A stretch of 64,000 nucleotides of DNA from Elusimicrobiota bacterium (GCA_016218575.1 JACRDN010000016.1:129306-193305); one strand, 5' to 3'. Numbered from the stretch's first letter, positions 1 to 64,000 are shown. Notes: generated by a model from the letters alone, not told the origin. Translations and numbers: made by a program.

Positions 1-130
1 GCCGAGCAGGCGGCCCGCGAATGCCGCAGCTAAGGCGGGCGAGCCGGCTAAATGGACGTGAATTACGTCGTATAGAGGAGCCTGACGCCAAAGGTAGATG
101 AACAGCGAGGCCATGAAACTAGCCGCATTT

Positions 131-161
131 AAAAATCCGGCTCCCCTGCAGGGGAGCCGGA
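131..161 (-). terminator. Rho-independent terminator ending the long minus-strand pil/glycosylation operon
   Basis: Perfect 11-bp inverted repeat TCCGGCTCCCC-TGCA-GGGGAGCCGGA at 136-161. Read on the minus strand, the stem is followed directly by TTTTTAAAT (plus 131-135 AAAAA). It lies about 180 bp downstream of the last minus-strand gene (end 338). Confidence 0.7.
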
Positions 162-337
162 TAACGGGAATCCCCCTCACGAATTCTCGACAAGAAAGGC
201 CCGGAAGCTTTCTGGTCAGGACGCGCACTCCCAGCCCGCGGCGCTGAAGCGCCACGGACAATTCCAACGCCTGATTCTCCGCTCCCCCGATGGATGGATG
301 GAAGCTCGCGCTCACCATCACGACGCGCAAGGCCGCT

Positions 338-1360
338 TCAGCCATGCTTGCGGCCGAGTATCCCGGGCTTGGGGACAAGCCCATGGGCCAAGATCTTGAG
401 CGGGTCAAAGCCGGCCTCCACGAACCAGGAGGCGAGCTCCTCCTTGGTGTGGTGGTATTGGTAGGGAGGGGCCAGCCAATCGAAGTTTTCTATCAGCCTC
501 ACGCGAAAGCGGGGGTGAACGGAAAAAGTGAGATACTTGATTCCCGGCAGGGCCCCGGCAAGGGCCAGAGGAAAGCACAGGACGTAGAGCAGGGGGATCG
601 GTAGGCGAGTAGTGAACATGCGCAGAAAGTCGCTGATCCAATGCCGCAGCGTAACAATGACCCAGGCCAGGCGGCGCCGCCGCCGGACCCAGGCGCGATC
701 CTCCCGGATGGGGTTGGTCGCGAACTCCTCGAACTTTCCCGCCTTGCCGTAAACCCAGACGCTTAAAAATCCGCCAGGCCTGACTCTTTGCGCGACCTGG
801 CGGAAGGCTTGCCCCGTGCCGGGAGCATGATGCAGCACTCCCTGGCTGTAGACGATGTCGAAGGCCCCTTTCTTCAAGGGCAGGCGCAGGAGGTCTCCCT
901 GCACCAGGTGCAGTCGGGGCTCGGCCTCGGCCGCTTGGCGCAGGCGCTCGAGACTTTCGGAAAGGTCCAGGGCCACGACCTCGGCCCCCAGGCTCAACGC
1001 CTCCAGGGCGTAACGCCCCATGCCGCAGCCCGCGTCGAGCACGAGCTTGCCCGCGAAGGCCTCGGCGGGTAGCTGGGTCTCCGCCAGGAATACCGCGCGG
1101 TCCTCGGGAAAGGACCCCGGATAGCGCATCCATTCCCACGCGAAGCTCTTGGCCGTGCGCCGATCCCGCCGGTCCTGCCCGGGGCCCAGGAGGCGGGGAA
1201 TGCCGCCTCTAATCGGATACTCCTTCCCGCAAGCCCGGCAGGCCAAACTCCCGAATTGCAGTTCGGTGACCTCCCGGGTCGGGTATTTCTCAAGCGCCGC
1301 GAATTTCATCTCCATGGCGCAGCAGGGAGAGGAAAGCCAGGTCAAAAGGCGCGGCTTCAT
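338..1360 (-). CDS. Class I SAM-dependent methyltransferase with N-terminal Cys-rich (Trm112-like Zn-ribbon) segment
   Basis: 340 aa. SAM-binding motif I VLDAGCGMGRYA, then acidic motif II (VVALDLS) and motif IV (LVQGDL). The N-terminus carries two Cys pairs (SSPCC ... CRACGK). The ATG overlaps the stop of the upstream gene (ATGA at 1357-1360). Confidence 0.75.
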   Translation of the reverse strand: MKPRLLTWLSSPCCAMEMKFAALEKYPTREVTELQFGSLACRACGKEYPIRGGIPRLLGPGQDRRDRRTAKSFAWEWMRYPGSFPEDRAVFLAETQLPAEAFAGKLVLDAGCGMGRYALEALSLGAEVVALDLSESLERLRQAAEAEPRLHLVQGDLLRLPLKKGAFDIVYSQGVLHHAPGTGQAFRQVAQRVRPGGFLSVWVYGKAGKFEEFATNPIREDRAWVRRRRRLAWVIVTLRHWISDFLRMFTTRLPIPLLYVLCFPLALAGALPGIKYLTFSVHPRFRVRLIENFDWLAPPYQYHHTKEELASWFVEAGFDPLKILAHGLVPKPGILGRKHG

Positions 1361-2337
1361 CGCCGCGCCTTTTCCAGGCCCGCCTTGAGCTCGCCCAAGG
1401 AAAGCCCGACGCGGTAAAGGAAAACCAAGCCCAAGAGCGTCACTATGAGGTACGACAGCATATGGCTGAAAAAAGCGTAGGCGAGAGCCTGATGGGGGCT
1501 CGCCCCGAAGGACTGCAAGAGGGACTTTACCATGGCCTCGAAGGTGCCGAAGGCCCCGGGAGCCGCGGGCAGGGCCGCCCCGGCTCCGGCCCAGGACAAA
1601 ATCAATATAGAGCGCGGGTAATCCACCATGGTCCCGAGGCCCAGGGACTGGGCTACGGCCCAGTAGAGCCCGGCGTCCACCCCCCAGAGGCCCAGGCTGA
1701 GCAGCGCGGCCTCGAGAGCGGTTTTAGGATCGGCCAGGGCCGCGGCTCCCTGCGCCAAGGGCAGGACCAGGCTTTGGACCTTGGGCCAGGGCTTAAGACG
1801 CTCCCTCAAGGCTCCCCCCGGTTGGAGCAGGCGCCTGGCCAAAACCAGGAAGCACAGGGCGCCGGCGATTCCGCAAAGGAGCAGGAGGGCTGCGCGGCGC
1901 AGGGCCGCCGGAACCAAGGGCGAGCCGACGCTGGCCGCGCAGAACAAGGTCAGAAGCGCGGCCACGTCCAGGACCCTTTCGACGGCGACGCTCGCCAAGG
2001 CGGTCAGCCAGGAAATTCCGAGCTCGCGCCCGGCCAGGAAAGCCCGGGCCAACTCGCCCAGGCGCAGGAAGAGCACGTTATTGACGGAAAGCCCGATCGC
2101 CTCGAGCCTCAGGCAGGCCCAAAAGCACTCCTTTTTGGATAACAGCAAGGTCCAGCGCCGCGAGCGCACCACGAGATCAAGGAGAACGATGCCCGACATC
2201 ATGGGCACCCAGCGCCAGCGCGCGCAGGCCAGAACCAACCAAAGCTCGGAAAGCGCCACGTTGCGCAGGGCCAGCCCCAGGAAAACCGCGGTGAAGGCCA
2301 GCCCCCCCGCCATGGAGAGAGCCTTGCCGTACTTCAT
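1357..2337 (-). CDS. UPF0104 / lysylphosphatidylglycerol-synthase-TM (flippase-like) family integral membrane protein
   Basis: 326 aa from the internal start MKYGK (the six-frame ORF extends upstream to 2607). Multiple TM helices and the family signature NNVLFLRLGELARAFLAGRELGISWLTALASVAVERVLD. The ATG overlaps the upstream stop (ATGA at 2334-2337). Confidence 0.65.
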   Translation of the reverse strand: MKYGKALSMAGGLAFTAVFLGLALRNVALSELWLVLACARWRWVPMMSGIVLLDLVVRSRRWTLLLSKKECFWACLRLEAIGLSVNNVLFLRLGELARAFLAGRELGISWLTALASVAVERVLDVAALLTLFCAASVGSPLVPAALRRAALLLLCGIAGALCFLVLARRLLQPGGALRERLKPWPKVQSLVLPLAQGAAALADPKTALEAALLSLGLWGVDAGLYWAVAQSLGLGTMVDYPRSILILSWAGAGAALPAAPGAFGTFEAMVKSLLQSFGASPHQALAYAFFSHMLSYLIVTLLGLVFLYRVGLSLGELKAGLEKARR

Positions 2338-4184
2338 GCCAAAAACCTCCGCGTCCAGAAAACGCCGCCGTAGATCCAGAGCCCGACGCTGAGCATGACC
2401 CAAACCGGCCAAAACGTGGGTCGGAAAATAATATCGATCTCTGCCGTGGAGGAATGGAAGTCGGCAGCATTCAAGAACTGAAGGAAGCCCTCCCAACGGC
2501 CAAGCGGAACCTCTTGGCCGTTTACATAGGTCCTCCAGCCCGGGTAGAAAGGCTGGGCCAAGACCAGGCTCCCGGCCTCGCCGGGGACGCGGGCCCGCAG
2601 ACGCCAATGCTCCGGGCGCGCGATTTCGAGTTTCACGTAATTTTTGACGGCGGCCCCGGAAAGGCCGACGAAATAAGCCAAAGGCAGGGCGGCGGGATTA
2701 TGACGCCATTGCCCGTCTTCGGCCAGGAAATATTTCACCCCCAGACGGCTCATCTCGAGAGTTTCGTGGCGGCGCAGATAGCCTCGGCTGGCGTCCACCG
2801 CGGCGCGGCCTTCGCTCTTGGCCGCGTACTCCGGGAAAGCCGAGAGAAAAAAAGCCTCGTAGCCGTTCACGTTCATGGCGCGGTAGAGCATGGTTTTATT
2901 GGGGTTGGCAAGCTCTGGATCGGTAATGAGCCGCCAAGCGCCTCCCCCCATTTGCTGGGCGAAGCTGGCGCTAGGCCTAAGATAGGGCAGGTTCTCCTCG
3001 GGGCGCAGATATGCCCAGTCCCAAACCAGGAGGTCCAAAGCCAAAACGGCAACCAACGTTCCCCCAGCTCCAGCGGAAAACCGCCTTCGCCGCTGGAGCA
3101 GCTTCCACCCCGCCCCTGCGGCCAGGATCAAGCCCCAAAGGCATAAAAACAAATAGCGGGAGGGAGTCCTTAAAAACCCGAGGGGGGTCCAAGACAGAAG
3201 GGCGCGGTAGAAGGGATTGCGGCCGCCAGAGGCCAGGAAGAGGCCCGCGCCCAATAAAATCCAGCTCCGCCGCGCCTTGCCCGAACAGAGACCGAAAGCC
3301 GCCAGGACCAGGCCCAAAAGCCCTACGTAGACCCCGGAGGTCTCGAAAAATACCGAGGGAGGGCCGGAGTAGCCGCCGCCCACCGGACTGCCCCAGGCTC
3401 CGGGGAAGAGCCACGAGGCCAAGGTTTTCAGCTCGAAGGAGTAGCCCAAGGCGAAGTCGAGCGGCCAGCCCCGGCGCCCCGATTGACCCAAAAATTCCAA
3501 AGTGGGCGCGGACTGGACCGCGCACAAGCCCAAAGCCAGGAGACCCTCGCGCGCCAAGGCGCGCCCGGTCTTGCCGATGGAGGGCGAGGAAGCGGCCCAA
3601 AGAGCCAAGGCCATGGCGTTGGCGATCATGAACTGCGGGTGCCCGGAAAGGAACTGCAAAGCCCAGCAGGCGGCAAGGGCCCCAGGGGCGCCGCTGAGCC
3701 ACGCGAGCCAGCACCAAGGCGCCCAGGCCAGGCTCGAGAGCAGGGTGGGGATCCCCTCGGTTATCCGGTACACCAAGAAGGGGGAGAGGGCGTAGGCCAA
3801 AGATAGGGATAAGGAGCCGGAGCTCGATAGCCTTTGGCTCCGGCTCAGAAGAAAAATCCCCAATCCCGACCAGAACACGTGGAAAAGACAATCCCAGCTC
3901 AACGCCAGGCTCAGCGGGAATATCCCGCATAGCGCGGAAACGGGATAAAAAAACGCCGCTTGGGAATTGGCCAGCAGGGGAAGGCCCGCGAAGATGTAGG
4001 GATTCCAGAAGGGCAGGCGCCCGGCCTGGAGCGAGCTCCATGCCAGGTGGCGCAGGGGATAATGGTAAGTATAGAGGTCTCCAAAATTTTTGAAGGAAAG
4101 GCCCGGGCAGAGCCAGACTGGAAAAGAAATCGCCAAGATGAGCAGAGCCCAGACAACGAGCAAGGAAAAATCCCTGGGTGTCAT
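2334..4184 (-). CDS. YfhO-family polytopic membrane protein (GT-C type glycosyltransferase candidate)
   Basis: 616 aa, at least 12 TM segments. N-terminal block FGDLYTYHYPLRHLAWSSLQAGRLPFWNPYIFAGLP is typical of YfhO-like proteins. A large C-terminal periplasmic domain follows. The ATG at 4184 overlaps the upstream stop (ATGA). Confidence 0.6.
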   Translation of the reverse strand: MTPRDFSLLVVWALLILAISFPVWLCPGLSFKNFGDLYTYHYPLRHLAWSSLQAGRLPFWNPYIFAGLPLLANSQAAFFYPVSALCGIFPLSLALSWDCLFHVFWSGLGIFLLSRSQRLSSSGSLSLSLAYALSPFLVYRITEGIPTLLSSLAWAPWCWLAWLSGAPGALAACWALQFLSGHPQFMIANAMALALWAASSPSIGKTGRALAREGLLALGLCAVQSAPTLEFLGQSGRRGWPLDFALGYSFELKTLASWLFPGAWGSPVGGGYSGPPSVFFETSGVYVGLLGLVLAAFGLCSGKARRSWILLGAGLFLASGGRNPFYRALLSWTPLGFLRTPSRYLFLCLWGLILAAGAGWKLLQRRRRFSAGAGGTLVAVLALDLLVWDWAYLRPEENLPYLRPSASFAQQMGGGAWRLITDPELANPNKTMLYRAMNVNGYEAFFLSAFPEYAAKSEGRAAVDASRGYLRRHETLEMSRLGVKYFLAEDGQWRHNPAALPLAYFVGLSGAAVKNYVKLEIARPEHWRLRARVPGEAGSLVLAQPFYPGWRTYVNGQEVPLGRWEGFLQFLNAADFHSSTAEIDIIFRPTFWPVWVMLSVGLWIYGGVFWTRRFLA

Positions 4185-6124
4185 TTTTGGAGCGCCATGA
4201 AAAGCCGCGCTCGATTATACCAATAGCGGGCCAGCGCCAGGAGAGAGGCTAAAGTCAGAGCCAGCCCCCAGCGGAAGCTCGCTGGCCGGTAGAGGAAATG
4301 AAGGGTCCACGGCCCCGGAGGCGCCAATAGCTTTTGGAAGGCCCCCAAGGCGGGAAGGCTGTCCACCTCGGCGGCCCGGGGCGGAGCCTCAAGCCATGAC
4401 CGCCACCCGGGATAGCGCGGCAGGGAAACGTAGATCCAGCGCGGCTTGTCCTCGTCGCCAAATATCTGGAGCCGGTCCTCGCGCGGGCTCTGCCAGGCAA
4501 GTGGCGAGCCTGGCTCGCCGTCGAGCCAGGCGATAGAAAGTGCTTCCGGAAGTTTCTGTCCATCCTCCAGGCTCAACGCGTAAGCTCGCGAGATCCGCCC
4601 CTTTTTCCGGTAGATCCGCCAGAGAACGCTTCCCTCATGACTCAGCCCCGGGGATCCGGCCAGGGGCTTCGGCGTCATCAGATAACGGATGCCGGCCCAG
4701 GGAAAAAAGGCCGCGGCGGCCTGCGCGCTCGGCGCCCGGTAAAGGGCGTCCATCCACTCGTAGTTGCGCCGCGGCACCAGGGGCTCCCCGAAGTTGGCGG
4801 CAGCACTCAGGCGGAAGGGGGCGTTGGTGAGGCCGTAAAGCCGGTGCTTCCAATCCCAAACGTCGGAGCCCTCGTGCTTTTCCAAGGCCAGGGGAGAGAG
4901 AAGATACCGGTCGGGGCCTAGGCGATTTTGTAGCAGTCGCACCAAGGGCCCGGCCGATGTGAAGAGTCCCCTTGGTGCGGTGGGTGAGCCTCCAATGGCG
5001 TACAGGAAAAGTTCGCCAGCTATCGCCGCCAAAATCCAAGGAGAGCGTTTGCCCATTCCCACTGCCGTCAACAGGGCCAAGGCGGGCAAGGCTAAATAGG
5101 CCATATTCCCCGGATAGCGCACGAAGCGCAGAGGCGCGAAATGAGCCCAAAGCCAAGCCGAAGCCACGTTGGAGTCTCCCAAAAGAAGGAGAGCCGTGAA
5201 CGCCAAAAAAACCGCAAGAAGCGCGGCCCTCCGAGTCTTGAGCCCCGCCAGGCCCAGCACCGCCAGGGAAAATCCCGAGAATCCGATATAGCTGCATTGC
5301 CACCATCGCCTCGCCGGATCGAAGCTCCGGGAGAGCCACGGACTCACCCATTGCCACAAATCCCTCGGCGCGTAGCCAAAGCGCAGGGCCTCCTCCAGAC
5401 CGAGGCCCCCCGAGCGCCTGGAATTGGCGAAAAGCTCGAGGGCTGGAAGTAATAGGCAAGCCGTTAAAAGAAGAGCCTGTGCCCCTCCCAGCGTCCAAGC
5501 TCTGGCGGCTTCCAAAATTGTCTTGCCCTTCCGAAAATTGGCGAGCGCCAAAAATAGAATCCAAGCCGCCGCCATGGACCCGGCCAGGAAGGGCGGATAG
5601 CCCGCCCAGAAGGCTAGAGACAGCGACAAACCTAGAAGAGCGGGCCGTCGGAAAAATAGAAGAAAAGCGGGAACCAAAGACAGCAAAGCCAGATGATTGA
5701 GAAAAGGCAGGCGGCTGGCAAGGAACCCTCCCAGCCCGTAGCAAAGTCCCCCGGCCCAGCAGGCCCGGCGCGGAAGTCCCAGGGACCTCAGCCATAGAGC
5801 CGTCAATAAGCCCGCCAGCCAATAATGGAAAAGCTGAAACAGGGCCGCGGCCGTGGCGAAGCCGAAAATCATGAAGAGGGCGTTTCCCGGGTAGAAAAAG
5901 GAGTCCTGCATGGTGGCGGCCTGGGGCATGCCCATGTAGAGGTAGGGATTCCAGAGAGGGACCCGCCCTTGGGCCAAAGATTGGGCTTGGAACGCCTTCC
6001 AGGGATGGTGGATGTAGGTAAGGTCTCCCCAGAAAAAAGAAAGGCCGCGGCACCAGACCGGCAAAAACAACGCCAATAGGACGCAAAGCCAAAGCCCCGC
6101 CGCCGCGAGATCGCGGTCCCTCAT
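4181..6124 (-). CDS. YfhO-family polytopic membrane protein, paralog of 2334-4184
   Basis: 647 aa from internal start MRDRDLAAAGLW (the six-frame ORF runs to 6496; the internal start gives an ATGA overlap with the upstream gene at 6121-6124). Carries the same block as its neighbour: FWGDLTYIHHPWKAFQAQSLAQGRVPLWNPYLYMGMP. Confidence 0.6.
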   Translation of the reverse strand: MRDRDLAAAGLWLCVLLALFLPVWCRGLSFFWGDLTYIHHPWKAFQAQSLAQGRVPLWNPYLYMGMPQAATMQDSFFYPGNALFMIFGFATAAALFQLFHYWLAGLLTALWLRSLGLPRRACWAGGLCYGLGGFLASRLPFLNHLALLSLVPAFLLFFRRPALLGLSLSLAFWAGYPPFLAGSMAAAWILFLALANFRKGKTILEAARAWTLGGAQALLLTACLLLPALELFANSRRSGGLGLEEALRFGYAPRDLWQWVSPWLSRSFDPARRWWQCSYIGFSGFSLAVLGLAGLKTRRAALLAVFLAFTALLLLGDSNVASAWLWAHFAPLRFVRYPGNMAYLALPALALLTAVGMGKRSPWILAAIAGELFLYAIGGSPTAPRGLFTSAGPLVRLLQNRLGPDRYLLSPLALEKHEGSDVWDWKHRLYGLTNAPFRLSAAANFGEPLVPRRNYEWMDALYRAPSAQAAAAFFPWAGIRYLMTPKPLAGSPGLSHEGSVLWRIYRKKGRISRAYALSLEDGQKLPEALSIAWLDGEPGSPLAWQSPREDRLQIFGDEDKPRWIYVSLPRYPGWRSWLEAPPRAAEVDSLPALGAFQKLLAPPGPWTLHFLYRPASFRWGLALTLASLLALARYWYNRARLFMALQK

Positions 6125-7590
6125 GGCCGGGCGGCGCGCAAGGCCGGGCAGAATAGAGCTCCATGCCCCATGGCTTGGAGGGCTCTCCCGGGCTCGCCCA
6201 ACTCCAGGTAGACACGACTGAGCGCCGACCAGGATGAGGCGCGGTAAGGGTTGAGTTCCGTGGAAACCTCGAGGTGCGCCGCGGCCCGGACCAAATGAGC
6301 CCCGCGGTCGGGACCGGCCTTGGCCAGGCCCATCTCCATCTCCGCGGCGTAACGCTCGGTCTCGGGATGGCGCAAGAGGTGAGACGAGCCCTCCAAAAGA
6401 GACAAGACCTCCCCCGGGGGGGCTCCGCTCTTGGCCTTCTCGACGGCTTGGGCCTTGAGCCTGTCGGCTTGCCACCCTCTCCAGGTCCAGGAGCAAAGCC
6501 CGTAAGCCAGAGTCGCGACCAAAAGGCCCAAGGGGAGCTTGCGCCCGGAGGCGATGTTTACCCCGCGCTTGCTTTCCGATATGGTCGAGGCCGAGAAATA
6601 GCAGAAAAGCCAGAAATTAGCCGGGATGGAGAGGGAATAGTCCCATAGGGATTGGATCAGGATGGCCACGGCCCCGAAGCGCTTATGGGAGCCCCCGCGC
6701 CGCAGACAATGCAGAAGCCCGGCCGTCCAGATCAGCACATAGGGTAGCCCGCTTTCGGCGGCCGTTTCCAAGAAGTGCTGGTGGGCATAAAGCGCGGAGA
6801 GATCCACCCCCGGCCTCTGATAGGCAGGCAGGGCGTAGGCGAAGCTATTCGGACCCAGGCCCAACCAAGGCCGGTCCCAAACCATGCGCAGGGCCGCCTG
6901 CCACCAGTACCAGCGATGCAGGACGTCCGGCGACTTGAGCTTGGCGTATATGATGACCAGACAGACCAGGCCGATGGCCGTGCCCACGCGGTAGGCCGCG
7001 GAGCCGGCCTGGCGCCGGTTGAGCGTCAAGGCCCCGGCCAGGCCCAGCCAAGCTCCGACGCTGCGCGACCAAGCCAAGGCGCACAAAAGCCCGGCGCAGA
7101 GGATCCAGTCCCTCTTTTGAACGCAAAGGGGAAGCAGCATGAGCACCGTTCCCGCGAAAATATTCTGGTTGAGGAAGGCGCTGGAAGGCCTTTCGATCCC
7201 CTGCCGGAAATGCTGGTAGAACGCCAAGAGGACCAGGACCCAGGCGACGGCGCGAACGGCCTCGTCCACGGCCGAGCGCTCGTCCTTGGAGACCGCCATG
7301 ATCGCCGGAAAAATCCACAGTCCCAGGAGGAGGGCCCTCCAGGCCGGGATGGAGTAGCTCGCAACCGGGCTTGAGAACGCCGCCCAGCCGGAGAGTGCGG
7401 CCAAGACTCCGGTCCAGGCCAGGTTCCTGGTGGAGGGAAGGGGAAAGTAGCCCACGAAGAGCCGAAAAAGGACCCATAGGGCGGATCCGCAGACGACCGC
7501 GATAAAAAGGAGGGATTGCGCCCAAAGGTCCCAACTCCCCCGGAGCAGCGGGCCCCCCGCGACCAGGAGCCCGATGAGCAGCGGAAGCAC
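6121..7590 (-). CDS. Wzy_C / O-antigen-ligase-family membrane protein (WaaL/PglL/TfpO-like) with C-terminal soluble helical region
   Basis: 489 aa, about 10 TM segments. Periplasmic loop motif YAHQHFLETAAESGLPYVL matches the H-x-x-[FY]-L-[EQ]-x-x-[AG]-E-x-G signature of O-antigen ligases and O-oligosaccharyltransferases. GTG start at 7590, 10 nt after the pilQ stop. Confidence 0.65.
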   Translation of the reverse strand: MLPLLIGLLVAGGPLLRGSWDLWAQSLLFIAVVCGSALWVLFRLFVGYFPLPSTRNLAWTGVLAALSGWAAFSSPVASYSIPAWRALLLGLWIFPAIMAVSKDERSAVDEAVRAVAWVLVLLAFYQHFRQGIERPSSAFLNQNIFAGTVLMLLPLCVQKRDWILCAGLLCALAWSRSVGAWLGLAGALTLNRRQAGSAAYRVGTAIGLVCLVIIYAKLKSPDVLHRWYWWQAALRMVWDRPWLGLGPNSFAYALPAYQRPGVDLSALYAHQHFLETAAESGLPYVLIWTAGLLHCLRRGGSHKRFGAVAILIQSLWDYSLSIPANFWLFCYFSASTISESKRGVNIASGRKLPLGLLVATLAYGLCSWTWRGWQADRLKAQAVEKAKSGAPPGEVLSLLEGSSHLLRHPETERYAAEMEMGLAKAGPDRGAHLVRAAAHLEVSTELNPYRASSWSALSRVYLELGEPGRALQAMGHGALFCPALRAARP

Positions 7591-7600
7591 GATGAGAGCG

Positions 7601-9505
7601 CTAGTCCTGGAGAATCTTGGTCGTGACGAAGATCAAGAGCTCGTTGCGGGTCCTGGTCAGGGCCTTTTTCTTGAAGAACCAGCCCAAGAGCGGAATGTCC
7701 CCGAGCAGGGGAACCTTGGCGATGGTGTTGCTCATGGTGTCGCTGATGAGGCCACCAATGACTATGGTCTCGCCGTCGCGCACCAGGATGGTGGTCTTGG
7801 CGTTGCGCGAGTCCACGGCCGGGGCCCCGGTGGCGCTGGCCGCGATCGTGGAGGAAGGTTGGCTCACCACGGGGTTGAGATCGAGGGTGATGCGCCCGTC
7901 GGCGTTGATGCTGGGGGTCACCGAGAGCTGGATGCCGGTGACGGCGTAGGACACGGTCTGGGTCTGCACGCCGGTCGAGGCGACGTTGGAGGTGACGTAG
8001 GGAATCGAGGTCGTCACGTTGATGTTGGCGGCCTGGTTGTTCAAGGTCGCGACCTTGGGGTCGGAGAGGACCTTCACCTTTCCTTGGGTCGCGGCGGCCG
8101 AGAGAGTGGCGGAGAGGAAGTACGTGTTCGTAATGCGCCCGATCGTAAGCGCCCCGAATATGGAGGAGGCCGGCAGGCTCACGCCCGTGCCCCGCCCTCC
8201 AGCGCCCGGCCCGACCACCGCGGGCGTGGCGTTAAGATCCAAGGGCCTGGCCTGAGCCGTGGCGACGGGGCTCTCGTTGGTGCCGATGAGGTTGGTGCCC
8301 TGTTTGCCGCCGATGCGGGCCGGATCGAGGGACTTGTAGTCCCATTGGATGCCGTAGTGAAGGGAATTATTGAGGCTGACCTCGATGAGCTTGACCTCGA
8401 TGAGGACTTGCTTGGGGCGCACATCGAGCTGGGCCACCAGGCGCTCGGTCTCGGCCAGGCCCTCGATGGAGTCGGTGACGACCAAGGAATTGGTCTTGGC
8501 ATCGGATAGGGCCACGCCGGTGCTGCGCCCCTGGGCCAGGCGCACTTGGTTGACCATGGACAGGATCTCCGAAGCCTTGGTGTAGTTCAAGGGCAGCACC
8601 TTGGTGACGGTGGCGGCCGCGGACTGGGCCTTGGCCAGGGCCCCGGGAGTCAGAATCCTGAGTATGTTGTCTCCCACCTGGGTGGTGGACAGGTTGGTCA
8701 TGGAGAGAATGGTCCGAAAGGCCTCGTTGAAGGGGACGTCGGCCAGATGCAAGGTCAAAGTCCCGTTCACGTCGGGTCCGTAAATGATGTTGATCTTGGC
8801 CTTGGCCGACAGGAGCTTGATGATATCCTTGATGTCGGTGCCGTCGAAATCCAGGGAGACCGGATCCTTGGGCAGGCGGCTCATGATGTCGGCCCTCGGC
8901 GCCCGCGGACTCCCCGAGCCGGCCTTGGCCGGGCGCGCTTCCGGCGTCGGCGGCGGCTCCTTGGCGGCTTGCTCATCTATGTTGACGTCGGACTTGGCCG
9001 CCATGGCGGCAAGCTCCGAGGCCGCCTGGGTATTGACTCCTCCCGCCTCGCGGGCCGGACCGGCCGCGGCTGGGACCTGGACCTTGGGCCGAGGCTTGCC
9101 CTCGGGGTCGGGCCCCAAGCGCACGGTAAGGACGTTGTCCTCCTTGAGGACCTTATAGCCCGCCGGCTCGGAGAGGTCCATGACCACCCTCGCGATCATG
9201 GCGGGGCTCCTCTGGAACTGCCCGACGCGCACGCCCTTTAAGTATTTCCCCTTGCCGGCCCAAGACTTAGCACCCAGGCTGTTCTCGGCGCCCATGAGCT
9301 CCAGGACGACGCGAGGCGAGGGGGAGGCCGTGGTGAAGGCGTTGTACTCGGCCTCCTCGCTCAACAAAACTTGGACTTGATCGGGGCTCACCTCGAGGCT
9401 GGTGAGATACGCGGTCTCGGCGGCCCACGCCGGCAGGGCCGCGCCGCCGGGCAAGATCAGGACGACCGCCAGGACCCAGGCCAGGCTTTTCTTGAGTAGT
9501 GTCAC
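7601..9505 (-). CDS. pilQ: Type IV pilus secretin PilQ
   Basis: 634 aa. Signal peptide, N-terminal AMIN-like domain, and the C-terminal secretin signature (...VRDGETIVIGGLISD...VPLLGDIPLLGWFFKKK...). GTG start overlaps the pilP stop (GTGA). Confidence 0.9.
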   Translation of the reverse strand: MTLLKKSLAWVLAVVLILPGGAALPAWAAETAYLTSLEVSPDQVQVLLSEEAEYNAFTTASPSPRVVLELMGAENSLGAKSWAGKGKYLKGVRVGQFQRSPAMIARVVMDLSEPAGYKVLKEDNVLTVRLGPDPEGKPRPKVQVPAAAGPAREAGGVNTQAASELAAMAAKSDVNIDEQAAKEPPPTPEARPAKAGSGSPRAPRADIMSRLPKDPVSLDFDGTDIKDIIKLLSAKAKINIIYGPDVNGTLTLHLADVPFNEAFRTILSMTNLSTTQVGDNILRILTPGALAKAQSAAATVTKVLPLNYTKASEILSMVNQVRLAQGRSTGVALSDAKTNSLVVTDSIEGLAETERLVAQLDVRPKQVLIEVKLIEVSLNNSLHYGIQWDYKSLDPARIGGKQGTNLIGTNESPVATAQARPLDLNATPAVVGPGAGGRGTGVSLPASSIFGALTIGRITNTYFLSATLSAAATQGKVKVLSDPKVATLNNQAANINVTTSIPYVTSNVASTGVQTQTVSYAVTGIQLSVTPSINADGRITLDLNPVVSQPSSTIAASATGAPAVDSRNAKTTILVRDGETIVIGGLISDTMSNTIAKVPLLGDIPLLGWFFKKKALTRTRNELLIFVTTKILQD

Positions 9506-9963
9506 TTTGGCTCCTCCTCCCCTAATCGGAAAACCTGCACGTCCTTGTCCTCGGTCATCAGATGGGCCGTCTTCTTTTTCACGTTGATGGAGCCGGCCAC
9601 GCCCGCGACCATCTTGCCCCGATCGTCGTAAAGCTTCCCCTTGCGAAGAATGAAGCTGACTCCGAAATTGTTGTCGTTGAAAAGGGCGTACTCCACGCCG
9701 GAATCCTTCATGATCCCCTTGAGAGAGAGGTTGTGAATGTTGAAATCCTCCCGGTCGAAGGGCTTGCCGGTGTTGGCGCGCGATGAGCCGCTGGCGGCTG
9801 GGGTGAAGGGATCGCGCAGCTTTTCCACGGTATAGATGGAGCCGACGCTCGGCGCCGGCGCCGTGGAGGCCTTGACCTCGACCGGTTTGCCTCCCGGCTC
9901 GAGAGCTTGAGTCGAGACTCCGGCTAGGAACATCAAGACAGCCAAAACTTTCGCCATGTCCAT
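9502..9963 (-). CDS. pilP: Type IV pilus assembly lipoprotein PilP
   Basis: 153 aa. Signal peptide, Pro/Ala-rich linker and a C-terminal beta domain. Position between pilO and pilQ. Confidence 0.8.
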   Translation of the reverse strand: MDMAKVLAVLMFLAGVSTQALEPGGKPVEVKASTAPAPSVGSIYTVEKLRDPFTPAASGSSRANTGKPFDREDFNIHNLSLKGIMKDSGVEYALFNDNNFGVSFILRKGKLYDDRGKMVAGVAGSINVKKKTAHLMTEDKDVQVFRLGEEEPK

Positions 9964-10511
9964 CAGCCCTTGTATTGGTACGAGATCAAGGTGAAGCTTA
10001 TCTGCATCTGCCCATCGGGGCCCGGCTCGGCGTAAACCACGTTCTGGACGTTGAATATCCTCTCCTCGAGCGCCAGGCCCGCCAGGAAGCGGCCGATATT
10101 GTGGTACGAGCCGCGCACCGAGATGGGATAGGAAAGCTCGATAAAGAAGGGCTTGTCCGTCTGGCCTCCGGGCGTAAAGCTCAGAAGCGAGACATGATGC
10201 TTGTCCGCCAACCCGCTCAAGGTCACCAGAATGTCGGGCACCGACTTGTTCTTGGGCAAACGCCTCTCCGCCTCCACCGCCTTTTGGCTGAGCTCCACCA
10301 GCTCGGCCTCCAGGCGCGGCAGGCGCGCGGCCTGCCGGGTGGCCTTCTCTATCTTGGCCTCGACCTCCTCGGTCTTCTTCTTGGTATCGGCGATGCGCTG
10401 GGAGACCGGGGACCAGAAGAACATGAAATAGCTGTAGCCGAAGCCCCCCAGGAGGAGAACCCCCAGGGCCGCGTACTTCTGCTGCTCCTTGGTCAGCTTG
10501 ATCTTGGCCAT
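9963..10511 (-). CDS. pilO: Type IV pilus assembly protein PilO
   Basis: 182 aa. N-terminal TM, coiled coil and C-terminal ferredoxin-like domain. Conserved pilM-N-O-P-Q gene order. Confidence 0.8.
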   Translation of the reverse strand: MAKIKLTKEQQKYAALGVLLLGGFGYSYFMFFWSPVSQRIADTKKKTEEVEAKIEKATRQAARLPRLEAELVELSQKAVEAERRLPKNKSVPDILVTLSGLADKHHVSLLSFTPGGQTDKPFFIELSYPISVRGSYHNIGRFLAGLALEERIFNVQNVVYAEPGPDGQMQISFTLISYQYKG

Positions 10512-10512
10512 G

Positions 10513-11073
10513 TCAAAGCTGCGGCGTGTAAACCGAAATCAAAGTGAAGGTGTAGACCCGCTCCGCCCCGTCCACGGCGGTCACCGGCCCCATCTCGACT
10601 TGTCCGAACCGCCCGGACTGCTCCAGCTTCTTGATCCAAGCCGCGATATCCTCGTTGCTGCGGGAATCGGCGGACAGAGAAATCTTGAGCGGCCCGGCAG
10701 CGCTTCCCCCTCCCGAGGTGCTCAGGCTTTTCACGCGCACTCCCATGGGCACGCTGCGCACGAAATCCGACATGAAATACGGGTAAAGGGGGCGACCCTT
10801 TAGAAGGTCCGTGATCACGGAGAGCCTCGAGCGCACCGCCCCCGCCGTCTTCTCGAGCTCCTCGACCTTGGCCACGACCACCTCGAGCTTCTTGAGCTGG
10901 GCCTGCTGGGTCGCGGCATGTCTCTCCAGCCTTTTGAGTTTGAACCAATGCGCCACTGAAATGCCCACGACGAGCAGCAGGATGAACCCAGCCCCCACGC
11001 CGGCCTGGATCATCTGCTGTTTCTGCTGAGCCTTGGCCAGGATCTCAGCCGGAACAAGATTGATCTTGATCAT
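10513..11073 (-). CDS. pilN: Type IV pilus assembly protein PilN
   Basis: 186 aa. Starts MIKINLVP, a typical PilN N-terminus, then a single TM and a coiled coil. Confidence 0.8.
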   Translation of the reverse strand: MIKINLVPAEILAKAQQKQQMIQAGVGAGFILLLVVGISVAHWFKLKRLERHAATQQAQLKKLEVVVAKVEELEKTAGAVRSRLSVITDLLKGRPLYPYFMSDFVRSVPMGVRVKSLSTSGGGSAAGPLKISLSADSRSNEDIAAWIKKLEQSGRFGQVEMGPVTAVDGAERVYTFTLISVYTPQL

Positions 11074-11080
11074 GCTTGTC

Positions 11081-12241
11081 TCACACCCAATCCCGGTTGC
11101 GCCTGAGCGCCAATCCCAGGGCCACGGCGAAATCCGGGGCCAGCTCCTTGGGGAAATCCGCGGGAATCTGCTTCAAGAATGATAGAGGATCAAGCACGCT
11201 CACCGGCACCTTGAGCTCGGCGGTCAAATGCTTGGCGAGGTTCTTGACCTTGGCCGTTCCCCCCATCAGGACGATTCGCCCGATCGAGCGCTCGGCTCCC
11301 TGAGACAGATAAAAATCCACGGACCGATGGACTTCCCCGACCAGATCCTTGACCACGGTGACTATGGTCTGGGAAACGGCGAGCGCCTCCTGCTGGCCCT
11401 GTTCCACGGCCTTCTCCTTTTCCGCCGCCTCCAGGACTATCCCATGCGCCTTCTTAAGCTCCTCGGCCTTCATGAAGTCGTTCTGCATGGCCTTGGTGAT
11501 CGCCTTGGTCAAGGTCGCGCCCGATATGAAAATATCGCGCACCACGCGGGTGACTCCATTCTCGATAATGGAGAGGTTGGTCACCATATGCCCCAGGTTA
11601 AGGTAAAGGGTGGCGCCCATCTCGGATTTGGGGTCGCGCAACCTTTCATAAATGTTCTCGAGGGCGAAGGAATCCACGTCCACGATCGTGGGGAAGAGCC
11701 CCGCGGCCTGGAGAATCTCGAGCCGGGCCGCGATCAAGTCTTTCTTCGCGGCCACGAGGACGGTTTCCATTTTTTTCTGGCCTTCCTCTGTGATCTCGCT
11801 CAGGATGTGGGCGCCTAACTGGACCTCGTTGATGTCGAAAGGAATGAAGGGCTCGGCCTCGGTGGGCAAGGTCGCGGCGAGCTCCGTCTTGGTCAGCCTG
11901 GGAAATTTGACGTAGCGCACGATCACCGAGTTCCCGGAGAGAGTGGTGGCCGCGTCCTTGATCTTGACGCCCTTCTCGACAAGGAAGGCTTTAAGGGAGT
12001 TGATGGTCTGGGCCTTGCGCTCGTCGGCCGTGGCCTCGGGCTTGATGTTGAGGGGGAGGTGCCCCCAGGTCTTGAGGACCGGCCCCGCGCTTTCCTGCTT
12101 GACGTGGGCGATCTTGATGGCGTAATTGCCCATGTCCACGGCCAGGAGATCGGGAGAGCCCATGAGGAACTCCGAGAACCCCTTGGCCTTCTTGAGGGCT
12201 TCTCCCAGAGCTTCCTTTACCTTGTCCAATTTTATAGGCAT
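11081..12241 (-). CDS. pilM: Type IV pilus assembly ATPase-fold protein PilM
   Basis: Actin/FtsA-like fold with conserved N-terminal block LLAVDMGNYAIKIA. Start chosen at ATG 12241 (386 aa). An alternative ATG at 12163 (MGSPDLL) has a GGAG 6 nt upstream. The six-frame ORF extends to 12349. Confidence 0.8.
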   Translation of the reverse strand: MPIKLDKVKEALGEALKKAKGFSEFLMGSPDLLAVDMGNYAIKIAHVKQESAGPVLKTWGHLPLNIKPEATADERKAQTINSLKAFLVEKGVKIKDAATTLSGNSVIVRYVKFPRLTKTELAATLPTEAEPFIPFDINEVQLGAHILSEITEEGQKKMETVLVAAKKDLIAARLEILQAAGLFPTIVDVDSFALENIYERLRDPKSEMGATLYLNLGHMVTNLSIIENGVTRVVRDIFISGATLTKAITKAMQNDFMKAEELKKAHGIVLEAAEKEKAVEQGQQEALAVSQTIVTVVKDLVGEVHRSVDFYLSQGAERSIGRIVLMGGTAKVKNLAKHLTAELKVPVSVLDPLSFLKQIPADFPKELAPDFAVALGLALRRNRDWV

Positions 12242-12407
12242 AAAAAAAGCCGAAAATCCCCTCCGTTTCAGGGGGGTGTACTCGGCGTTTTTGCCGTCGT
12301 GAAAAGCGACGGCAAGTGCATTTATAACAGGTATGGGGAGCTTTGTCAAGACAAAGCAGTTACATAATTATTAAGGAAAGGAGACAAGCCAGGATCAATG
12401 ATTTTTG

Positions 12408-12413
12408 TATAAT
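12408..12413 (+). promoter_or_regulatory. Candidate -10 hexamer TATAAT for the plus-strand inositol cassette (short or leaderless transcript)
   Basis: TATAAT at 12408-12413 lies 6 nt upstream of the ATG at 12420, with no Shine-Dalgarno sequence. The region 12242-12419 is divergent from pilM. Confidence 0.35.
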
Positions 12414-12419
12414 AGAAAA

Positions 12420-13085
12420 ATGCCTTTTATTTTGTTCGATTTCGGGGGAACCTTGGATGGTCCCGGAACTCCCTGGCTTGAGCGTTTCCACGGCATTTAC
12501 CGCGCCGAAGGCCTGGATTTCGCGCGCGAGCGCTTCAGCCAGGCCTTTTACCGGTCGGATGACGAGCTTGCCTCGCGCTTTTCCCTGCGGGGCTTGAGTC
12601 TCGCCGAGACTTTGGAGCTGCAGGTGCAATGCGTTTTGGAAATTTTAGCTCCCGAAAAAATCGGGCTCAAGAGCCGCCTGGCCGGGCTTTTCCTAGAGGA
12701 GTGCCGACGCCATTTTCGCGGAAATCGCCCCATCCTCGAGCGCTTGAGCCGCCGCCACGGCCTCGGCATAGTTTCGAACTTTTACGGCAACCTTCGAAGC
12801 GTCTTAGATAGCGAGGGACTCCTGTCCTTCTTCCAATGCGTGGCCGATTCCGGGGCGCTCGGGATGGAGAAACCCCAGCCCGGCATATTCTTGGAAGCCC
12901 TCAAGGGCTTGAAGGCCGCCCCCGAGGAAACCTTCATGGTCGGCGATTCCGTGGCCCGGGACATGCGCGGCGCGGAAAACCTGGGCCTCAAACACGTGCT
13001 TCTATCCCCTTCCAAAAAAACCCGCTGCTGCCCGCAAGGCCTGCGCATCGAACGACTGGACGAGCTCGAGGCGGTCCTGCCGTGA
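12420..13085 (+). CDS. HAD-superfamily hydrolase (phosphatase)
   Basis: 221 aa from ATG 12420 (the ORF track begins at TTG 12405). Motif I ILFDFGGTLDG is the DxGGT variant of the HAD DxDGT motif. Motif IV reads MVGDSVARDMRGAENLG. Confidence 0.7.
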   Translation: MPFILFDFGGTLDGPGTPWLERFHGIYRAEGLDFARERFSQAFYRSDDELASRFSLRGLSLAETLELQVQCVLEILAPEKIGLKSRLAGLFLEECRRHFRGNRPILERLSRRHGLGIVSNFYGNLRSVLDSEGLLSFFQCVADSGALGMEKPQPGIFLEALKGLKAAPEETFMVGDSVARDMRGAENLGLKHVLLSPSKKTRCCPQGLRIERLDELEAVLP

Positions 13086-13780
13086 TTCGACACGCGGGCG
13101 TCATAGCGGCCGGAGACGGCCTCCGGCTCCAAGGAGCGATCGGGGCAACGGTCAAGCCCATGGCTCCCGTGGCCGGGGTCCCCTTGGTCCATTGGGTGGT
13201 GCGCTCCCTGCGCGGGGCCGGCATCGAGAGCTTCACGGTCATACTCAATTCCCGGGGAAACGCCGCCAGGGAGAGCCTGGTAAGGGAATTCCCTGCCGTG
13301 TCCTGGACCTTCCTGGTCCAGGACACGGCTTCCTCATGGGAAAGCTTCAGGCTGGTGGCCCAAGCCCTCTCCCAAAAAGCCGACATCTTTCTCATGAGCA
13401 CGGTAGACGCCCTGATGCCTCCCCAAGAGGCCGAGCGCTTCGCCCGGGAGGCTGCGACGAGCCCCGCCCCGGCGGGGCTGGCCCTCACCTCCTTCATGGA
13501 CGACGAGAAGCCGCTTTGGGCGGAGCTGGGGGAAAACGGCCTGGTCTCGGCCTTGGGGCCTTCCTGCCGAAGCCGCTCCCGGGCCACGGCGGGGCTCTAT
13601 TTCTTGACAAAGGCCGTCGCCGACGCCATGCCCGCGGCCGAGCGTCATTCCAAGCTGCGGGACTATTGGCAGTCCCTGCTCGATTCGAAGACTCCCGTGG
13701 CCGGAATCGCCCTGGGAAAGACCTTGGACGTGGATAGGCCTCGGGATCTCGCGGCCGCGGAGCGTTTCGCCACATGGTGA
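13082..13780 (+). CDS. Nucleotidyltransferase (MobA/IspD-like NTP-transferase fold)
   Basis: 232 aa. GTG start overlaps the HAD stop (GTGA at 13082-13085). Glycine-rich N-terminus GVIAAGDGLRLQG...KPMAPVAGVPLVHW matches the GxGxR(L) sugar-/alcohol-phosphate nucleotidyltransferase signature. The six-frame ORF is extended upstream to 12836. Confidence 0.6.
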   Translation: MIRHAGVIAAGDGLRLQGAIGATVKPMAPVAGVPLVHWVVRSLRGAGIESFTVILNSRGNAARESLVREFPAVSWTFLVQDTASSWESFRLVAQALSQKADIFLMSTVDALMPPQEAERFAREAATSPAPAGLALTSFMDDEKPLWAELGENGLVSALGPSCRSRSRATAGLYFLTKAVADAMPAAERHSKLRDYWQSLLDSKTPVAGIALGKTLDVDRPRDLAAAERFATW

Positions 13781-14628
13781 GCGCGCTCGGCATTTTCCGC
13801 GAGCTCCATAACTCCCCCAACCGGGAGAACGACGACGCGGCCATCCTCAAGGCCGTCATGGAGCAGTTGGAGCTCCTGAAAGTCCGGGCCATGGTCCTGG
13901 ATCCCGAGGCCGCGGACCAGCAGGATTTGAAGGCCTGGGACATGCTGGTTCCCATGTGCGAGTCCTATGCCAGACTCATGCGCCTCAAGGCCTTGAAGGG
14001 TTCCGGGGCTCCCGTCATCGTCAACTCTCCAGAAGCGGTGCTGGCCTGCTACAGGACCGAGATGCTGGCGGCCTTCGAGCGCTCGCCCGAGCTCGATTTC
14101 CCGGAAACAGAACTGAGAATAGTGACGGGCGATCGCCCGCAGCCTTTCCCGGCTTTCGGCTCGTCCACGGGGGTATGGGCCAAGCGCGGGGACGTGCACA
14201 ACACCCGCGGCGGCCGCGATGTGGTCTTCGCGAAGTCCTCCCAGGAGCTCGAGGCCGTCCGCAAGGATTTCGCCCGACGCGAGATCACTCACATGCTTCT
14301 GCAAAGGCACGTCGACGGAGACCTGATCAAATTCTACGGGGTCGGGCCCGGCCAGTGGTTCACCTGGTTCTATCATGACCCCGCCTCGGCCCGCAGGCTC
14401 TCCTTCGAGGTGGAGGAGCTGGCCCTCCAGGGAGAGCTCGCCGCGCGAGCCGTGGGGCTCGAGGTTTTCGGCGGCGACGCCATCGTGTCGGCCGCTGGAA
14501 CGATTTGCGTCATTGACATCAACTCCTGGCCGAGCTTCGCCCGCGTGCGGGCCGAGGCCGCGGTGCAGATCGCCAGGCACCTGCGCAAGAAGCTCACGAC
14601 CCTGCGGGTCCCGGGAAGACAACCATGA
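13774..14628 (+). CDS. ATP-grasp family ligase
   Basis: 284 aa. ATP-grasp elements present (...VWAKRGDVHNTRGG..., ...IKFYGVGPGQWFTWFYHD..., C-terminal GGDAIVSAAGTICVIDINSWPSF). ATG overlaps the upstream stop (ATGGTGA). Confidence 0.65.
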   Translation: MVSALGIFRELHNSPNRENDDAAILKAVMEQLELLKVRAMVLDPEAADQQDLKAWDMLVPMCESYARLMRLKALKGSGAPVIVNSPEAVLACYRTEMLAAFERSPELDFPETELRIVTGDRPQPFPAFGSSTGVWAKRGDVHNTRGGRDVVFAKSSQELEAVRKDFARREITHMLLQRHVDGDLIKFYGVGPGQWFTWFYHDPASARRLSFEVEELALQGELAARAVGLEVFGGDAIVSAAGTICVIDINSWPSFARVRAEAAVQIARHLRKKLTTLRVPGRQP

Positions 14629-15959
14629 ATATCGCGTCAGAATCCAGCGCCGCCGGTCCCAAATCACAGGCTCTATTCGAGGAGGAGCAGGCCTACATCG
14701 CTCCCGGCCTGCAGTCCGTGGCCCTCTATTCGAGAATCGCCCTGGAGGAGGGGCGGGGCGTCTGGCTCACCGACGCGGACGGACGGCGCTACCTGGACTT
14801 CATGGCCGGAATCGGAGTGGCCTCGGTGGGACATGCCCATCCCGAGCACGCCAAAGCCCTGGCAGAGCAGGCCGCTAGGCTCAGCGTGGGCTCCTTCACC
14901 ACTCGGAGGCGCCTGGCCTTCCTCAAGAACCTAGCCTCGGTGACTCCGGCGGGCCTTTCCAGGGTCCAACTCTACTCCTCCGGGGCCGAGGCGGTGGAAG
15001 CGGCCCTGCGCCTAGCCAAGAGCCACACCAAGAATTTCGAGATGATCAGCTTCTGGGGCGGTTTTCACGGCAAGACCGGCGGGGTTATGGGCCTTTTGGG
15101 GGACGGCTTCAAGCACGCCTTGGGGCCCTTGATGCCCGGCCTCTACCTCTCTCCCTATCCCGACCCACGCCGCTGCCCCTTGGGCGCGCCGGAACCCCAT
15201 GACTGCGCGGCCCACTGCCTCGAGTTCCTGCGCGAGATGATCCAGCGCGAGACCTCCCGCTCCATAGCGGCCATTATCCTCGAGCCCATCCAGGGCACGG
15301 CCGGCAACGTGGTTCCTCCTCCGGGATTTTTCAAGGGAGTGCGGGACATCGCGCGCGAGAACGGAGCCCTATTCATCTCTGACGAGATGATCACCGGGTT
15401 CGGCCGCACCGGGAAATGGTTCGGCTGCGAGCACGAGGAGGTCGTCCCCGACATCATGACCGTGGGCAAGGGCATGGCGGGAGGCTTCCCCCTATCGGGA
15501 ATCGTCACGAGCGACTCCATCGCCCAGGCCAAGCCCTTCGCCAACCCGAGCGGCTCCTCATCGAGCTACGGCGGCAACCCCTTGGCCGCGGCCGCGGCCG
15601 ACGCCACCCTCTCAATCATGAAAAGGGAGAACCTGCCGGCCAACGCGCAAAGAGTCGGCGCGGCTCTGTTGGCGCGCCTGGGGGAGCTGCGGAGCCGTTC
15701 GCCCCTCGTGGGCCGGGTGCGCGGGCGGGGGCTCATGATAGGCGTGGATCTGGTCCATCCCAAGACCGGAAAGCCTCTTCCCGGGCCTCTCTGCCGGGAG
15801 CTTTTCAGCGACTGCCTGGACCGTGGCCTTCTCAGCATGTGCTACAGCCCGGCTCTGCGCATCAACCCGCCCCTCACCATCACCGAGGCGGAGGCCCTTC
15901 AGGGAGCCGACATCCTGGAGGACTCCCTAGGCGTCCTGGCGCGAAGGCACGGCATTTAA
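14625..15959 (+). CDS. Class III pyridoxal-phosphate aminotransferase
   Basis: 444 aa. Class-III PLP aminotransferase blocks present, including the PLP-lysine region DEMITGFGRTGKWFGCEHEEVVPDIMTVGKGMAGG. ATGA overlap with the upstream gene. Confidence 0.8.
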   Translation: MNIASESSAAGPKSQALFEEEQAYIAPGLQSVALYSRIALEEGRGVWLTDADGRRYLDFMAGIGVASVGHAHPEHAKALAEQAARLSVGSFTTRRRLAFLKNLASVTPAGLSRVQLYSSGAEAVEAALRLAKSHTKNFEMISFWGGFHGKTGGVMGLLGDGFKHALGPLMPGLYLSPYPDPRRCPLGAPEPHDCAAHCLEFLREMIQRETSRSIAAIILEPIQGTAGNVVPPPGFFKGVRDIARENGALFISDEMITGFGRTGKWFGCEHEEVVPDIMTVGKGMAGGFPLSGIVTSDSIAQAKPFANPSGSSSSYGGNPLAAAAADATLSIMKRENLPANAQRVGAALLARLGELRSRSPLVGRVRGRGLMIGVDLVHPKTGKPLPGPLCRELFSDCLDRGLLSMCYSPALRINPPLTITEAEALQGADILEDSLGVLARRHGI

Positions 15960-16975
15960 TGAAGAACCGCCTCAAGGGAGCCTTGGCCGGCTTCGGGCAA
16001 GTGGCCCAAAGGGCCCATGCCCCGGCCTTCGCCTCGTCCGAGCATTTCTCCATCGTCGCCGTGGCGGAGGAGAATCCCGCGCGTCTGGAGGCGGCCAAGG
16101 CCTTCTTCCCGCGAGTCCGGCTCTATTCCAGCCTGGAGGTTCTCTTGCGCTCGGAAAGCGAGCTGGATTTCATCTCCATCGCCACCCCCCCCTTCCTGCA
16201 CGCGCCCCAAACCCTGGCGGCCTTGGAGCGGGGCTGTCATGTGCTCTGCGAGAAGCCATTGGCCTTGAGCCGAGAGGAATTGGACGCCATGGAGGAACTC
16301 GCCCGAGCCCGCGGCCGCGTCGTCTTCACCGTCCACAATTGGGCCCATGCCGCCCAGTGGAAGAAAGCCTTGGATTTGATCCAGGCCGGAACCTTGGGCG
16401 AAATACGCCACGCAGAGCTGCACGTCCTGCGCCAGAAGCCGGCCTCGAGCGCGCTGGCGGATTGGAGGCGCGACAGGAGCCTCGCCGGCGGCGGGATACT
16501 CCTCGACCACGGCTGGCACAATCTTTACCTGATCTACCGCCTGCTAGGCTGCCCAGAGGCGCGGCCCAAGGTCAGCGCCAGGTTCTGGCGGGAAAGCCCC
16601 TCCCATGTCGAGGACGAAGCGACCGTGCTCCTGGATTTTCTCGCCTCCTCCGCCCTTCTGCACCTAAGCTGGAGGTCCTTTGCCCGGACCAACTGGGCCG
16701 TGGTTTACGGGACCCGAGGCAGGCTTGAACTCGCGGACAACGAGCTCCGGCTTGAGCTGTCCTCCGGCCATTGCGAAACCTTCCAGTTCCAGGAAAAGCT
16801 CTCCCAGCTTTCGGCCCACCCGAGTTGGATGGCCTCTCTCATCGAGGAATTCCACTCCGAGCTCCTGCAGCCGGGGCCCCGACGCAATCTGGCGGAAGCC
16901 CGTTTTTGCCTGTCCGCCATAGAGGAAGCCTACCGCCAAAGCCCTGAGCCCTGCCCGGCCGGAGCGCCCGCGTGA
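15959..16975 (+). CDS. Gfo/Idh/MocA-family NAD(P)-dependent oxidoreductase (inositol/sugar dehydrogenase-like)
   Basis: 338 aa from ATG 15959, which overlaps the aminotransferase stop (TAATG). The six-frame ORF's 181-codon upstream extension is discounted. N-terminal Rossmann fold (LAGFGQVAQRAHAPAF) and the family motif EKPLALSREELDAM. Confidence 0.7.
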   Translation: MKNRLKGALAGFGQVAQRAHAPAFASSEHFSIVAVAEENPARLEAAKAFFPRVRLYSSLEVLLRSESELDFISIATPPFLHAPQTLAALERGCHVLCEKPLALSREELDAMEELARARGRVVFTVHNWAHAAQWKKALDLIQAGTLGEIRHAELHVLRQKPASSALADWRRDRSLAGGGILLDHGWHNLYLIYRLLGCPEARPKVSARFWRESPSHVEDEATVLLDFLASSALLHLSWRSFARTNWAVVYGTRGRLELADNELRLELSSGHCETFQFQEKLSQLSAHPSWMASLIEEFHSELLQPGPRRNLAEARFCLSAIEEAYRQSPEPCPAGAPA

Positions 16976-18147
16976 GCCAAGCTTCCCGGGTCGTCCTGGT
17001 CGTGGCCCATCCCCGGCTCGCTTTCGAGCGTTTGGGAGGGCTCACCATCTTGGAAAGGCAGCTTTTCACCTTGGCGCGCGCCGGGGCCGGAAAGGTTTGG
17101 ATCGCCATGCCCAAGCCAGACGCCGCGGCGCTTTGCGCCCTGCGCCTGCCTCCGGGGCTCGATCTCTCATGGTCCCACCGCTCCGGCCTGGTCCCGGGAG
17201 AGTGCGAGCCGCCGTATCTCACTTTGTCGGGCGACCACCTCCTGCGCCTGGAGGCATTGCGCGGCATCCTCTCGGCCGAATACGCGGCCCATTCCCGAAT
17301 GGTCGACGCCGAGGGCCGGACCGTGGTCCAGGCCGTGCCGTTCCGGTCCGAGACCATTCCTCCCGCCCATGAGGAAAGGCTCTCACAGGGAGCCTTCCTC
17401 CATCTGCGCATCCCAGCCGGGCAGGGGTCGAGCCTCGATTGGCTCATGGCCTCTGGAGGCAAGAGTCAGGACGGCTTCATGGCCCGGAACTTCGACCGGC
17501 ACATATCGCTCGCCTTGTCGCGATTTCTGCTGGACACCCGGGTGACCCCCAACATGATGACGTTGTTTAGCTGCGCCTTGGGGCTCTTCGGCACTGTCTT
17601 CTTCCTAAACCCCAATCATCACGCCATGAGCTTGGCCGGGGCCTGCTTGATATGGCTTCACTCGGTTCTGGACGGCTGCGACGGGGAATTGGCGCGGCTG
17701 AAATTCCTGGAAAGCCCTCTCGGAGCCGACATCGACTTTTGGGGCGACAACCTGGTGCACCTGTCGCTTTTCGGCTGCCTGGCCTGGGGCTTCCACAAAG
17801 CCGACCACAGTCTCCTGCCGCTGATACTGGGAACCTCGGCCTGCCTGGGTGCCCTGGGCTCGGCCCGGCTGGCATACGTTGATAGACGCTCTAAACGGCA
17901 AGCCCCCGCCTTGTCGAGCCCGGTGGGCGGCTCGGCGACGGCCTTGCAGCGCCTCGAGACCATTTTAGCTCAAAGAGACTTCATCTACCTTCTGCTGCTT
18001 CTGGCCTACTTCGACAAGACCTACGAGGTCCTCTGGGCCGGAGCCGTGGGCTCCGTCCTTTTTCTCATCATGATGATGAAACTCAGGAGATCACCGCATG
18101 AACACCCGCAAACACGCCTCGAAATCCCCTCCAAAATCCACAGTTGA
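16972..18147 (+). CDS. Bifunctional nucleotidyltransferase / CDP-alcohol phosphatidyltransferase (IPCT/DIPPS-like)
   Basis: 391 aa. N-terminal ~150 aa cytosolic NTP-transferase-like domain (VVLVVAHP...GGLTILERQLFTLARAGAGKVWI). C-terminal membrane domain carries the CDP-alcohol phosphotransferase motif DGCDGELARLKFLESPLGADIDFWGDNLVH (D-G-x2-A-R-x8-G-x3-D-x3-D). GTG start overlaps the upstream stop (GTGA). Confidence 0.7.
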   Translation: MSQASRVVLVVAHPRLAFERLGGLTILERQLFTLARAGAGKVWIAMPKPDAAALCALRLPPGLDLSWSHRSGLVPGECEPPYLTLSGDHLLRLEALRGILSAEYAAHSRMVDAEGRTVVQAVPFRSETIPPAHEERLSQGAFLHLRIPAGQGSSLDWLMASGGKSQDGFMARNFDRHISLALSRFLLDTRVTPNMMTLFSCALGLFGTVFFLNPNHHAMSLAGACLIWLHSVLDGCDGELARLKFLESPLGADIDFWGDNLVHLSLFGCLAWGFHKADHSLLPLILGTSACLGALGSARLAYVDRRSKRQAPALSSPVGGSATALQRLETILAQRDFIYLLLLLAYFDKTYEVLWAGAVGSVLFLIMMMKLRRSPHEHPQTRLEIPSKIHS

Positions 18148-19528
18148 GCCGGCTTCCGGCCGCTTGGGAGTGCTCCTCCCGGGCATGGGAGCGGTCACCA
18201 GCACCTTCATCGCGGGCGTCGAGCTCTTCAAGAAGGGCTTGGGAGAGCCCGTGGGGTCGCTCACGCAGCTGCAGACCATTCGCCTGGGCAAGCGCTATGA
18301 GAACCGCAGCCCCCTGATCAAGGATTTCGTGCCCTTGGCGGATTTGAGAGACCTCGTGTTCGGAGGCTGGGACCTCTACCCAGACAACATGCACGAGGCC
18401 GCGGTCAAGGCGGAGGTCTTGAGCCCCGCCCAGATCGCCCCGGTGCGCCGGGAGCTCGCGGCCATACGCCCCATGCCCGCGGTGTTCGATCCCGCCTACG
18501 TCAAGAACCTCAAAACGGGCTTCGCCAAAAAGGGGAACAGCAAATGGGACCTGGCCCGGCAAATCGTCGCCGACATCCAGGCCTTCAAGAAAAAGAACAA
18601 GCTCGAGCGCCTGGTCATGCTGTGGTGCGGCTCGACGGAAATCCTTCCCGAGCCGAGCCACGTCCACGAGACCTTGGCGGCCTTCGAGGAAGGCCTGCGC
18701 AGGAGCGCCCCGGAGATTCCCCCCTCCATGATCTACGCCTACGCGGCGGTGAGCCTCGGCATCCCCTACGGCAACGGCGCGCCCAACCTGTCCGCGGACG
18801 TCCCGGCCCTGGTCGAGCTCGCCGAGAAAACCGGCGCGCCCATCGCCGGCAAGGACTTCAAGACCGGGCAAACCTTGATGAAGACCACGATCGCCCCCAT
18901 GCTCAAGGCCCGGATGCTCGCCCTGCGCGGCTGGTACTCGACCAACATACTCGGCAACCGCGACGGCGAGGTCCTCGACGACCCCGGCTCATTCAAGACC
19001 AAGGAGAAGAGCAAGATGTCGGTGCTCGACTCCATCCTGGACCCGGGGCTCTACCCCCGGCTCTACGGGCAATACTTCCACAAGGTGCGCATAGACTACT
19101 ACCCCCCACGCGGGGATGCCAAGGAGGGCTGGGACAACATAGACATCTCGGGCTGGATGGGCATGCCCATGCAGATCAAGATCAACTTCCTCTGCCGCGA
19201 CTCGATCTTGGCCGCCCCGATCGTCCTGGATCTGGTGCTGTTCCTCGATCTGGCCAAGCGCGCGGGGCTCAAGGGCATCCAGGAGTGGCTCTCGTTCTAC
19301 TTCAAGTCCCCGCAATGCCGCGAGGACTTGAAGCCCGAACACGATATTTTCATACAGCACCTCAAGCTCAAGAACACCTTGCGCCTGCTCATGGGCGAAG
19401 AGGTCCTCGACCACTCGGGGCTAGACTACTACGACGCCAAGAAGGGGACCCCGGTCGCGGCCCCGGCGCCAAAACCGGTCAAGGAAAAGAAGTCAAAGAC
19501 CCTGGCCGCTAGCGCGCGCCGGGCTTGA
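18098..19528 (+). CDS. ino1: myo-Inositol-1-phosphate synthase (bacterial/archaeal MIPS type)
   Basis: 476 aa. NAD-binding N-terminus LGVLLPGMGAVTSTFIAGVE and conserved MIPS blocks (...LWCGSTE..., ...NGAPNLSAD..., ...DFKTGQTLMKTTIAPMLKARML...). GGAGA sits 8 nt before the ATG. It overlaps the preceding gene by 50 nt. Confidence 0.75.
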   Translation: MNTRKHASKSPPKSTVEPASGRLGVLLPGMGAVTSTFIAGVELFKKGLGEPVGSLTQLQTIRLGKRYENRSPLIKDFVPLADLRDLVFGGWDLYPDNMHEAAVKAEVLSPAQIAPVRRELAAIRPMPAVFDPAYVKNLKTGFAKKGNSKWDLARQIVADIQAFKKKNKLERLVMLWCGSTEILPEPSHVHETLAAFEEGLRRSAPEIPPSMIYAYAAVSLGIPYGNGAPNLSADVPALVELAEKTGAPIAGKDFKTGQTLMKTTIAPMLKARMLALRGWYSTNILGNRDGEVLDDPGSFKTKEKSKMSVLDSILDPGLYPRLYGQYFHKVRIDYYPPRGDAKEGWDNIDISGWMGMPMQIKINFLCRDSILAAPIVLDLVLFLDLAKRAGLKGIQEWLSFYFKSPQCREDLKPEHDIFIQHLKLKNTLRLLMGEEVLDHSGLDYYDAKKGTPVAAPAPKPVKEKKSKTLAASARRA

Positions 19529-20621
19529 CCACGGTCCAGCGGAACTCCTTGACGCCATAATTGCCGGCGAGGTCTCCCGCGCTCAGGAGCAGGCGGTGCT
19601 CCCCAGGCGCCCGGGGGAATTGATACGGCCCCTGCCATTGAGTTCCCTCGAAGCTGAACCCCAGGTTGATCGAGAACCGTCTTTCCTCATAGTCCCCCCG
19701 GGACTGGCTGGGCCAGAAAAGGTCGCGCACGTAGACTTCCTCAGAATTACCCGGCAAGAGGTCGAATTTCCAGACCTGGCGCCATGATCCGTCATCCACC
19801 TTGAAGTGAAGAGAGTAAGGCGGTTCGTAGAATTTCCTGTGGTGGATGAGGTCTCGAACCTCAGCCACGATATGGTAATCCGCGGACACCTCGGCGGATT
19901 CGAGCCTTCGGCCATCCTGGACCAAGGCGATATCCACGATCTCCGGCGCCGAGACATCGAAGACGGGCTTCAGGAAAATGAGCGGGTTGAGAAGAAGACC
20001 GTTTTTATCCAAAATCGTCAAATGGATATGGTTGTATTTCTGATTGAACACTTCAAACTTGGAAGATGACAGCCACTCAACAACCGCACCTAAAATCGCC
20101 CCCTCTGGAATGGCCTTGTTTTCGCCAAAGGCCCGATAAATCTCATTAGGAATCGAATCGCCTTGGAGATGCCAATATCTCCACGTATAGCCCGCCTCGT
20201 CCTTGACCGCGACCCCGCAATATTTTCCGCAATCCCCTCCGCTCATCTCAACCACTTTCCCTCCCGCCGAGGCTCTGACCACGGCGCCGGCTTCGGCGCG
20301 AATGTCTATGCCCCTGTGAAAGTACGGACCTTTGCTATCATCATATTCTGGATAGTTTTGATAGGAGCCGAAAATATGCCCCAAGGTCTTCATTTCGACA
20401 GGCCATTCATACTGTTGCCTGGGCGCCGGATAAAGCAACGCTGGAATACGCTCCGGCGGGGTCAATTCCTTGTGGGCAACAGCCTGGGGACCGCTTTCCT
20501 CTTTGAGCCCCTGGAGAATAGCTCTTGCGCTGAAGCCTTTGTCGAAATCCACGGCCCCTGCCCCGGACGATGCCCGGGCACAGAGGCTAAGAACCAGCGC
20601 AACTAGGCCGTATGCCCTCAT
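19509..20621 (-). CDS. Secreted M23-family (LytM-like) metallopeptidase
   Basis: 370 aa from internal start MRAYGLVALVLSLCARASSGAG (signal peptide). M23 motifs HRGIDI and HIHL. The six-frame ORF extends to 20903. Convergent 20-nt overlap with the MIPS gene. Confidence 0.7.
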   Translation of the reverse strand: MRAYGLVALVLSLCARASSGAGAVDFDKGFSARAILQGLKEESGPQAVAHKELTPPERIPALLYPAPRQQYEWPVEMKTLGHIFGSYQNYPEYDDSKGPYFHRGIDIRAEAGAVVRASAGGKVVEMSGGDCGKYCGVAVKDEAGYTWRYWHLQGDSIPNEIYRAFGENKAIPEGAILGAVVEWLSSSKFEVFNQKYNHIHLTILDKNGLLLNPLIFLKPVFDVSAPEIVDIALVQDGRRLESAEVSADYHIVAEVRDLIHHRKFYEPPYSLHFKVDDGSWRQVWKFDLLPGNSEEVYVRDLFWPSQSRGDYEERRFSINLGFSFEGTQWQGPYQFPRAPGEHRLLLSAGDLAGNYGVKEFRWTVVKPGAR

Positions 20622-20707
20622 GGCTTTAGTGTAGCGGGGGGGCCCGGGGTTGAAAGGGCCGTTATACCCAGATCCAGCTGGGTCCAAAGACCCAAAATGA
20701 GAAAAAG

Positions 20708-20743
20708 TTATCCCCAAGACTTCGCGGCGAAGTTTTGGGGATA
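20708..20743. repeat. 36-bp near-perfect palindromic element, copy A
   Basis: TTATCCCCAAGACTTCGCGGCGAAGTTTTGGGGATA. Its two arms pair over 14 bp when G-U pairs are allowed. It ends 2 nt before the first candidate bamA start. A second copy lies at 34128-34163. Confidence 0.6.
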
Positions 20744-20745
20744 CC

Positions 20746-23208
20746 TTGGCCGCCTGGAGCGCTGTGGACGAAGAAGATAGACCGCCCATTGCGCATTTGA
20801 TATACTTCTTCGTCGTGTATTTTTGGCTGATAAGCGCCGTCTTGGCCGCCGCCGGAACGCCGAGCTGGGGGCAGGCTTTAGCGCCCTCTACCGGGACTTT
20901 CACCGGGGCCTCCTTGGACGCCCCCCAAGAGGCGGCGCCGACCCCTCAAGCCTCCACTCCCGGACCCTGGGTCATAGGCGAAATCGCCATATCCGGCAAC
21001 AAGAATTTGACATATAACGTCATCCGCTCCCATATCAAGGCACGCAAGGGCAGCCTCTACGACCGGGCCGAGCTCGACCATGACATCCAGACCCTTCTGG
21101 GCCTGGGAAGCTTCGAGCGCGTGGCGGCCGACATCTCGACGCTCGACAAGCCCGTCCCGGAACCCTACCGCAAAACGGCCGGCACGGACCGCCTCATCAA
21201 GCTTTCCTTGCTGGTCCAGGAAAAGCCCCTGGTGCGCAAGATCAAGTTCGAGGGCAACAAGAAGCTGTCCCGGGGCACCCTCATGGACATCGTGTCCATG
21301 AAGCAGAAGGACCCTTTCGACGGGCTCAAGCTCCAGGAAGACCAGGAGAAAATCCTCAAGAAATACCGGGAAAAGGGCTTTCTCGACGCCGCCGTCCAGT
21401 ACCGCGTGGACAAGGACACCGAGGCCCTCAAGGCCGACGTGACCTTCATCGTCCAGGAAGGCGCCAAGTCCCGCATCTTCTGGGTGGCGCTCAAGGGCGT
21501 CAAGTCCTTCAAGGAAAAGAAAATCCTCAAGCTCATGAAGAACCGCCGCAAAAAGGTCTTCGTGGAAGCCGACCTCAAGGAGGACTCAGGCAAGATAGAG
21601 ACCTTCTACCGCAACAACGGCTTTCTCGACGTGAGCGTGAGCTCCCCCTCGGTTCTCATGAGCGAGGACCAGACCCGCATCTACATAGACATCTCCATCG
21701 ACGAGGGCCGCTCCTACCGTTTCGGCGACACCAGCTTCTCGGGAAACCTCATCTACACCTCGACGGAACTTGCCAAGGCCGTGGAGTACAAGCGGGGCCG
21801 CATATTCAGCCAGGAGAAGTACGAGGCCACCATCAGGTCCATCCAGGAGCTCTACGCCGAGAAAGGCCGCCTGCGCGCCCACATCTCCCCTACCAAGACC
21901 CACAATCCGGCCACCGACCTCATGGACGTGCGCTACGACGTCTCCGAGGGGAACATCGTCTACATCGGCCACGTGGACCTGGAGGGCAACAAAGCGACGA
22001 AGAAATACGTGCTCAAGCGAGAGGTCGTGGTGAAATCCGGCCAGCCCTTCGCGGTCTCGCGCATACGCAAGAGCGTCGAGAAGCTGCGCAACCTCGGCTT
22101 CATAGACGACGTGGACCTCGACATCCAAAACACCCCCGACCCGGACAAGGTGGACGTGACCTTCGACGTGGTGGAGGGCAAACCCGGGGTTCTCACCGCG
22201 GGAGCGGCCTACTCCTCGGTGGACGGGCTCATCGGCACGCTCTCCCTGCAGCATTTGAACCTATTCGGCAGGGCCCAGAGGGCCTCGGTCCAGTGGTCCT
22301 TCGGGCGCAGGGTCCAGGACTACTCGATCAGCTGGACCACCCCCTGGATCTACAACAAACCCATGAGCCTGGGCTTCGACCTTTTCAACACCCGCCGTAT
22401 CAGCCCCTTCAGCTCGTCCTTGAGCGGCTTCGTGGAGAAGGACCGCGGGGGCACCATCCGGCTAGGCCCCCGCTTCGAGGAGGACAAATACCAGCTCAAC
22501 CTCTCATACACCTACTCGGAGATCACGATCACCAACGTGGAGGAGCAGTTCCGCGGCCAGCTGGGCGAGGGCACCAGCGTCTTTTCCTCGGCCGGGGTGG
22601 AATTCGCCCGCGACACCCGGGACAACATATGGGATCCCACCAAGGGCTCGCGCAACGCCGTCGGCGTGCAACTCTCCGGGGGGCCTTTCGGCGGCGACAT
22701 CCACCTCTTCAAGCCGTCCATCTCGAACTCGATCTACTATCACCTGTTCTCGATCGAGGACTACCCCTTCGTCCTGAGCTTTGGAAACCGCGCCGGCTAC
22801 GTCACCCAGTTCGGCGGGACCAAGGATGTCCCGGTTTTCAGCCGCTATTTCCTGGGAGGCCAGGACACTTTGCGCGGCTATGCCCCGACGGGAGAGGTGG
22901 GTTTCCCGTCAGGAGGCAAGGTTTTCGACGTCTTCAACATCGAGTTCGGCTTCCCCCTGGCCCGGGAGCGCAAGAAGACCATAGTCAAATTCGTCACCTT
23001 CTTCGACATGGGCACGGCCTGGGACAACGTGCGCGCCGTGCGCCTGCGCCTGGGAACCGGGGAGTCCGATCTCAAGACCAACGTGGGCTTCGGCATTCGC
23101 TTCACCACTCCCGCCTTCCCCATTCGCCTCGACTGGGGCTACGGCTTCAACCATAGGCCGGGTGAGAAACTGTATCAGATCAACTTCGGACTGGGGAACA
23201 TACTGTGA
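20746..23208 (+). CDS. bamA: Outer membrane protein assembly factor BamA (POTRA repeats + Omp85 beta-barrel)
   Basis: 820 aa. N-terminal hydrophobic signal region, five POTRA-like repeats and the C-terminal surface-antigen D15 barrel ending ...[11 protein letters not shown]. The first in-frame start is TTG 20746. Alternatives are GTG 20764 and TTG 20797, so the start is uncertain. Confidence 0.85.
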   Translation: MAAWSAVDEEDRPPIAHLIYFFVVYFWLISAVLAAAGTPSWGQALAPSTGTFTGASLDAPQEAAPTPQASTPGPWVIGEIAISGNKNLTYNVIRSHIKARKGSLYDRAELDHDIQTLLGLGSFERVAADISTLDKPVPEPYRKTAGTDRLIKLSLLVQEKPLVRKIKFEGNKKLSRGTLMDIVSMKQKDPFDGLKLQEDQEKILKKYREKGFLDAAVQYRVDKDTEALKADVTFIVQEGAKSRIFWVALKGVKSFKEKKILKLMKNRRKKVFVEADLKEDSGKIETFYRNNGFLDVSVSSPSVLMSEDQTRIYIDISIDEGRSYRFGDTSFSGNLIYTSTELAKAVEYKRGRIFSQEKYEATIRSIQELYAEKGRLRAHISPTKTHNPATDLMDVRYDVSEGNIVYIGHVDLEGNKATKKYVLKREVVVKSGQPFAVSRIRKSVEKLRNLGFIDDVDLDIQNTPDPDKVDVTFDVVEGKPGVLTAGAAYSSVDGLIGTLSLQHLNLFGRAQRASVQWSFGRRVQDYSISWTTPWIYNKPMSLGFDLFNTRRISPFSSSLSGFVEKDRGGTIRLGPRFEEDKYQLNLSYTYSEITITNVEEQFRGQLGEGTSVFSSAGVEFARDTRDNIWDPTKGSRNAVGVQLSGGPFGGDIHLFKPSISNSIYYHLFSIEDYPFVLSFGNRAGYVTQFGGTKDVPVFSRYFLGGQDTLRGYAPTGEVGFPSGGKVFDVFNIEFGFPLARERKKTIVKFVTFFDMGTAWDNVRAVRLRLGTGESDLKTNVGFGIRFTTPAFPIRLDWGYGFNHRPGEKLYQINFGLGNIL

Positions 23209-23933
23209 GAACGATACTTTGCCTCTGCCTTTGGGCCTTGGGCGCGGGGGCGCTCCCAAGCTCTGCCGTCGAGCTCGCCCTAGAGGAGAACCGCTCCCAG
23301 CGCGGCAACGTGGGCTACGTGGACATGCGCCAGCTCTTTAAGGCCTTCCCGGAGACTTTGGCCGCCAAGGAGAAATTCGAGCTCGCCCTGCGCCAAGGCG
23401 AGGAGCAGATCAACATACGCAAGATGGAAGTCCTGCGCCTGCGCCACGAGCTCTCCCAACAGAGGATCGAAAGGGAGTCCCTGGCCAAGGCCGCGGCATC
23501 CGCCCCGCCGCCTCCCAAGCCGGCGGAAAAACCAGCCCTGAACCTTCCCGGGGACAGCACGGAACAGGCCAAAGTCGAGCCGCCAAAGACGGAAGCCCCG
23601 CAGCCGGGGGCCCAGAGTGCCGCCAACGATGCGATAACGGCCATTGATTCAAAAATCGCTCAGAAAGCCAAAGACCTCGCTCAAAAAGAAAGCTCCCTCA
23701 AAGACTATCAGGCCTCCACCGAGAAGGCCCTCCTCCAGCGGGAAAAACGGGAATCCGACATCCTCCTGGGAAGGATCAACAAAGCCATCGAGGAAACGGC
23801 CCGGCAGGCCCAGGTGAGCATCGTAGTGGACAAGAGCGCGATCCTCTACGGCCACAAAGCCATGGATCTGACCGACAAAGTGCTCAAGCGCTTGAAGGAG
23901 GCGCCTCCGGAAGGAGTCGCTCCGGGAACCTAA
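23205..23933 (+). CDS. skp: Periplasmic chaperone Skp/OmpH with low-complexity insert
   Basis: 242 aa. Signal peptide and coiled-coil OmpH architecture, with a Pro/Ala/Glu-rich insert. GTG start overlaps the bamA stop (GTGA). The bamA-skp-lpxD gene order is canonical. Confidence 0.7.
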
Positions 23934-23937
23934 GGAA

Positions 23938-24999
23938 ATGGAACAAACCGATCTCCTGGCCGTCAACAAAACCGTCGGAGAAATCGCCGAGCTCGTGGGA
24001 GGCGAGGCCGCCGGGGATCCCTCCTTTCAAATCGCATCAGCCGCGGGCCTTTCGGAAGCCGGGCCTCAAGACATTTCCTTCCTGGGAAACCCAAAATACC
24101 TCCAAGAAGCCGCGGCCTCCCAAGCCGGCTGCCTGCTCCTTCCGGCGTCGAACCCTCAACTCGCCTGCGCGGCGAAGAACAGGATTTTCGTGGAGGACCC
24201 ACAGTACGCGTTCTCCCAAATTTTGAGCTTGATCGAGAGCCGGCGCCCCCGGCTTCCCGCCATGATAAGCCCCAAGGCGGAGCTTCACTATCAGGCCCGC
24301 CTGGGCCAGGGCGTGGCCGTGGGGCCCTTCACCATCATCGAGCGCGGGGCCGTGGTCGGGGAGGAAACCCGCATCGCCGCCCAATGCTACATCGGAGAAA
24401 ACACGCGCATCGGCCGCTCCTGCCGGATCTATCCCCAAGTGGTGATCCGCGAAAACTGCGTGATCGGGGACCGCGTGATCCTCCACTCCGGGACGGTGGT
24501 CGGCGCCGACGGCTTCGGGTTCTCCACGGACCGAAAAAGCGGCCGGCACCGCAAGATCCCCCAGCTCGGCAACGTGGTCATCGATAACGACGTAGAGCTC
24601 GGCGCCAACGTGACCGTGGACCGGGCCACGGTGGGCTCGACGGTGATCGGCGCCGGGAGCAAGATAGACAACCTGGTGCAGATCGCCCACAACGTAAAGA
24701 TCGGCAAGGGCTGTCTCATCGTGTCCCAGACCGGCATCGCGGGCTCGACCGAGCTCGGGGACCGGGTCATCTTGGCCGGCCAGGCAGGAGTGGCGGGGCA
24801 CCTGCGCTTGGGTGAAGGCGCCATCGTCACGGCCCAGAGCGGGATCATGGCCGATGTGCCCAAGGGGCAGACCGTCTTCGGCACGCCGGCCCGGCCCCAC
24901 CGAGAGGCCTTCAAGCTCCAAGTCCTCTACGGCAGGCTCCCCGAGCTTTTCGAGGCCGTCAAGAACATCAAGGAAAGGCTTGGCGTAGCGGAGAAATAA
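23938..24999 (+). CDS. lpxD: UDP-3-O-acylglucosamine N-acyltransferase LpxD
   Basis: 353 aa. N-terminal LpxD-specific domain followed by left-handed beta-helix hexapeptide repeats. AAGGA Shine-Dalgarno sequence. Confidence 0.9.
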
Positions 25000-25000
25000 A

Positions 25001-25885
25001 ATGGACGAACTCCAGAGCACGATCAGCCGGGACATCTCCTTGGAGGGCGTAGGCCTCCACACCGGAAACCCCTCCAAAATCACCTTCAAGCCCGCTCCGC
25101 CCAACACCGGCATCCGATTCTTCCGGGAGGACCTTGCCGGGACTCCCATGATCCCGGCGCGCCTGCGCCACGTCGTGGCCACGGTGCGCGGCACCAATTT
25201 GGGCCTCGGGGAGGCCAAGGTCCACACGGTCGAGCACGTCCTGTCGGCCTGCACCGGGGTCGGGGTGGACAACGTGGACGTCTGGGTCACCGCCAACGAG
25301 CCCCCCATCATGGACGGCTCCTCCTTGCCTTTCCTGGAGGCCCTGCTCAAGGCCGGCGTCAAGGCCTATCCCAACGCCCCCAAGCGCTGGCTGCGCCTGC
25401 CCGGGGAGGTGGCCTATTCGGACGGAGCCGCCAAGTACCGCGCCAAGCCCAGCGATCATTTCGAGCTCAAGGTCACCTTGATCCACGACCATCCCATGAT
25501 GCCCAAGATGACCCTTGAGCTTCGCCTTGACCGCCAATCCTACCTGCGCGACATCGCCCGCGCTCGCACCTTCTGCTTCGAGCACGAGGTGGCCTACTTG
25601 CGCTCGCAGGGGCTGGCCCAAGGGGGGTCTCTCGACAACGCCATCGTGATCGGCAAGGACCGCTTCCTCACCAATCCGGAGGGCCTGCGCTACAACGACG
25701 AGTTCGTGAGGCACAAGACCCTCGACCTCATAGGCGACCTCACCCTCATCGGGCGCTCGCTCTTCGAGATGTCCGTCGAGGCGGAATGCCTGGGCCACGC
25801 CCATAACATCGAATTCGCCAAGCGAATCGAAAAGGCCGCCGAAAAAATGCGCAAAAACAACACCGTTCTGGAGGCTCCCAAATGA
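25001..25885 (+). CDS. lpxC: UDP-3-O-acyl-N-acetylglucosamine deacetylase LpxC
   Basis: 294 aa. Typical N-terminus (GVGLHTGNPSKITFKPAPPNTGIRF) and zinc-site blocks (HTVEHVLSA, HKTLDLIGDL). Confidence 0.9.
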   Translation: MDELQSTISRDISLEGVGLHTGNPSKITFKPAPPNTGIRFFREDLAGTPMIPARLRHVVATVRGTNLGLGEAKVHTVEHVLSACTGVGVDNVDVWVTANEPPIMDGSSLPFLEALLKAGVKAYPNAPKRWLRLPGEVAYSDGAAKYRAKPSDHFELKVTLIHDHPMMPKMTLELRLDRQSYLRDIARARTFCFEHEVAYLRSQGLAQGGSLDNAIVIGKDRFLTNPEGLRYNDEFVRHKTLDLIGDLTLIGRSLFEMSVEAECLGHAHNIEFAKRIEKAAEKMRKNNTVLEAPK

Positions 25886-26349
25886 CCACGGAAACGATCT
25901 CATCCCAACCACCGGCCCTGCGCACCCTCGACGTCGCGGCCATCCGAAAGGCCATCCCCCACCGATACCCCTTCCTGCTGGTGGACAAGGTCGAGGTCCT
26001 CGAGGAGGACAAGAAGGCCGTGGGCACCAAGTGCGTGACCATCAACGAGCACTTCTTCCAGGGGCATTTCCCCGAGCACCCGGTGATGCCCGGGGTCCTC
26101 ATCCTCGAGGCCCTGGCCCAGACCGCCTGCGTCATGCTCCTTTCCAAGGGCAGCTACGAGAACAAGATCGCGTATTTCATGGGCATAGACGGAGCTAAGT
26201 TTCGCAGCCCAGTGCTGCCGGGCTGCGTGCTCAAGCTTAACGTGGAGGTCCTGCGCCTGGGGCGGGCGGGCAAATTCAAGGGCGAAGCCTTCGTGGACGG
26301 CAAGATGGCGGCCGAAGCCGAGATGTCCTTCGCCTTGGTGGACAAATAA
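25882..26349 (+). CDS. fabZ: 3-Hydroxyacyl-ACP dehydratase FabZ
   Basis: 155 aa. Hot-dog fold with the conserved block FFQGHFPEHPVMPGVLILEALAQ. ATGA overlap with lpxC. It is a separate gene, not fused to lpxC. Confidence 0.9.
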   Translation: MTTETISSQPPALRTLDVAAIRKAIPHRYPFLLVDKVEVLEEDKKAVGTKCVTINEHFFQGHFPEHPVMPGVLILEALAQTACVMLLSKGSYENKIAYFMGIDGAKFRSPVLPGCVLKLNVEVLRLGRAGKFKGEAFVDGKMAAEAEMSFALVDK

Positions 26350-26350
26350 C

Positions 26351-27151
26351 ATGGCCATCCACCCCACGGCCATAGTCCACCCGAGCGCCAATCTCGACCC
26401 CTCCGTGCAGGTCGGCCCCTACGCCGTCATCGGCGAGGACGTGGAGATCGGCGCCGGAAGCGTGGTGGGCCCGCACTCGGTCGTTGAATTCGCGTCGCTC
26501 GGCAAGGAAAACCGCCTTCACTCCGGCTGCTACGTGGGCACGGCCCCCCAGGATCTCAAATACGCCGGGGAGCGCACGCGCCTGGTGATGGGAGACGGCA
26601 ATGTCGTGCGCGAGTGCGTGACCTTGAACCGCGGCACCGCCGCCCACGGCGAGACCCGTATAGGAAGCCGATGCCTTTTCATGGCCTATTCCCACGTGGC
26701 CCATGATTGCGTGCTGGGAGACGGGGTCATCCTCGTCAACTCCTCGGCCGCGGCCGGGCACGTGGAGCTCGGGGACTACACCGTGGTGGGAGGCATGGCC
26801 GGCCTGCACCAGTACGCCAGGGCCGGGCGCTACTGCATGATCGGGGCGGGATCCATGGTGAGCAAGGACGTTCCCTCATTTTGCACCTGCCAGGGAGACC
26901 GCGCGACCTTGCGGGGGCTGAACTTGGTGGGCATGAGGCGGGCGGGGCTCGGCCGGGAAATCGTCCACGGGGTCAAGGAAGCCTATAAAACGCTGTTTTT
27001 GTCGGGGCTCTCGCTGGAAGAAGCCCTGAACCAGCTCAAGGCCTCTTCCATTACGGAAATTCTGGACATGGTCCGGTTCATCGAGACGGCCAAGCGCGGG
27101 ATTCTCCGCCCCGCCTCGGGCGCCGCGGCCGAGGAAGAGGTAAGCGTCTGA
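26351..27151 (+). CDS. lpxA: Acyl-ACP:UDP-GlcNAc O-acyltransferase LpxA
   Basis: 266 aa. Hexapeptide-repeat beta-helix (MAIHPTAIVHPSANLDPSVQVGPYAVIG...) plus the LpxA C-terminal helical domain. Confidence 0.9.
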   Translation: MAIHPTAIVHPSANLDPSVQVGPYAVIGEDVEIGAGSVVGPHSVVEFASLGKENRLHSGCYVGTAPQDLKYAGERTRLVMGDGNVVRECVTLNRGTAAHGETRIGSRCLFMAYSHVAHDCVLGDGVILVNSSAAAGHVELGDYTVVGGMAGLHQYARAGRYCMIGAGSMVSKDVPSFCTCQGDRATLRGLNLVGMRRAGLGREIVHGVKEAYKTLFLSGLSLEEALNQLKASSITEILDMVRFIETAKRGILRPASGAAAEEEVSV

Positions 27152-27978
27152 AGCTCGGGCTCATCGCTGGATCTGGGCGGTTTCCCATCCTGGTGGCGCG
27201 GGAGGCCAAGCGCCAAGGCCTGGAAGTGGTGGCCCTGGGCATCCCAGGGGTCACGGACAAGGCCCTGGAGGAGCTCGTCGGTGAAATACATTATTTCAAG
27301 CTCGGCCAAATCGACAAGCCGATCCAAACCTTGAAGACGGCCGGAGCCCAAAAGGCGGTCATGGCCGGGAAGATCCAGCACGTTTCGCTCTTCGGCGGCC
27401 TCCTCCCCGACATGCGCGCGGCCAAACTGCTGGCTCGCATTCCCGACAAGCGCACCGACACCATCTTGAAGGCCGTGGCCGATGAGTTCGCCAAGGACGG
27501 CATCGCGCTTCTTTCCTCGGCAGCCTACCTCTCGCACCTCCTGGTGCCGGAGGGCCCGCTCACCTCCCGCAAGCCCAACCCCTTGGAAGAGGCCGACATC
27601 CGCCTGGGCTGGAAAGCGGCCAAGGCCCTCGCGGGCTTCGACATCGGCCAAACCGTCGTGGTCCAGGGCGGGGCGGTGGTGGCCGTGGAGGCCATGGAGG
27701 GGACCGACGCCTGCGTGGAGCGGGCGAGCGCTTTGGCCCGCTCTTTCGGCAAGGACCCGCGCCTGACCGTGGTCAAGGTGGCCAAGCCCAAGCAGGACCT
27801 GCGCTTCGACATTCCCATCGTGGGCCTCGACTCCCTGAAAACTTTCGCCAAGGCCAACGTCTCGGCCCTGGCCTTGGAGGCCGGGTCCACCTTGATTTTC
27901 GACAAGGAGCGATTCCTCGAGGAGGCGGGCGGGCTCAAGCTCGCCATCGCGGGCCTCAAGGCCGAGGCTTTCTCATGA
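27148..27978 (+). CDS. lpxI: UDP-2,3-diacylglucosamine hydrolase LpxI (DUF1009), probably CTG-initiated
   Basis: DUF1009/LpxI located between lpxA and lpxB. The conserved LpxI N-terminus LKLGLIAGSGRFPILVAREAK is encoded in frame upstream of the first canonical start (GTG 27193, where the ORF track begins). No ATG, GTG or TTG precedes it. The first in-frame codon after the lpxA stop is CTG 27148, which overlaps the lpxA TGA (CTGA). The 5' end is uncertain; the ORF-track gene would be 27193-27978. Confidence 0.65.
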   Translation: MKLGLIAGSGRFPILVAREAKRQGLEVVALGIPGVTDKALEELVGEIHYFKLGQIDKPIQTLKTAGAQKAVMAGKIQHVSLFGGLLPDMRAAKLLARIPDKRTDTILKAVADEFAKDGIALLSSAAYLSHLLVPEGPLTSRKPNPLEEADIRLGWKAAKALAGFDIGQTVVVQGGAVVAVEAMEGTDACVERASALARSFGKDPRLTVVKVAKPKQDLRFDIPIVGLDSLKTFAKANVSALALEAGSTLIFDKERFLEEAGGLKLAIAGLKAEAFS

Positions 27979-29009
27979 GCTCCATCAAGGTCGGCGTGAT
28001 AGGGGCGGGGCGCATCGGGTCGCACCACGCGCGCATCCTCGGAAAGACCCCCGACGTCGAGCTCGTCGGGATATGCGACACCAATCTGTGGCGGGCCCAA
28101 TTCGTGGCTTGGCAAAGCAACTCCATGGCCGTGCGCGAGCATAAGGACCTCCTGGGGCGGGTGGACGCGGTCGTGATCGCGGTGCCGACCCCCATGCACC
28201 TCGAGGTAGGCCTGGCCGCCCTCGAAAAGGGAATCCATTGCCTCATAGAGAAGCCCCTGGCATCTTCCGTGGAGCAAGCCAGAAAGCTCTTGGACCTGGC
28301 GCAAGCCAAGAAGGTGGTGCTGCAGGTGGGGCACGTGGAGCGCTTCAACCCGGCCGTTCTCGAAGCCATCGGGCACATACGGAACCCGCGTTTCATCACC
28401 GTGGAGCGCCTAGGCCCCTACGACCCCCGCACGAGCCATATCGGGGTGGTGATGGACCTCATGATCCACGACTTAGACATCCTGCTCACCTTGGTGGGCT
28501 CCGAGATCGAGTCTTTGGAGGCGGTGGGAGCCCATGTCCTGGGCGAGCACGAGGACATCGCCAACGTGCGCGTGCGCTTCAAGACCGGCTGCATCGCGGA
28601 TTTGACCGCCAGCCGCATCTCCCTCGAGAAATGCCGCAAGCTCCGGATCTTCCAGCAGGACAGCTATATTTCGCTCGACTACGCCAACACCACCCTCAAG
28701 ATCTATAAGAAGAGGTCTCCAGTCATCAAGAGCCTCAAGGACGTGGAGATATTGAAGCCCAAGCTTTCCGCAGCCGAGCCATTGAGAAGCGAGCACCTTC
28801 ATTGGCTCGACTGCATCCGCCACAACCGCAAGCCCTGGCCGAGCGGGGAGCGGGGCATGGAGGCCTTGAAGCTCGCCCTCCAGATCGCCGACGAGCTCGA
28901 GCGCTACAAGGTAAGCCCCGACAAGCCCGCGCGGTCCATCATACCGAGCTGGGCGCAAGACCTGGGCAAGATCGCCAAGTCCGTGGGCAAGGACATCCTA
29001 AGCGATTGA
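27975..29009 (+). CDS. Gfo/Idh/MocA-family NAD-dependent oxidoreductase embedded in the lipid A operon (GnnA-like candidate)
   Basis: 344 aa. Rossmann N-terminus IKVGVIGAGRIGSHHARIL and family motif EKPLASSVEQARKLLDLA. ATGA overlap with lpxI and TTGA overlap with lpxB. Confidence 0.7.
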   Translation: MSSIKVGVIGAGRIGSHHARILGKTPDVELVGICDTNLWRAQFVAWQSNSMAVREHKDLLGRVDAVVIAVPTPMHLEVGLAALEKGIHCLIEKPLASSVEQARKLLDLAQAKKVVLQVGHVERFNPAVLEAIGHIRNPRFITVERLGPYDPRTSHIGVVMDLMIHDLDILLTLVGSEIESLEAVGAHVLGEHEDIANVRVRFKTGCIADLTASRISLEKCRKLRIFQQDSYISLDYANTTLKIYKKRSPVIKSLKDVEILKPKLSAAEPLRSEHLHWLDCIRHNRKPWPSGERGMEALKLALQIADELERYKVSPDKPARSIIPSWAQDLGKIAKSVGKDILSD

Positions 29010-30112
29010 GCCCCAAACGCGTCCTCGTCGTCGCCGGAGACCCCTCGGGAGACCTGCACGCCTCCCACCTGGTCCGGGCCTTGAAGCGCCGCGATCCCGC
29101 TCTTGAAGCCTCCGCCGTGGGCGGAGCGGCCCTCCAGGCGGCCGCGGATGAATTCCTGGAGGACTTGGCCTCTCGGGGAGTGACGGGATTCTGGGAGCCG
29201 GCGAGGCAGCTCCCCTTTCTGGCGAGCTTAAGGCGGCGCTTGAAGGCTTTCATGGCGAAAAAACGTCCCCACGCCCTAATCTGCGTCGACTACTACGGCT
29301 TCAACCGCCGGGTCCTGGGTCTGGCCCGTTCCTTGAATATACCGGCCTACTACTACATCAGCCCCCAGGTCTGGGCCAGCCGCCCGGGCCGGGTCCAAAC
29401 CCTCAAGGCTTTGGTGCGGCGGATGCTGGTGATTTTCCCTTTCGAGGAGGAGCTGTACCGAAAGGCGGGGGTGCCTTGCCTGTTCGTGGGACATCCGCTG
29501 CTGGATCTGATACCAGAACCTAGTCAAGCCGTCATGGAAGTGAATCGCCTCTTTAAAGTCGGCTTGCTTCCCGGAAGCCGTTCTTCCGAGGTCTCTAGGC
29601 ACCTTCCCGTTTTTCTCGACGCCTTCGACGAACTGCGCCGGCGCTTCCCGGCCTCCCGGGCCCTGGTATTCGCCAGCCGGGGGCTTCCCGATTCAGCCTA
29701 TGACTTGGGCAGGCGCGCTGGAGTGGAGCTGGTCAGGGAGTCAGGCTATGAGCTGCGCGCTGGCCTAGACATAGCGCTCACCTCATCAGGCACCGCGACT
29801 TTGGAGAACGCCCTCCTCGGCCTGCCCATGGTGGTGGTCTACAAGATGTCCTGGCCCACCTACGCCCTGGCGCGGCTGCTCGTGCGCGTTCCTTATATCG
29901 CCATGGCCAACCTTTTGGCCGCCAGAGCTTTGGTTCCCGAGCTGATCCAAGGCCAAGCCACCCCCCGGAACGTGGCGGACGCCGCGACCGAAATACTGAG
30001 CAGCCCAGGGCGCCGCGAAGAGATCCGCCGCGCCCTGTTGAGCCTGCGCGGACTCCTGGGCCAAGCGGGAGCGGCCGATAGGGCGGCCGAGAGCATCCTA
30101 GGCGACATCTGA
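29006..30112 (+). CDS. lpxB: Lipid-A-disaccharide synthase LpxB
   Basis: 368 aa from TTG 29006 (the six-frame ORF's 68-codon upstream extension overlaps the previous gene and is discounted). Conserved start KRVLVVAGDPSGDLHASHLVRAL and GT-B blocks. Confidence 0.8.
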   Translation: MSPKRVLVVAGDPSGDLHASHLVRALKRRDPALEASAVGGAALQAAADEFLEDLASRGVTGFWEPARQLPFLASLRRRLKAFMAKKRPHALICVDYYGFNRRVLGLARSLNIPAYYYISPQVWASRPGRVQTLKALVRRMLVIFPFEEELYRKAGVPCLFVGHPLLDLIPEPSQAVMEVNRLFKVGLLPGSRSSEVSRHLPVFLDAFDELRRRFPASRALVFASRGLPDSAYDLGRRAGVELVRESGYELRAGLDIALTSSGTATLENALLGLPMVVVYKMSWPTYALARLLVRVPYIAMANLLAARALVPELIQGQATPRNVADAATEILSSPGRREEIRRALLSLRGLLGQAGAADRAAESILGDI

Positions 30113-31881
30113 TGAGGGCTCTGCGCCGCTTCCTCAAGTACCTCAAGCCCTACCGCAGGCGCTGCGCCTACGCCACCCTCTCCATGTGCGCCGTGGCCCT
30201 CTTCAACGGCACCGCGGTTCTCCTGCTGAAGCCCATCGTGGACAAGGTTTTCATCGCCAAGGACTTCAAGATGCTGCGGCTGGCCGTGCTCGCCGTGCCT
30301 ATCCTCGTCGCCTTGAAGACCGCCGCCTCCTACGCCCAGAACTACCTGATGGGATGGCTCGGCCAGAAGGTGGCGCAGGAGATCCGAGAGGACCTCTTCC
30401 GCCATCTCCACGCCCTGCCCCTGGATTATTTCGCCCGGCACCAAAGCGGGGAGATCTTGGCGCGGGCGACCTCCGACCTCTCCGCCGTGCAGTGGGCCTT
30501 GACCTCGCTTCCGATCTACCTCATCCGGGACTCCATGACCGTGCTCGTTCTCTCGATTTCGCTCGCCTGCCTCGATCTCCACGTCGCCCTGCTCTCCCTT
30601 CTGGGCCTTCCCCTGGTAGTCTTCTTCTCCGTTATCCTGAGCAAAAAGATGCGGTCCGCCAGCCGCCAAAGCCAGGTCATCCTAGAGCACCTGACGCAGA
30701 GATTCCAGGAGAGCGTCCAGGGCATGGACATCATCAAAGCCTTTAATTACGAGGACGGACTCATCGAAAAATTCCAGGACGAGAATCACTCATTCTTCGT
30801 GCCTGTGATGCGCTTCTTGAGGGCCACGGCCCTGGCCGCGCCCCTCATGGAGCTGTGCGGGGGCGTCATCGCGGCCTTGATCTTGTATTTCGGAGGGTCG
30901 GAAGTCATCGAGGGCCGCATGACCCCGGGAGCCTTCTTCGCCTTCCTGGGGGCCTTTTTCGCGGCTTACGCCCCCATCAAGAACCTGGCCCGCTCCAATT
31001 CCGAGCTTCAAAGGGCCTTGGCCTCGGCCGAGAGAATTTTCCAGCTGCTCGATGAGCGCCCCGCCCTCCAGCACTCGGCCAAAACCGCGCCCTTCACCGA
31101 ACTCAAACAGGGAATCCGCTTCGAGAGCGTGAGCTTCCTCTACCCGGGGCGCCAGGAGCGGGCTTTGAGCGACGTCGACATTTTCCTGCCCAAAAACTCC
31201 TGGACGGTCTTGGTCGGCCCGAGCGGCTCGGGGAAAACCACCTTGGGAAGGCTCCTCCTCGGCCTGCAGGAGCCAGCGCGGGGGCGCATTCTGCTGGATG
31301 AGACGCCGCTATCCAGCCTAGACCCCAAGGCCCTTAGGGCCCGTATCGGCTTGGTGAGCCACAACACCCTCTTGTTCAACGCCACCGTCTTCGAGAACAT
31401 CGCCCTGGGACAGGGCGTGGTGACTTTGGGCGAAGTGGAAAGGGTCTGCCGCCTCACCGGAGCCCAGGAGTTCATCGAACGCCTGCCGGAGGGCTACCAG
31501 ACGCGCCTGGGCGAATCTGGGCTGGCGCTTTCCGCCGGGCAAAGGCAAAAAATCGGCCTGGCCAGAGCCCTCATCAAGAATCCGCCGATCCTGATCCTCG
31601 ACGAGGCCACATCCAATCTGGACGCCGCGAGCGAAGCCGAGATATTGGAGACCCTGGAGGCCCTGATCCCGGGACGCACCGCGGTCATGATCTCGCATAA
31701 TCTGCAGAATCTGAGCCGAGCCGACCGCGTTTTGGTCTTCAAGCAGGGCCGCCTGGTGGAGGCCGGGAGCCATGCCAGCCTGTTGGCGCTCGGCGGCTTC
31801 TACCGAAAGCTTTATGAATTCCAGAAGGCGGAGCCCACGGCCCTGCAGTCCCCTCAAGCCTCCGGAGCCGCCCATGCTTAG
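30112..31881 (+). CDS. msbA: Lipid A export ABC transporter MsbA (fused permease/ATPase)
   Basis: 589 aa. Six-TM exporter domain plus NBD with Walker A (GPSGSGKTT), signature (LSAGQRQKIGLARAL) and Walker B (ILILDEAT). Immediately downstream of lpxB; start and stop share one nucleotide. Confidence 0.8.
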   Translation: MRALRRFLKYLKPYRRRCAYATLSMCAVALFNGTAVLLLKPIVDKVFIAKDFKMLRLAVLAVPILVALKTAASYAQNYLMGWLGQKVAQEIREDLFRHLHALPLDYFARHQSGEILARATSDLSAVQWALTSLPIYLIRDSMTVLVLSISLACLDLHVALLSLLGLPLVVFFSVILSKKMRSASRQSQVILEHLTQRFQESVQGMDIIKAFNYEDGLIEKFQDENHSFFVPVMRFLRATALAAPLMELCGGVIAALILYFGGSEVIEGRMTPGAFFAFLGAFFAAYAPIKNLARSNSELQRALASAERIFQLLDERPALQHSAKTAPFTELKQGIRFESVSFLYPGRQERALSDVDIFLPKNSWTVLVGPSGSGKTTLGRLLLGLQEPARGRILLDETPLSSLDPKALRARIGLVSHNTLLFNATVFENIALGQGVVTLGEVERVCRLTGAQEFIERLPEGYQTRLGESGLALSAGQRQKIGLARALIKNPPILILDEATSNLDAASEAEILETLEALIPGRTAVMISHNLQNLSRADRVLVFKQGRLVEAGSHASLLALGGFYRKLYEFQKAEPTALQSPQASGAAHA

Positions 31882-32587
31882 GGTGTTCACAGCGCTCGCC
31901 GTGCTCATGACTTTCGCGGGCGGGCTTCTGCCGTTTTTCAAGGGCCTGCTCTCGCGCCAAGGGATCACTCATCTATTTTGCCTGCGCGCGGGAATTTTGC
32001 TCTCGGTATCGTTCACGGAAATCCTGCCGGAGGCCTGGGCCACCCACCATGCCTGGGGCGGCTGGGGAGCTCTCGGGGCCTTCGTTCTCCTCTTCGTCAT
32101 GGGAAATTTCGCCATGCTCGATTCCTGCCCGGAATATTTGGAGGAATGCCGCGTCCATTACCTGGGCTGGACGGCCCTCCTGGCCCTCTCGACTCACTCG
32201 TTCCTGGACGGCTTCAACCTCGCCGTGGCCTTCTCGGCCGGAGCCAAGGCCGGGCTCGCGGTGGGACTCACCTTGGCGCTGCACAAGCTCGCCGACGGGT
32301 TCACCTTGATCTCGCTTTTCGAAACCAGCGCCTACAGCCGAGCCCAAAGCCTCTTGGGCCTCTCCTGCGTGGCGGGCATGACGCCCTTGGGAGCGCTCTT
32401 GAGCTCCTGGGGATTCGCTGGACTTCCGCGTTCGGCCGAGGCGGGCCTCATGGGATTTGCCGCCGGCTCCTTCATATACATCGCCGCCGCCGACATCCTG
32501 CCCAGGCTCCACAAAAAGAGGGACAAGGCCGGACTCCTCTACTTTAGTCTCGGCATGTTCGGTATGGCGGCCTTGAAGATTCTGTAG
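31874..32587 (+). CDS. ZIP-family divalent metal (zinc) transporter
   Basis: 237 aa from ATG 31874 (overlaps the msbA stop; the ORF track starts at 31772). ZIP metal-binding motifs HSFLDGFNLAVAF and LHKLADGF. Confidence 0.7.
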   Translation: MLRVFTALAVLMTFAGGLLPFFKGLLSRQGITHLFCLRAGILLSVSFTEILPEAWATHHAWGGWGALGAFVLLFVMGNFAMLDSCPEYLEECRVHYLGWTALLALSTHSFLDGFNLAVAFSAGAKAGLAVGLTLALHKLADGFTLISLFETSAYSRAQSLLGLSCVAGMTPLGALLSSWGFAGLPRSAEAGLMGFAAGSFIYIAAADILPRLHKKRDKAGLLYFSLGMFGMAALKIL

Positions 32588-32622
32588 CATAATATCGCAG
32601 AGACGGCCCCGGCCGCGCGCCC

Positions 32623-34065
32623 ATGGAAAAAGAAGAGATTCTCAAGCAATTCTCCGCCTATTCTCCCCACGTCGACACGGCCATGCTCGCCAAGGCCTAC
32701 GACTATTCGACCAAGGCACACGCCAACCAGGAGCGAGCCTCCGGAGAGCACTACTTCGTGCATTGCGGGGCGGTGGCCCAGTCCCTCGTGGAATGGAAGA
32801 TGGACCTGCCCACCATCTGCGCCGGGCTTCTCCACGACGTCCTCGAGGACACCCCCGTCACCGCCGAAGCCCTGCGCGCGGAATTCGGAGAGGAGATCAC
32901 CAAAATGGTCGAGGGACTCACCAAGCTCGACCGCCTGCAGTTCTCCTCTCTGGACGACGCCCAGGCGGAGAACTGGCGCAAGATGCTGCTGGCCACCGCC
33001 CAGGACATCCGCGTCATCATGATCAAGCTGGCCGACCGCCTGCACAATATGAAGACCTTGGGGTATTTGAGCCGCGAGAAGCAGGAGCGCATCGCCCACG
33101 AGACGATCTCCCTCTACGCGCCCCTGGCCCACCGCCTCGGCATTTTCAGGCTCAAGGGCCAGCTCGAGGATTTGGCCTTCGCGGCCCTGCACCCCAAGGA
33201 GCACGAAAGCCTGAACGCCAAGGTCAACGCCCAGGTCGCGGCGCGAGAGCTCTCCCTCAGCAGGTTCAAGGAGGCCGTGGGAAAGGCCTTGGTGCCGAGC
33301 AACATACCCCATCGAATCGTCGCCCGCACCAAGAACCTCTACTCGATCTACCACAAGATGCTGCGCCAAGACAAGCCTTTCGAGGAGATACAGGACGCCC
33401 TCGGGGTGCGCATCATCACCGACACCATCGCCAACTGCTACGCCCTCCTGGGACTCGTGCACACCTATTTCAAGCCCGTGGCCGGGAGTTTCACGGACTA
33501 CATATCTCTTCCCAAGATGAACCTTTACCGAAGCCTCCACACCACGGTCATGGGGCCGGGCGGAGAGTTCGTGGAGATACAGATCCGCACCGAGGAGATG
33601 CACCGCACCGCCGAGTACGGAATCGCGGCTCACTGGCGCTACAAGCTGGGCGAGCACTCCAAGGACGTTCATCTCGAGGAGAAGCTCAATTGGCTTCGGC
33701 AATGGATCGAATGGCTGCAGGACTTGAAAAGCCCGCGGGAGTTCCTGGACAGCCTCAAGACCGACCTTGAGTTCAAACAGGTCTTCGTCTTCACTCCGGC
33801 CGGGGAGGTCAAGGTCCTGCCCTCCGGCGCCACCCCGCTCGATTTCGCTTTCGCCGTCCACACCGCCATCGGCGAGGCCTGCGTCGGGGCCCAGGTCAAC
33901 AATAAGATGGTCAAGCTCGACTACCAGCTCAAATCCGGCGACATCTGCCGCATCATCACCAAGAAGGGCTCAGTCCCCAAGAAAGATTGGCTCACCGTCG
34001 TCAAGACCGCGCGGGCCCGCTCCAAGATCCGCCACTACCTGCGCGAGCACGGTATCGTCGTTTAG
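32623..34065 (+). CDS. Short RelA/SpoT-homolog (HD hydrolase + (p)ppGpp synthetase + TGS, lacking C-terminal regulatory domains)
   Basis: 480 aa. HD domain (HYFVHCGAVAQ..LLHDVLEDT), synthetase domain (RTKNLYSIYHKM...GVRIITDT...EIQIRTEEMH) and TGS domain (VFVFTPAGEVKVLPSGATPLDFAFAVHT). The protein stops about 30 residues after the TGS domain. Confidence 0.75.
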   Translation: MEKEEILKQFSAYSPHVDTAMLAKAYDYSTKAHANQERASGEHYFVHCGAVAQSLVEWKMDLPTICAGLLHDVLEDTPVTAEALRAEFGEEITKMVEGLTKLDRLQFSSLDDAQAENWRKMLLATAQDIRVIMIKLADRLHNMKTLGYLSREKQERIAHETISLYAPLAHRLGIFRLKGQLEDLAFAALHPKEHESLNAKVNAQVAARELSLSRFKEAVGKALVPSNIPHRIVARTKNLYSIYHKMLRQDKPFEEIQDALGVRIITDTIANCYALLGLVHTYFKPVAGSFTDYISLPKMNLYRSLHTTVMGPGGEFVEIQIRTEEMHRTAEYGIAAHWRYKLGEHSKDVHLEEKLNWLRQWIEWLQDLKSPREFLDSLKTDLEFKQVFVFTPAGEVKVLPSGATPLDFAFAVHTAIGEACVGAQVNNKMVKLDYQLKSGDICRIITKKGSVPKKDWLTVVKTARARSKIRHYLREHGIVV

Positions 34066-34127
34066 ATGCCCTACTTCGCGCAAGCGGTCGCTAGGCGCAA
34101 GACGGTAATACAACCTGCTTAGACGAC

Positions 34128-34163
34128 TTATCCACCAGACTTCGCCACGAAGTTTTGTGGACA
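34128..34163. repeat. 36-bp palindromic element, copy B
   Basis: TTATCCACCAGACTTCGCCACGAAGTTTTGTGGACA. Same length as copy A; 7 substitutions, including a C-G to A-T double change that keeps the same stem pair. It sits between convergent genes (rel stop 34065; membrane-protein stop 34199). Confidence 0.6.
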
Positions 34164-34198
34164 ATTGGGGCTGCTTATAAGAAGGAGCCGCTCCAGCG

Positions 34199-35848
34199 TT
34201 AAAGTCCCGGCCGCGGGGCGGCGAAAGTCTGCTGCCTCCTCTTTTCGGCTTCCAAGAGCGGCAAGGGGATCTCTCCCAGACGCAGGGCCTCGTTGCGCGC
34301 CGCGTCGTCCTTGGGCAGCCAGTAGCGGTACTCGTGGGCTTTAAGCCATTCAGCCGGGACGAACTCGCGATCCACGAAAAGCAGGGCCCGCCAGTCCCAG
34401 TAGACCAAGGCCCAGCGCTCCCGGGGCATATAGAACAGATACCAGGGCCTAGGGAAGGACTTCCGTCCGCCGCCGGGATAGGCCCGCTCTGTCGGGAATC
34501 TCAGGTCCAGGTTGTAAGTAAGGACCCCGGTGAGCCCCTGCTTCTTTAAATACTCCTGCCAGGTATGCGAGTTCGAGATGGCCCGGGCCTGCTCCAGCAG
34601 TTGGGGATGGAAGATATAACGCCCGTCGCTGAATACCCGGTACCAAGGCCCGAGCTCCCAACCAAGATAGCCTCCCCATTCCCAGGGATTGTAGAGCCTG
34701 AGCCTCTCGATTACCGGCTTTTCCCGCGCCAAGAACCGGGCGGCCTCGACCGGGACATGCCTGTGGCTGAAGAAGGGCTCTGACCATGAGAAATGGGTCA
34801 GAGTCCATACAAGAAACGCCGCGTAGGCGAGAAAGATTTGTGGAAGTATCTTTAATCGCCATTTTTTTGAATGAAGCATGCCGTCGCCGAATTTTACGAT
34901 GAGAAAAGTCGAGGCGATCCCGGAAAATGCGGCCAGGCGCGCGTGAGCCAGGGCGCCCAAGCCCAGATAAAGCGCCGCTAGGGCGGGCCCCCAAGGAAGC
35001 CTCCGGCGCCGTTCTGTCTGCGAGACCGCATGCAAGACCAAACCCGCCGCGGCCGCGAGCAGGACCCAAAAGGGCCAATGCAGGGGGTTCTCAAAGGTCG
35101 TGGGATGCCATTCCTTTATATGCTGAGAGAGAAAGGCCCTCTCCCGCCAATGACGCAGAATCACGAGGTGAGGGCCCCAGCCATAAGGATTGAAAAAGCT
35201 GCCCGCCAGGGCAGCCAGGAAAAAAAATCCCAGTTCTCGCAGGCTATCCCAACGGCGTTGGAAGACTTCAGCCACGGCATACAGCAGGATCAGGACGAGC
35301 CCCAAAGCGAACCCGCCGTGCAGATTAGACCAAAGCGCAAAAGCCGGAAAAAACCAAAACCATGGGTGAGTGTTTCTCCTCTGCGCTTGCGGGAAGTGGC
35401 TTTCAAGCTCCCAAAGGAGCCACGAGAAGAGAAGAATGGAGAAAAGCTCCGGCCGAATGTCCGAGGCCGGGAGCAAAGCTGCGGACCATAGTACCAGGGC
35501 CGCTGCGCGGCCCTGGTAAGAAATGCCATAGGCCTTTAGGGTCTTGTGGAAGAAAAACCACGCTCCAAGAAGGATTCCGGCCTTGGCTAGCCACAGCCCC
35601 CACATTCCCCCGCAAGAACGGCAGAAAAAGAAGAGGATTTGGGAAAGCCACTCAAAATCCGCCCAGGACGCTTGCCCGGCGGTGAAGGAGAGAAAGTCCC
35701 GGGCCGGCCAAGCCCGGTGCTCCAGCATCCAGCGAGCGGCGGAAAAATGCCAGAAGATATCCGGGTTATAGGCGGGAACAATGAAGGCCGGAAGAGCCAG
35801 AAGTGTTGCGACGAGCCAGTATTTCTCCTCTTCTTCAAGAGGAGGCAA
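34199..35848 (-). CDS. Large polytopic membrane protein of unknown function (possible GT-C-like glycosyltransferase)
   Basis: 549 aa, about 10-12 TM helices with a conserved-looking N-terminal loop (NPDIFWHFSAARWMLEHRAWPARDF) and a soluble C-terminal domain. High GC3. TTG start immediately follows the rpmB stop. Confidence 0.6.
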   Translation of the reverse strand: MPPLEEEEKYWLVATLLALPAFIVPAYNPDIFWHFSAARWMLEHRAWPARDFLSFTAGQASWADFEWLSQILFFFCRSCGGMWGLWLAKAGILLGAWFFFHKTLKAYGISYQGRAAALVLWSAALLPASDIRPELFSILLFSWLLWELESHFPQAQRRNTHPWFWFFPAFALWSNLHGGFALGLVLILLYAVAEVFQRRWDSLRELGFFFLAALAGSFFNPYGWGPHLVILRHWRERAFLSQHIKEWHPTTFENPLHWPFWVLLAAAAGLVLHAVSQTERRRRLPWGPALAALYLGLGALAHARLAAFSGIASTFLIVKFGDGMLHSKKWRLKILPQIFLAYAAFLVWTLTHFSWSEPFFSHRHVPVEAARFLAREKPVIERLRLYNPWEWGGYLGWELGPWYRVFSDGRYIFHPQLLEQARAISNSHTWQEYLKKQGLTGVLTYNLDLRFPTERAYPGGGRKSFPRPWYLFYMPRERWALVYWDWRALLFVDREFVPAEWLKAHEYRYWLPKDDAARNEALRLGEIPLPLLEAEKRRQQTFAAPRPGL

Positions 35849-36043
35849 TTACCGGACCGGGCGAACCGCGCGACCAGACCGGATGCAATCGGTGCAGACG
35901 TAGCCGGTTTGGGTCTTGCCTTCCAGAACGAACTTCTGCCTCTGCAGGTTGGGCCTGAAGGTGCGCTTGGAGGCCTTGTGGGAGTGACTGTAGCTAAATC
36001 CCCCCACGGGCCCCTTGGCGCAGATAGAGCACTTAAATGCCAT
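35849..36043 (-). CDS. rpmB: 50S ribosomal protein L28 (Zn-ribbon form)
   Basis: 64 aa, MAFKCSICAKGPVGGFSYSHSHKASKRTFRPNLQRQKFVLEGKTQTGYVCTDCIRSG. Matches the bL28 signature (C-x2-C-GK, SHS, TKR-x-F-x-PNLQ) with a second CxxC pair. Embedded in a longer spurious ORF (to 36277). Confidence 0.8.
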   Translation of the reverse strand: MAFKCSICAKGPVGGFSYSHSHKASKRTFRPNLQRQKFVLEGKTQTGYVCTDCIRSGRAVRPVR

Positions 36044-36071
36044 AAATGCTATTTTAACAAATAGACGGGCC

Positions 36072-38165
36072 ATGGTCAAACTTTCCCTCGACAATCCCAT
36101 ACAATATTTCAAAGGGGTCGGCCCCAGACGCGCGTTGTCGTTCCAGAACCTAGGAATACTCACCGTGGAGGATCTCCTCCACCATTTCCCCCGCGAGTGG
36201 CAGGACCGCCGCCAAACCAAGGACCTCTCTTTCCCCACTGCCTCGGGCCTGACCGTGGTCAAGGGCCGAGTGCTCAAGGCGAGGCTTATCCCCGCCGGCC
36301 CGCGCCTTGCCCTCTACAAGGCCACTCTCAGCACGGGGGAGTCCCGGGTCGAGGCCGTATGGTTCAAGCACTTGAGCCCCCGCTTCGACGTCTTCGCCTC
36401 CCTCAAGAAGGAGGCGGCCCCGGGAGAGGATATTTGGCTCGTGGGACGGGGCGAAAGCCAGCTTCTCGACACCCGGGAAATCAAAGTCGAGGAGCATTAC
36501 CCGGCCTTGGAGGAAAAAAGCCTCCTGCACGTGGACCGACTGACTCCCATCTACAGCCTCACCGAGGGACTGACCCAGCGCTTCCTGCGCGAACTCGTGC
36601 ACAAGGCCCTGCAAGAGGCCGGGCCATCGGCCGCGGAGATCCTGCCCCGACGCCTCCTGGAAAAACGGGCTCTCTTGGCCGCGCCTCAAGCCTTGCGCGC
36701 CGTCCATTTTCCCGAATCCCAGGCCGAGCTCGAGGCCGCCCGCGAACGGCTCGCTTATGAGGAGTTTCTACTTCTCGAGCTGGCTTGGACGCTCAAGCGC
36801 AGACAAACCAACGCCTTGAAGAAAAGTTTCGGCTATACGCTGAGAAAGAACTTGCTCACTCCCTTCAAGGAAAGGCTTGGATTTCACTTCACCTTGGCCC
36901 AGAAAAGAGTGATAAACGAGATTTTCGCGGATATGCAAAAGCCCTCTCCCATGACGAGACTTCTCCAGGGAGACGTGGGCTCGGGAAAAACCGTGGTGGC
37001 TTTGGCCTCCCTGCTCCTAGCCGTTGAGAACGGCTTCCAGGGGGCCTTCATGGCGCCCACCGAGATACTGGCCGAGCAGCATTTCGCGACTATCCAAAAG
37101 TTCTTGAAGGGCTTGCCCGTGAAAACCGCTCTCCTCACCTCCCGGCTGAAGGCGAAGGAACGGGAAAAGATTTTGTCGGAGCTCTCAGCCGGCAAAATCC
37201 AGATACTAGCGGGCACACACGCCCTGCTGGAGGAGGATGTGCTTTTTTCGCGCCTGCGCCTGGCGGTCATAGACGAACAGCACCGTTTCGGGGTGCGCCA
37301 GCGCGCCACTTTGCGCCGCAAAAACTCCCTTCTCGACCTCCTGGTCATGACCGCCACGCCGATCCCGCGGACCTTGGCCCTGGCCCTCTACGGAGACCTC
37401 GACGTCTCCACCTTGGACGAGATGCCCCCCGGCAAAACACCGGCAGAGACCGTCCTCGCCGCGGAAGGAGAGGCCTTCGAGCGCGTGCGCCGAGAGGCGG
37501 CCCTGGGACGCCAGGCCTATGTGGTCTACCCCATCATCGAGGAGTCCAGACGCCTCGACCTGCGCTCGGCCAAGGCCGAGTTCGCGAGGCTAAAACAAGA
37601 CATCTTCCCCGATCTGAAGGTGGCCTTGCTCCATGGGGCCATGCCGAGCCGGGAGAAAAACAAGGTCATGGCCGAGTTTGCGGCCGGCGCCTGGCAGGTC
37701 CTGGCGGCGACCCAGGTCATCGAGGTGGGCATTGATGTCCCCAACGCCACCGTCATGGTGATACAGAACGCGGAACGCTTCGGCCTAGCCAGCCTCCATC
37801 AGCTGCGCGGGCGCATCGGCCGCGGGCAGGCGCCCTCCAAATGCTTCCTCGTAGCGGATCCCAAAACTCCGGAGGCGCGCAAACGCCTAGAGACCATGGC
37901 CGCCGTCCACGACGGCTTTCGCATCGGCGAGGAGGACTTGAAGCTCCGGGGACCCGGGGAGATGCTGGGCACGGCCCAGCATGGGGAGCTCGCCCTCAAG
38001 GTGGCCGATATCTTCAAGGACTCGGCTTTGCTCGCCCGGGCCAAGCAGGACGCCGAAGAGCTCCTCGCGCAAGACCCCAGACTTCAGGATCTCAGCTGCC
38101 GCTCCCTGCGGGAGCGGCTTATCGCCCTCTACCAGCGCCGCTGGGATTGGGTAGACCTCTCTTAA
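36072..38165 (+). CDS. recG: ATP-dependent DNA helicase RecG
   Basis: 697 aa from ATG 36072 (the ORF's upstream ATG at 36015 would overlap the rpmB start). N-terminal wedge domain (PIQYFKGVGPRRA) and SF2 helicase motifs (GDVGSGKT, DEQHRFG, QLRGRIGRG). Confidence 0.85.
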   Translation: MVKLSLDNPIQYFKGVGPRRALSFQNLGILTVEDLLHHFPREWQDRRQTKDLSFPTASGLTVVKGRVLKARLIPAGPRLALYKATLSTGESRVEAVWFKHLSPRFDVFASLKKEAAPGEDIWLVGRGESQLLDTREIKVEEHYPALEEKSLLHVDRLTPIYSLTEGLTQRFLRELVHKALQEAGPSAAEILPRRLLEKRALLAAPQALRAVHFPESQAELEAARERLAYEEFLLLELAWTLKRRQTNALKKSFGYTLRKNLLTPFKERLGFHFTLAQKRVINEIFADMQKPSPMTRLLQGDVGSGKTVVALASLLLAVENGFQGAFMAPTEILAEQHFATIQKFLKGLPVKTALLTSRLKAKEREKILSELSAGKIQILAGTHALLEEDVLFSRLRLAVIDEQHRFGVRQRATLRRKNSLLDLLVMTATPIPRTLALALYGDLDVSTLDEMPPGKTPAETVLAAEGEAFERVRREAALGRQAYVVYPIIEESRRLDLRSAKAEFARLKQDIFPDLKVALLHGAMPSREKNKVMAEFAAGAWQVLAATQVIEVGIDVPNATVMVIQNAERFGLASLHQLRGRIGRGQAPSKCFLVADPKTPEARKRLETMAAVHDGFRIGEEDLKLRGPGEMLGTAQHGELALKVADIFKDSALLARAKQDAEELLAQDPRLQDLSCRSLRERLIALYQRRWDWVDLS

Positions 38166-39088
38166 TTCTCGGGAGACGGATTCAAGGAACCGCCCTCGCA
38201 ACCGGGGCGGAAGCGGCCATTTTTCTTGGTCGTCGGCACGCCCAGGCATTCCCGCCAGAGATGCTCCAGACTCTTTCCCGTGTACTCGACGAACAGCTTG
38301 CTCACGGGAAGGTCCTCGCGGCCTTCGGGACCCTCCTTGGCTTTCCCAAGGCGCATATCCCGGGCAAGTCTTTTCAGGTCCAGTCCGTATTTCCAAACCG
38401 CGTAGCCGAGCAAGGCCGCGCCGCAATTGTAGCCCTCGGAGTAGTGCGTCATCGCCCCATCGCAGCCGTACTCTCCACCGGGATAAGCCAGGCCCCTGGA
38501 ATAGGCCAGATGGTCCGCCACGGCCTCGTCGAGCCACTTCGGCCAATCCACGCGCTCATGCCCGTACCATAGGACCACGTGGGTCAGCTCGTGGACGACG
38601 TATGACCGGATCTTCACGGCATCCTCTCCACCCACCCAACGGTCCGCCCTGCAGGCCACGAGATTGCCCCCGAACCAAACCGCGGCCTGGCAATTGGTGT
38701 CGAGCCTCTTCTCCAATTTGCCTGGATGTAGAGCATATTCATCTTTATATTGAGGACGGGTCGTCAGTATCTTCCTGAGCACCCGCGGCGGAAGAAAATC
38801 GATAACCGCGGGCCTGCCGAGCCTCATTTCTCCTGGGCGGGCGGATTCTTTCCCGAACAGCTCGCCCTCTATTTGGGGAAGCCTCTCGCGACAAGCCAGG
38901 GCCGCGGTTTCAGCCACTGTTTTAAGGCGCGGCTCGCTTTTAGGATAGCGAACCTGGCAGACCATATCCCCGGAGTCGTCCAAAGCCTGAAGAATGACGC
39001 TGACCCGCCCCGGAATCTCGATGAGTTGCGGCGCGGCCCAAGCCGCGGCCGGGAATACCAAAGTCAGAAAGCAAAAAGATGCCCTCAT
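38162..39088 (-). CDS. Secreted zinc-metallopeptidase-like protein (basic secretory protein / peptidase-of-plants-and-bacteria family, HExxH)
   Basis: 308 aa from internal start MRASFCFLTLVFPAAAWAA (signal peptide; alternative ATG at 39112). HExxH motif VVHELTHVVLWYG. The six-frame ORF extends to 39325 through an Arg-rich stretch. Convergent stop-codon overlap with recG. Confidence 0.6.
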   Translation of the reverse strand: MRASFCFLTLVFPAAAWAAPQLIEIPGRVSVILQALDDSGDMVCQVRYPKSEPRLKTVAETAALACRERLPQIEGELFGKESARPGEMRLGRPAVIDFLPPRVLRKILTTRPQYKDEYALHPGKLEKRLDTNCQAAVWFGGNLVACRADRWVGGEDAVKIRSYVVHELTHVVLWYGHERVDWPKWLDEAVADHLAYSRGLAYPGGEYGCDGAMTHYSEGYNCGAALLGYAVWKYGLDLKRLARDMRLGKAKEGPEGREDLPVSKLFVEYTGKSLEHLWRECLGVPTTKKNGRFRPGCEGGSLNPSPEN

Positions 39089-39129
39089 TGCTTGCAAGTA
39101 TAACGACTGCATCGGCACGAGGCAAGGAC

Positions 39130-39396
39130 ATGGAGGATATCGTCGCGCTGCTCGACGGCTGTCCGGACGCCGAGAAGAGAATTGACGCCGCGCCTGGAAA
39201 TGCGCGCGCCTACCTGGCCGCGGAGTTTTCGCGAATGCTGGCAGACGATCTCTTCCTCCTGAGCCTCGAAGGGCACTTGCGGCCCGGCGTCGAGGGCATC
39301 GAACGGATTGATCGTTGTCTCGCAATCATGCGGCGAATAGCTGGAAGCGGCCGCACAAATCAATGGGCAAATGACGGCGAAATGACGTTGAAGTGA
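39130..39396 (+). CDS. Hypothetical small protein upstream of metH (doubtful)
   Basis: 88 aa from MEDIVALLDG. GC3 is about 77% for the first 60 codons but about 52% for the last 29. No recognisable domain. Its 3' end contains the tandem TGACG repeats. It may instead be non-coding metH leader. Confidence 0.3.
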   Translation: MEDIVALLDGCPDAEKRIDAAPGNARAYLAAEFSRMLADDLFLLSLEGHLRPGVEGIERIDRCLAIMRRIAGSGRTNQWANDGEMTLK

Positions 39397-39398
39397 CG
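39369..39398 (+). promoter_or_regulatory. Three tandem 11-bp direct repeats (AAATGACG / AAATGACG / AAGTGACG) 30-60 bp upstream of metH
   Basis: Repeat units begin at 39369, 39380 and 39391 (exactly 11-bp period), ending 31 nt before the metH GTG at 39429. Confidence 0.35.
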
Positions 39399-39428
39399 AG
39401 CGTTATGCGCTAAACTATCCGAACCGCA

Positions 39429-42400
39429 GTGAAACCCTGGGATTTCAAGAACCGCGGCCGCGAAGAAGAGCTTCAGACCCTCCTTAAAGAGCGGATACTG
39501 CTGCTCGACGGGGCCATGGGCACCGCGATCCAGGCCAAGGACCTATCCGCCGCCGACTTCGGAGGCGCCAAGCTCGAAGGCTGCAACGAGAACCTGGTCC
39601 TGACCCGGCCGGACGTCGTTTCCGAGATCCACGAGAGCTACCTGGAGGCCGGCTCGGACATCCTAGAGACCAACACCTTCGGGGCTATCCGCCATGTCCT
39701 GGCCGAGTATGATCTCGAGGACTCGATCCTCGAGATCAACCGCAGAGCCGCAGAGCTCGCCCGCGACGCGGCCAGGCGGCACTCCACGGCCCAAAAGCCC
39801 CGCTTCGTGGCGGGAGCTTTGGGCCCCGGCACCAAGACCATCTCGGTCACGGGAGGCATCACTTTCGAAGAGGTGCGTGAGGCCTACGCCGAGGCTTCCC
39901 TCGGCCTTCTCGAGGGCGGGGTGGACCTTTTCCTTATTGAGACCCAGCAGGATACCCTCAACATCAAGGCATCCCTCTTGGGCATTCTGGACACCTTCCA
40001 GAGCATGGAACGGTCCGTGCCCATACTGCTCTCCGCCTCGATCGAGACCATGGGCACCATGCTGGGCGGGCAGACCGCGGAGGCCCTCTGCGACTCGGTG
40101 GCCCACTTCCCCCTCCTGGCCCTGGGGCTCAACTGCGCCACCGGGCCGGATTTCATGACCGACCACATACGGACCATCGCGCAGTCCTCTTCCTTTCATA
40201 CGCTCTGCTACCCCAACGCCGGCCTGCCCGACGAGAACGGGCATTACAACGAGACCCCCGAGATGGTGGCCAAGAAGCTCGACCGCTTCTGCGCCGCGGG
40301 CTGGATCAACATCGTGGGTGGCTGCTGCGGAACCACGCCCCGGCATGTGCGCCTCTTGGCCCAAATGGCCGAGGCTCGCAGGCCCCGCGCGCTCCCGAAA
40401 ATCAGGCGCTCGACCGTTTCGGGGCTTGAATCCCTCCGCTTGGACGAGGATAGGCGGCCCGTACTAGTCGGGGAGCGCGCCAACGTGATCGGCTCGCGCC
40501 TTTTCAAGGAGCTTATCGTCAAGGAATCCCACGAGGAGGCCTCCGAGATCGGGCGACGGCAGGTCCGCAACGGGGCCCATATCTTGGACGTGTGCCTGGC
40601 CAATCCAGACAGGGACGAGCAATCGGACATGATCCGCTTCCTTGACTTTCTGACTAAGAAAGTCAAGGTTCCTCTCATGATTGATTCCACCGACGCCGCC
40701 GTGATCGAGGAAGCCTTGAAGCGCTGCCCGGGCAAGTCCATCGTCAACTCGATTAACCTGGAGGACGGTGAGGAGCGCTTCGAGAAGGTGGTGCCTCTTC
40801 TCCGCCAATACGGCGCCGCCGTGGTGGTGGGGACCATAGACGAGGACAAGGCCCAGGGAATGGCCCTGACGTCCCGGCGCAAGCTGGAGATCGCGCTTCG
40901 CAGCCACGAGCTTCTGACCCGCAAGTACGGCCTCGCCTCCGAAGACTTGATCTTCGACCCCCTGGTCTTCCCGTCGGGAACCGGGGACAAGAATTACTGG
41001 GGCTCGGCCATGGAAACCGTGGAGGGGCTCAAGCTCATCAAAAAGGCCCTTCCCTCATGCAAGACCATTCTCGGCGTCTCCAACGTCTCCTTCGGGCTCC
41101 CGGCCCCCGGCCGAGAGATACTGAACTCGGTTTTCCTGCATCTCTGCGTGGAGGCAGGGCTGGATTTGGCCATCGTCAATTCCGAGAAGATAGCCCGCTA
41201 CTCATCCATTCCGGAGACGGAAAAGAAGCTTTGCCTGTATCTCCTCTCCTGGAAGGGTCCGATGGACCCTTCCAGGCCACAGGGCTACGACGCCGTGGCC
41301 GAGTTCTCCGCTCACTTCCGGCAGGCCGTGGCGCAAAAAAAAACCGAGTCCGAGCGCTTAAAACTTCCGATAGACGAGCGCCTGGCCCGCAACGTGGTCG
41401 AAGGGTCCAAGGAAGGGCTTCTGCTTGATCTTGAGGCCCTCCTCAAGGAGCGAAAGCCCCTCGAAATCATCAATGGCCCCTTGATGAAAGGCATGGACGA
41501 GGTAGGCCGGCTTTTCGCGGCCAACGACATGATCGTGGCCGAGGTCCTGCAGTCCGCCGAGGTCATGAAGGCCGCGGTCTCCTTCCTCGAGCCCCACATG
41601 GACAAGGCCGACGCCGCCTCCCGCGGCACGGTGCTTCTGGCCACGGTCAAGGGAGACGTCCACGACATTGGAAAGAACCTCGTCCACATCATCCTCAAGA
41701 ACAACGGCTACCGGGTGGAGGACCTCGGCATCAAGGTGGCTCCCGAAACCTTGATCGAGGCGATCAAGAGGATATCGCCGCATATCGTCGGTCTCTCGGG
41801 CCTCCTGGTCAAGTCCGCCCAGCAGATGTCGGTCACGGCCGAGGATCTGGCCAATGCGGGCGTCAAAATCCCCATTCTCGTAGGAGGAGCCGCCCTCTCG
41901 GCCAAATTCACGGCCGCGAAAATCGCTCCCCGCTACCCCGGAGCCGTGCTCTACGCCAAGGACGCCATGACCGGCCTCGAGTACTCTAACCAGCTCCAGG
42001 ATCAAAAGCGCCGGTCGGCGCTTTTGAAAAAAAACAAGGAGATTCAAGACCATCTGGCAGCACCCGTCAGGCCCAACGCATCTCCTAATGGGCCCGAAAG
42101 CGGCGCCGCTGCCGCGGCGGCGCCCATCATCGGCCAGGATCATAATATCCCCCTGCCGCCCGACCTCAAACCCCACGTCCTGCCGGACTTCTCGGTCGAG
42201 GAGATATTCGGCTACATAAACCCCATCATGCTTTACGGCAAGCATTTGGGGCTTAAGGGCAGCCCAGAACGGCTGTTCCAGGAAAGCAACCTCAAGGCCT
42301 TGGAGCTGCGCCGACAAGTCCTGGATTTGCAAAGTGAAATCCTGGCCAAGGGCCTGATTAAAGCCAAGGCCGTCTACCGTTTTTATCCCGCCCAGGCCGA

Positions 42401-42959
42401 GGGGAACAAGGTTCTTTTATACCGATCCCCCTTGGAGACGGCCCCCTTGGAGGCTTTCGAATTTCCGCGGCAAGACTCCGGCGACAAGCTTTGCCTGGCC
42501 GACTACGTGCGGCCTAAGAGCGCCTCCAAGGACTTCATCGCCTTGTTCGTGGTCACCTGCGGCTCCGGCGTGCGCGAGCTCTCGGACTGCTACCGGGAGA
42601 AAGGGGAGTATTTCAAGTCGCACGCCCTCCAAGCCATCGCGATAGAGGCGGCCGAAGGCTTCGCCGAGCTCCTGCACGAGCGCCTGCGCGCCATGTGGGG
42701 CTTCGCCGACGCCCCGAGCCTCACTCTCAAGGACAAGTTCCAGGCGCGCTACCGCGGCCTGCGCGTGAGCTTCGGCTACCCGGCCTGCCCGAGCCTCGAG
42801 GACCAGGAAAAGCTCTTCCACCTGCTCGAGCCCGAAAAGAACATCGGGGTTTCCCTCACCGAGGGCTTCATGATGGAGCCGGAGGCCAGCGTCTCGGCCT
42901 TGGTCTTCCACCACCCCCAGGCGCGCTATTTTTCAGTGTTGAATTCGGTGACGGCTTAA
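39429..42959 (+). CDS. metH: Cobalamin-dependent methionine synthase MetH
   Basis: 1176 aa, all four modules present: homocysteine-binding (LLLDGAMGT), pterin-binding, B12-binding (DVHDIGKNLV...GLSGLL) and the C-terminal AdoMet-binding reactivation domain. GTG start. Confidence 0.95.
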   Translation: MKPWDFKNRGREEELQTLLKERILLLDGAMGTAIQAKDLSAADFGGAKLEGCNENLVLTRPDVVSEIHESYLEAGSDILETNTFGAIRHVLAEYDLEDSILEINRRAAELARDAARRHSTAQKPRFVAGALGPGTKTISVTGGITFEEVREAYAEASLGLLEGGVDLFLIETQQDTLNIKASLLGILDTFQSMERSVPILLSASIETMGTMLGGQTAEALCDSVAHFPLLALGLNCATGPDFMTDHIRTIAQSSSFHTLCYPNAGLPDENGHYNETPEMVAKKLDRFCAAGWINIVGGCCGTTPRHVRLLAQMAEARRPRALPKIRRSTVSGLESLRLDEDRRPVLVGERANVIGSRLFKELIVKESHEEASEIGRRQVRNGAHILDVCLANPDRDEQSDMIRFLDFLTKKVKVPLMIDSTDAAVIEEALKRCPGKSIVNSINLEDGEERFEKVVPLLRQYGAAVVVGTIDEDKAQGMALTSRRKLEIALRSHELLTRKYGLASEDLIFDPLVFPSGTGDKNYWGSAMETVEGLKLIKKALPSCKTILGVSNVSFGLPAPGREILNSVFLHLCVEAGLDLAIVNSEKIARYSSIPETEKKLCLYLLSWKGPMDPSRPQGYDAVAEFSAHFRQAVAQKKTESERLKLPIDERLARNVVEGSKEGLLLDLEALLKERKPLEIINGPLMKGMDEVGRLFAANDMIVAEVLQSAEVMKAAVSFLEPHMDKADAASRGTVLLATVKGDVHDIGKNLVHIILKNNGYRVEDLGIKVAPETLIEAIKRISPHIVGLSGLLVKSAQQMSVTAEDLANAGVKIPILVGGAALSAKFTAAKIAPRYPGAVLYAKDAMTGLEYSNQLQDQKRRSALLKKNKEIQDHLAAPVRPNASPNGPESGAAAAAAPIIGQDHNIPLPPDLKPHVLPDFSVEEIFGYINPIMLYGKHLGLKGSPERLFQESNLKALELRRQVLDLQSEILAKGLIKAKAVYRFYPAQAEGNKVLLYRSPLETAPLEAFEFPRQDSGDKLCLADYVRPKSASKDFIALFVVTCGSGVRELSDCYREKGEYFKSHALQAIAIEAAEGFAELLHERLRAMWGFADAPSLTLKDKFQARYRGLRVSFGYPACPSLEDQEKLFHLLEPEKNIGVSLTEGFMMEPEASVSALVFHHPQARYFSVLNSVTA

Positions 42960-42980
42960 TTCGGTAACTGTCACCGAATT
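42942..42980. promoter_or_regulatory. Triple AATTCGGTNAC repeat (two direct + one inverted) forming an 11-bp stem hairpin at the metH stop / coaD promoter
   Basis: AATTCGGTGAC (42942-42952), AATTCGGTAAC (42958-42968) and inverted GTCACCGAATT (42970-42980); the metH TAA (42957-42959) is inside the structure. It is followed by TGgTATACT (42985-42993), an extended -10, and coaD ATG 43004. Confidence 0.5.
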
Positions 42981-42984
42981 GAAT

Positions 42985-42993
42985 TGGTATACT
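42985..42993 (+). promoter_or_regulatory. Extended -10 (TGgTATACT) for coaD, implying a very short leader
   Basis: TGGTATACT lies 10 nt upstream of the coaD ATG; no Shine-Dalgarno sequence. Confidence 0.35.
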
Positions 42994-43003
42994 CCAAATT
43001 AAC

Positions 43004-43498
43004 ATGTCCTCGCGATTGGCGGTGTACCCCGGCAGCTTCGATCCCCTGACCCGGGGACATCTCGACATCATCCACCGCGCCTGCCGGCTCTTCGACACGG
43101 TGATCGTGGCCGTGTCCAACAACCCCACCAAAAACCACACCTTCAGCGTGGCCGAGCGCATCGCCATGGTGGAGAACTCCATCCGGGACATCCCAAACGC
43201 GGACGTGGACGCGTTCTCGGGGCTCCTGGTAGACTATCTCAAGGCCAAGAAGTCGCAGGTCCTCATCCGCGGGTTGAGGGTGGTCTCCGACATGGACTAC
43301 GAATTCCAGCTCGCTTCCTTTAACCGCCGGCTTAATAAGGAAGTGGAAACCGTTTTTCTGATGCCCGACGACGCCTTGACCTACCTCGCCTCCTCCATGG
43401 TCAAGGAGGTGGCAAGGCTGGGAGCCCCCGTGGACGGTTTCGTCACCCCGGCCGTGGCCCGGGAGCTCCGCCGAAAATTTGGCCCCGATAAGAAATAG
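43004..43498 (+). CDS. coaD: Phosphopantetheine adenylyltransferase CoaD
   Basis: 164 aa. Conserved N-terminus AVYPGSFDPLTRGHLDII and later blocks (VIRGLR, DYEFQLA, SSMVKEV). Confidence 0.9.
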   Translation: MSSRLAVYPGSFDPLTRGHLDIIHRACRLFDTVIVAVSNNPTKNHTFSVAERIAMVENSIRDIPNADVDAFSGLLVDYLKAKKSQVLIRGLRVVSDMDYEFQLASFNRRLNKEVETVFLMPDDALTYLASSMVKEVARLGAPVDGFVTPAVARELRRKFGPDKK

Positions 43499-43976
43499 CG
43501 CTCAAATCCTGCTCCTGGCCTTGGCGGCGATTCTCCTGGGCCTCGTCGTTTACAACACCCTTGGGCTGGGCCGGCCGCGGCGGGAAATCGCCGGCGCAGG
43601 CGGAAGCGCTTCTCCTCCAGCCCCCGCCATGCCTGAGGCGCAAAGGCGGGCTTCCCCCGCGGCGAGCGTGGCCGACAAGGACGCGCTCTACCGCAAACTC
43701 CAGGAGGACGGCGCGGCGATGGGCCTGGAGGGGGTCGCTCCCGGGGAAGAAGACGAGGCGCCGCTGCCCTTCATGAGGTCCCAACTCGCCGAGCCCGGGA
43801 CGCGGGAACAGGCCGATGCCGCCATGCGCGAGCTCTCGGCCCTTCGCCAGTCGGCCGACGAGGCCGGAGGAAAAAGACCCGCGGTCCCCCTGGAGGGGCA
43901 AACCCCGTTCCTACTTTCCACGCCCGAGGCGACCACCGGCCATTTTCTTCTTGACTCCTCGGGCCCGGCTAAATAG
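43479..43976 (+). CDS. Hypothetical membrane-anchored Pro/Ala/Glu-rich protein
   Basis: 165 aa with an N-terminal TM (ILLLALAAILLGLVVY) then low-complexity acidic sequence. High GC3. Overlaps the coaD 3' end by 20 nt; the start is uncertain. Confidence 0.45.
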   Translation: MAPIRNSAQILLLALAAILLGLVVYNTLGLGRPRREIAGAGGSASPPAPAMPEAQRRASPAASVADKDALYRKLQEDGAAMGLEGVAPGEEDEAPLPFMRSQLAEPGTREQADAAMRELSALRQSADEAGGKRPAVPLEGQTPFLLSTPEATTGHFLLDSSGPAK

Positions 43977-43984
43977 AATCTGGG

Positions 43985-44020
43985 GGACCAATGGTCCTAT
44001 AGCAATAATAGGACCATGGG
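43985..44020. promoter_or_regulatory. Paired GGACCA-N-TGGTCC palindromes upstream of the M14 carboxypeptidase gene
   Basis: Perfect 13-bp palindrome GGACCAATGGTCC (43985-43997), then an AT-rich spacer TATAGCAATAATA, then a second half-copy AGGACCATGG (44010-44019). Ends 9 nt before ATG 44029. Confidence 0.4.
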
Positions 44021-44028
44021 AGGTCTTG

Positions 44029-45357
44029 ATGAAGAGAGCTCGCCTCGGCATCCTCGCAGCATGCATCACTTTGCCGTCCCTTTGCCATGCCCTCCCCGAC
44101 CGCGCCTTCGACCAAGGAGAAACTCCGGCCGCAGCACCGGACCCCATGGTGCCGCAGGCTCCGGGAAAGCCGTTGGACTTGCCCGAGCGCTTTTGGATCA
44201 CGATCGCGGCCAGAACCCGGGAAGAGAGGTCTCGCATCGTCAATCTCGGAATTTCCATTGAGGAAGTCTTGGGCGACCGCATCGGAGGAATAGGCACGCA
44301 GGAGATGCTCGACGCCTTGAACCGGGAGAAGATCGAGCACACCGCGGTGTCCCTGCGGCAGCGCTTCGGCGCTCTCGATTTCCCGGCCGAGGATAGGGCC
44401 TACCACAATTACGCGCGTCTCCAGGAGGAACTCAAGGCCATCGCGGCCGCGGCACCGGATCTTGTCTCAAGCTTCTCCATCGCAAAGAGCTTGAGGGGCC
44501 GGGACCTCATCTGCCTGCGCTTCAACGCAAGCGAGCGGGAACGGGCCCCCAGCGACAAGCCGGGAATCGCCTTCATGGGAACGCACCACGCCCGGGAGCA
44601 CCTCTCCACGGAGGTGCCTCTCCTGTTGGCCAAATATCTGGCCGAGAACCGGCAGAAGCCGGATATCAAGAGGCTTCTGGACTCGCGGGACATCTACATC
44701 ATCCCCATGGTCAATCCCGACGGGGTCGAATACGACATCCATGACGGCAATTACCACATGCACCGCAAGAACATGCGCGACAGCGGCAACGGGGCCGTGG
44801 GCGTGGACTTGAACCGGAACTACGGCTTCCACTGGGGAGAGGGCGGGGCCTCAAGCAACCCCGCCTCTGACATCTACCGGGGCCCGAGCCCCTTCTCGGA
44901 GCCAGAGACGGTCGCAATCAAGAATTTCGTGGAGTCCCGCGCCAACCTGAGGATTCTTCTCAGCTACCACACCTTCAGCGAGCTCATCCTCTACCCCTGG
45001 GGCCACACCTACGACCCCATAGACGAAGGGCCGGCCCTGGCCGCCTACCAATCCATGGCCCAGGCCATGGGGCGCATGACGGGCTACAAGCCGGAGCAGT
45101 CGAGCGAGCTCTACATCGCCTCCGGAGACACCACGGACTGGGCCTGGGGGACGCGCGGGATATTCTCATTCACCTTCGAGCTGACCCCCAAAAGCATGTG
45201 GCAGGGCGGCTTTTACCCGGGTGCTGGAGCCATAGCCACCACCTTCCAGAACAACATCCGCCCCGCCCTCTATCTCATGGACCTGGCCGACAACCCCCTG
45301 CGAGCCCGCGACGCGGATGGCGCCGCACTACCGCGCACCTTAGGAGGAGCTAAATGA
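44029..45357 (+). CDS. Secreted M14-family zinc carboxypeptidase
   Basis: 442 aa from internal start MKRARLGILAACITLPSLCHA (signal peptide; the ORF's upstream extension is Pro/Arg-rich junk). M14 zinc and substrate motifs present (HHAREH, NPDGVEY, NRNYGFHWGE, SYHTFSELILYPWGH). Confidence 0.8.
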   Translation: MKRARLGILAACITLPSLCHALPDRAFDQGETPAAAPDPMVPQAPGKPLDLPERFWITIAARTREERSRIVNLGISIEEVLGDRIGGIGTQEMLDALNREKIEHTAVSLRQRFGALDFPAEDRAYHNYARLQEELKAIAAAAPDLVSSFSIAKSLRGRDLICLRFNASERERAPSDKPGIAFMGTHHAREHLSTEVPLLLAKYLAENRQKPDIKRLLDSRDIYIIPMVNPDGVEYDIHDGNYHMHRKNMRDSGNGAVGVDLNRNYGFHWGEGGASSNPASDIYRGPSPFSEPETVAIKNFVESRANLRILLSYHTFSELILYPWGHTYDPIDEGPALAAYQSMAQAMGRMTGYKPEQSSELYIASGDTTDWAWGTRGIFSFTFELTPKSMWQGGFYPGAGAIATTFQNNIRPALYLMDLADNPLRARDADGAALPRTLGGAK

Positions 45358-46202
45358 GAATCCTGGCATTCCTGTTCGTCTCTGCTCTGTCCGTCGCCGC
45401 CCACGCGGCGCCGATCGAAAGCCTCAAGGCCGCGGGCCAAGCCGGCTTTACGGCCGCCGTGGAAGCCCTGCCCGGACTGCGACTGCTGCCGTCCTTGCCC
45501 CGCACCATGGATGAGGAACCGCCCTCACCCTTCCCGGTCTTGGAAGACCCGCGCCTGCAGTTCCTGGGCTCCTCCGGGGAGGTTGGTGAAATCGTGGCCC
45601 GCATAAACCTTGCCGCGCAGCTCGACAAGCACCGGGACCTCATCACCAAGCCCCTAGGGGCCTCTGAGTGGGACATCAGCGTGGCCGGGGACGCAGCCTT
45701 CAAGAGCTATTTCGCCACCTTCCAACAGGGCCGAAAGCTCGTCATCGCCCCGATCAAGGAGCTCAAGGCCCTGATCGGCTCCGGCATCGACATCACCATA
45801 GAGCCGGGTCTCAGCTACAAGTTCAAGGTCGTCATCAACCTCTTCGACCCCATCCGGGGCAGCCTGCTCCGGATGACCCCGCTCGATGGCACCGAGGGCC
45901 CCTACAATCAAGTAAAAACCGGAGCGATCCTAGACGCCCTCAAGGCCAAGTCCTTCGTCTTCTCGCACGAGGACATCGAGTACTGGACCTTGTACGGAAC
46001 GGACGTGGACCCCCAGACCAACCAGCTCGCACAGACCCGCAGCTTCCTGTTCATGCACCAGGAGGGGCGGCAGTCGAAGGCCTGGCCCATCGCCGAGGCC
46101 CAACTGCCCGCGGGCCAGCCCGTGGCCGTGAGCTTCGGAGAGGCGCGCTTCATCCTGGTGCGCGGCGCCTCCGAAGAGCTGGAAATCCGGCGGCCGAAGT
46201 AA
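45354..46202 (+). CDS. Secreted hypothetical protein
   Basis: 282 aa. Signal peptide MRILAFLFVSALSVAAHAA. AGGAGG Shine-Dalgarno sequence; ATGA overlap with the M14 gene. No recognised domain. Confidence 0.55.
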   Translation: MRILAFLFVSALSVAAHAAPIESLKAAGQAGFTAAVEALPGLRLLPSLPRTMDEEPPSPFPVLEDPRLQFLGSSGEVGEIVARINLAAQLDKHRDLITKPLGASEWDISVAGDAAFKSYFATFQQGRKLVIAPIKELKALIGSGIDITIEPGLSYKFKVVINLFDPIRGSLLRMTPLDGTEGPYNQVKTGAILDALKAKSFVFSHEDIEYWTLYGTDVDPQTNQLAQTRSFLFMHQEGRQSKAWPIAEAQLPAGQPVAVSFGEARFILVRGASEELEIRRPK

Positions 46203-46229
46203 GCCCGGCAAAGCCGGGCGGGTGAGCTG

Positions 46230-48296
46230 ATGCCATTTTCACCGTCTTTCATTCTTGCCGCGCCGGCGCTCCTGCTCCCGGCCGCCCTCGCCTGGACGGC
46301 CGAGGCGCCGGGATTTACCCCCTCGCATTGGCTAAGCTTCGGCCAAGACCCCCAAACCCTGGCCCGTGAGTGCCGGCAAGCCAAGGACTCGGCCGAGGCC
46401 CGGCTCAAGGAACTGGCCGCCATCCCGGACCGGGATAGGACCTTCGCCAACACCCCGGAAGCCCTGGAAAAAACCTTGGCCGAGCTTTCCGATCAAACGG
46501 CCGCGGATACCTTCCTCAAATACGTTTCCCTCTCCTCCGACGTGCGCGACGCCGGGAACGACTGCGAAAGCCTCGTCAACCAATTCAAGGTCGAGGTATT
46601 ATCCCGCGAGGATCTTTTCTCGGCGATAAATGGCTATGCGAAGAAGGAAGAACCCCTGGAGGGCGAGCCTAGAAGGCTCCTTGAAAAAGAGCTGCTCGAT
46701 TTCAAAAGGAATGGCCTTCTTCTACCCGCCTCCAAAAGAAAAGAGATTAAGAAAATAAAGAAGCGGCTAGTCGAGCTCGAGACGCAGTTCTCGAAAAATT
46801 TGAACGATGTGAAGGACTCGCTTCTGGTGAGCCGCCAGGAGCTCGAGGGGCTTGCCGAGGACTACATTCAAAGGCTGCCCAAGGAAGGCGGGCTCTACCG
46901 GGTGAGCGTGGACTATCCGGACTATTTCCCATTCATGGAGAACGCCAAGAATTCCGAGGCGCGCAGAAAGCTCGAGTTCCTTTTCAACAATAGGGCGGCC
47001 AAGGAAAATCTCCCCCTGCTTAAGGAAGCCCTGCGCCTGCGCCAAAAGGCGGCGCGGCTGCTGGGTTACCCCAGCCATGCCGACTATGTCCTCGAGGAGC
47101 GCATGGCCAAAAACTCCCGCAGCGTTAGGGAATTCTTGGGAAATTTAAGGAAGCGCCTCGAGCCACTGGCGCAAAAAGAGCTTCAAGAGCTTTCCGCCTT
47201 CAAAAAACAGGCGGAGGGCGCCTCCGCCGACCCCGTCCTGCGCGCCTGGGACTGGCGCTACTACGATAACCAGCTCAGGAAGGCCCGCTACGACGTAGAC
47301 AAGGAAAAGATCAAGGAATACTTCCCCATCGAAACGGTGCTGGAAGGGATGCTCGCCGTCTACCAAAGGCTCCTGGGAGTCAAGTTCCACCGGATCGAGG
47401 GCGCCGCGCTCTGGAATCCCGACGTCAAGCTCTACAAGATCTCCGACGCCTCGGGAGGAGAGCCCCTGGCCTACTTCTATATGGACCTCTTTCCGCGCGA
47501 GGGCAAGTACAAGCACGCCGCGGCCTTCAGCCTGGTCTCGGGACGGTTTCTTGCGGACGGCCGCTACCAGAAGCCCGTCTCGGCCGTGGTCGCAAATTTC
47601 ACCAAGCCCTCCCCCGGCCGGCCCACTTTCCTCAAGCACGGCGAGCACGAGGAGGTGGAGACCATATTCCACGAGTTCGGGCATATCATGCACCAAACCC
47701 TCACCAAGGCGCGCTTCGCGCGCTTTTCGGGGTCGAGCGTGGCCTGGGACTTCGTCGAGGCTCCTTCCCAGATGCTCGAGAACTGGGTCTGGGACCCGGA
47801 GGTCCTTTCCTCCCTCTCGGGGCATTACAAGGACCCCTCTAAAAAGCTCCCGCCCGAGCTGCTTGAGAAGATGATCGCCTCCCGCCATTTCAACGTAGGC
47901 CTGGTGCACTCCCGCCAACTGCTGTTTGCGAGCGTAGACCTCGGCTACCATTCCCGAGTCCCCGCCGACACCACAGCACTCTACGCCCGACTCATGAAGG
48001 ACATCGCCCTCTTCCCCATGAGCCCGGGCACCCACCCCGAGGCAAGCTTCGGACACATCATGGGAGGCTACGACTCGGGCTACTACGGCTATCTTTGGTC
48101 CAAGGTCTACGCCCAAGACCTATTCAGCCGCTTTAAGTCCGCGGGCCTGCTCGACCTCGGCACGGGTCTGCGCTACCGCCGGGAGATTCTGGAGCCAGGA
48201 AGCGGCCGGGAAGAAGAGGAGTCGCTCAAGAGATTCCTGGGGAGAGAGCCCAATAACGAGGCTTTCTTGGAAAGCCTCGGACTGGCCCCTCATTAA
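46230..48296 (+). CDS. Secreted M3-family metallopeptidase (oligopeptidase A / peptidyl-dipeptidase Dcp-like)
   Basis: 688 aa. Signal peptide, then the M3 zinc site HEFGHIMH with a downstream E (FVEAPSQMLE) and a C-terminal GYDSGYYGYLWS block. Confidence 0.85.
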   Translation: MPFSPSFILAAPALLLPAALAWTAEAPGFTPSHWLSFGQDPQTLARECRQAKDSAEARLKELAAIPDRDRTFANTPEALEKTLAELSDQTAADTFLKYVSLSSDVRDAGNDCESLVNQFKVEVLSREDLFSAINGYAKKEEPLEGEPRRLLEKELLDFKRNGLLLPASKRKEIKKIKKRLVELETQFSKNLNDVKDSLLVSRQELEGLAEDYIQRLPKEGGLYRVSVDYPDYFPFMENAKNSEARRKLEFLFNNRAAKENLPLLKEALRLRQKAARLLGYPSHADYVLEERMAKNSRSVREFLGNLRKRLEPLAQKELQELSAFKKQAEGASADPVLRAWDWRYYDNQLRKARYDVDKEKIKEYFPIETVLEGMLAVYQRLLGVKFHRIEGAALWNPDVKLYKISDASGGEPLAYFYMDLFPREGKYKHAAAFSLVSGRFLADGRYQKPVSAVVANFTKPSPGRPTFLKHGEHEEVETIFHEFGHIMHQTLTKARFARFSGSSVAWDFVEAPSQMLENWVWDPEVLSSLSGHYKDPSKKLPPELLEKMIASRHFNVGLVHSRQLLFASVDLGYHSRVPADTTALYARLMKDIALFPMSPGTHPEASFGHIMGGYDSGYYGYLWSKVYAQDLFSRFKSAGLLDLGTGLRYRREILEPGSGREEEESLKRFLGREPNNEAFLESLGLAPH

Positions 48297-48299
48297 CCC

Positions 48300-49442
48300 A
48301 TGGCCTTCCTCCCATTTTTTCTGCTGATGTCGGCAACCACTGCGGCACAAGTTATTGACGATTCTGATCTGAGCCGCCCCCTGGAAGTCCAGGCTCTCGA
48401 GAGCCTGGACCGAGAAGCTCGCCAAGAGCCCGAGGCTCTCGTATTCTCCCTAAGTCCGGCTCGATTTTCCTGGAGGCCCCTCAAGACCGAACTCCTCGTA
48501 AACGGACGGCTCGCCCTTCAAGACCGGGACGGGCGGGATCGCCCGGCGCGCTTGGCCCAGGTTCGGCTCGTTGGGTCCGGAACTGCCGGCGCCTGGATCC
48601 CGGCCGACGCCCAAGGCGGGTTCTCTTTGAGCGCCCGTGGGCTCTCGGGGACCTACCGCCTGCGCTTCAAGCTCGACAATCCCTATTGGCGCTTCAATGA
48701 CCCCCGCCAAAACCGCGGCTATGAGTGGGAAAGCCCGCCCTTCGAGCTCTCGCCCGGAGCCGGGGCGGATCTCGGCACCCTCAAGCCGGAGGCGGGATCG
48801 CAAAGCGCCCAGTTGGGCCTTCTCCATCTGACCTACCTCGAGGCCTTGGCCTTCCTGGAAAAAAACGCGAGCACGACCTGGTGGCGCAAGCCCCTCACCC
48901 TTAACTGGCCATCCCGGTCCGACTTTTTCAGCCCCTGGGCTTGGAGCCTGGACTTAAGCTCCGCCGCGGCCTGGGATGTGGTTCTCCATGAGCTCGGCCA
49001 CGCCGTCATGCACGGGGCCATGCGGGCCGACCCGGCCGGGGGCCAGCACAAGATAGACGAATGCTATTCCCAGGCCCTGGCCTGGTCCGAGGGCTGGGCC
49101 ACCTTCTTCGCCGCGGCCGTGCGCCTTTCCCCGGAGGACCCGGATGCCAAGTTTGAGTTCCTGGTCCCCCGCCGCGCGCCCATCCGCATCGAGAACGTGC
49201 CCGAGGACGTCTGCGCCGGCCCCTCCAACGAGTGGCGCGTGGCGGCCGGACTCTGGGACCTCCTCGATGCCCACCCCGACGGCAAGGACGCCTTCAGCAT
49301 GGGGTTCTCGCGCCTTTGGAACGCGCTCGAGGGCCAAAGCATGGGCAGCATGGATTCGGCCTGGTCCCTCATCCAAAAGAACCTCGACCCAACGGAAAGG
49401 CAGGCGGGCGAGCGGTCCTTGATCCAGAACACGCTGCGCTAG
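48300..49442 (+). CDS. Secreted putative zincin metalloprotease (HExxH) of unknown family
   Basis: 380 aa. Signal peptide MAFLPFFLLMSATTAAQ and motif VVLHELGHAVMHG. No further family signature recognised. Confidence 0.5.
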   Translation: MAFLPFFLLMSATTAAQVIDDSDLSRPLEVQALESLDREARQEPEALVFSLSPARFSWRPLKTELLVNGRLALQDRDGRDRPARLAQVRLVGSGTAGAWIPADAQGGFSLSARGLSGTYRLRFKLDNPYWRFNDPRQNRGYEWESPPFELSPGAGADLGTLKPEAGSQSAQLGLLHLTYLEALAFLEKNASTTWWRKPLTLNWPSRSDFFSPWAWSLDLSSAAAWDVVLHELGHAVMHGAMRADPAGGQHKIDECYSQALAWSEGWATFFAAAVRLSPEDPDAKFEFLVPRRAPIRIENVPEDVCAGPSNEWRVAAGLWDLLDAHPDGKDAFSMGFSRLWNALEGQSMGSMDSAWSLIQKNLDPTERQAGERSLIQNTLR

Positions 49443-51334
49443 CTTAGGACTTCTTGGGGCTGGGCGTCTCCCGATGCCTCGTGGGCCGAGGCGGGGGTGA
49501 AAGTGGGGACGAGCTCCCGAAGCTTCTTGAGAAGCGCCGCGGGCTTCCCAGTTCGGTTCAATATCTCAAACTCAAGGATGCGGTTCTCGAGATCCTTGGC
49601 GTGGGAGTGGGAATGGCCTTGGCGCAAAATAAGGATGTCCGGATGCTCCGACTGGTCGCACTGGGAGGAGTCTTCAATAAGCTCCTCGTGGATTTTCTCG
49701 CCCTGCTTGAGGCCCGTGAATTGAATCTCCACGTCCTTGTCCGGCTCCAATCCCGTCAATAGGATCAAGTTGCGGGCCATGTCTAGTATCCGCACCGGGG
49801 TTCCCATTTTCAAAATAAAAATCTCCCCGCCCTTGGCCATGGCCACGGCTTGGAGAATGAGCTGGACCGCTTCCTCCACGGTCATAAAATAGCGCGTGGC
49901 CTCATGATGGGTGACCGTGACAGGGCCGCCGCGGGCGATCTGCCTCTGGAATATCTCGAGGACCGAGCCGGAGCTCCCCAGAACGTTGCCGAAGCGCACG
50001 GCCATGAAGCGCGTCTGCCCCCGCGCGGCGAAGGCCCGGACAATGTGCTCGGCCACCCGCTTGGTGGCCCCCATCACGCTCGAGGGCTGGACCGCCTTGT
50101 CGGTGGAAACGAGGAGAAAAACCTCTGCCTGGTGCTGCAGGGCCGCGGAGGCAAGATAGTAGGTGCCCAGGACGTTGTTGGCCACCCCCTCGTGCACGTT
50201 GAATTCCAGCTGATGCACGTGCTTGTGCGCCGCGGCGTGAAGCACGAGATGGGGCTTGTGCTCCTGAAAAACCCTCTCGACAAGAGCCTGGTCGCGGATG
50301 TCCCCAAGAACTGGAACTATTTTTGTCCCGCGAGATTCCTTCAGGAGCTCGGCCTCGGCGTAAAAAAGCGAGGTGGCATGGACGTCCACCAGGACGAGCT
50401 TGGCCGGGCCGTACTGTAATACTTGGCGGCAAAGCTCGGAGCCGATGGTCCCTCCGCCGCCGCTCACAAGGATCGTTTTTCCCCGGACCGCCCGGTCGAT
50501 GAGGGGCAGATCGAGTTTGACCACTTCCCGGTTCAGGAGATCGGCAGGCTTGACCTGGCGCATGGAGAATTCCCGGCCGGGGCTTTTAAGCATCTCCTCG
50601 AGACTCGGGGCGATCTTGAGCTCCGGCCGGTCCGCCCGGTCGCGCAGGGCCTCGACCACGGAACGCACGAGCTCGCCGCGCTTGGCGCTGATGGCGATGA
50701 TGATCTCGTCCACCTGGTAGCGGTCGAGGACCCCGGCGATGGCTTGCCGGCCGCCGAACACGGTGCGGCCGTGCACGCGCAGGCCCCACTTGGCCGGATC
50801 ATCGTCGATGAAGCCCACGACCTTGTAGCGCGGCTCCTGGGTCTTGAGGATCTGCCGCATCAGGCTCTCCCCGAGCTCGCCCGCGCCGATGAGAAGCGCG
50901 TGGCGGTATTCCCCACCGTAGAGGCGCGGCAGGTTCAAATGATGCTTGACGAAGCGTATCCCGAAGCGCACGCCCCCGATGCCGAGGTAGGTGAGCATTG
51001 GATGCAGGAGAAGAATGGACCTCGGGTATTTCCCCTGCCGCATGAAAAGGATGCAAACGGCCCCGGTAACCGCCCCCATGGAGACGGCCCTGGTAATGTT
51101 GATGAGGTCCGAGAAGCTCGAGAAGTAGTATATCCCTCGGTACAGGGAGAAGGCTAGGAAGCTCGCGAAATAGCAGACAAGGATGTAGGGGGCCGTCTGG
51201 AACATCGTGGCGAGGACCACGGAGTCGAGGCTGAAGTCGAAGCGCAAGAGGAACGCCCCCAAGAAGGCCCCGAGAACCACCGCGACGTCGAAAAGGGCGA
51301 CTCCGACCCGACGCGGACTGAAGCGAAATGTCAT
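49439..51334 (-). CDS. Membrane-anchored NDP-sugar 4,6-dehydratase (PglF/CapD/WbpM family)
   Basis: 631 aa. Four N-terminal TM helices, then a Rossmann domain (KTILVSGGGGTIGSELCRQV) and SDR catalytic blocks (typical of UDP-GlcNAc 4,6-dehydratases). Confidence 0.85.
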   Translation of the reverse strand: MTFRFSPRRVGVALFDVAVVLGAFLGAFLLRFDFSLDSVVLATMFQTAPYILVCYFASFLAFSLYRGIYYFSSFSDLINITRAVSMGAVTGAVCILFMRQGKYPRSILLLHPMLTYLGIGGVRFGIRFVKHHLNLPRLYGGEYRHALLIGAGELGESLMRQILKTQEPRYKVVGFIDDDPAKWGLRVHGRTVFGGRQAIAGVLDRYQVDEIIIAISAKRGELVRSVVEALRDRADRPELKIAPSLEEMLKSPGREFSMRQVKPADLLNREVVKLDLPLIDRAVRGKTILVSGGGGTIGSELCRQVLQYGPAKLVLVDVHATSLFYAEAELLKESRGTKIVPVLGDIRDQALVERVFQEHKPHLVLHAAAHKHVHQLEFNVHEGVANNVLGTYYLASAALQHQAEVFLLVSTDKAVQPSSVMGATKRVAEHIVRAFAARGQTRFMAVRFGNVLGSSGSVLEIFQRQIARGGPVTVTHHEATRYFMTVEEAVQLILQAVAMAKGGEIFILKMGTPVRILDMARNLILLTGLEPDKDVEIQFTGLKQGEKIHEELIEDSSQCDQSEHPDILILRQGHSHSHAKDLENRILEFEILNRTGKPAALLKKLRELVPTFTPASAHEASGDAQPQEVLS

Positions 51335-51353
51335 GAAAAATTAATGAAACCCG

Positions 51354-51362
51354 ATTATATCA
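51354..51362 (-). promoter_or_regulatory. Extended -10 TGATATAAT (minus strand) upstream of the PglF-like gene, overlapping the stop codon of the preceding gene
   Basis: Minus-strand ATGATATAATCGG (plus 51350-51362). The TAA of the lipoprotein gene is inside the hexamer. 19 nt to ATG 51334, no Shine-Dalgarno sequence. An identical 12-mer occurs at 57861-57872. Confidence 0.45.
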
Positions 51363-52452
51363 TATCTCGAAGACGCAGACTTCCCTCGAGGACCAAGACG
51401 CGGGAAGGCCCCAGCCGCCACTGGGCGCCAGCTCGCTCCAAAAGCTCTTTGGGATCGCGCCGGGACTCGAAAAGGGGCCTCCAATCGCCGCGCAGGAGCT
51501 CATCTGGCACCGTCAGCTTGGCCGAGAACTTGCGATTGAGGATGACGACGTAGTCCCGACCGCGGTAGCGCCAGGCCCCGGTCTCCAGCCCGGAGGCCTC
51601 TCCGGAGAAGGGCGGCGCTATCCGCCTGCCTCGCTCGAAAATGGGCTGCATCGCCTTCATTTCACGAGCCGTTCCCGCCACGGCCTGCCAGAGCTCGGGG
51701 TAGTCAAAGAGGGTCTTCCCGAGCTTAGGGAGGGCGAAATAGAAGAGGCCGCGCGCGCCGTGCAGCACGGAGAGATAGCTCATGAACCGGATCTCAGCAT
51801 GGCTCGGGAAGCGCAGGCCCTTGCGCTTCTTGGGGTCGATCACCTCGTCGGCCCAATCGTAGGCCTGGATGATCATCCATAACGGCTTGCCCTTGGGCAG
51901 GCCCCGCATCGCGAGGTCCACCTGGTCGGCCACGGAATCGAGTGGAAGGTGGGGAACAGGGTACCAGTCCATGAGCAGGATGTCCCCGACGCCGCCGTAA
52001 ACCTTGGCGGGAGCGCCTTCGCCGATGTCGAAGGTCTGCGGCCGATCCGGGTCCCAGGCCCGGGTTCGATCCGACATGGCTTGAAGCGCGGCTCGCGGGA
52101 GCTTGGCGACATCCGGCTCTCCGCAGAGGTACCAGGCGTCTATGGGCCAGTCACGCGCGAGAGAAGCCTTGCCGTTCTCAAGCTCATCGGGAGCCGAGAC
52201 CATGCGCATGGCCAATCTCCTGGCCTCTTTCGCGAGGGAGGCCAGAAGCGCGGGGCTTTGGCGATAGGTTTGGAAGGAGTCGAAGCCCGCCTCGCTCAGT
52301 CGAGCCAGATGACGAGGATCGTCCACGGCGTAAATGCCGATCGGGAATCGGCTGAGCGCGGCCTTATGGTCGCGCTGGGAGCATGCGCACGGGAAGAGGG
52401 CAAGCAGGGCCAGGCACGCGGCCGCCCTACGGAAGGCGCTTGGCGACGGCAT
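51355..52452 (-). CDS. Putative lipoprotein, possible glycoside-hydrolase-like (TIM-barrel) polysaccharide-processing enzyme
   Basis: 365 aa from internal start MPSPSAFRRAAACLALLALFPCAC (lipoprotein-like signal with Cys). No firm family match. The six-frame ORF extends to 52554. Confidence 0.5.
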   Translation of the reverse strand: MPSPSAFRRAAACLALLALFPCACSQRDHKAALSRFPIGIYAVDDPRHLARLSEAGFDSFQTYRQSPALLASLAKEARRLAMRMVSAPDELENGKASLARDWPIDAWYLCGEPDVAKLPRAALQAMSDRTRAWDPDRPQTFDIGEGAPAKVYGGVGDILLMDWYPVPHLPLDSVADQVDLAMRGLPKGKPLWMIIQAYDWADEVIDPKKRKGLRFPSHAEIRFMSYLSVLHGARGLFYFALPKLGKTLFDYPELWQAVAGTAREMKAMQPIFERGRRIAPPFSGEASGLETGAWRYRGRDYVVILNRKFSAKLTVPDELLRGDWRPLFESRRDPKELLERAGAQWRLGPSRVLVLEGSLRLRDMI

Positions 52453-53221
52453 AAAGCACCTTGTAGTCCGTGACCGGCCCGGATCCCAAGGGATCGAGCT
52501 CCCGCGCGGGCGCCGACACGTCGATCTCGGGGCCCAGTTCGGCCAGGCGGCCATAAAAAATTCTTTTGAGGAGAGCCTTGCCCTTCATGGTCTTGGGGAC
52601 CAGCCCCAGCGCCACGGCGGTTTTCCGCGCCGCGGCGATGGCCTTCCTGGCCGGGGTATCGTTGGCGACCTTGAACCCCGCCTTGATCTCGGCGGAGAAT
52701 CCGGCCTTCTCGAGGAGAACGCGCAGCTCGGAGGCCGAGTGGTACTTGCGGCTGAAGGGGCTGGGATTGAACTCGGGCCATTCGCGGTTGGCCGTGCACA
52801 GGAGCAAGGCCCCTCCCGAGCGCAGGACGCGGCGGGCCTCGGCCAGGAAGGCCTCGGGGCTCGGCAGATAATACAGGGCCTCGTAGAGGATGACCACATC
52901 GAAGGAATCGTCGGGCCAGGGCATGGCCTGGGCGTCCATGGCCGAGACCTTGATGCGCCCTCCGTAATGCCTGTTGGCCTGCTCCACGAGGCCCTCGCAC
53001 AGGTCTCCCCCGACCACGGACCGCGCGGTTTGAGCCAAGAAGCCCAGGCCGCGGCCCGGGCCGCAGGCCGCCTCGAGGACGTCCTTGCCCGCGCAATAGC
53101 CCGACGCCAGGCGGTAGCGGGTATGGATCATGGAAAGCTGTTCGGCCGAGGCCCTATTGCCCGGGAGCTCCGTCACGGTCGAGAAATCGAGGGCGCTCAC
53201 AGCCGTGAGAGCCTCCCGCAC
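52427..53221 (-). CDS. Class I SAM-dependent methyltransferase
   Basis: 264 aa. Motif I VLEAACGPGRG, plus motifs II and III (VVGGDL..., FDVVILYEALYY). GTG start. Confidence 0.75.
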   Translation of the reverse strand: MREALTAVSALDFSTVTELPGNRASAEQLSMIHTRYRLASGYCAGKDVLEAACGPGRGLGFLAQTARSVVGGDLCEGLVEQANRHYGGRIKVSAMDAQAMPWPDDSFDVVILYEALYYLPSPEAFLAEARRVLRSGGALLLCTANREWPEFNPSPFSRKYHSASELRVLLEKAGFSAEIKAGFKVANDTPARKAIAAARKTAVALGLVPKTMKGKALLKRIFYGRLAELGPEIDVSAPARELDPLGSGPVTDYKVLYAVAKRLP

Positions 53222-54354
53222 GCCTCCTCCAGCTCCTCATCGGTCTTGGCGAAGCAAAAGCGCCCCAAGCCCGCGCCGTCGCGGGATTCGTGGAAGAAGG
53301 CCTCCCCGGAGACGCAGGCGACCCCCGTCGCCTTCAACAAGTGCATGGCCCTATCCCTGCCGGTATGCCCCGGCAGGCGGCTCAAGTCGGCCAGGACATA
53401 ATAGGCTCCCTGGGGCCTGCAGGGGGCCAGGCCCGCCCGCTCCAGGGCCGAGCAGATCATCTCGCGCTTGCGGAAAAATTCCAAGCCGAGGCCCGCGTAG
53501 TATTCCCCACCCAGGTTCATCAGGCCCTCGGCCACCCCGGCCTGGAGCGGGGCCGGGGCGCAGACATAGACGAGGTCGCTCATGTAGCCGATCATCTGGG
53601 CCCATCGGGCGTGGCTGACGCTGTAGCCGATCCTCCAGCCGGTGATGCTCAAGGTCTTGGAGAAGCCGGAAATCGTGATCGTGCGCTCCGCCATGCCCGA
53701 CAAGGCCGCGGGGCTCACGTGCCTGCGTCCGTCGTAAAGGAAATACTCGTAGATCTCGTCGGTGAAGACGAAAAGGTCGTGCTTGACCGCGGCCTCCGCG
53801 ATCCATTGGAGCTCTTCCCGGCCGTAAACCTTGCCCGACGGGTTGCCCGGCGTGTTGACCACGATGGCCCGGGTCCGCGGCGTGATCGCCCTTTCCAGGT
53901 CCTCCTTGGAGAAGGCCCAGTCCGGGGCCCGCATTTTGACGAAAACCGGGACGGCCTCCACGGAAAGCAAGGTGTTGAGGTGATAGCCGTAGAAAGGCTC
54001 GAAGAGAACGACCTCGGCCCCGGGGTCGAGAAGGGCCAGGCACGCCGAGTAGAAGGAGCCCGTGGAGCCGCTGCTCACCACGATCTCGCGCTCGGGGTCG
54101 GCCGAGATTCCGTTGTAGGAGAGCATCTTGGCGGCAATGGCCGACCGGAGCTGCGCGATTCCATCGTAGCGCGTGTAGCTGTTAAGCCCCGCGCCCATGG
54201 CCTTGTGAGCCCCTTCCCGCACCAAAGCCGGAACCGGCGTGTCGCATACCCCCTGAGCCAAGTTCAAGCCCTTGAGCCTCTCGCACTCGATGGACATCGA
54301 GCGGATCTCGGACTGGACGATGGAATCGCAGCGGCGGCTCAAAGTCAGCGCCAT
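53197..54354 (-). CDS. Class I/II pyridoxal-phosphate aminotransferase
   Basis: 385 aa. N-terminal SEIRSMS block, NTPGNPSG, and PLP-lysine region SGFSKTLSITGWRIGY. Confidence 0.8.
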   Translation of the reverse strand: MALTLSRRCDSIVQSEIRSMSIECERLKGLNLAQGVCDTPVPALVREGAHKAMGAGLNSYTRYDGIAQLRSAIAAKMLSYNGISADPEREIVVSSGSTGSFYSACLALLDPGAEVVLFEPFYGYHLNTLLSVEAVPVFVKMRAPDWAFSKEDLERAITPRTRAIVVNTPGNPSGKVYGREELQWIAEAAVKHDLFVFTDEIYEYFLYDGRRHVSPAALSGMAERTITISGFSKTLSITGWRIGYSVSHARWAQMIGYMSDLVYVCAPAPLQAGVAEGLMNLGGEYYAGLGLEFFRKREMICSALERAGLAPCRPQGAYYVLADLSRLPGHTGRDRAMHLLKATGVACVSGEAFFHESRDGAGLGRFCFAKTDEELEEACGRLSRL

Positions 54355-54368
54355 GGGAGCTTAGGCCC

Positions 54369-55502
54369 TTAACCCCGCCCGTAGAAGGAGCGCGCGGCCT
54401 CGATCACGCGCGAAACCTCATCATCCGTGATCTCGGCGCTCATGGGAAGCGAGCACACCTCGCGGCTCAATGCCTCGGTCTCGGGGAATCCCGTGTCCTT
54501 GAGCTTCAGCGCCGCGTGCTTGTAGTAGGGCTTGCGAAACTGCGTCAAAACCTCGATGCCGCAGCTGCGGAGGTGGCTGGAAAAGGCATCTCCTCGCTTA
54601 GAGCGCAGCGTGTAATTCTGATACACATGGTCGGAGCCAAGACGTTGATAATGCGGCAAAAGCAGATCCGGGAGATCTCCCAATTCCTTTTGGTAACGTT
54701 GCGCCAATTCCTTGCGCTTCAATATCCAGCGCGGCAGGTGCCGGAGCTTCACGTCCAGAAAAGCGGCCTGCAGATTGTCGAGCAGGCACGTAAAGCCATG
54801 TCCATGGTATTCGCCCGTTTGGCGGTCCTCGCCGTTGTAGCGCATGCGCCGGACGAAGGCGGCGACCTCGGGATCGTCCGTGGTGATGGCGCCGCCGTCG
54901 CCGTAGCCGCCCAGGATCTTGAAGGGATAAAAGCTCCAGCAGCCGGCAAGGCCCCAAGCCCCGGCCCCTCTGCCGTTGATGCTGGAACCCAGGCTTTGGC
55001 AGGCGTCCTCCACCACGGCGAGGCCGCGGGACTTGGCGATCTCCATGATCCGGGGCATGTCCGCCATCCAGCCGCTCAAATGGACCGGGAGGATCGCCCG
55101 GGTACGAGGCGTGATCGCTTCCTCGATCTTGTCCGGATCTATGTTGAAGTCGCGGGCCACGTCCACCAAGACCGGCGTCGCCCCGACGTTGACCACGGCC
55201 GAGCAGGTGGCCACGAAAGTGTGGGCGGGCACGATCACCTCGTCGCCCGGGCCGATCCCGGCCGCGCGCAGGGCCAGGTGCAAGGCGTCGTAGCCGCTGT
55301 TGAGCCCCACGGCGTACTTCGTGCCGACGAATTTTGCGAGGTTGGCCTCGAAGCCGCGCAGGTGCTCCCTATCTATGAGCGCGCCCTTCTGCATGACGTC
55401 GAAATAGGCGGCGTCGAGCTCCGCCTTGAGCTCGGCGTAGACGCGGGCTGGCGCCACGAACTTGACGGTTTTTCCCGCGGGGGCCTGGGCCGGGGCCGTC
55501 AT
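54369..55502 (-). CDS. DegT/DnrJ/EryC1/StrS-family sugar aminotransferase (PglE-like)
   Basis: 377 aa from internal start MTAPAQAPAGKTVKFVAP (ATGA overlap with the upstream gene; the ORF extends to 55577). Family blocks present (GDEVIVPAHTFVAT, LAVVEDACQSLGS, PFKILGGYGDGGAI). Confidence 0.8.
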   Translation of the reverse strand: MTAPAQAPAGKTVKFVAPARVYAELKAELDAAYFDVMQKGALIDREHLRGFEANLAKFVGTKYAVGLNSGYDALHLALRAAGIGPGDEVIVPAHTFVATCSAVVNVGATPVLVDVARDFNIDPDKIEEAITPRTRAILPVHLSGWMADMPRIMEIAKSRGLAVVEDACQSLGSSINGRGAGAWGLAGCWSFYPFKILGGYGDGGAITTDDPEVAAFVRRMRYNGEDRQTGEYHGHGFTCLLDNLQAAFLDVKLRHLPRWILKRKELAQRYQKELGDLPDLLLPHYQRLGSDHVYQNYTLRSKRGDAFSSHLRSCGIEVLTQFRKPYYKHAALKLKDTGFPETEALSREVCSLPMSAEITDDEVSRVIEAARSFYGRG

Positions 55503-56443
55503 GCCAGGATGCCGTCCGTTTCGAGGGAAACGAGCTTTCGGGCCGCGGCCACGATGTGCTCCACCCCGAGGCCGCATTGATTCCTAAGGTGCTCCTGATT
55601 GCCCACTCCGCGGCAGAATCCCTCGCGCACGCCCACGATGGACAAAGGCGCGCGCCGGCCCGCGTACTGGGCCAAGACCTCGGCCACGGCGCCCCCGAGG
55701 CCCCCGGTCGCGGAATGCTCCTCGACGGTCATCACCGCCGCGGTTTCCTCGGCGGCCTGGAGCACGGCCTCGACGTCCAACGGCTTGACCGTGTGCATGC
55801 TCAAGAGACGCGCCGAGATTCCCTGGGACTTGAGCTTCAAAACCGCCTGATGGGCCGCGTGGAGCATGGCTCCGGTCGAGATCAGGGTGAGGTCGCTTCC
55901 TTCTCTTACGCGTATGGCCTTGCCGATCACGAATTCCGGCGCTCGTTCGTGAACCCGCGGCTCTCCCGCCTTGCCCAAGCGCAGATAGCAGGGACCGTCC
56001 TGGTAAGCCACGGCCCTGGCGGCCGCGGCGGCTTCCCAGGGGTCCCCGGGGGCGACCACCGTCATGCCTGGAAGGGCCCGCATGATGGCGATGTCCTCGA
56101 GGGCGTGGTGGGAGCTGCCGAGGGCCCCGTAGGCCAACCCCGCCCCCACGCTCACCACCTTGACGCTGGCCTGATGATAGCAGACGTCGTTGCGAATCTG
56201 CTCGAGGCAGCGCAGCGTTGGGAAATTGGCGATGCTGTAGGTGAACACGATCTTTCCGGAAAGCGCCATGCCAGCCGCCACGCCGGTCATGTTCTGCTCG
56301 GCCACGCCGACGTTCAGGAACTGTCCGGGGAACCTCGCGGCGAAGGGCTCGAAGACCCCGAAGCCCAGATCGGCCGTCAAAAGGTTGACGTCTGGATCCT
56401 GGGCCGCCACCTCCTCCAGGGCCTTGATGAAGGCGGTTCTCAC
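55499..56443 (-). CDS. Transketolase, C-terminal (pyrimidine-binding) subunit of a split enzyme
   Basis: 314 aa from GTG 56443 (VRTAFIKALEE..., GTGA overlap with the N-terminal subunit stop; the ORF-track ATG is at 56509). Pyrimidine-binding and C-terminal transketolase domains present (ADLGFGVFEPF, VGAGLAYGALGSSHH). Confidence 0.8.
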   Translation of the reverse strand: MRTAFIKALEEVAAQDPDVNLLTADLGFGVFEPFAARFPGQFLNVGVAEQNMTGVAAGMALSGKIVFTYSIANFPTLRCLEQIRNDVCYHQASVKVVSVGAGLAYGALGSSHHALEDIAIMRALPGMTVVAPGDPWEAAAAARAVAYQDGPCYLRLGKAGEPRVHERAPEFVIGKAIRVREGSDLTLISTGAMLHAAHQAVLKLKSQGISARLLSMHTVKPLDVEAVLQAAEETAAVMTVEEHSATGGLGGAVAEVLAQYAGRRAPLSIVGVREGFCRGVGNQEHLRNQCGLGVEHIVAAARKLVSLETDGILA

Positions 56444-57261
56444 TTTCTCCCCTCCAACTCGACCACCGCCGCGTTGTACTCCTGAGCGGAGGCGTTGCGG
56501 TAATGCCAAAGAAGCTTGTCTTCCATGAAGCTGACCCCCTTGCCCTTCACCGTGTGGGCCACCACGCAGGAGGGTCTGCCCGGCTCGAAGGGCGCCTTTC
56601 TAAGCGTCTCGTCTATGAGGCCGAGGTCATGCCCATCGATCTCGCGCACGGCCCAGCGGAAGCCCTCCCATTTCTTGGCGAATGGGTCGAGATCGAGGAC
56701 CTCCTTGGTGCGGCCAAGGCTCTGGATCTTGTTGTAGTCCACGATCGCCACCAGATTGTCCAAACCGTGATGCCCAGCGAACAGCGCCGCTTCCCAGGTC
56801 GAGCCCTCGTCGCACTCCCCATCGCTCAAGAGGCAGAAAACCCGGTGCTTGGCGCGATCCCTCTTGGCGGCGAGCGCCATGCCGCAGGCGATCGGAAGCC
56901 CGTGCCCCAGGGAGCCGGTGGAAACCTCGATCCCGGGCACGCCATGGGTGGAATGCCCGTGGAGCCTGCCGCCGTTGCGGTAAAAAGTCTCAAGCCATTC
57001 CACCGGGAAGAAGCCCTTCCGAGCCAGCGCCGCGTAGAGGCCGGCGCAGGCATGTCCCTTGCTCAGAATGAAGCGGTCGCGGCTCTTCCACTTGGGCTTG
57101 GCGGGGTCCACCTTGAGCACCCCTCCGTAAAGCGCGGCCAGAAGATCCGCCATGGAAAGAGACCCGCCCACGTGGGCGCTGGACGCGAAATGAGTCATTT
57201 TCACGGAAGTCAGCCGTATGAAACGGGCCAACTCCTCGAGCTCGGAGATCCTGTCAGCCAT
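56440..57261 (-). CDS. Transketolase, N-terminal (ThDP-binding) subunit of a split enzyme
   Basis: 273 aa from internal start MADRISELEE. ThDP-binding blocks SKGHACAGLYAA, GHSTHGVPGIEVSTGSLGHGL and SDGECDEGSTWEA. Confidence 0.8.
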   Translation of the reverse strand: MADRISELEELARFIRLTSVKMTHFASSAHVGGSLSMADLLAALYGGVLKVDPAKPKWKSRDRFILSKGHACAGLYAALARKGFFPVEWLETFYRNGGRLHGHSTHGVPGIEVSTGSLGHGLPIACGMALAAKRDRAKHRVFCLLSDGECDEGSTWEAALFAGHHGLDNLVAIVDYNKIQSLGRTKEVLDLDPFAKKWEGFRWAVREIDGHDLGLIDETLRKAPFEPGRPSCVVAHTVKGKGVSFMEDKLLWHYRNASAQEYNAAVVELEGRK

Positions 57262-57263
57262 GT

Positions 57264-57854
57264 TTATTGCGCGATCGCCGTTATCGTCTTGAATATAAGC
57301 TTGAGGTCCACCCATAGATTGTGATTGTCCACGTATTCCAACCCCAGCCGTATTTTTTCCGGCTGTATCAGCGCTTTATAGGCCTTGTGCGGATCCGACT
57401 GCCCCTTGAGGATTTCGCCTTCATTGCGGAAGCGAATCGAGGAATAATCCGTGATCCCGGGCCGAACCGTCAACAGCCGGCGGGTCGATTCATCATACTC
57501 GGCGACTTCGGAAGGCACCTCTGGGCGCGGGCCCACGAAACTCATCTCTCCGACGAAAACGTTCCAAAACTGCGGCAGCTCATCGAATTTATACCGGCGC
57601 AGCAAAGCCCCGATGCGGGTGAGCCGCGGGTCGTCGGACGAAGTGGACGGGCCGCCGATTTTATCGGCGTTTTCCACCATCGTGCGGAACTTCAAGATGC
57701 GAAACGGCCTGCCGTTGAGCCCTATCCGCGAGCCTCGATAAAAAACGGACCCCGGCGACCCCAATTTTATCAGCAGCGCGACCGCAAAAAAAACGGGGGA
57801 AAGGATCGTCAACGCAGCCAAGGAAAAAAAGGCGTCAAAGAGTCGTTTAGACAC
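57264..57854 (-). CDS. Small phosphoglycosyl transferase (bacterial sugar transferase, PglC/WbaP C-terminal-domain type)
   Basis: 196 aa. A single re-entrant N-terminal helix (LFDAFFSLAALTILSPVFF) and the catalytic region (RPFRILKFRTM...DELPQFWNVFVGEMSFVGPRP). GTG start. Confidence 0.85.
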   Translation of the reverse strand: MSKRLFDAFFSLAALTILSPVFFAVALLIKLGSPGSVFYRGSRIGLNGRPFRILKFRTMVENADKIGGPSTSSDDPRLTRIGALLRRYKFDELPQFWNVFVGEMSFVGPRPEVPSEVAEYDESTRRLLTVRPGITDYSSIRFRNEGEILKGQSDPHKAYKALIQPEKIRLGLEYVDNHNLWVDLKLIFKTITAIAQ

Positions 57855-57862
57855 TTCGCGCG

Positions 57863-57871
57863 ATTATATCA
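57863..57871 (-). promoter_or_regulatory. Extended -10 TGATATAAT (minus strand) upstream of the PglC-like gene
   Basis: Minus-strand ATGATATAATCGC (plus 57860-57872) lies 8 nt upstream of GTG 57854 and 8 nt downstream of the preceding GT4 stop. Same 12-mer as at 51350-51361. Confidence 0.45.
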
Positions 57872-57875
57872 TTTT

Positions 57876-59081
57876 TCAACATTTTAGAGACGGCTCGGGC
57901 ACGGGCAGGCCCAGGTCCTGAAGGGCTTTCGGCACGATCAGCCTCTCGTCAAAGTCCCGCATCGCTTTCATGCGCGAATAACGCCCCAATTCCGCCCGCA
58001 AAACGTCGTCGGCCATGACCCGCTCGATCGCGTCGGCCAACGCCCGCGAATCCTTGATCGGGACGAGAAAGCCGTTTCTCCCTTCCTCCACGGCGCCGCG
58101 GCAGTCCTCGCTGGTCGTCGTGATGACGGGCTTGCCCATGGCCATGGGCTCCAGGAGTCCGCGCGGATAGCCGCCCTCCCTGTAGTAGGTCGGCAGCACG
58201 GCCAAATCGGCTATGGCGTAAAAGCTCTTCACGTCGCTTTGAAAGCCAAGCCATCTGAAATTCGCCCTTTTTTCCATTTCCCGCGCGAAGGATTCCGGGA
58301 CCGCGTCCCGGCTGTCCGGCTCCAGGGGCGCGACGAGAATGAATTTGAGTTCCGGACGCTTTCCCCTGAGCCGCTCCGCCGCCTCGGCGAACTCGCGGAC
58401 TCCCTTCTGCCAAATCATCCGCCCCACCATGACCACGGCTCTCTCGGCGGGCCTCAGCCCGCAAAGGGCCTTCGCCGCCTCCCGGCGCCGCTCGCCCACC
58501 AGCTCCACCGCGTACTCGCCGGTGTCGAGATAATTGCGGCTCAAAACCGTGTTCTCCTCCCGGATCAAGCCCTGCTGGACGAAAAACGCGCGGTCGCGGG
58601 CGTTGGTGAACCACGCCCTTCGGCTCCAGCGGCAGGCCAGGCGGTAGAGGCTCATGAAGGCCCGGCGCGTGATCTTCCCTCTGAGGTCCGCGCGGCTCTC
58701 GAAGCCGGAACCCAAGCCCACCACGTGCATGCACACCAACCCAACCCCGGCGCCCTTGGCCGCGAGCGCCCCGTAGATGTTCTGCTTGGTGCAGAAGTTC
58801 AGGACCGCGTCGAACTCGCGCCGACGCATGACGCGCCAGAGGCGCCAAAGATATTTCAAGTCCTCCCAGGGACTCAGCCACCGGTACATGGGAACCGACA
58901 CGCATGAAGCCCCCAACGCCTCGATTTCCTCCCCGTGGACCCCGGTCTCGCACACGACGAAGACTTTCGCGTTCGGAATCCGGAGCAAGGACCCGATCAT
59001 CCCCTTGCAGAACAAAACCACGGAGAGCCCGTCCGGGCAAACGAGGGCGATATTGAAGGGCCGGGGAACGGCCGAGGTCAT
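57876..59081 (-). CDS. GT4-family (GT-B) glycosyltransferase
   Basis: 401 aa from internal start MTSAVPRPFNIALV (ATGA overlap with the upstream gene; the ORF extends to 59165). C-terminal GT4 block YPRGLLEPMAMGKPVITTTSEDCRGAVEEGRNGFLV. Confidence 0.75.
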   Translation of the reverse strand: MTSAVPRPFNIALVCPDGLSVVLFCKGMIGSLLRIPNAKVFVVCETGVHGEEIEALGASCVSVPMYRWLSPWEDLKYLWRLWRVMRRREFDAVLNFCTKQNIYGALAAKGAGVGLVCMHVVGLGSGFESRADLRGKITRRAFMSLYRLACRWSRRAWFTNARDRAFFVQQGLIREENTVLSRNYLDTGEYAVELVGERRREAAKALCGLRPAERAVVMVGRMIWQKGVREFAEAAERLRGKRPELKFILVAPLEPDSRDAVPESFAREMEKRANFRWLGFQSDVKSFYAIADLAVLPTYYREGGYPRGLLEPMAMGKPVITTTSEDCRGAVEEGRNGFLVPIKDSRALADAIERVMADDVLRAELGRYSRMKAMRDFDERLIVPKALQDLGLPVPEPSLKC

Positions 59082-59740
59082 TTCTCGAGGACCAAAAGGG
59101 CGTGCGAAGAGAGAACCGGCGCCACCATGAAGGCGCGCGCCACGCGAAGTCCTTGAGATCGGCACTCGCCCATGACCTCCTCCAGCGGGGCCGGGCAGGG
59201 GGCGGGCACGTGGCCGGGCGTGAGCCGCGACAGGAGGAAATGCTTCAGGCGCTGGAGGGGCGTGTCCACGCTGCAGCTCACGATCACCACTCTATTAGAC
59301 AAAGCGCTAATCTCGCGCAACGCGGCGCGCTTAACCTCGCGAGGAACGCGGTGCAGGAATCCCAAGGTGACGACGCACGCAAAGGAGCCCCTGGGGAAGG
59401 GGGTGGCGGTGATGTCGGCCCGGACGCAGGCCTCCAACCGGCCGCCCGGATATTCCTCCCGGGCCAAGCTCATCATCTCGGAAGATATGTCGCTGGCCAC
59501 AATCTTGAAAGGGAAGCGGCGCAAGACCTTGCCCAGGATGCCGGTCCCGCAAGGGATGTCCAGCAATTGGTCCGAGGAACTCCACCGGTACCGCCCCAGC
59601 TCCCTGGCAATCGCCCTCTGCTCCAGGCAAGTGACGAATCTCGCCCAAGTCCAATCCTTGGTCTGGTGCTTTCTGTACTCGGCCGCCCTCGCGGAGGTGA
59701 GATACGCGTCGCGCGTGCTTCTTTCGTAATCCATCGCCAT
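59078..59740 (-). CDS. Class I SAM-dependent methyltransferase
   Basis: 220 aa. Motif I LLDIPCGTGILG, plus motifs II and III. Confidence 0.75.
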   Translation of the reverse strand: MAMDYERSTRDAYLTSARAAEYRKHQTKDWTWARFVTCLEQRAIARELGRYRWSSSDQLLDIPCGTGILGKVLRRFPFKIVASDISSEMMSLAREEYPGGRLEACVRADITATPFPRGSFACVVTLGFLHRVPREVKRAALREISALSNRVVIVSCSVDTPLQRLKHFLLSRLTPGHVPAPCPAPLEEVMGECRSQGLRVARAFMVAPVLSSHALLVLEK

Positions 59741-59743
59741 GGC

Positions 59744-60817
59744 CTACCCTCGGAAGTCCTGCTCCAATTGTAGTGAAATTTGGCGGCTATAGAAAGGGGT
59801 CACATAAACGCGGGCCGCCATGGCCTTGACCCACGGCGCCCAACGCCTCCGCCGTAGGGAGTCCAGGGCGGTCCGCCAGTGCTTGAGCTGCTCTTTGAGC
59901 AGGAACAGCTTGAACAGCTGCGGGCATCCGGCTCGAGATTGAGCGTAGTACGCGCTCAGAAAGGCCTCCTCGGCCCCGCGGTCCGGCTCCCTCAACACCG
60001 GCAAGGACTTGCTGCCCCAATACAGGATGCGGTATGTCGTCAGGAACCGCGCCAAATCCGCCTCTCGATAAGCGATTTTCATCTTGCCGGGATCCAGGAG
60101 AAACAGGGCGTCTCCGGAGCCGACCAAGACGTTGCGCACGTCCAAACCCTTGAGAGTCGGCACCTTGCCGCTTGGGCGCTCGAAGCCGTTCATGGATCTC
60201 AACTTCTTCAAAACACGCATCAACAAAGGACTGCCCGTGTCGGAGGATAGGTCCTCGCAATAACGCTCGAGCTTGGGCATCTCATCGGACAGGAGAAAAA
60301 CCCCGTCGCTGTAATTGGACCGGTGAAAGCGCCCCAAGGCGGCGCCCAGCCGAGACATAAGACCTCGCAGCCGTTCGCCCTCCCCGTGAAAGCCAAGCCG
60401 CCGGCGGATGTCCAATCGGCGAAAGACGGCCGTCGCGTCATCCCCGCGAACGCGATCCGTGACGATCGCGTTATATTCCGGAACGACTCCGCGAATCTTG
60501 ACCCAACGCACCTGCCAGTCGCCGTTCCAGCCCCGCTCCAGCAGCCTCAAGCTCCTTTCTTCTTCCTGGGCCATCCGCCTGTCCTCCGGAGTGATGGGAA
60601 GAATCTCGGGAGTTCCGCGCACGTCCGTCTTGGGAATCTTGACGAACACATCCCGAGGGCCTGAACGAGCCGCCGCCTTGACCCTGAAGGTGAAGGAAAA
60701 ATAATTAGCCTCCAGAGGGCCTATTTCCACGTCGCCGGCGCCTGCCTCGGCCCCCAAGACATCCCGAACCACCTGCGATCCCAGCAGGCGATGGACGCGA
60801 GCGTTGGCCGGAGTCAT
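59744..60817 (-). CDS. Protein-kinase-like fold phosphotransferase (LPS/sugar kinase, WaaP/Kdo-kinase-like)
   Basis: 357 aa from internal start MTPANARVHR (ATGA overlap with asnB-like; the ORF runs to 60838). Catalytic-loop-like GLDVRNVLVGSGDALFLLDPG (D-x4-N ... D). Confidence 0.5.
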   Translation of the reverse strand: MTPANARVHRLLGSQVVRDVLGAEAGAGDVEIGPLEANYFSFTFRVKAAARSGPRDVFVKIPKTDVRGTPEILPITPEDRRMAQEEERSLRLLERGWNGDWQVRWVKIRGVVPEYNAIVTDRVRGDDATAVFRRLDIRRRLGFHGEGERLRGLMSRLGAALGRFHRSNYSDGVFLLSDEMPKLERYCEDLSSDTGSPLLMRVLKKLRSMNGFERPSGKVPTLKGLDVRNVLVGSGDALFLLDPGKMKIAYREADLARFLTTYRILYWGSKSLPVLREPDRGAEEAFLSAYYAQSRAGCPQLFKLFLLKEQLKHWRTALDSLRRRRWAPWVKAMAARVYVTPFYSRQISLQLEQDFRG

Positions 60818-62739
60818 CGCAGCCAGCGCTCCGCCCACATCTGGAAATTAAGCATCAGCATCACTTTTTCGGCGCGCCCGCCCCGATACTTGTAAAAAGA
60901 GTCCAATTCGCGCCTGGCCGCGCGCTCGTCCAATATCCCCACGCGCCGGATGCTGTCGGGAGAGAGATAGTCCAAGGCCAGGGGCTTCCAAGGCCCCCTC
61001 AGCCAGTCGTAAAGCGGAATGGAAAAGCCCCTCTTGGGGGAGTTGAGCACGGCCTGGGAAATCCAGGGGCTCACGGCGGCCTTGAGCACCCGCTTATGCG
61101 TCCCGTTCTCATAAAGATAGTCGAGAGGCAGGGAGAACGCGAACTCGACCAAGCGATGGTCCAGGAAAGGGTCCCGGCACTCTAGCCCCACGGCCATGGA
61201 AGCGCGGTCCACCTTGCAGAGGATGTCCTCGCCGAGGAAAGCGGACAGGTCCGCGCGCATCATGCGATCGATCAGCCCCCTTTCGCCGTCCCGGGACGTC
61301 TGCCCGAACTCGGCCCCTCGGGCAAAGCCCCCGTTCCCCGTGCCCAGGATATCCCCCACGCTCCGCGCGGTCCAGCCCTTCTCATTGCTGATCCGGATGA
61401 GGTCGTCGTGGCCTCGCACGGGCAGGAGATCGAGCATTTTCTCGTAGCGGGCCGCGGTCTGCGGGTTCCAGCGCGAGCCCTCGCGCAGCGCGAGAGCCGC
61501 CGAGATAAGAGACCGGTAGGGCAGGCGGCGCAGGGCAGCCGAGAGGATCGACCGCAAGGGCGCGGGGAAACGGCTCAGGCGGCGGTAGCGCGCCTCGTAG
61601 GCGGGGTAGCTCTCGTAGCCGCAGAACAGCTCGTCTCCCCCATCGGCGGAAAGGACCACCTTGACCCTCTCCCGCGCCAGGGCGCAGACCATGGAGGTGG
61701 GAATGCCGGAGGCGTCGCCGAAGGGCTCGTCCCATATCTCCACGAAGCGCAGGAGCGCCTCCTGGGCCTGTACGGCGCTCAAGGTCCTCACCGTGTGCCT
61801 GAGGTCCAGATCCCGCGCCACGCGGCGGGCCTTGGGAGACTCGTCATAGGCCGGTTCGTCGAAGCCGATGGTGATGTGCTCCAAGTCCGCGCCCGCCCGC
61901 CTCTTCAAGAACGCGGCCAAAAACGACGAGTCCACGCCCCCGGAGAGAAAAACCCCGACGGGCACATCGGAGACCAGGCGATAGGAGAAGGCGCTGTCGC
62001 AAAGGGTGGAGAGCTCCTCCACGGCCCTCGCGAAGGTGCCGGAGTAGGAGCCCCTCTCGACCCCATCCAGGCTCCAGTAGCGCCAAAGGCGCGCCCCGCC
62101 GTCCGCCTCCACGCGCAAACAGTGCCCCGCCGGCAGCTTGAAGGAGTTCTTGTAAACCGTGGCTTCTCCCAAGGTGTAGCCGAAGCGGAAAAATTGCTCC
62201 AAGCCCTTAGGCAAAAGCTCGCGCCGGAAATCGGGATGGGCGTAAAGGGCCTTGAGCTCGGAGCCGAACAAGAGGCCCTTGGCGGTCTTCTGGTAATAGA
62301 GAGGCTTGACGCCCAGGCGGTCCCGGACCAAGGTGAGGGCTTGGGCGCGCGCGTCCCACAGGGCGAAGGCGAACATCCCGATGAAGCGCTCCAAGGCCGC
62401 CTCGAGGCCCCAGCGGTGGACGGCGTTGAGGACCACCTCGGTGTCCGTGCCTCCCGCGAAGCGGTAGCCCGCGGCCTCGAGCTCGGGGCGGATCTCGCGG
62501 TAGTTGTAGACCTCTCCGTTGAAGACGATGGCCAGAGCCTTGTCCTCGCTCCACATGGGCTGGCGGCCCGCAGGCGAGAGGTCGAGTATGGATAACCGGC
62601 GGTGGGCGAGTCCCAAGCGGCCCTCGCAGTGCAGGCCCTGATCATCCGGCCCGCGATGGACCAAGGCGTCGGCCATGGCGCGCAGGGCCGCCGCGTTGGC
62701 CGGCGCGCCGAAGCTGAGCTCCCCCGCTATGCCGCACAT
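60814..62739 (-). CDS. Asparagine synthase (glutamine-hydrolysing)-family amidotransferase, AsnB/WbpS-like
   Basis: 641 aa from MCGIAG (N-terminal nucleophile Cys directly after Met; the ORF extends 10 codons upstream). Gln-amidotransferase class-II domain plus the PP-loop synthetase domain SGGVDSS. Confidence 0.85.
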   Translation of the reverse strand: MCGIAGELSFGAPANAAALRAMADALVHRGPDDQGLHCEGRLGLAHRRLSILDLSPAGRQPMWSEDKALAIVFNGEVYNYREIRPELEAAGYRFAGGTDTEVVLNAVHRWGLEAALERFIGMFAFALWDARAQALTLVRDRLGVKPLYYQKTAKGLLFGSELKALYAHPDFRRELLPKGLEQFFRFGYTLGEATVYKNSFKLPAGHCLRVEADGGARLWRYWSLDGVERGSYSGTFARAVEELSTLCDSAFSYRLVSDVPVGVFLSGGVDSSFLAAFLKRRAGADLEHITIGFDEPAYDESPKARRVARDLDLRHTVRTLSAVQAQEALLRFVEIWDEPFGDASGIPTSMVCALARERVKVVLSADGGDELFCGYESYPAYEARYRRLSRFPAPLRSILSAALRRLPYRSLISAALALREGSRWNPQTAARYEKMLDLLPVRGHDDLIRISNEKGWTARSVGDILGTGNGGFARGAEFGQTSRDGERGLIDRMMRADLSAFLGEDILCKVDRASMAVGLECRDPFLDHRLVEFAFSLPLDYLYENGTHKRVLKAAVSPWISQAVLNSPKRGFSIPLYDWLRGPWKPLALDYLSPDSIRRVGILDERAARRELDSFYKYRGGRAEKVMLMLNFQMWAERWLR

Positions 62740-63947
62740 GCGCCGCAACCCCTCGCCATCTCCGCCCAAATCCCGGCCAAGCGCGCCACCTTGTCGTCAA
62801 CGAGGTAGCGGGAAAATACCGTGCGGCGGGCTTCCTGGCCGAGCCTGGCGCGCAGGCCGGGATCGGACAATAATTGCCGCCAACGCCGGGCCAGAGCCTC
62901 GACGTCCCCGGGAACCACGAGGCAGCCATTTTCCCCATCCTGGATGGCTTCCCGCAACCCGCCGACGGCCGAGGCGATCACGGGCTTGCCCAAGGCCATG
63001 GACTCGAGCACGGCTCGGCCGAAACCCTCGGCCAGGCTGGGATGGACGATGAAGTCCATGAGGCTGGCGATTTCAAGGGCGTCCTTGCGCCAGCCGGTGA
63101 AGACCACGCGCTCGGCGATGCCGAGCTTATCCGCCAAGGCCTCGAGCTCCCCTTTGTAGGACCGGTACTCGTCCACCACATGGTCGCCCACGAGGTAAAG
63201 CTTGAGCCGCGGGAACTCCCCTGCCAGACGCGCCAGGGCCTCCAGGGCGAAATGCTGGCCCTTGGGCCGGTAAAGCTGGGCCAGCACCGCGACGTTGAGG
63301 CTATCGGGGTCGATGCCGAGCTCCCGCCGGAGGGCCGAATGGTCCCGGCCCTCGACCTCATGAATCAGGGCCGGATCCATCCCTATGCGCAAAATGTCTA
63401 TCTTGCGCGAAAACCACCTCACCAGAAGCGGATAGCGGTCGTCGCGGTTGTGCGGGGCGAAGAACAGTATCTTGGAGGCCAGAACGAAGCAAATCCGATC
63501 TATGATGGGATTGGCGAGTTCGCCTTTGACGTAAAGAAGAGAGGGCACCCCGGCAAGCCTCGCCCCGACCCCAACGCACATCTGCGCGCGCACGCAGTTG
63601 GAGTAAATCACCTCGATGCCGCGCTCGCGCAGGAAGCGCCAGACCCGGAAATTGTAGCGGACCAGGTCCGCGGCGGATTTGAGCTTGGCCAAAGGGCCCG
63701 CCCTCAACAAGGCCTGGCCGTAGCGCCCCAGGGCTCCCGGGGGAGGGAGCACCACGCATTCGACTCCCATGGCCCGGAAGCGCTCGAGTGCTGCGCCCTC
63801 CATCGGCGCCACCACAATGGGATGGAATCGCTCCCGATCAAGGCGCTCAAGAATCAATCGCTGAGTCAGGAAATTGCCCCCCAATCCCATCGGATAGGGC
63901 TCGTAGAAGGCGGTCCGGACGGGGCCCATCATCTTTTCGGAGCTCAA
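62727..63947 (-). CDS. GT4-family (GT-B) glycosyltransferase
   Basis: 406 aa. C-terminal GT4 block GFGRAVLESMALGKPVIASAVGGLREAIQDGENGCLVVPGD. TTG start overlaps the stop of an upstream gene that continues beyond the window. Confidence 0.75.
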   Translation of the reverse strand: MSSEKMMGPVRTAFYEPYPMGLGGNFLTQRLILERLDRERFHPIVVAPMEGAALERFRAMGVECVVLPPPGALGRYGQALLRAGPLAKLKSAADLVRYNFRVWRFLRERGIEVIYSNCVRAQMCVGVGARLAGVPSLLYVKGELANPIIDRICFVLASKILFFAPHNRDDRYPLLVRWFSRKIDILRIGMDPALIHEVEGRDHSALRRELGIDPDSLNVAVLAQLYRPKGQHFALEALARLAGEFPRLKLYLVGDHVVDEYRSYKGELEALADKLGIAERVVFTGWRKDALEIASLMDFIVHPSLAEGFGRAVLESMALGKPVIASAVGGLREAIQDGENGCLVVPGDVEALARRWRQLLSDPGLRARLGQEARRTVFSRYLVDDKVARLAGIWAEMARGCGACAA

Positions 63948-64000
63948 TGCCGCGTCGCCGCCGCGTTAAGTTCCGCCGGAGGCGAGAGCCCCGGGGCTTG
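63944..64000 (-). CDS. 3' end (last 18 codons) of a further minus-strand gene continuing past the window edge
   Basis: In-frame high-GC3 codons ending at TGA 63944-63946, which overlaps the TTG start of the GT4 gene (TTGA), matching the coupling pattern of the operon. Confidence 0.3.
   Translation of the reverse strand, partial: QAPGLSPPAELNAAATRH

Follow-up and report, generated by a model that had tools for sequence, protein, structure and literature searches.

The window, a 64-kb stretch of DNA from an Elusimicrobia MAG, carries ten co-directional minus-strand genes that run head to tail from pilM through pilN, pilO, pilP and pilQ to a Wzy_C gene, the GT-C genes G7 and G8, an LPG_synthase_TM gene and a methyltransferase gene (Table 1). 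This ten-gene run had been recognised in an earlier, sequence-only reading, and we recovered it in full. The genes either overlap or lie within 10 nt of each other: pilM and pilN are separated by 7 nt and pilN and pilO by 1 nt, so the statement in that reading that the 10-nt spacing between pilQ and the Wzy_C gene is the only gap is slightly off. pilO and pilP overlap by 1 nt, pilP and pilQ share a 4-nt GTGA overlap, and each of the four junctions after the Wzy_C start is a 4-nt ATGA overlap.

Table 1 Features of the pilM-to-GT4 region (coordinates count from the first letter of the window).
Feature	Coordinates	Strand	Length	Evidence or remark
pilM, first gene of the operon	11081..12241	-	386 aa	PF11104, E 1.1e-46; TIGR01175
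pilN	10513..11073	-	186 aa	PF05137, E 1.5e-10, above cut-off
pilO	9963..10511	-	182 aa	PF04350, E 7.5e-24
pilP-like lipoprotein gene	9502..9963	-	153 aa	PF04351, weak, E 4.2e-4
pilQ secretin, GTG start	7601..9505	-	634 aa	Secretin, E 9.3e-51; Secretin_N; STN
Wzy_C / WaaL-fold glycan ligase-like protein, GTG start 10 nt past the pilQ TAG	6121..7590	-	489 aa	Wzy_C (PF04932)
G7, divergent YfhO-related GT-C glycosyltransferase	4181..6124	-	647 aa	ATGA overlap with the Wzy_C gene
G8, paralogue of G7	2334..4184	-	616 aa	ATGA overlap
LPG_synthase_TM flippase-like membrane protein	1357..2337	-	326 aa	PF03706, E 4.6e-37; TIGR00374 at its cut-off
SAM-dependent methyltransferase	338..1360	-	340 aa	Methyltransf_11, E 1.3e-19; Methyltransf_25, E 1.5e-18
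Eleventh gene, 5' part of a GT4 glycosyltransferase, leaves the window	1..345	-		tblastn with the GT4 of L003
12-bp GC-rich hairpin inside the GT4 coding sequence	135..162	-		encodes ..IRLPCRGAGF..
Divergent intergenic region between pilM and a HAD hydrolase gene	12242..12404	.		ORF layout

PilM, PilN, PilO and PilQ match their family models (PF11104, PF05137, PF04350 and PF00263) above the curated cut-offs, in the order M-N-O-P-Q; PilM scores 205.5 bits against TIGR01175 (cut-off 133) and PilQ 287.4 bits against TIGR02515 (cut-off 284.35). The start of pilM was set at the ATG at 12241 by a start-codon scan, and a strong GGAGG precedes pilQ. The pilP-like protein, at 20.7 bits, falls under the curated PF04351 cut-off of 25.6 and has the position and size of pilP in relatives. 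By these family matches, PilMNO and PilQ are predicted to make up a type IVa pilus alignment/secretin subcomplex. We found no prepilin gene or motif in the 64-kb window.

A single strong terminator had been thought to end the operon just past the methyltransferase gene; this was wrong, because the hairpin in question lies inside the open reading frame of an eleventh gene. No stop codon interrupts that frame between 489 and position 1, the edge of the window, and a tblastn search with the GT4 of the relative L003 (aa 7-103), which comes after the methyltransferase there, aligned to positions 327-37 with 61% identity (E 5e-23). The GT4 gene probably starts with the ATG at 345-343, which gives it an 8-nt overlap with the end of the methyltransferase gene (ATGGCTGA). 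With the hairpin inside a frame that overlaps the methyltransferase gene, the operon would comprise at least 11 genes and extend past the window. Terminator-like and promoter-like matches in positions 1-13000, the latter from a scan for sigma-70-like sites only, are no more numerous than in shuffled sequence. The sole non-coding stretch long enough for an operon promoter is the divergent region upstream of pilM; promoter-like matches near it are weak, and relatives have the same divergent layout there.

The protein encoded behind pilQ matches the Wzy_C model with an E-value of 1.8e-12 (47.7 bits against a gathering threshold of 31.7), as do all 47 members of its family, and its polytopic fold is superimposable on WaaL. 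The signature motif YAHQHFLETAAESGLPYVL, noted in the sequence-only reading, is indeed present, and its His270 is invariant in 47 homologues together with R226, P241, G244 and G246; by a comparison of published residue numbers, their spacing approximates that of R298, P313, G316, G318 and H349 in PglL (PMC3643930). Every known O-OTase family has a Wzy_C domain and a required His (PMC9829042), but O-OTases and WaaL are inseparable by sequence (PMC3643930, PMC9829042) and family assignment of O-OTases depends on functional assays (PMC9829042). What does tell PglL from WaaL is the PglL_A motif (PF15864) (PMC3643930), and with this model neither the window protein nor any of the 47 family members gives a match at E<=1. 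The protein resembles PglL, PglS, TfpO and TfpM in its Wzy_C domain with a putatively essential His and in a link to type IV pili through gene neighbourhood. Known pilin-specific enzymes, however, adjoin a pilin gene, those of the TfpO/TfpM type lying just downstream of their cognate pilin gene, whereas the predicted ligase adjoins the secretin gene pilQ upstream of it. Its length falls between TfpO/TfpM (420-460 aa, with no extra domain) and PglL/PglS (525-600 aa) (PMC9829042). Given that it has no PglL_A motif and no adjoining pilin gene, and that its sole solved structural relative is WaaL, the proposed membership in the PglL/TfpO families is not demonstrable.

The protein shares 15% identity with the O-antigen ligase of Cupriavidus metallidurans (PDB 7TPG/7TPJ), which has neither the additional helix that follows the WaaL-like core in the window family nor the C-terminal TPR domain of about 115 aa. 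The TPR domain comes after this extra, 13th helix and is probably periplasmic. To our knowledge such a domain is not normal in WaaL or Wzy enzymes; its presence suggests a protein partner or acceptor. The gene itself lies behind pilQ, apparently not in a core-oligosaccharide cluster: its immediate neighbours are pilQ and the GT-C genes, and the subset of ORFs that was scanned contained no heptosyl- or Kdo-transferase.

G7 and G8 are full-length paralogues, as had been proposed (BLASTP 3e-22), and an hhalign comparison of the two families gives a probability of 100% (E 1.9e-46 over 568 columns). Their description as YfhO-like stands in part. At most a distant relationship is supported, through orthologues and the GT-C fold: YfhO matches 8 of 51 members of the G7 family (best E 1.3e-11), several of which carry a precomputed PF09586 assignment, and marginally 1 of 10 orthologues of G8 (E 0.0017). 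The window proteins themselves have no Pfam YfhO match (PF09586, cut-off 28.5 bits; E 0.12 for G7 and 3.5 for G8, over a C-terminal stretch only), and an NCBIfam search of both returned nothing. They do have an N-terminal polytopic domain, a first outer loop with a conserved acidic residue and a large extracytoplasmic domain, the features of the GT-C fold, and both have an invariant Asp near the N-terminus (D36 in G8). The closest solved structures to G7 include AftD, AftA, AftB and PimE, GT-C enzymes of mycobacterial arabinan and PIM synthesis.

The flippase-like protein, which had been placed in UPF0104, matches LPG_synthase_TM (PF03706) and TIGR00374; its gene has a GGAGG upstream. PF03706 alone spans nearly the whole protein, which lacks the C-terminal aminoacyl-PG synthase domain of the MprF type. 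The SAM methyltransferase was confirmed by its Methyltransf_11 and Methyltransf_25 matches and bears an N-terminal Trm112-like zinc ribbon (Trm112p, E 0.0019; Trm112_arch, E 3.2e-10). Characterised members of the YfhO lineage decorate cell-envelope polymers in three-component systems of a GT2, a small flippase and a GT-C enzyme (PMC5836110, PMC11127046). The pilin arabinosyltransferase TfpW adds D-arabinofuranose to Pseudomonas pilin, and a preprint on TfpW speaks for pilin glycosylation by GT-C enzymes (10.1101/2020.04.19.049825). The window shares with YfhO/GtrC-type systems and TfpW the GT-C fold and the invariant N-terminal Asp, and with the three-component systems a flippase-like gene beside the GT-C genes, as for extracytoplasmic sugar addition (PMC5836110, PMC11127046). 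It differs in that its candidate flippase is of the MprF/LPG_synthase_TM type (TIGR00374) and not GtrA/GtcA, and in having two tandem GT-C paralogues, both below any YfhO threshold. No GT2 donor synthase is encoded in the window part of the operon, and a GT2 follows the GT4 gene in only some relatives.

Comparative genomics shows that the arrangement is phylum-wide. The Wzy_C gene comes immediately after pilQ in 70 of the 75 Elusimicrobia loci compared at species level, with a median gap of 7 nt (<=50 nt in 57 of the 70; 180-1800 nt in a few). Among 49 PilQ loci sampled outside the phylum not one has this order, so that the sequence-only reading was right that this is not a classic pil operon layout. 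Relatives with sufficient flanking sequence have, almost without exception, a GT4 gene after the module, and after it often come a Wzx (Polysacc_synt) gene and AsnB and/or GT2 genes. In four loci (L079, L080, L085 and L086), a second Wzy_C-TPR paralogue replaces the downstream GT-C genes and the pilQ-Wzy_C junction is kept, which suggests selection for this link. In three lineages, a core of Wzy_C, LPG_synthase_TM, (methyltransferase) and GT4 genes occurs without pilQ, adjoining BamA/Skp in L044 and behind the gene of a PorV-like outer-membrane protein in L070 and L072. A prepilin gene is found near the module in just 1 of the 75 loci, and there it is not adjacent to the Wzy_C gene.

Two other groups of genes lie on the pilus side of the operon. 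Divergent from pilM, at 12405-19528, is an inositol cluster, conserved at this site in most loci with enough flank, that encodes myo-inositol-1-phosphate synthase, a CDP-alcohol phosphatidyltransferase, a GFO/IDH oxidoreductase, a class III aminotransferase, a nucleotidyltransferase and a HAD phosphatase. At a distance of 8-20 kb from pilM there are genes for LpxA, LpxI, LpxB, an MsbA-like ABC transporter, BamA and Skp, those for LpxA, LpxI and LpxB being 14-18 kb beyond it and about 19-22 kb from the Wzy_C gene; these three indicate that the organism makes lipid A.

The tight junctions support the proposed placement of a periplasmic glycan module in one operon with pilQ, apparently coupled to it in translation, and we infer that pilMNOPQ and the glycan genes are co-transcribed. 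The poor Shine-Dalgarno sequence and GTG start of the Wzy_C gene fit coupling to pilQ translation. The interpretation that we tentatively favour, at slightly less than an even chance, is that the pilus operon has been joined to, and is expressed together with, genes of a polyprenol-linked pathway for an envelope glycan, with a non-pilin acceptor considered likeliest. The 11 genes described here would then be the beginning of a longer operon, already present in the ancestor of the Elusimicrobiota and retained across the phylum. In the cytoplasm, an oligosaccharide would be built and modified on undecaprenyl (pyro)phosphate by the GT4 and the SAM methyltransferase, joined in relatives by AsnB-type amidotransferases and GT2s. 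A flippase of the Wzx type, whose gene lies a little further downstream in many relatives, would carry it to the periplasmic face, where the WaaL-fold Wzy_C-TPR enzyme would transfer or polymerise the glycan onto its acceptor. The MprF-type flippase-like protein may bring Und-P-monosaccharide donors across the membrane, from which G7 and G8 would attach further sugars. The acceptor could be LPS core, an O-antigen-like glycan or another surface glycoconjugate, and the tie to the pilus would be one of co-expression or retained historical fusion, not an enzymatic one.

Several observations argue for an envelope glycan. The gene content is that of Wzx/Wzy-type polysaccharide loci, including the GT4 in the window; an ordinary envelope polysaccharide pathway accounts for the GT4, Wzx, AsnB and GT2 genes of relatives, and for the neighbouring lipid A genes, no less well than pilin glycosylation does. 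BamA and Skp genes are likewise close by, the module core survives without pilQ in three lineages, and G7 and G8 belong to a lineage whose characterised members act on envelope polymers. The 47 Wzy_C family members are devoid of PglL_A, and prepilin genes are missing from the window and from all but one of the related loci, whereas 21 of 31 PglL homologues are located at pilin genes (PMC3643930). As a control, we looked at 75 PilQ loci from other phyla, where aroK follows pilQ in 30 and aroB in 25; conservation of a same-strand gene next to pilQ therefore says little about a pilus function, and such a neighbour need not act on pili. Against an envelope glycan, the surroundings of the module showed neither waa-type core-oligosaccharide genes nor Wzz or OPX/PCP export genes.

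The unusual persistence and tightness of the pilQ-Wzy_C junction, its survival when the downstream partners change and the TPR domain also tell against the envelope-glycan pathway, and count instead for pilus-linked protein O-glycosylation, a strong contender that we rate only somewhat less probable. Here the Wzy_C-TPR protein would act as an O-oligosaccharyltransferase that attaches an Und-PP-linked glycan to type IV pilins or to periplasmic components of the pilus such as PilQ and PilP; its TPR domain may dock it to the PilMNOP platform, and the GT-C paralogues would extend or decorate the protein-bound glycan in the manner described for TfpW. The invariant His270, in view of the His that known O-OTase families require (PMC9829042), the extra helix beyond the WaaL-like core, the confinement of the arrangement to the Elusimicrobia PilQ lineage and the preprint's account of pilin glycosylation by a GT-C enzyme (10.1101/2020.04.19.049825) are consistent with this. 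Yet the family lacks PglL_A and an adjoining pilin gene, sequence does not tell O-OTases from WaaL, the module is found away from pilQ and has the gene content of an ordinary polysaccharide locus, the aroK and aroB cases show that a place beside pilQ need not mean a role in pili, and glycosylated pilins are not known from Elusimicrobia.

The conserved inositol cluster raises the possibility, which we consider improbable, of an inositol-phospholipid-anchored lipoglycan analogous to mycobacterial PIM/LM/LAM, with the cluster making an inositol-derived lipid head group. In the cytoplasm, a PimA-like GT4 would add sugar to this lipid; the flippase-like protein, as a lipid flippase-like module, would flip it, and the GT-C paralogues and the Wzy_C enzyme would extend it outside. 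The structural neighbours of G7 and the near-constant GT4 gene agree with such a scheme. The link between inositol and glycan genes is purely positional, however, with pilMNOPQ separating them; the analysis identified neither an acyltransferase nor a polyprenyl-phosphate-mannose synthase, the LAM pathway contains nothing equivalent to a Wzy_C enzyme, and L044, L070 and L072 have the module with no inositol genes within the available sequence.

In gliding cyanobacteria, type IV pilus-like systems are tied to the secretion of slime or hormogonium polysaccharide. It is very unlikely that the PilMNOPQ apparatus here similarly exports the polymer of the downstream genes in place of an OPX/Wza channel: the module comes straight after the secretin gene and no OPX/PCP export genes were seen in relatives within 10 kb downstream, but a secretin passing a Wzy-type polymer has no known precedent in such a gene context, three lineages have the module without pilQ, and, with lipid A genes present, LPS could receive the glycan, making a dedicated export channel unneeded. 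We give equally little credence to the glycan genes being driven by an unrecognised internal promoter, their adjacency a neutral relic, because, even though the L044 module, divergent from BamA, evidently has its own promoter, a few loci have the wider pilQ-Wzy_C spacing and our scan was limited to sigma-70-like sites, the 10-nt gap (median 7 nt in 70 species) leaves no space for a terminator, any promoter must sit inside pilQ, and the translation signals of the Wzy_C gene fit coupling.

In some 70 related species, then, pilMNOPQ lead straight into genes predicted to build and attach an extracytoplasmic sugar chain. The classic pilMNOPQ-aroK-aroB operons of Proteobacteria and hofMNOPQ-aroK-aroB of E. 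coli share these five genes and their order, and likewise continue with same-strand genes directly after the secretin; there, the downstream genes belong to the shikimate pathway, whereas here they form a glycan assembly module. The divergent upstream neighbour differs as well, being mrcA in E. coli and the inositol cluster in the window.

The ten co-directional genes on the minus strand at 338-12241 join a pilus alignment and secretin operon to a set of glycan genes, as the sequence-only reading had claimed; both the gene identities and the tight junctions are borne out (see the table). The pil genes are separated by a 7-nt gap (M/N) and a 1-nt gap (N/O) and overlap by 1 nt (O/P) and by a GTGA (P/Q); pilQ lies 10 nt from the Wzy_C gene, and the remaining four junctions are ATGA overlaps. 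Assignment of these pil genes to a T2SS was rejected, given that the PilM and PilQ subfamily models score above their thresholds.

Features of the window, with the tandem Wzy_C-TPR genes of four divergent Elusimicrobia loci
Feature	Position	Strand	Remark
methyltransferase	338-1360	minus	class I SAM; N-terminal Trm112-like zinc ribbon
LPG_synthase_TM gene	1357-2337	minus	E 4.6e-37; at TIGR00374 "flippase-like" cut-off
G8	2334-4184	minus	large membrane protein
G7	4181-6124	minus	large membrane protein
Wzy_C gene	6121-7590	minus	Wzy_C E 1.8e-12
pilQ	7601-9505	minus	passes curated threshold (TIGR02515 included)
pilP-like gene	9502-9963	minus	weak PilP match
pilO	9963-10511	minus	passes curated threshold
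pilN	10513-11073	minus	passes curated threshold
pilM	11081-12241	minus	passes curated threshold (TIGR01175 included)
inositol-related cluster, seven genes	12405-19528	plus	HAD hydrolase; NTP transferase; 284-aa protein without Pfam match; class III aminotransferase; GFO/IDH/MocA oxidoreductase; CDP-alcohol phosphatidyltransferase (N-terminal extension of ~190 aa); seventh gene below
myo-inositol-1-phosphate synthase	18098-19528	plus	seventh gene of inositol-related cluster
envelope-biogenesis genes	20746-31881	plus	BamA, Skp (OmpH), LpxA, LpxI, GFO/IDH oxidoreductase, LpxB, MsbA-like ABC transporter
second sugar cluster	49439-63947	minus	Polysacc_synt_2 (PglF/WbpM-type) dehydratase, DegT aminotransferase, class I/II aminotransferase, two GT4 glycosyltransferases, AsnB-type amidotransferase
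ORF without Pfam match	24037-25362	minus
ORF without Pfam match	34199-35848	minus
ORF without Pfam match	45354-46202	plus
ORF without Pfam match	48300-49442	plus
ORF without Pfam match	51355-52554	minus
tandem Wzy_C-TPR, L079	180-3652
tandem Wzy_C-TPR, L080	1581-5412
tandem Wzy_C-TPR, L085	4800-8185
tandem Wzy_C-TPR, L086	7341-10365

A minus-strand hairpin at 135-162 (12 bp, 9 of them GC, then TTTTT) resembles an intrinsic terminator and had been taken for the single terminator of the operon, but it sits within a coding frame with no stop between 489 and the window edge. At 61% identity (E 5e-23), the product of this frame matches the GT4 glycosyltransferase encoded after the methyltransferase gene in relatives; the frame's probable ATG at 345-343 gives an 8-nt overlap with the methyltransferase stop. 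Because the hairpin falls inside this conserved GT4 coding sequence, the operon comprises at least 11 genes and extends beyond the window. The hairpin itself may be a chance occurrence or an intra-operon attenuation site.

The layout is conserved in relatives, a point that the sequence-only reading had raised as a question. Scanning one genome per species with a Wzy_C profile yielded 75 loci, all labelled Elusimicrobia or Elusimicrobiota except five labelled only "bacterium", and we derived their gene order by tblastn with the window proteins. In 70 loci pilQ lies immediately 5' of Wzy_C, with a median gap of 7 nt and 57 gaps of 50 nt or less. The near-universal layout is pilM-N-O-P-Q-Wzy_C-G7-G8-LPG_synthase_TM-methyltransferase, faced by a divergent cluster encoding a CDP-alcohol phosphatidyltransferase, a GFO/IDH oxidoreductase, a class III aminotransferase, an unknown protein, a nucleotidyltransferase, and a HAD hydrolase. 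GT4 comes next in essentially every locus with sufficient flank, followed by Wzx (Polysacc_synt), an AsnB-type amidotransferase, or both, and in some cases by GT2 genes; further out, the order varies.

This layout has exceptions. In the four divergent loci L079, L080, L085, and L086, pilQ and Wzy_C-TPR are followed by a second, tandem Wzy_C-TPR paralogue; no YfhO-like gene was detected at this position, and the second Wzy_C occupies the GT-C place. The genes that come next are LPG_synthase_TM, GT4, and AsnB in L079, from an Elusimicrobiaceae MAG, and at least LPG_synthase_TM in L080. Upstream of Wzy_C, pilQ is missing from three loci: in L044 the module, without G7 and G8, is divergent from BamA/Skp and directly adjoins them; in L070 (4-2915) Wzy_C is translationally coupled to a gene for a PorV-like/FadL-like outer-membrane protein, itself preceded by a gene whose product has Ig-like, FlgD_ig, and CHU_C domains; and in L072, a close relative of L070, the ~1.9 kb upstream contains no pilQ. 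Separately, an additional gene, 1-1.6 kb long, separates Wzy_C from G7 in some relatives (L001/L019, at 11461-13044, L022, L027, L041, L067, and L069), in one example encoding a 527-aa protein without a Pfam match; G8 was retained in L041, L067, and L069 and was not detected in the others.

In more distant PilQ loci the arrangement was not found. A reverse scan of metagenome contigs with a PilQ profile gave 80 loci, among which Wzy_C-TPR follows pilQ only in the five with PilQ identity of at least 41%, and is missing after pilQ in all 49 loci that are more distant and have at least 1.5 kb downstream. Literature searches for a pilQ-glycan module arrangement likewise found nothing. The layout is lineage-specific and, to the extent that the literature can be searched, undescribed, in agreement with the sequence-only statement that it is not described for classic pil operons. 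The same loci also supply a control: among 75 non-Elusimicrobia PilQ loci, pilQ/hofQ is followed on its own strand by aroK in 30 and by aroB in 25, a conserved adjacency that is widespread, and E. coli K-12 (3517398-3522751) likewise has hofMNOPQ-aroK-aroB on one strand. We know of no role in pili for these shikimate-pathway genes, so the conservation of a gene downstream of pilQ is by itself weak evidence of pilus function.

An Elusimicrobia MAG encodes a protein 100% identical to the Wzy_C protein. Homologues number more than 250, and all those with taxon-bearing source names are Elusimicrobia. In 47 homologues R226, P241, G244, G246, and H270 are invariant, the last lying in the motif singled out by the sequence-only reading. 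The AlphaFold model is of high confidence (pLDDT 93.3). Residues 375-489 or thereabouts make up a TPR domain, which, judged solely by the number of helices after the WaaL-like core, is probably periplasmic; a topology estimate from Kyte-Doolittle hydropathy and the positive-inside rule was too coarse to locate it. PDB sequence searches with single proteins and the Wzy_C profile matched TPR proteins only and left the membrane domains unmatched. The protein had been assigned to the PglL/TfpO type, which is unproven: PglL_A (PF15864), a model designed to tell PglL from WaaL (PMC3643930), matches no member of the family among the 47 homologues, and O-OTases and WaaL are not separable by sequence and require functional assays (PMC3643930, PMC9829042). 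Wzy_C_2 (PF11846) is matched by 3 of the 47, and its carriers are not among the ten likely members scanned.

The description of G7 and G8 as two paralogous YfhO-like GT-C proteins stands for the paralogy, since G8 is a full-length paralogue of G7 (hhalign probability 100%, E 1.9e-46) and each has, following its first helix, a GDL-Y-H-P motif with an invariant Asp. The YfhO part holds only as a distant family statement: neither window protein matches Pfam YfhO or NCBIfam models, and 8 of 51 G7 orthologues match Pfam YfhO (best E 1.3e-11). Public records list both families as "hypothetical proteins."

The surroundings bear on the acceptor. No prepilin-type gene was found across the 64-kb window, and among the 75 related loci there is one, in L030 (about 6813-7300, plus strand), between pilO and pilP, with the canonical motif GFTLLEMLIVV; L008 and L010 have a similar-sized gap at that position. 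The Lpx and MsbA-like genes at 20746-31881 indicate that the organism makes lipid A and that the operon lies in an envelope-biogenesis neighbourhood. The second sugar cluster could supply the glycan for the Wzy_C enzyme. Five ORFs (282-549 aa) had no Pfam match at the thresholds used.

What is secure is a conserved fusion in which the alignment/secretin operon of the pilus joins a polyprenol-linked pathway for a glycan, acting on the membrane's outer face; the pathway consists of a WaaL-fold transferase, GT-C transferases, and a flippase-like protein together with GT4 and methyltransferase enzymes in the cytoplasm. For the acceptor, our tentative preference is the reading in which the pathway makes an ordinary envelope glycan. 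This reading is supported by the Wzx, GT4, AsnB, and GT2 content and by structural similarity to WaaL only. The PglL_A motif is missing, there are no adjacent pilins, and lipid A genes lie in the neighbourhood; the core module also persists in loci without pilQ upstream, and the aroK-aroB control points the same way. Against these points, the pilQ-Wzy_C junction is unusually persistent and tight even where the downstream partners are swapped, the Wzy_C protein bears a TPR domain, and Wzy_C and GT-C enzymes both have precedents for modifying pilins; glycosylation of pilus proteins is therefore possible, if somewhat doubtful. Of the pilus-linked glycosylation originally proposed, the link between pilQ and the glycan module is real, conserved, and non-classical, while pilin glycosylation is unproven. 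It seems unlikely to us that the Elusimicrobia pilus machine has its own dedicated glycosylation line, in which the periplasmic TPR domain of the Wzy_C enzyme would dock to the PilNOP/PilQ assembly platform, pilins or the machine would be glycosylated at the assembly site, and the two YfhO-type GT-C enzymes would extend the protein-bound glycan.

The first six genes of the inositol-related cluster, divergent from pilM, are kept in that orientation in most related Elusimicrobia loci; the pathway suggested is one to an (amino)inositol phospholipid or to CDP-inositol. We consider an inositol-lipid-anchored lipoglycan quite improbable. Secretin-dependent polysaccharide export seems very unlikely to us, as does independent transcription of the glycan genes. 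Our scan gave no terminator or promoter candidate between pilQ and Wzy_C, and across 1-13000 the frequency of such sites does not exceed that in shuffled sequence.

Pilin glycosylation influences phage resistance, adhesion, and immune evasion, and its enzymes serve conjugate-vaccine manufacture. To our knowledge, characterised pilin O-OTases are all encoded beside pilin genes or belong to orphan general systems; in Elusimicrobia, by contrast, a phylum-wide operon links secretin and alignment genes with a TPR-bearing WaaL-fold enzyme and two GT-Cs. If the module acts on pili, its organisation would be of a new type and it would offer a fresh source of O-OTases and GT-C enzymes, and a dedicated glycosylation line would add a fifth type to the pilin O-glycosylation systems, built around the secretin operon rather than a pilin gene. 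If it makes an envelope glycan, it would be a conserved, previously unannotated Elusimicrobia pathway and would show pili and a surface glycan to be obligatorily co-expressed. The cultured species Elusimicrobium minutum allows a direct test if it carries the two-Wzy_C variant seen in L079.

We also considered horizontal acquisition of the module and rejected it, given the uniform G+C (about 0.60-0.67 across 1-11000) and the vertically conserved arrangement. The plus-strand AT skew is strongly positive (0.16-0.47) over the membrane-enzyme genes (1-7500) and slightly negative over the pil genes (7500-12500); this shift at about 7500 is most simply explained by the T-rich codons of minus-strand polytopic membrane proteins, not by foreign origin.

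What the first reader, a model, noticed from the sequence alone, without database searches (positions are those of the whole stretch)
12405..19528. Seven-gene, fully overlap-coupled cassette predicted to make an aminated, CDP-activated inositol-phosphate derivative
All seven junctions use overlapping stop/start codons: HAD phosphatase, NTP-transferase, ATP-grasp ligase, class-III aminotransferase, Gfo/Idh/MocA dehydrogenase, an IPCT/DIPPS-like NTase-CDP-alcohol-phosphatidyltransferase fusion, and myo-inositol-1-phosphate synthase.

MIPS plus a CDP-alcohol transferase is the core of inositol-phospholipid and di-inositol-phosphate pathways. A dehydrogenase of the inositol-dehydrogenase family plus an aminotransferase is the classic route from inositol to inosamine (an aminocyclitol). 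An ATP-grasp enzyme could then acylate that amine with an amino acid or carboxylate.

I know of no described pathway that combines all of these. The product could be a novel amino-inositol phospholipid head group or a compatible solute. This is the best candidate for an undescribed system in the window.
Basis: partly seen in the sequence, partly recalled or inferred. Interest (0 to 1): 0.85.

Follow-up and report, generated by a model that had tools for sequence, protein, structure and literature searches.

The report
Conserved inositol-amine head-group operon
An Elusimicrobia operon of seven translationally coupled genes, conserved as a block in at least eight bacterial phyla, most likely builds a CDP-activated, aminated inositol-phosphate head group for an undescribed membrane lipid; no product has been shown.

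Summary
Seven co-directional genes (12420-19528) have overlapping junctions of 4, 4-7, 4, 1, 4 and 50 nt: HAD hydrolase, nucleotidyltransferase (NT), ATP-grasp enzyme, class-III aminotransferase (AT), Gfo/Idh/MocA dehydrogenase (DH), CDP-alcohol phosphotransferase (CAP) and myo-inositol-1-phosphate synthase (MIPS).

The block is not a local oddity. Among 49 loci anchored on the ATP-grasp gene, 45-48 keep each of HAD, NT, AT, DH and CAP. These come from Elusimicrobiota, Methylomirabilota/Rokubacteria, Acidobacteriota, Verrucomicrobiota, Alphaproteobacteria, Chloroflexia and Desulfobacterota.

- CAP is AF2299-like, with a degenerate nucleotidyltransferase-like N-domain. It is not a true IPCT/DIPPS fusion.
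- The ATP-grasp belongs to the core. It is fused to NT, HAD or CAP in other lineages and is present in Phocaeicola vulgatus without AT/DH. It is therefore unlikely to be dedicated to acylating the amine. A cyclitol kinase feeding NT is equally or more plausible.
- The core (NT, ATP-grasp, CAP, HAD, MIPS) matches the unproven "alternative inositol-lipid cluster" of Bacteroidota (Heaver 2022). DH plus AT is the added module.

Outside Elusimicrobia the cassette sits beside an HpnL-like flippase-type gene and often beside hpnN, hpnM, hpnA and shc. This points to a membrane lipid rather than a solute. The product is unknown, and no matching paper was found.

The parts
12343..12371 (+). Weak sigma-70-like promoter match in the 56-70 bp divergent region between pilM and g1
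   Evidence: 9 of 12 hexamer matches. This is a consensus match only, not evidence of function.
12420..13085 (+). g1: HAD-IA (REG-2-like) hydrolase; a TTG at 12405 is an alternative start
   Evidence: Pfam HAD_2/Hydrolase E 1e-14. Best NCBIfam hit is DREG-2, below cutoff. Motif I is FD[FY]GGT in every phylum, so the nucleophile Asp is kept and Asp+2 is replaced by Gly. Present in 48 of 49 loci.
13082..13780 (+). g2: sugar/cyclitol-phosphate nucleotidyl(cytidylyl)transferase, the active NT of the system
   Evidence: NTP_transf_3 and NTP_transferase above Pfam cutoffs. Weak match to the IPCT half of IPCT/DIPPS and to MurU. Aligns with T. maritima inositol-1-P cytidylyltransferase 4jd0, with the GxGxR Arg, the following Lys and the mid-domain Asp conserved (PMC12275187). 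Fused to the ATP-grasp in other lineages.
13774..14628 (+). g3: member of an unnamed ATP-grasp family (no Pfam model); candidate cyclitol(-phosphate) kinase or amide ligase
14625..15959 (+). g4: class-III (omega-type, GabT-like) PLP aminotransferase
   Evidence: Aminotran_3 E 2e-106. No NCBIfam equivalog cutoff is reached. Closest solved structures are GabT enzymes, E 1e-74. 52-60 % identical across phyla and present in 46 of 49 loci.
15959..16975 (+). g5: Gfo/Idh/MocA NAD(P)-dependent sugar/cyclitol dehydrogenase
   Evidence: GFO_IDH_MocA N- and C-domains. The EKP and GGG-x-L-x-D-x-G-x-H motifs are readable in the translation. IolG equivalog 56.5 bits against a cutoff of 355. PDB relatives are sugar and inositol dehydrogenases. 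Present in 46 of 49 loci.
16972..17451 (+). g6 N-domain (aa 1-160): degenerate cytidylyltransferase-like cytosolic domain
   Evidence: No Pfam hit. The consensus lacks GxGxR. The predicted alpha/beta fold superposes on the AF2299 N-domain and weakly on RmlA, IspD and MurU.
17452..18147 (+). g6 C-domain: six-helix CDP-alcohol phosphotransferase with an intact catalytic motif
   Evidence: CDP-OH_P_transf E 1e-9. Motif D234GCDGELAR-x8-GADID-FWGD. AF2299 E 1.6e-23 by sequence. Full-length Foldseek TM 0.62/0.71 to 4o6n.
18098..19528 (+). g7: myo-inositol-1-phosphate synthase (long type)
   Evidence: NAD_binding_5 E 1e-96 and Inos-1-P_synth E 6e-34. 68-83 % identical within Elusimicrobiota and up to 70 % in other phyla.

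Best explanation
The seven genes are one operon encoding a de novo route from glucose-6-phosphate to a CDP-activated, inositol-derived cyclitol phosphate. The cyclitol-phosphate is then transferred onto an alcohol acceptor.

Steps supported at family level:
- g7 (MIPS) makes 1L-myo-inositol-1-phosphate.
- g2 (NT, IMPCT-like) makes a CDP-cyclitol from CTP and a cyclitol phosphate.
- g6 (AF2299-type CDP-alcohol phosphotransferase) transfers cyclitol-phosphate to an acceptor hydroxyl and releases CMP.

Steps inferred from family plus context:
- g5 (NAD-dependent Gfo/Idh/MocA dehydrogenase) oxidises one ring CHOH to an inosose.
- g4 (class-III aminotransferase) converts the inosose to an inosamine, so the head group carries an amine.
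- g1 (HAD) removes a phosphate. This happens either early (inositol-P to inositol, as an IMPase surrogate before oxidation and amination) or late (from a phosphorylated transfer product, as in the PIP, PGP and DIPP pathways).
- g3 (ATP-grasp) most likely phosphorylates the free or mono-phosphorylated cyclitol to give the substrate of g2. This would be a Kennedy-type kinase, cytidylyltransferase, phosphotransferase sequence.

One linear order uses each enzyme once: MIPS, HAD, DH, AT, ATP-grasp kinase, NT, CAP.

HAD + NT + ATP-grasp + CAP (+ MIPS) is the ancestral core, shared with the Bacteroidota 'alternative inositol-lipid cluster'. DH + AT is an add-on that turns inositol into an aminocyclitol.

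The end product is most likely the polar head of a membrane lipid destined for the cell envelope, a zwitterionic 'inosamine-phospho-lipid'. It is less likely to be ordinary PI or DIP.
For: - Operon structure and family assignments.
- Block conservation in about eight phyla with the same order HAD-NT-AG-AT-DH-CAP(-MIPS).
- Functional core shown by natural fusions HAD-NT-AG, NT-AG (five representatives), AG-CAP and AG-HAD.
- P. vulgatus has NT-AG-CAP-(HpnL-like)-HAD-MFS...MIPS without AT/DH. Heaver 2022 showed this species makes inositol-phosphoryl-dihydroceramide although it lacks the B. thetaiotaomicron-type genes, and proposed CDP-inositol as the intermediate.
- g2 keeps the Arg, Lys and Asp that align with T. 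maritima inositol-1-P cytidylyltransferase.
- g6 has an intact catalytic motif and AF2299-like architecture.
- For the kinase reading of g3: the invariant D235...D248-x-N250-x-WPSF aligns with ITPK4 'VDLNYLPSF', while RimK and PsnB have ExN. ITPK1 and PPIP5K2 are among the top fold matches. The family has eight conserved basic residues.
- For a lipid product: an HpnL-like flippase-type membrane gene lies next to CAP in 24 of 33 non-Elusimicrobia loci of at least 12 kb, including both full-length Bacteroidota loci, all seven Acidobacteriota and 7 of 9 Alphaproteobacteria.
- Also for a lipid product: hpnN, hpnM and hpnA score above the NCBIfam cutoffs, with shc, hpnD/E and MlaA nearby, in Alphaproteobacteria (8 of 9), Methylomirabilota (4 of 8) and Desulfobacterota.
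- A minimal HAD-AG-CAP set lies next to a sphingolipid-delta4-desaturase-like gene in L081.
- In Elusimicrobia the operon always lies between pilMNOPQ and bamA-skp-lpxDCAIB.
Against: - No product or enzyme activity has been measured for any member, including the Bacteroidota cluster, which Heaver calls 'putative'.
- By sequence and fold g6 is closest to AF2299 and AfDIPPS. Clarke et al. (PMC4634129) state that these do not process lipids, and that the six-helix architecture goes with soluble acceptors.
- The P. vulgatus CAP is a divergent paralogue. It gives no BLAST hit to g6 and has a different C-terminus. Its lipid phenotype therefore transfers only weakly.
- The HAD lacks the Asp+2 general acid/base of textbook HAD phosphatases.
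- The site and order of oxidation and amination, and the regiochemistry, are pure inference.
- Elusimicrobia loci show neither the HpnL-like gene nor hpn genes (0 of 24).
- Synteny with pil and lpx genes within one phylum may be mere inheritance.
Confidence: 0.5

Rival explanations
1. The product is a soluble phosphodiester (compatible solute or cytoplasmic metabolite) made as in the DIP, glycero-phospho-inositol and diglycerol-phosphate pathways. NT makes a CDP-(amino)cyclitol. The AF2299-like CAP condenses it with a soluble phosphorylated alcohol (inositol-1-P or glycerol-3-P). HAD removes the remaining phosphate. The result is, for example, an amino analogue of di-myo-inositol phosphate.
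For: - g6 is closest to AF2299 (E 1.6e-23; TM 0.62/0.71) and next to AfIPCT-DIPPS.
- PMC4634129 says neither enzyme processes lipids and that AF2299 binds CDP-glycerol.
- The best NCBIfam hit of g6 is the DIPPS half of IPCT/DIPPS.
- MIPS + NT + CAP + phosphatase is exactly the enzyme set of the DIP pathway.
- Elusimicrobia loci lack a flippase-like gene.
Against: - The IPCT/DIPPS equivalog score is 72.8 against a cutoff of 580.
- Carriers are mesophilic soil, groundwater and gut lineages, not hyperthermophiles (record titles).
- The cassette is linked to HpnL-like flippase-type genes, HpnN, HpnM, MlaA, shc and a sphingolipid desaturase in other phyla.
- The related Bacteroidota cluster correlates with inositol sphingolipid production.
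Confidence: 0.2
2. One reading: the ATP-grasp enzyme is a carboxylate-amine ligase that N-acylates the inosamine made by DH and AT with an amino acid or another carboxylate. The final head group or solute is then an N-acyl or aminoacyl inosamine phosphate.
For: - The best profile hit in the PDB is the graspetide ligase PsnB, E 1e-8.
- Weak Pfam and NCBIfam hits go to RimK and MptN.
- g3 lies directly upstream of g4 with a 4-nt overlap.
Against: - The same family is present and conserved where AT and DH are absent: P. vulgatus and the Acidobacteriota minimal sets in L076 and L081.
- Fusions are to NT, HAD and CAP only.
- The metal triad is DxN with a following PSF, as in ITPKs, rather than ExN.
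- No carboxylate-supplying enzyme is encoded in the operon.
Confidence: 0.2
3. The cassette makes plain inositol lipids (PI or inositol-phosphoceramide), as proposed for Bacteroidota. DH and AT serve another purpose: inositol catabolism or salvage, supply of a different acceptor, or regulation.
For: - The core genes are shared with the Bacteroidota cluster, whose carriers make unmodified inositol-phosphoryl-dihydroceramide.
- g4 and g5 reach no specific functional model.
Against: - AT and DH sit inside the operon between AG and CAP in 46 of 49 loci across phyla.
- AT is the second most conserved protein of the set, 52-60 % identical between phyla. Such retention is hard to explain unless they act on the pathway intermediate.
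Confidence: 0.07

Closest known systems
'Putative alternative inositol lipid cluster' of Bacteroides/Phocaeicola vulgatus and Prevotella (Heaver et al. 2022, Nat Microbiol; BVU_RS13095 NT, BVU_RS13105 CDP-alcohol phosphatidyltransferase, BVU_RS13115 HAD, plus MIPS)
   Same: - Contains NT, CDP-alcohol phosphotransferase, HAD hydrolase and MIPS.
- Also contains an orthologue of the ATP-grasp gene (34 % identity to g3, lying between NT and CAP). This gene is not named in the passages of the paper I read.
- The HAD motif FDYGGT is identical in type.
   Different: - It has no dehydrogenase or aminotransferase.
- Its CAP is a divergent 316-aa protein without the AF2299-like N-domain.
- It carries an HpnL-like flippase-type gene, an MFS transporter and a pfkB kinase.
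- Its function is itself unproven.
AF2299 of Archaeoglobus fulgidus (PDB 4o6m/4o6n/4q7c), a CDP-alcohol phosphotransferase with a cytidylyltransferase-like N-domain
   Same: - Domain architecture, six-helix catalytic domain and DxxDGxxAR...GxxxDxxxD motif.
- Best sequence hit (E 1.6e-23) and best fold hit (TM 0.62/0.71, 24 % identity).
   Different: - Archaeal, with an undefined physiological reaction.
- Crystallised with CDP-glycerol and reported as not lipid-processing.
- Not known to sit in a cassette like this one.
IPCT/DIPPS pathway for di-myo-inositol phosphate (MIPS, CTP:inositol-1-P cytidylyltransferase, DIPP synthase, phosphatase) of hyperthermophiles
   Same: - Same logic: MIPS, then CDP-inositol, then a CDP-alcohol phosphotransferase, then dephosphorylation.
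- g2 aligns with T. maritima IMPCT 4jd0.
- g6 aligns with the DIPPS half.
   Different: - The NT is a separate gene, and the N-domain of g6 is degenerate.
- The equivalog cutoff is missed by a wide margin (72.8 against 580).
- Three extra enzymes are present (ATP-grasp, DH, AT).
- The hosts are mesophiles.
scyllo-Inosamine routes of streptomycin and rhizopine biosynthesis, and NtdABC kanosamine biosynthesis (established knowledge, not tested here)
   Same: - The chemical logic of a Gfo/Idh/MocA dehydrogenase making a keto-cyclitol or keto-sugar, followed by transamination.
- In streptomycin biosynthesis, phosphorylation of the inosamine follows.
- A HAD phosphatase partner occurs in NtdABC.
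   Different: - Those aminotransferases are DegT/StsC-type, whereas g4 is class III (GabT-like).
- Those pathways have no CDP activation and no CDP-alcohol phosphotransferase.
ATP-grasp inositol-phosphate kinases (ITPK1/ITPK4, PPIP5K2) and RimK/LysX/ArgX amide ligases
   Same: - C-terminal DxN-x-x-PSF motif shared with ITPKs.
- Overall fold slightly nearer to RimK and ArgX.
   Different: - Only 12-18 % identity.
- Below the gathering scores of both Pfam families (RimK 17.4 against 21; Ins134_P3_kin 13 against 23).
- It forms its own family of about 1000 representative clusters.

Membership tests
myo-Inositol-1-phosphate synthase (g7) | Both Pfam domains (NAD_binding_5, Inos-1-P_synth) above the gathering score | tested here: met
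   324.6 bits against a cutoff of 25, and 116.8 bits against 27.
Bifunctional IPCT/DIPPS (NF041135) (g6) | Score above the curated equivalog cutoff across both halves | tested here: not met
   72.8 bits against a cutoff of 580. Only profile positions 224-414 (the DIPPS half) are matched.
Bifunctional IPCT/DIPPS (g6) | Catalytically competent N-terminal cytidylyltransferase with the GxGxR signature | tested here: not met
   The N-terminus reads VVLVVAHPRLAFERLGG. The family consensus lacks GxGxR, and no Pfam NTase hit is found.
AF2299-type CDP-alcohol phosphotransferase (g6) | Cytidylyltransferase-like N-domain plus six-helix CDP-AP domain with DxxDGxxAR-x8-GxxxDxxxD | tested here: met
   Sequence E 1.6e-23. 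Motif starts at residue 234. Full-length Foldseek E 7e-15, TM 0.62/0.71.
PIP synthase (NF045883) (g6) | Equivalog cutoff; use of CDP-diacylglycerol as donor | tested here: not met
   43.7 bits against a cutoff of 170. Donor specificity cannot be tested with these tools.
CTP:inositol-1-phosphate cytidylyltransferase-like NT (g2) | NTP_transferase fold with GxGxR, the downstream Lys and the mid-domain Asp aligned to T. maritima IMPCT | tested here: met
   Pfam above cutoffs. Alignment to 4jd0 keeps the Arg, Lys and Asp. Overall similarity is weak (E 9e-4), so substrate identity is not established.
RimK-type amide ligase / ITPK1-type inositol-phosphate kinase (g3) | Pfam gathering score of PF08443 or PF05770 | tested here: not met
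   RimK 17.4 bits against a cutoff of 21, and Ins134_P3_kin 13 against 23. Of 71 family members, 18 touch RimK and 14 touch Ins134_P3_kin at E<=1.
ATP-grasp superfamily (g3) | Three-domain ATP-grasp fold with two ATP-binding Lys residues and an acidic/Asn metal triad | tested here: met
   [not shown]
Canonical HAD phosphatase (g1) | Motif I DxDx(T/V) with Asp+2 as general acid/base | tested here: not met
   Motif is D-F/Y-G-G-T in all 17 sequences compared, from eight or more phyla. The HAD fold itself is met. Whether REG-2-like members generally lack Asp+2 rests on my recollection.
Acetylornithine / GABA aminotransferase equivalogs (g4) | Curated NCBIfam cutoffs | tested here: not met
   The best hit, PRK05769, scores 373.5 against 552. 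GabT TIGR00700 scores 273.7 against 506.65 and ArgD 267.9 against 410. Class-III fold membership is met.
myo-Inositol 2-dehydrogenase IolG (g5) | TIGR04380 equivalog cutoff | tested here: not met
   56.5 bits against a cutoff of 355. Gfo/Idh/MocA superfamily membership is met.
Bacteroidota 'alternative inositol lipid cluster' (Heaver 2022) | Adjacent NT, CDP-alcohol phosphotransferase, HAD hydrolase and MIPS | tested here: met
   All four are present, plus the shared ATP-grasp orthologue. The window's cassette additionally carries DH and AT, and its CAP is of a different subtype.
Bacteroidota 'alternative inositol lipid cluster' | Carrier produces inositol-phosphoryl lipids | not testable with these tools
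   Needs lipidomics of a carrier or of a heterologous host.

The most novel reading that the evidence does not exclude
The cassette makes a previously unknown class of zwitterionic envelope lipid whose head group is an aminocyclitol (inosamine) phosphate. The lipid is widespread in uncultivated soil and groundwater phyla. In hopanoid producers it is functionally tied to the hopanoid and outer-membrane lipid-trafficking machinery (HpnL, HpnM, HpnN, MlaA), and is possibly even attached to a hopanoid polyol or to ceramide. In this reading its ATP-grasp enzyme is the first bacterial ATP-grasp cyclitol kinase working in a Kennedy-type pathway.
Probability: 0.3. Interest if true: 0.85.

Novelty: new variant of a known kind. 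Interest (0 to 1): 0.7.

Why it matters
- Inositol lipids are considered rare in bacteria, and the only proposed CDP-inositol route (Bacteroidota) is unproven.
- This cassette shows that an extended form of that route is conserved as a block in at least eight phyla, many of them uncultivated. The extension adds an oxidation/transamination module and an unnamed ATP-grasp family of about 1000 representative clusters.
- If the prediction holds, it defines a new polar head group (inosamine phosphate) that could be searched for in environmental lipidomes. It would also assign function to a new ATP-grasp family.
- It would give a testable role to the orphan hopanoid-associated genes hpnL, hpnM and hpnA, next to which the cassette lies in Alphaproteobacteria and Methylomirabilota.
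- It offers a direct genetic test in a cultured gut bacterium: deleting the P. vulgatus ATP-grasp gene addresses how the alternative inositol-lipid pathway really works.

Tried and rejected
- An exact-sequence look-up of g4 found no record, so the source contig is not in the gene index. The organism was inferred from homologues.
- A single-sequence PDB search with g3 returned only noise (beta-lactamases, E about 0.1).
- Pfam scans of 71 ATP-grasp family members did not discriminate between families: RimK 18, ATPgrasp_ST 17 and Ins134_P3_kin 14, all sub-threshold.
- The promoter and terminator scan gave nothing above shuffles for terminators and only a weak promoter match.
- All ten full-text searches found nothing beyond Heaver 2022.
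- The AF2299 structure paper (Sciara 2014) is not held, so its discussion of the physiological substrate could not be read.
- I considered BHT-cyclitol-ether biosynthesis (HpnI/J/K) and rejected it. No such genes appeared among the recurrent neighbours, that cyclitol derives from GlcNAc through an ether bond, and a CDP-alcohol phosphotransferase makes phosphodiesters.
- I considered HpnO-type amination of hopanoids and rejected it as a general explanation. Elusimicrobia (0 of 24 loci) and Acidobacteriota loci carry the cassette without hpn genes nearby.
- I considered mycothiol-type and aminoglycoside clusters and rejected them, because there are no glycosyltransferase, ligase/acetyltransferase or DegT-type aminotransferase genes.
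- tblastn found no squalene-hopene cyclase, HpnN, HpnM or HpnL-like gene in the 64-kb window.

Full report
**1. What is in the sequence**

Between a divergently transcribed pilMNOPQ cluster (7601-12349, minus strand) and a convergent M23-peptidase-like gene (19509-20903, minus strand) lie seven + strand ORFs without any intergenic space. The junctions are:
- g1/g2: GTGA, 4 nt.
- g2/g3: ATGGTGA, 7 or 4 nt.
- g3/g4: ATGA, 4 nt.
- g4/g5: TAATG, 1 nt.
- g5/g6: GTGA, 4 nt.
- g6/g7: a 50-nt overlap. The only in-frame start upstream of the conserved N-terminal strand of MIPS is ATG 18098. Gene calls in three homologous loci overlap by 35-100 nt.

So there are six junctions, not seven, and all overlap.

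**2. Organism and conservation**

All close homologues of g6 and g3 (47-70 % identity) come from Elusimicrobia MAGs from groundwater, soil and sediment. Three look-ups returned the same seven genes in the same order, always between pilM and bamA-skp-lpxD-lpxC-fabZ-lpxA-lpxI-lpxB. The window has the same downstream genes.

Within one phylum this could be inheritance. I therefore scanned one genome per GTDB species with an alignment of the ATP-grasp protein, which is the most family-specific marker.

tblastn with the seven window proteins shows the order HAD-NT-AG-AT-DH-CAP(-MIPS) in the following groups:
- Elusimicrobiota
- Methylomirabilota/Rokubacteria
- Acidobacteriota (Thermoanaerobaculia)
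- Verrucomicrobiota (Terrimicrobium)
- Alphaproteobacteria (Pseudolabrys and others, with CAP inverted)
- Chloroflexia
- Desulfobacterota
- one 'Nitrosotalea'-labelled contig that is probably mis-binned

Among 49 loci with sufficient flank, the counts are HAD 48, NT 47, AT 46, DH 46 and CAP 45. With both MIPS types counted, MIPS is within 10 kb in 43 of 57 loci. The aminotransferase is 52-60 % identical between phyla, more than any partner except MIPS.

**3. The core and the add-on**

*Bacteroidota version.* Phocaeicola vulgatus and two other Bacteroidota genomes carry NT and the ATP-grasp. P. vulgatus additionally shows a divergent CAP, an HpnL-like flippase-type membrane protein, HAD, an MFS transporter, a pfkB kinase and MIPS. 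It has no AT or DH.

This is the 'putative alternative inositol lipid cluster' of Heaver et al. 2022. They named the NT (BVU_RS13095), the phosphatidyltransferase (BVU_RS13105) and the HAD (BVU_RS13115). They showed that B. vulgatus and P. veroralis make inositol-phosphoryl-dihydroceramide without the B. thetaiotaomicron-type genes, and they proposed CDP-inositol as the intermediate. The ATP-grasp gene lying between BVU_RS13095 and BVU_RS13105 is not discussed in the passages I read.

*Natural fusions.* An exhaustive profile search of 1.8 billion representatives found 1023 members of the ATP-grasp family. Multi-domain members are HAD-NT-AG, NT-AG (five examples scanned), AG-CAP and AG-HAD. No AG-AT or AG-DH fusion was seen.

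*Minimal sets.* Two Acidobacteriota loci carry a minimal set: an unknown 300-aa domain fused to HAD, then AG, then CAP, without NT, AT or DH. In L081 this set is followed by a sphingolipid-delta4-desaturase-like gene.

Together these results make HAD + (NT) + ATP-grasp + CAP the functional core. DH + AT is a module added to it in most non-Bacteroidota lineages.

**4. Individual enzymes**

*g6 (CAP).* The catalytic motif is intact (D234GCDGELAR-x8-GADID-FWGD) and there are about six membrane helices. The closest solved protein is AF2299 (E 1.6e-23; full-length TM 0.62/0.71), ahead of AfIPCT-DIPPS and the PIP synthases. The 160-residue N-domain has the fold of the AF2299 'cytidylyltransferase-like' domain but lacks GxGxR. 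The IPCT/DIPPS equivalog is missed (72.8 against 580), and only its DIPPS half aligns. The NTase-CDP-AP 'fusion' is therefore structural, not bifunctional.

*g2 (NT).* This is the active NT. It keeps GxGxR, the downstream Lys and the mid-domain Asp that align with T. maritima inositol-1-phosphate cytidylyltransferase 4jd0 (the identity of 4JD0 comes from PMC12275187).

*g4 and g5 (AT and DH).* g4 is GabT-like (E 1e-74) and g5 is a generic sugar/cyclitol dehydrogenase. Neither reaches any curated functional cutoff.

*g1 (HAD).* It has FD[FY]GGT in every phylum. The nucleophile Asp is present but the Asp+2 acid/base of textbook HAD phosphatases is absent, so 'phosphatase' is a provisional label.

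From my own knowledge, not tested here:
- ITPK1 can phosphorylate the MIPS product Ins3P.
- A kinase-then-cytidylyltransferase pairing is the logic of the Kennedy pathway, of AmgK/MurU and of Campylobacter Cj1418/Cj1416.
- The streptomycin pathway phosphorylates scyllo-inosamine after dehydrogenation and transamination of myo-inositol.

I therefore rate a kinase at about 0.5-0.55, an amide ligase at about 0.3 and other functions at the remainder.

**5. Lipid or solute?**

*For a solute.* g6 resembles AF2299 and DIPPS. Clarke et al. state that these enzymes do not process lipids and have the six-helix architecture typical of soluble acceptors.

*For a lipid.* Clustering all ORFs of the 84 loci revealed recurrent neighbours outside Elusimicrobia:
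- An LPG_synthase_TM/HpnL-like 'flippase-like' protein occurs in 24 of 33 loci of at least 12 kb. It usually abuts CAP and is also present inside the P. vulgatus cluster.
- HpnN scores 1217 bits against a cutoff of 1100.
- HpnM scores 176 against 160.
- HpnA scores 385 against 368.
- Squalene-hopene cyclase scores 743 against 431.
- HpnD/E and MlaA are also found nearby.

In L074 the cassette lies between hpnD/E-shc and hpnN-hpnM. At least one of hpnN, hpnM, hpnA or shc is present in 8 of 9 alphaproteobacterial loci and 4 of 8 Methylomirabilota loci.

Adding the sphingolipid desaturase next to the minimal set, the Bacteroidota lipid phenotype and the position next to outer-membrane biogenesis genes in Elusimicrobia, I favour an envelope lipid at about 0.6 over a solute at about 0.2-0.25.

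*Caveats.* Elusimicrobia loci show neither the HpnL-like gene nor hpn genes (0 of 24). The window holds no shc, hpnN, hpnM or hpnL homologue. The Bacteroidota CAP is a different subtype.

**6. Proposed mechanism**

Shown at family level:
- MIPS converts G6P to inositol-1-P.
- NT plus CTP gives a CDP-cyclitol.
- CAP transfers cyclitol-phosphate to an alcohol.

Inferred:
- DH and AT convert a ring CHOH to CH-NH2.
- The ATP-grasp supplies the phosphorylated substrate for NT.
- HAD removes a phosphate either before oxidation and amination or from the transfer product.

A linear order that uses every enzyme once is MIPS, HAD, DH, AT, AG, NT, CAP.

For the DH/AT-less Bacteroidota version the same logic would reposition the phosphate: MIPS gives 1L-Ins-1-P, and dephosphorylation followed by rephosphorylation could give the 1D-1-phosphate needed for canonical PI or IPC linkage. 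This is speculation. Regiochemistry, the amino donor and the acceptor are unknown.

**7. Comparison and novelty**

The cassette works like the DIP and Kennedy-type CDP-alcohol pathways. It shares its core with the unproven Bacteroidota cluster. It fails the membership tests for IPCT/DIPPS, PIP synthase, IolG, GabT/ArgD, RimK and ITPK1 (see the membership table).

Ten full-text searches found no description of the seven-gene combination, of an inosamine lipid or of a MIPS-hopanoid link. The library lacks most subscription journals, so absence there is not proof of absence.

I classify it as a new variant of a known kind: a CDP-inositol-type head-group pathway extended by an amination module and containing an unnamed ATP-grasp family.

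**8. Verdict**

Interest is 0.7. The cassette is broadly conserved, experimentally tractable in cultured P. vulgatus and by heterologous expression, and linked to orphan hopanoid-associated genes. Everything about the product is still inference.

Noticed in passing
window 27975-29009 (+): A second Gfo/Idh/MocA oxidoreductase gene is wedged between lpxI (27193-27978) and lpxB (to 30112) in the lipid A cluster. The same arrangement is seen in L002. It resembles GnnA (UDP-GlcNAc 3-dehydrogenase), which would imply a GlcN3N-type lipid A. No partner aminotransferase was looked for.
   Followed up: partly
window 19509-20903 (-): An M23-peptidase-like gene converges on the operon. Its 3' end overlaps the MIPS stop region by 20 nt. 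It is absent at this position in L001-L003, where other small genes follow MIPS.
   Followed up: no
window 34199-35848 (-): A 549-aa ORF with no Pfam hit at E<=1e-5, lying between a RelA/SpoT gene and recG.
   Followed up: no
L081 8391-13460 and L076 1285-5026: Acidobacteriota carry a minimal variant: a conserved unknown 300-aa N-domain fused to the HAD (58 % identical between the two loci), then the ATP-grasp, then CAP, with no NT, AT or DH. In L081 a sphingolipid-delta4-desaturase/fatty-acid-desaturase gene follows. L076 holds this set and a full amination-type set on the same contig.
   Followed up: partly
L045 324-17802: In Rokubacteria CSP1-6 the gene order is HpnM, a phosphonopyruvate-decarboxylase-like gene (287 bits, cutoff 312), a second CAP, an HpnL-like gene, short-type MIPS, CAP, HAD-NT-AG-AT-DH, an ArnT-like glycosyltransferase and HpnN. 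This hints at a larger head-group diversification island that may include a phosphonate.
   Followed up: partly
L074 60-20530; L044; L046; L054; L055: The cassette is embedded in hopanoid clusters containing hpnD/E, shc, hpnN, hpnM, hpnA and MlaA. Alphaproteobacteria and Chloroflexia use a short, actinobacterial-type MIPS (TIGR03450-like, 462 bits) placed upstream of HAD. Elusimicrobia, Verrucomicrobia and Acidobacteria use the long type placed downstream of CAP.
   Followed up: partly
L003 12500-15012 / L004 8985-11497: In one Elusimicrobia lineage MIPS is followed by DUF347, two hypothetical genes and an ICMT/PEMT-type (phospholipid/isoprenylcysteine) methyltransferase. This could be an N-methylase for an amino-lipid head group.
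   Followed up: no
L082 (record labelled Nitrosotalea sp.): This contig carries the bacterial cassette. It shares flanking gene families (alanyl-tRNA synthetase, a CopD-like gene and others) with the Methylomirabilia locus L036. It is probably a mis-binned bacterial contig rather than an archaeal occurrence.
   Followed up: partly
L030 and L031 (Elusimicrobiales / 'Elusimicrobium minutum' MAG): L030 has HAD-NT-AG-AT-DH-MIPS but no CAP between DH and MIPS. L031 has only AG-AT-DH, preceded by PEP carboxykinase and a class-I/II aminotransferase. Partial cassettes therefore exist within the phylum.
   Followed up: partly
window 12420-12460 and all loci (HAD motif I): The cassette HAD has the invariant motif FD[FY]GGT[LI]D, with Gly in place of the catalytic Asp+2. 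It may not be a simple phosphatase. Heaver et al. speculated on a transferase role for the Bacteroidota orthologue.
   Followed up: partly
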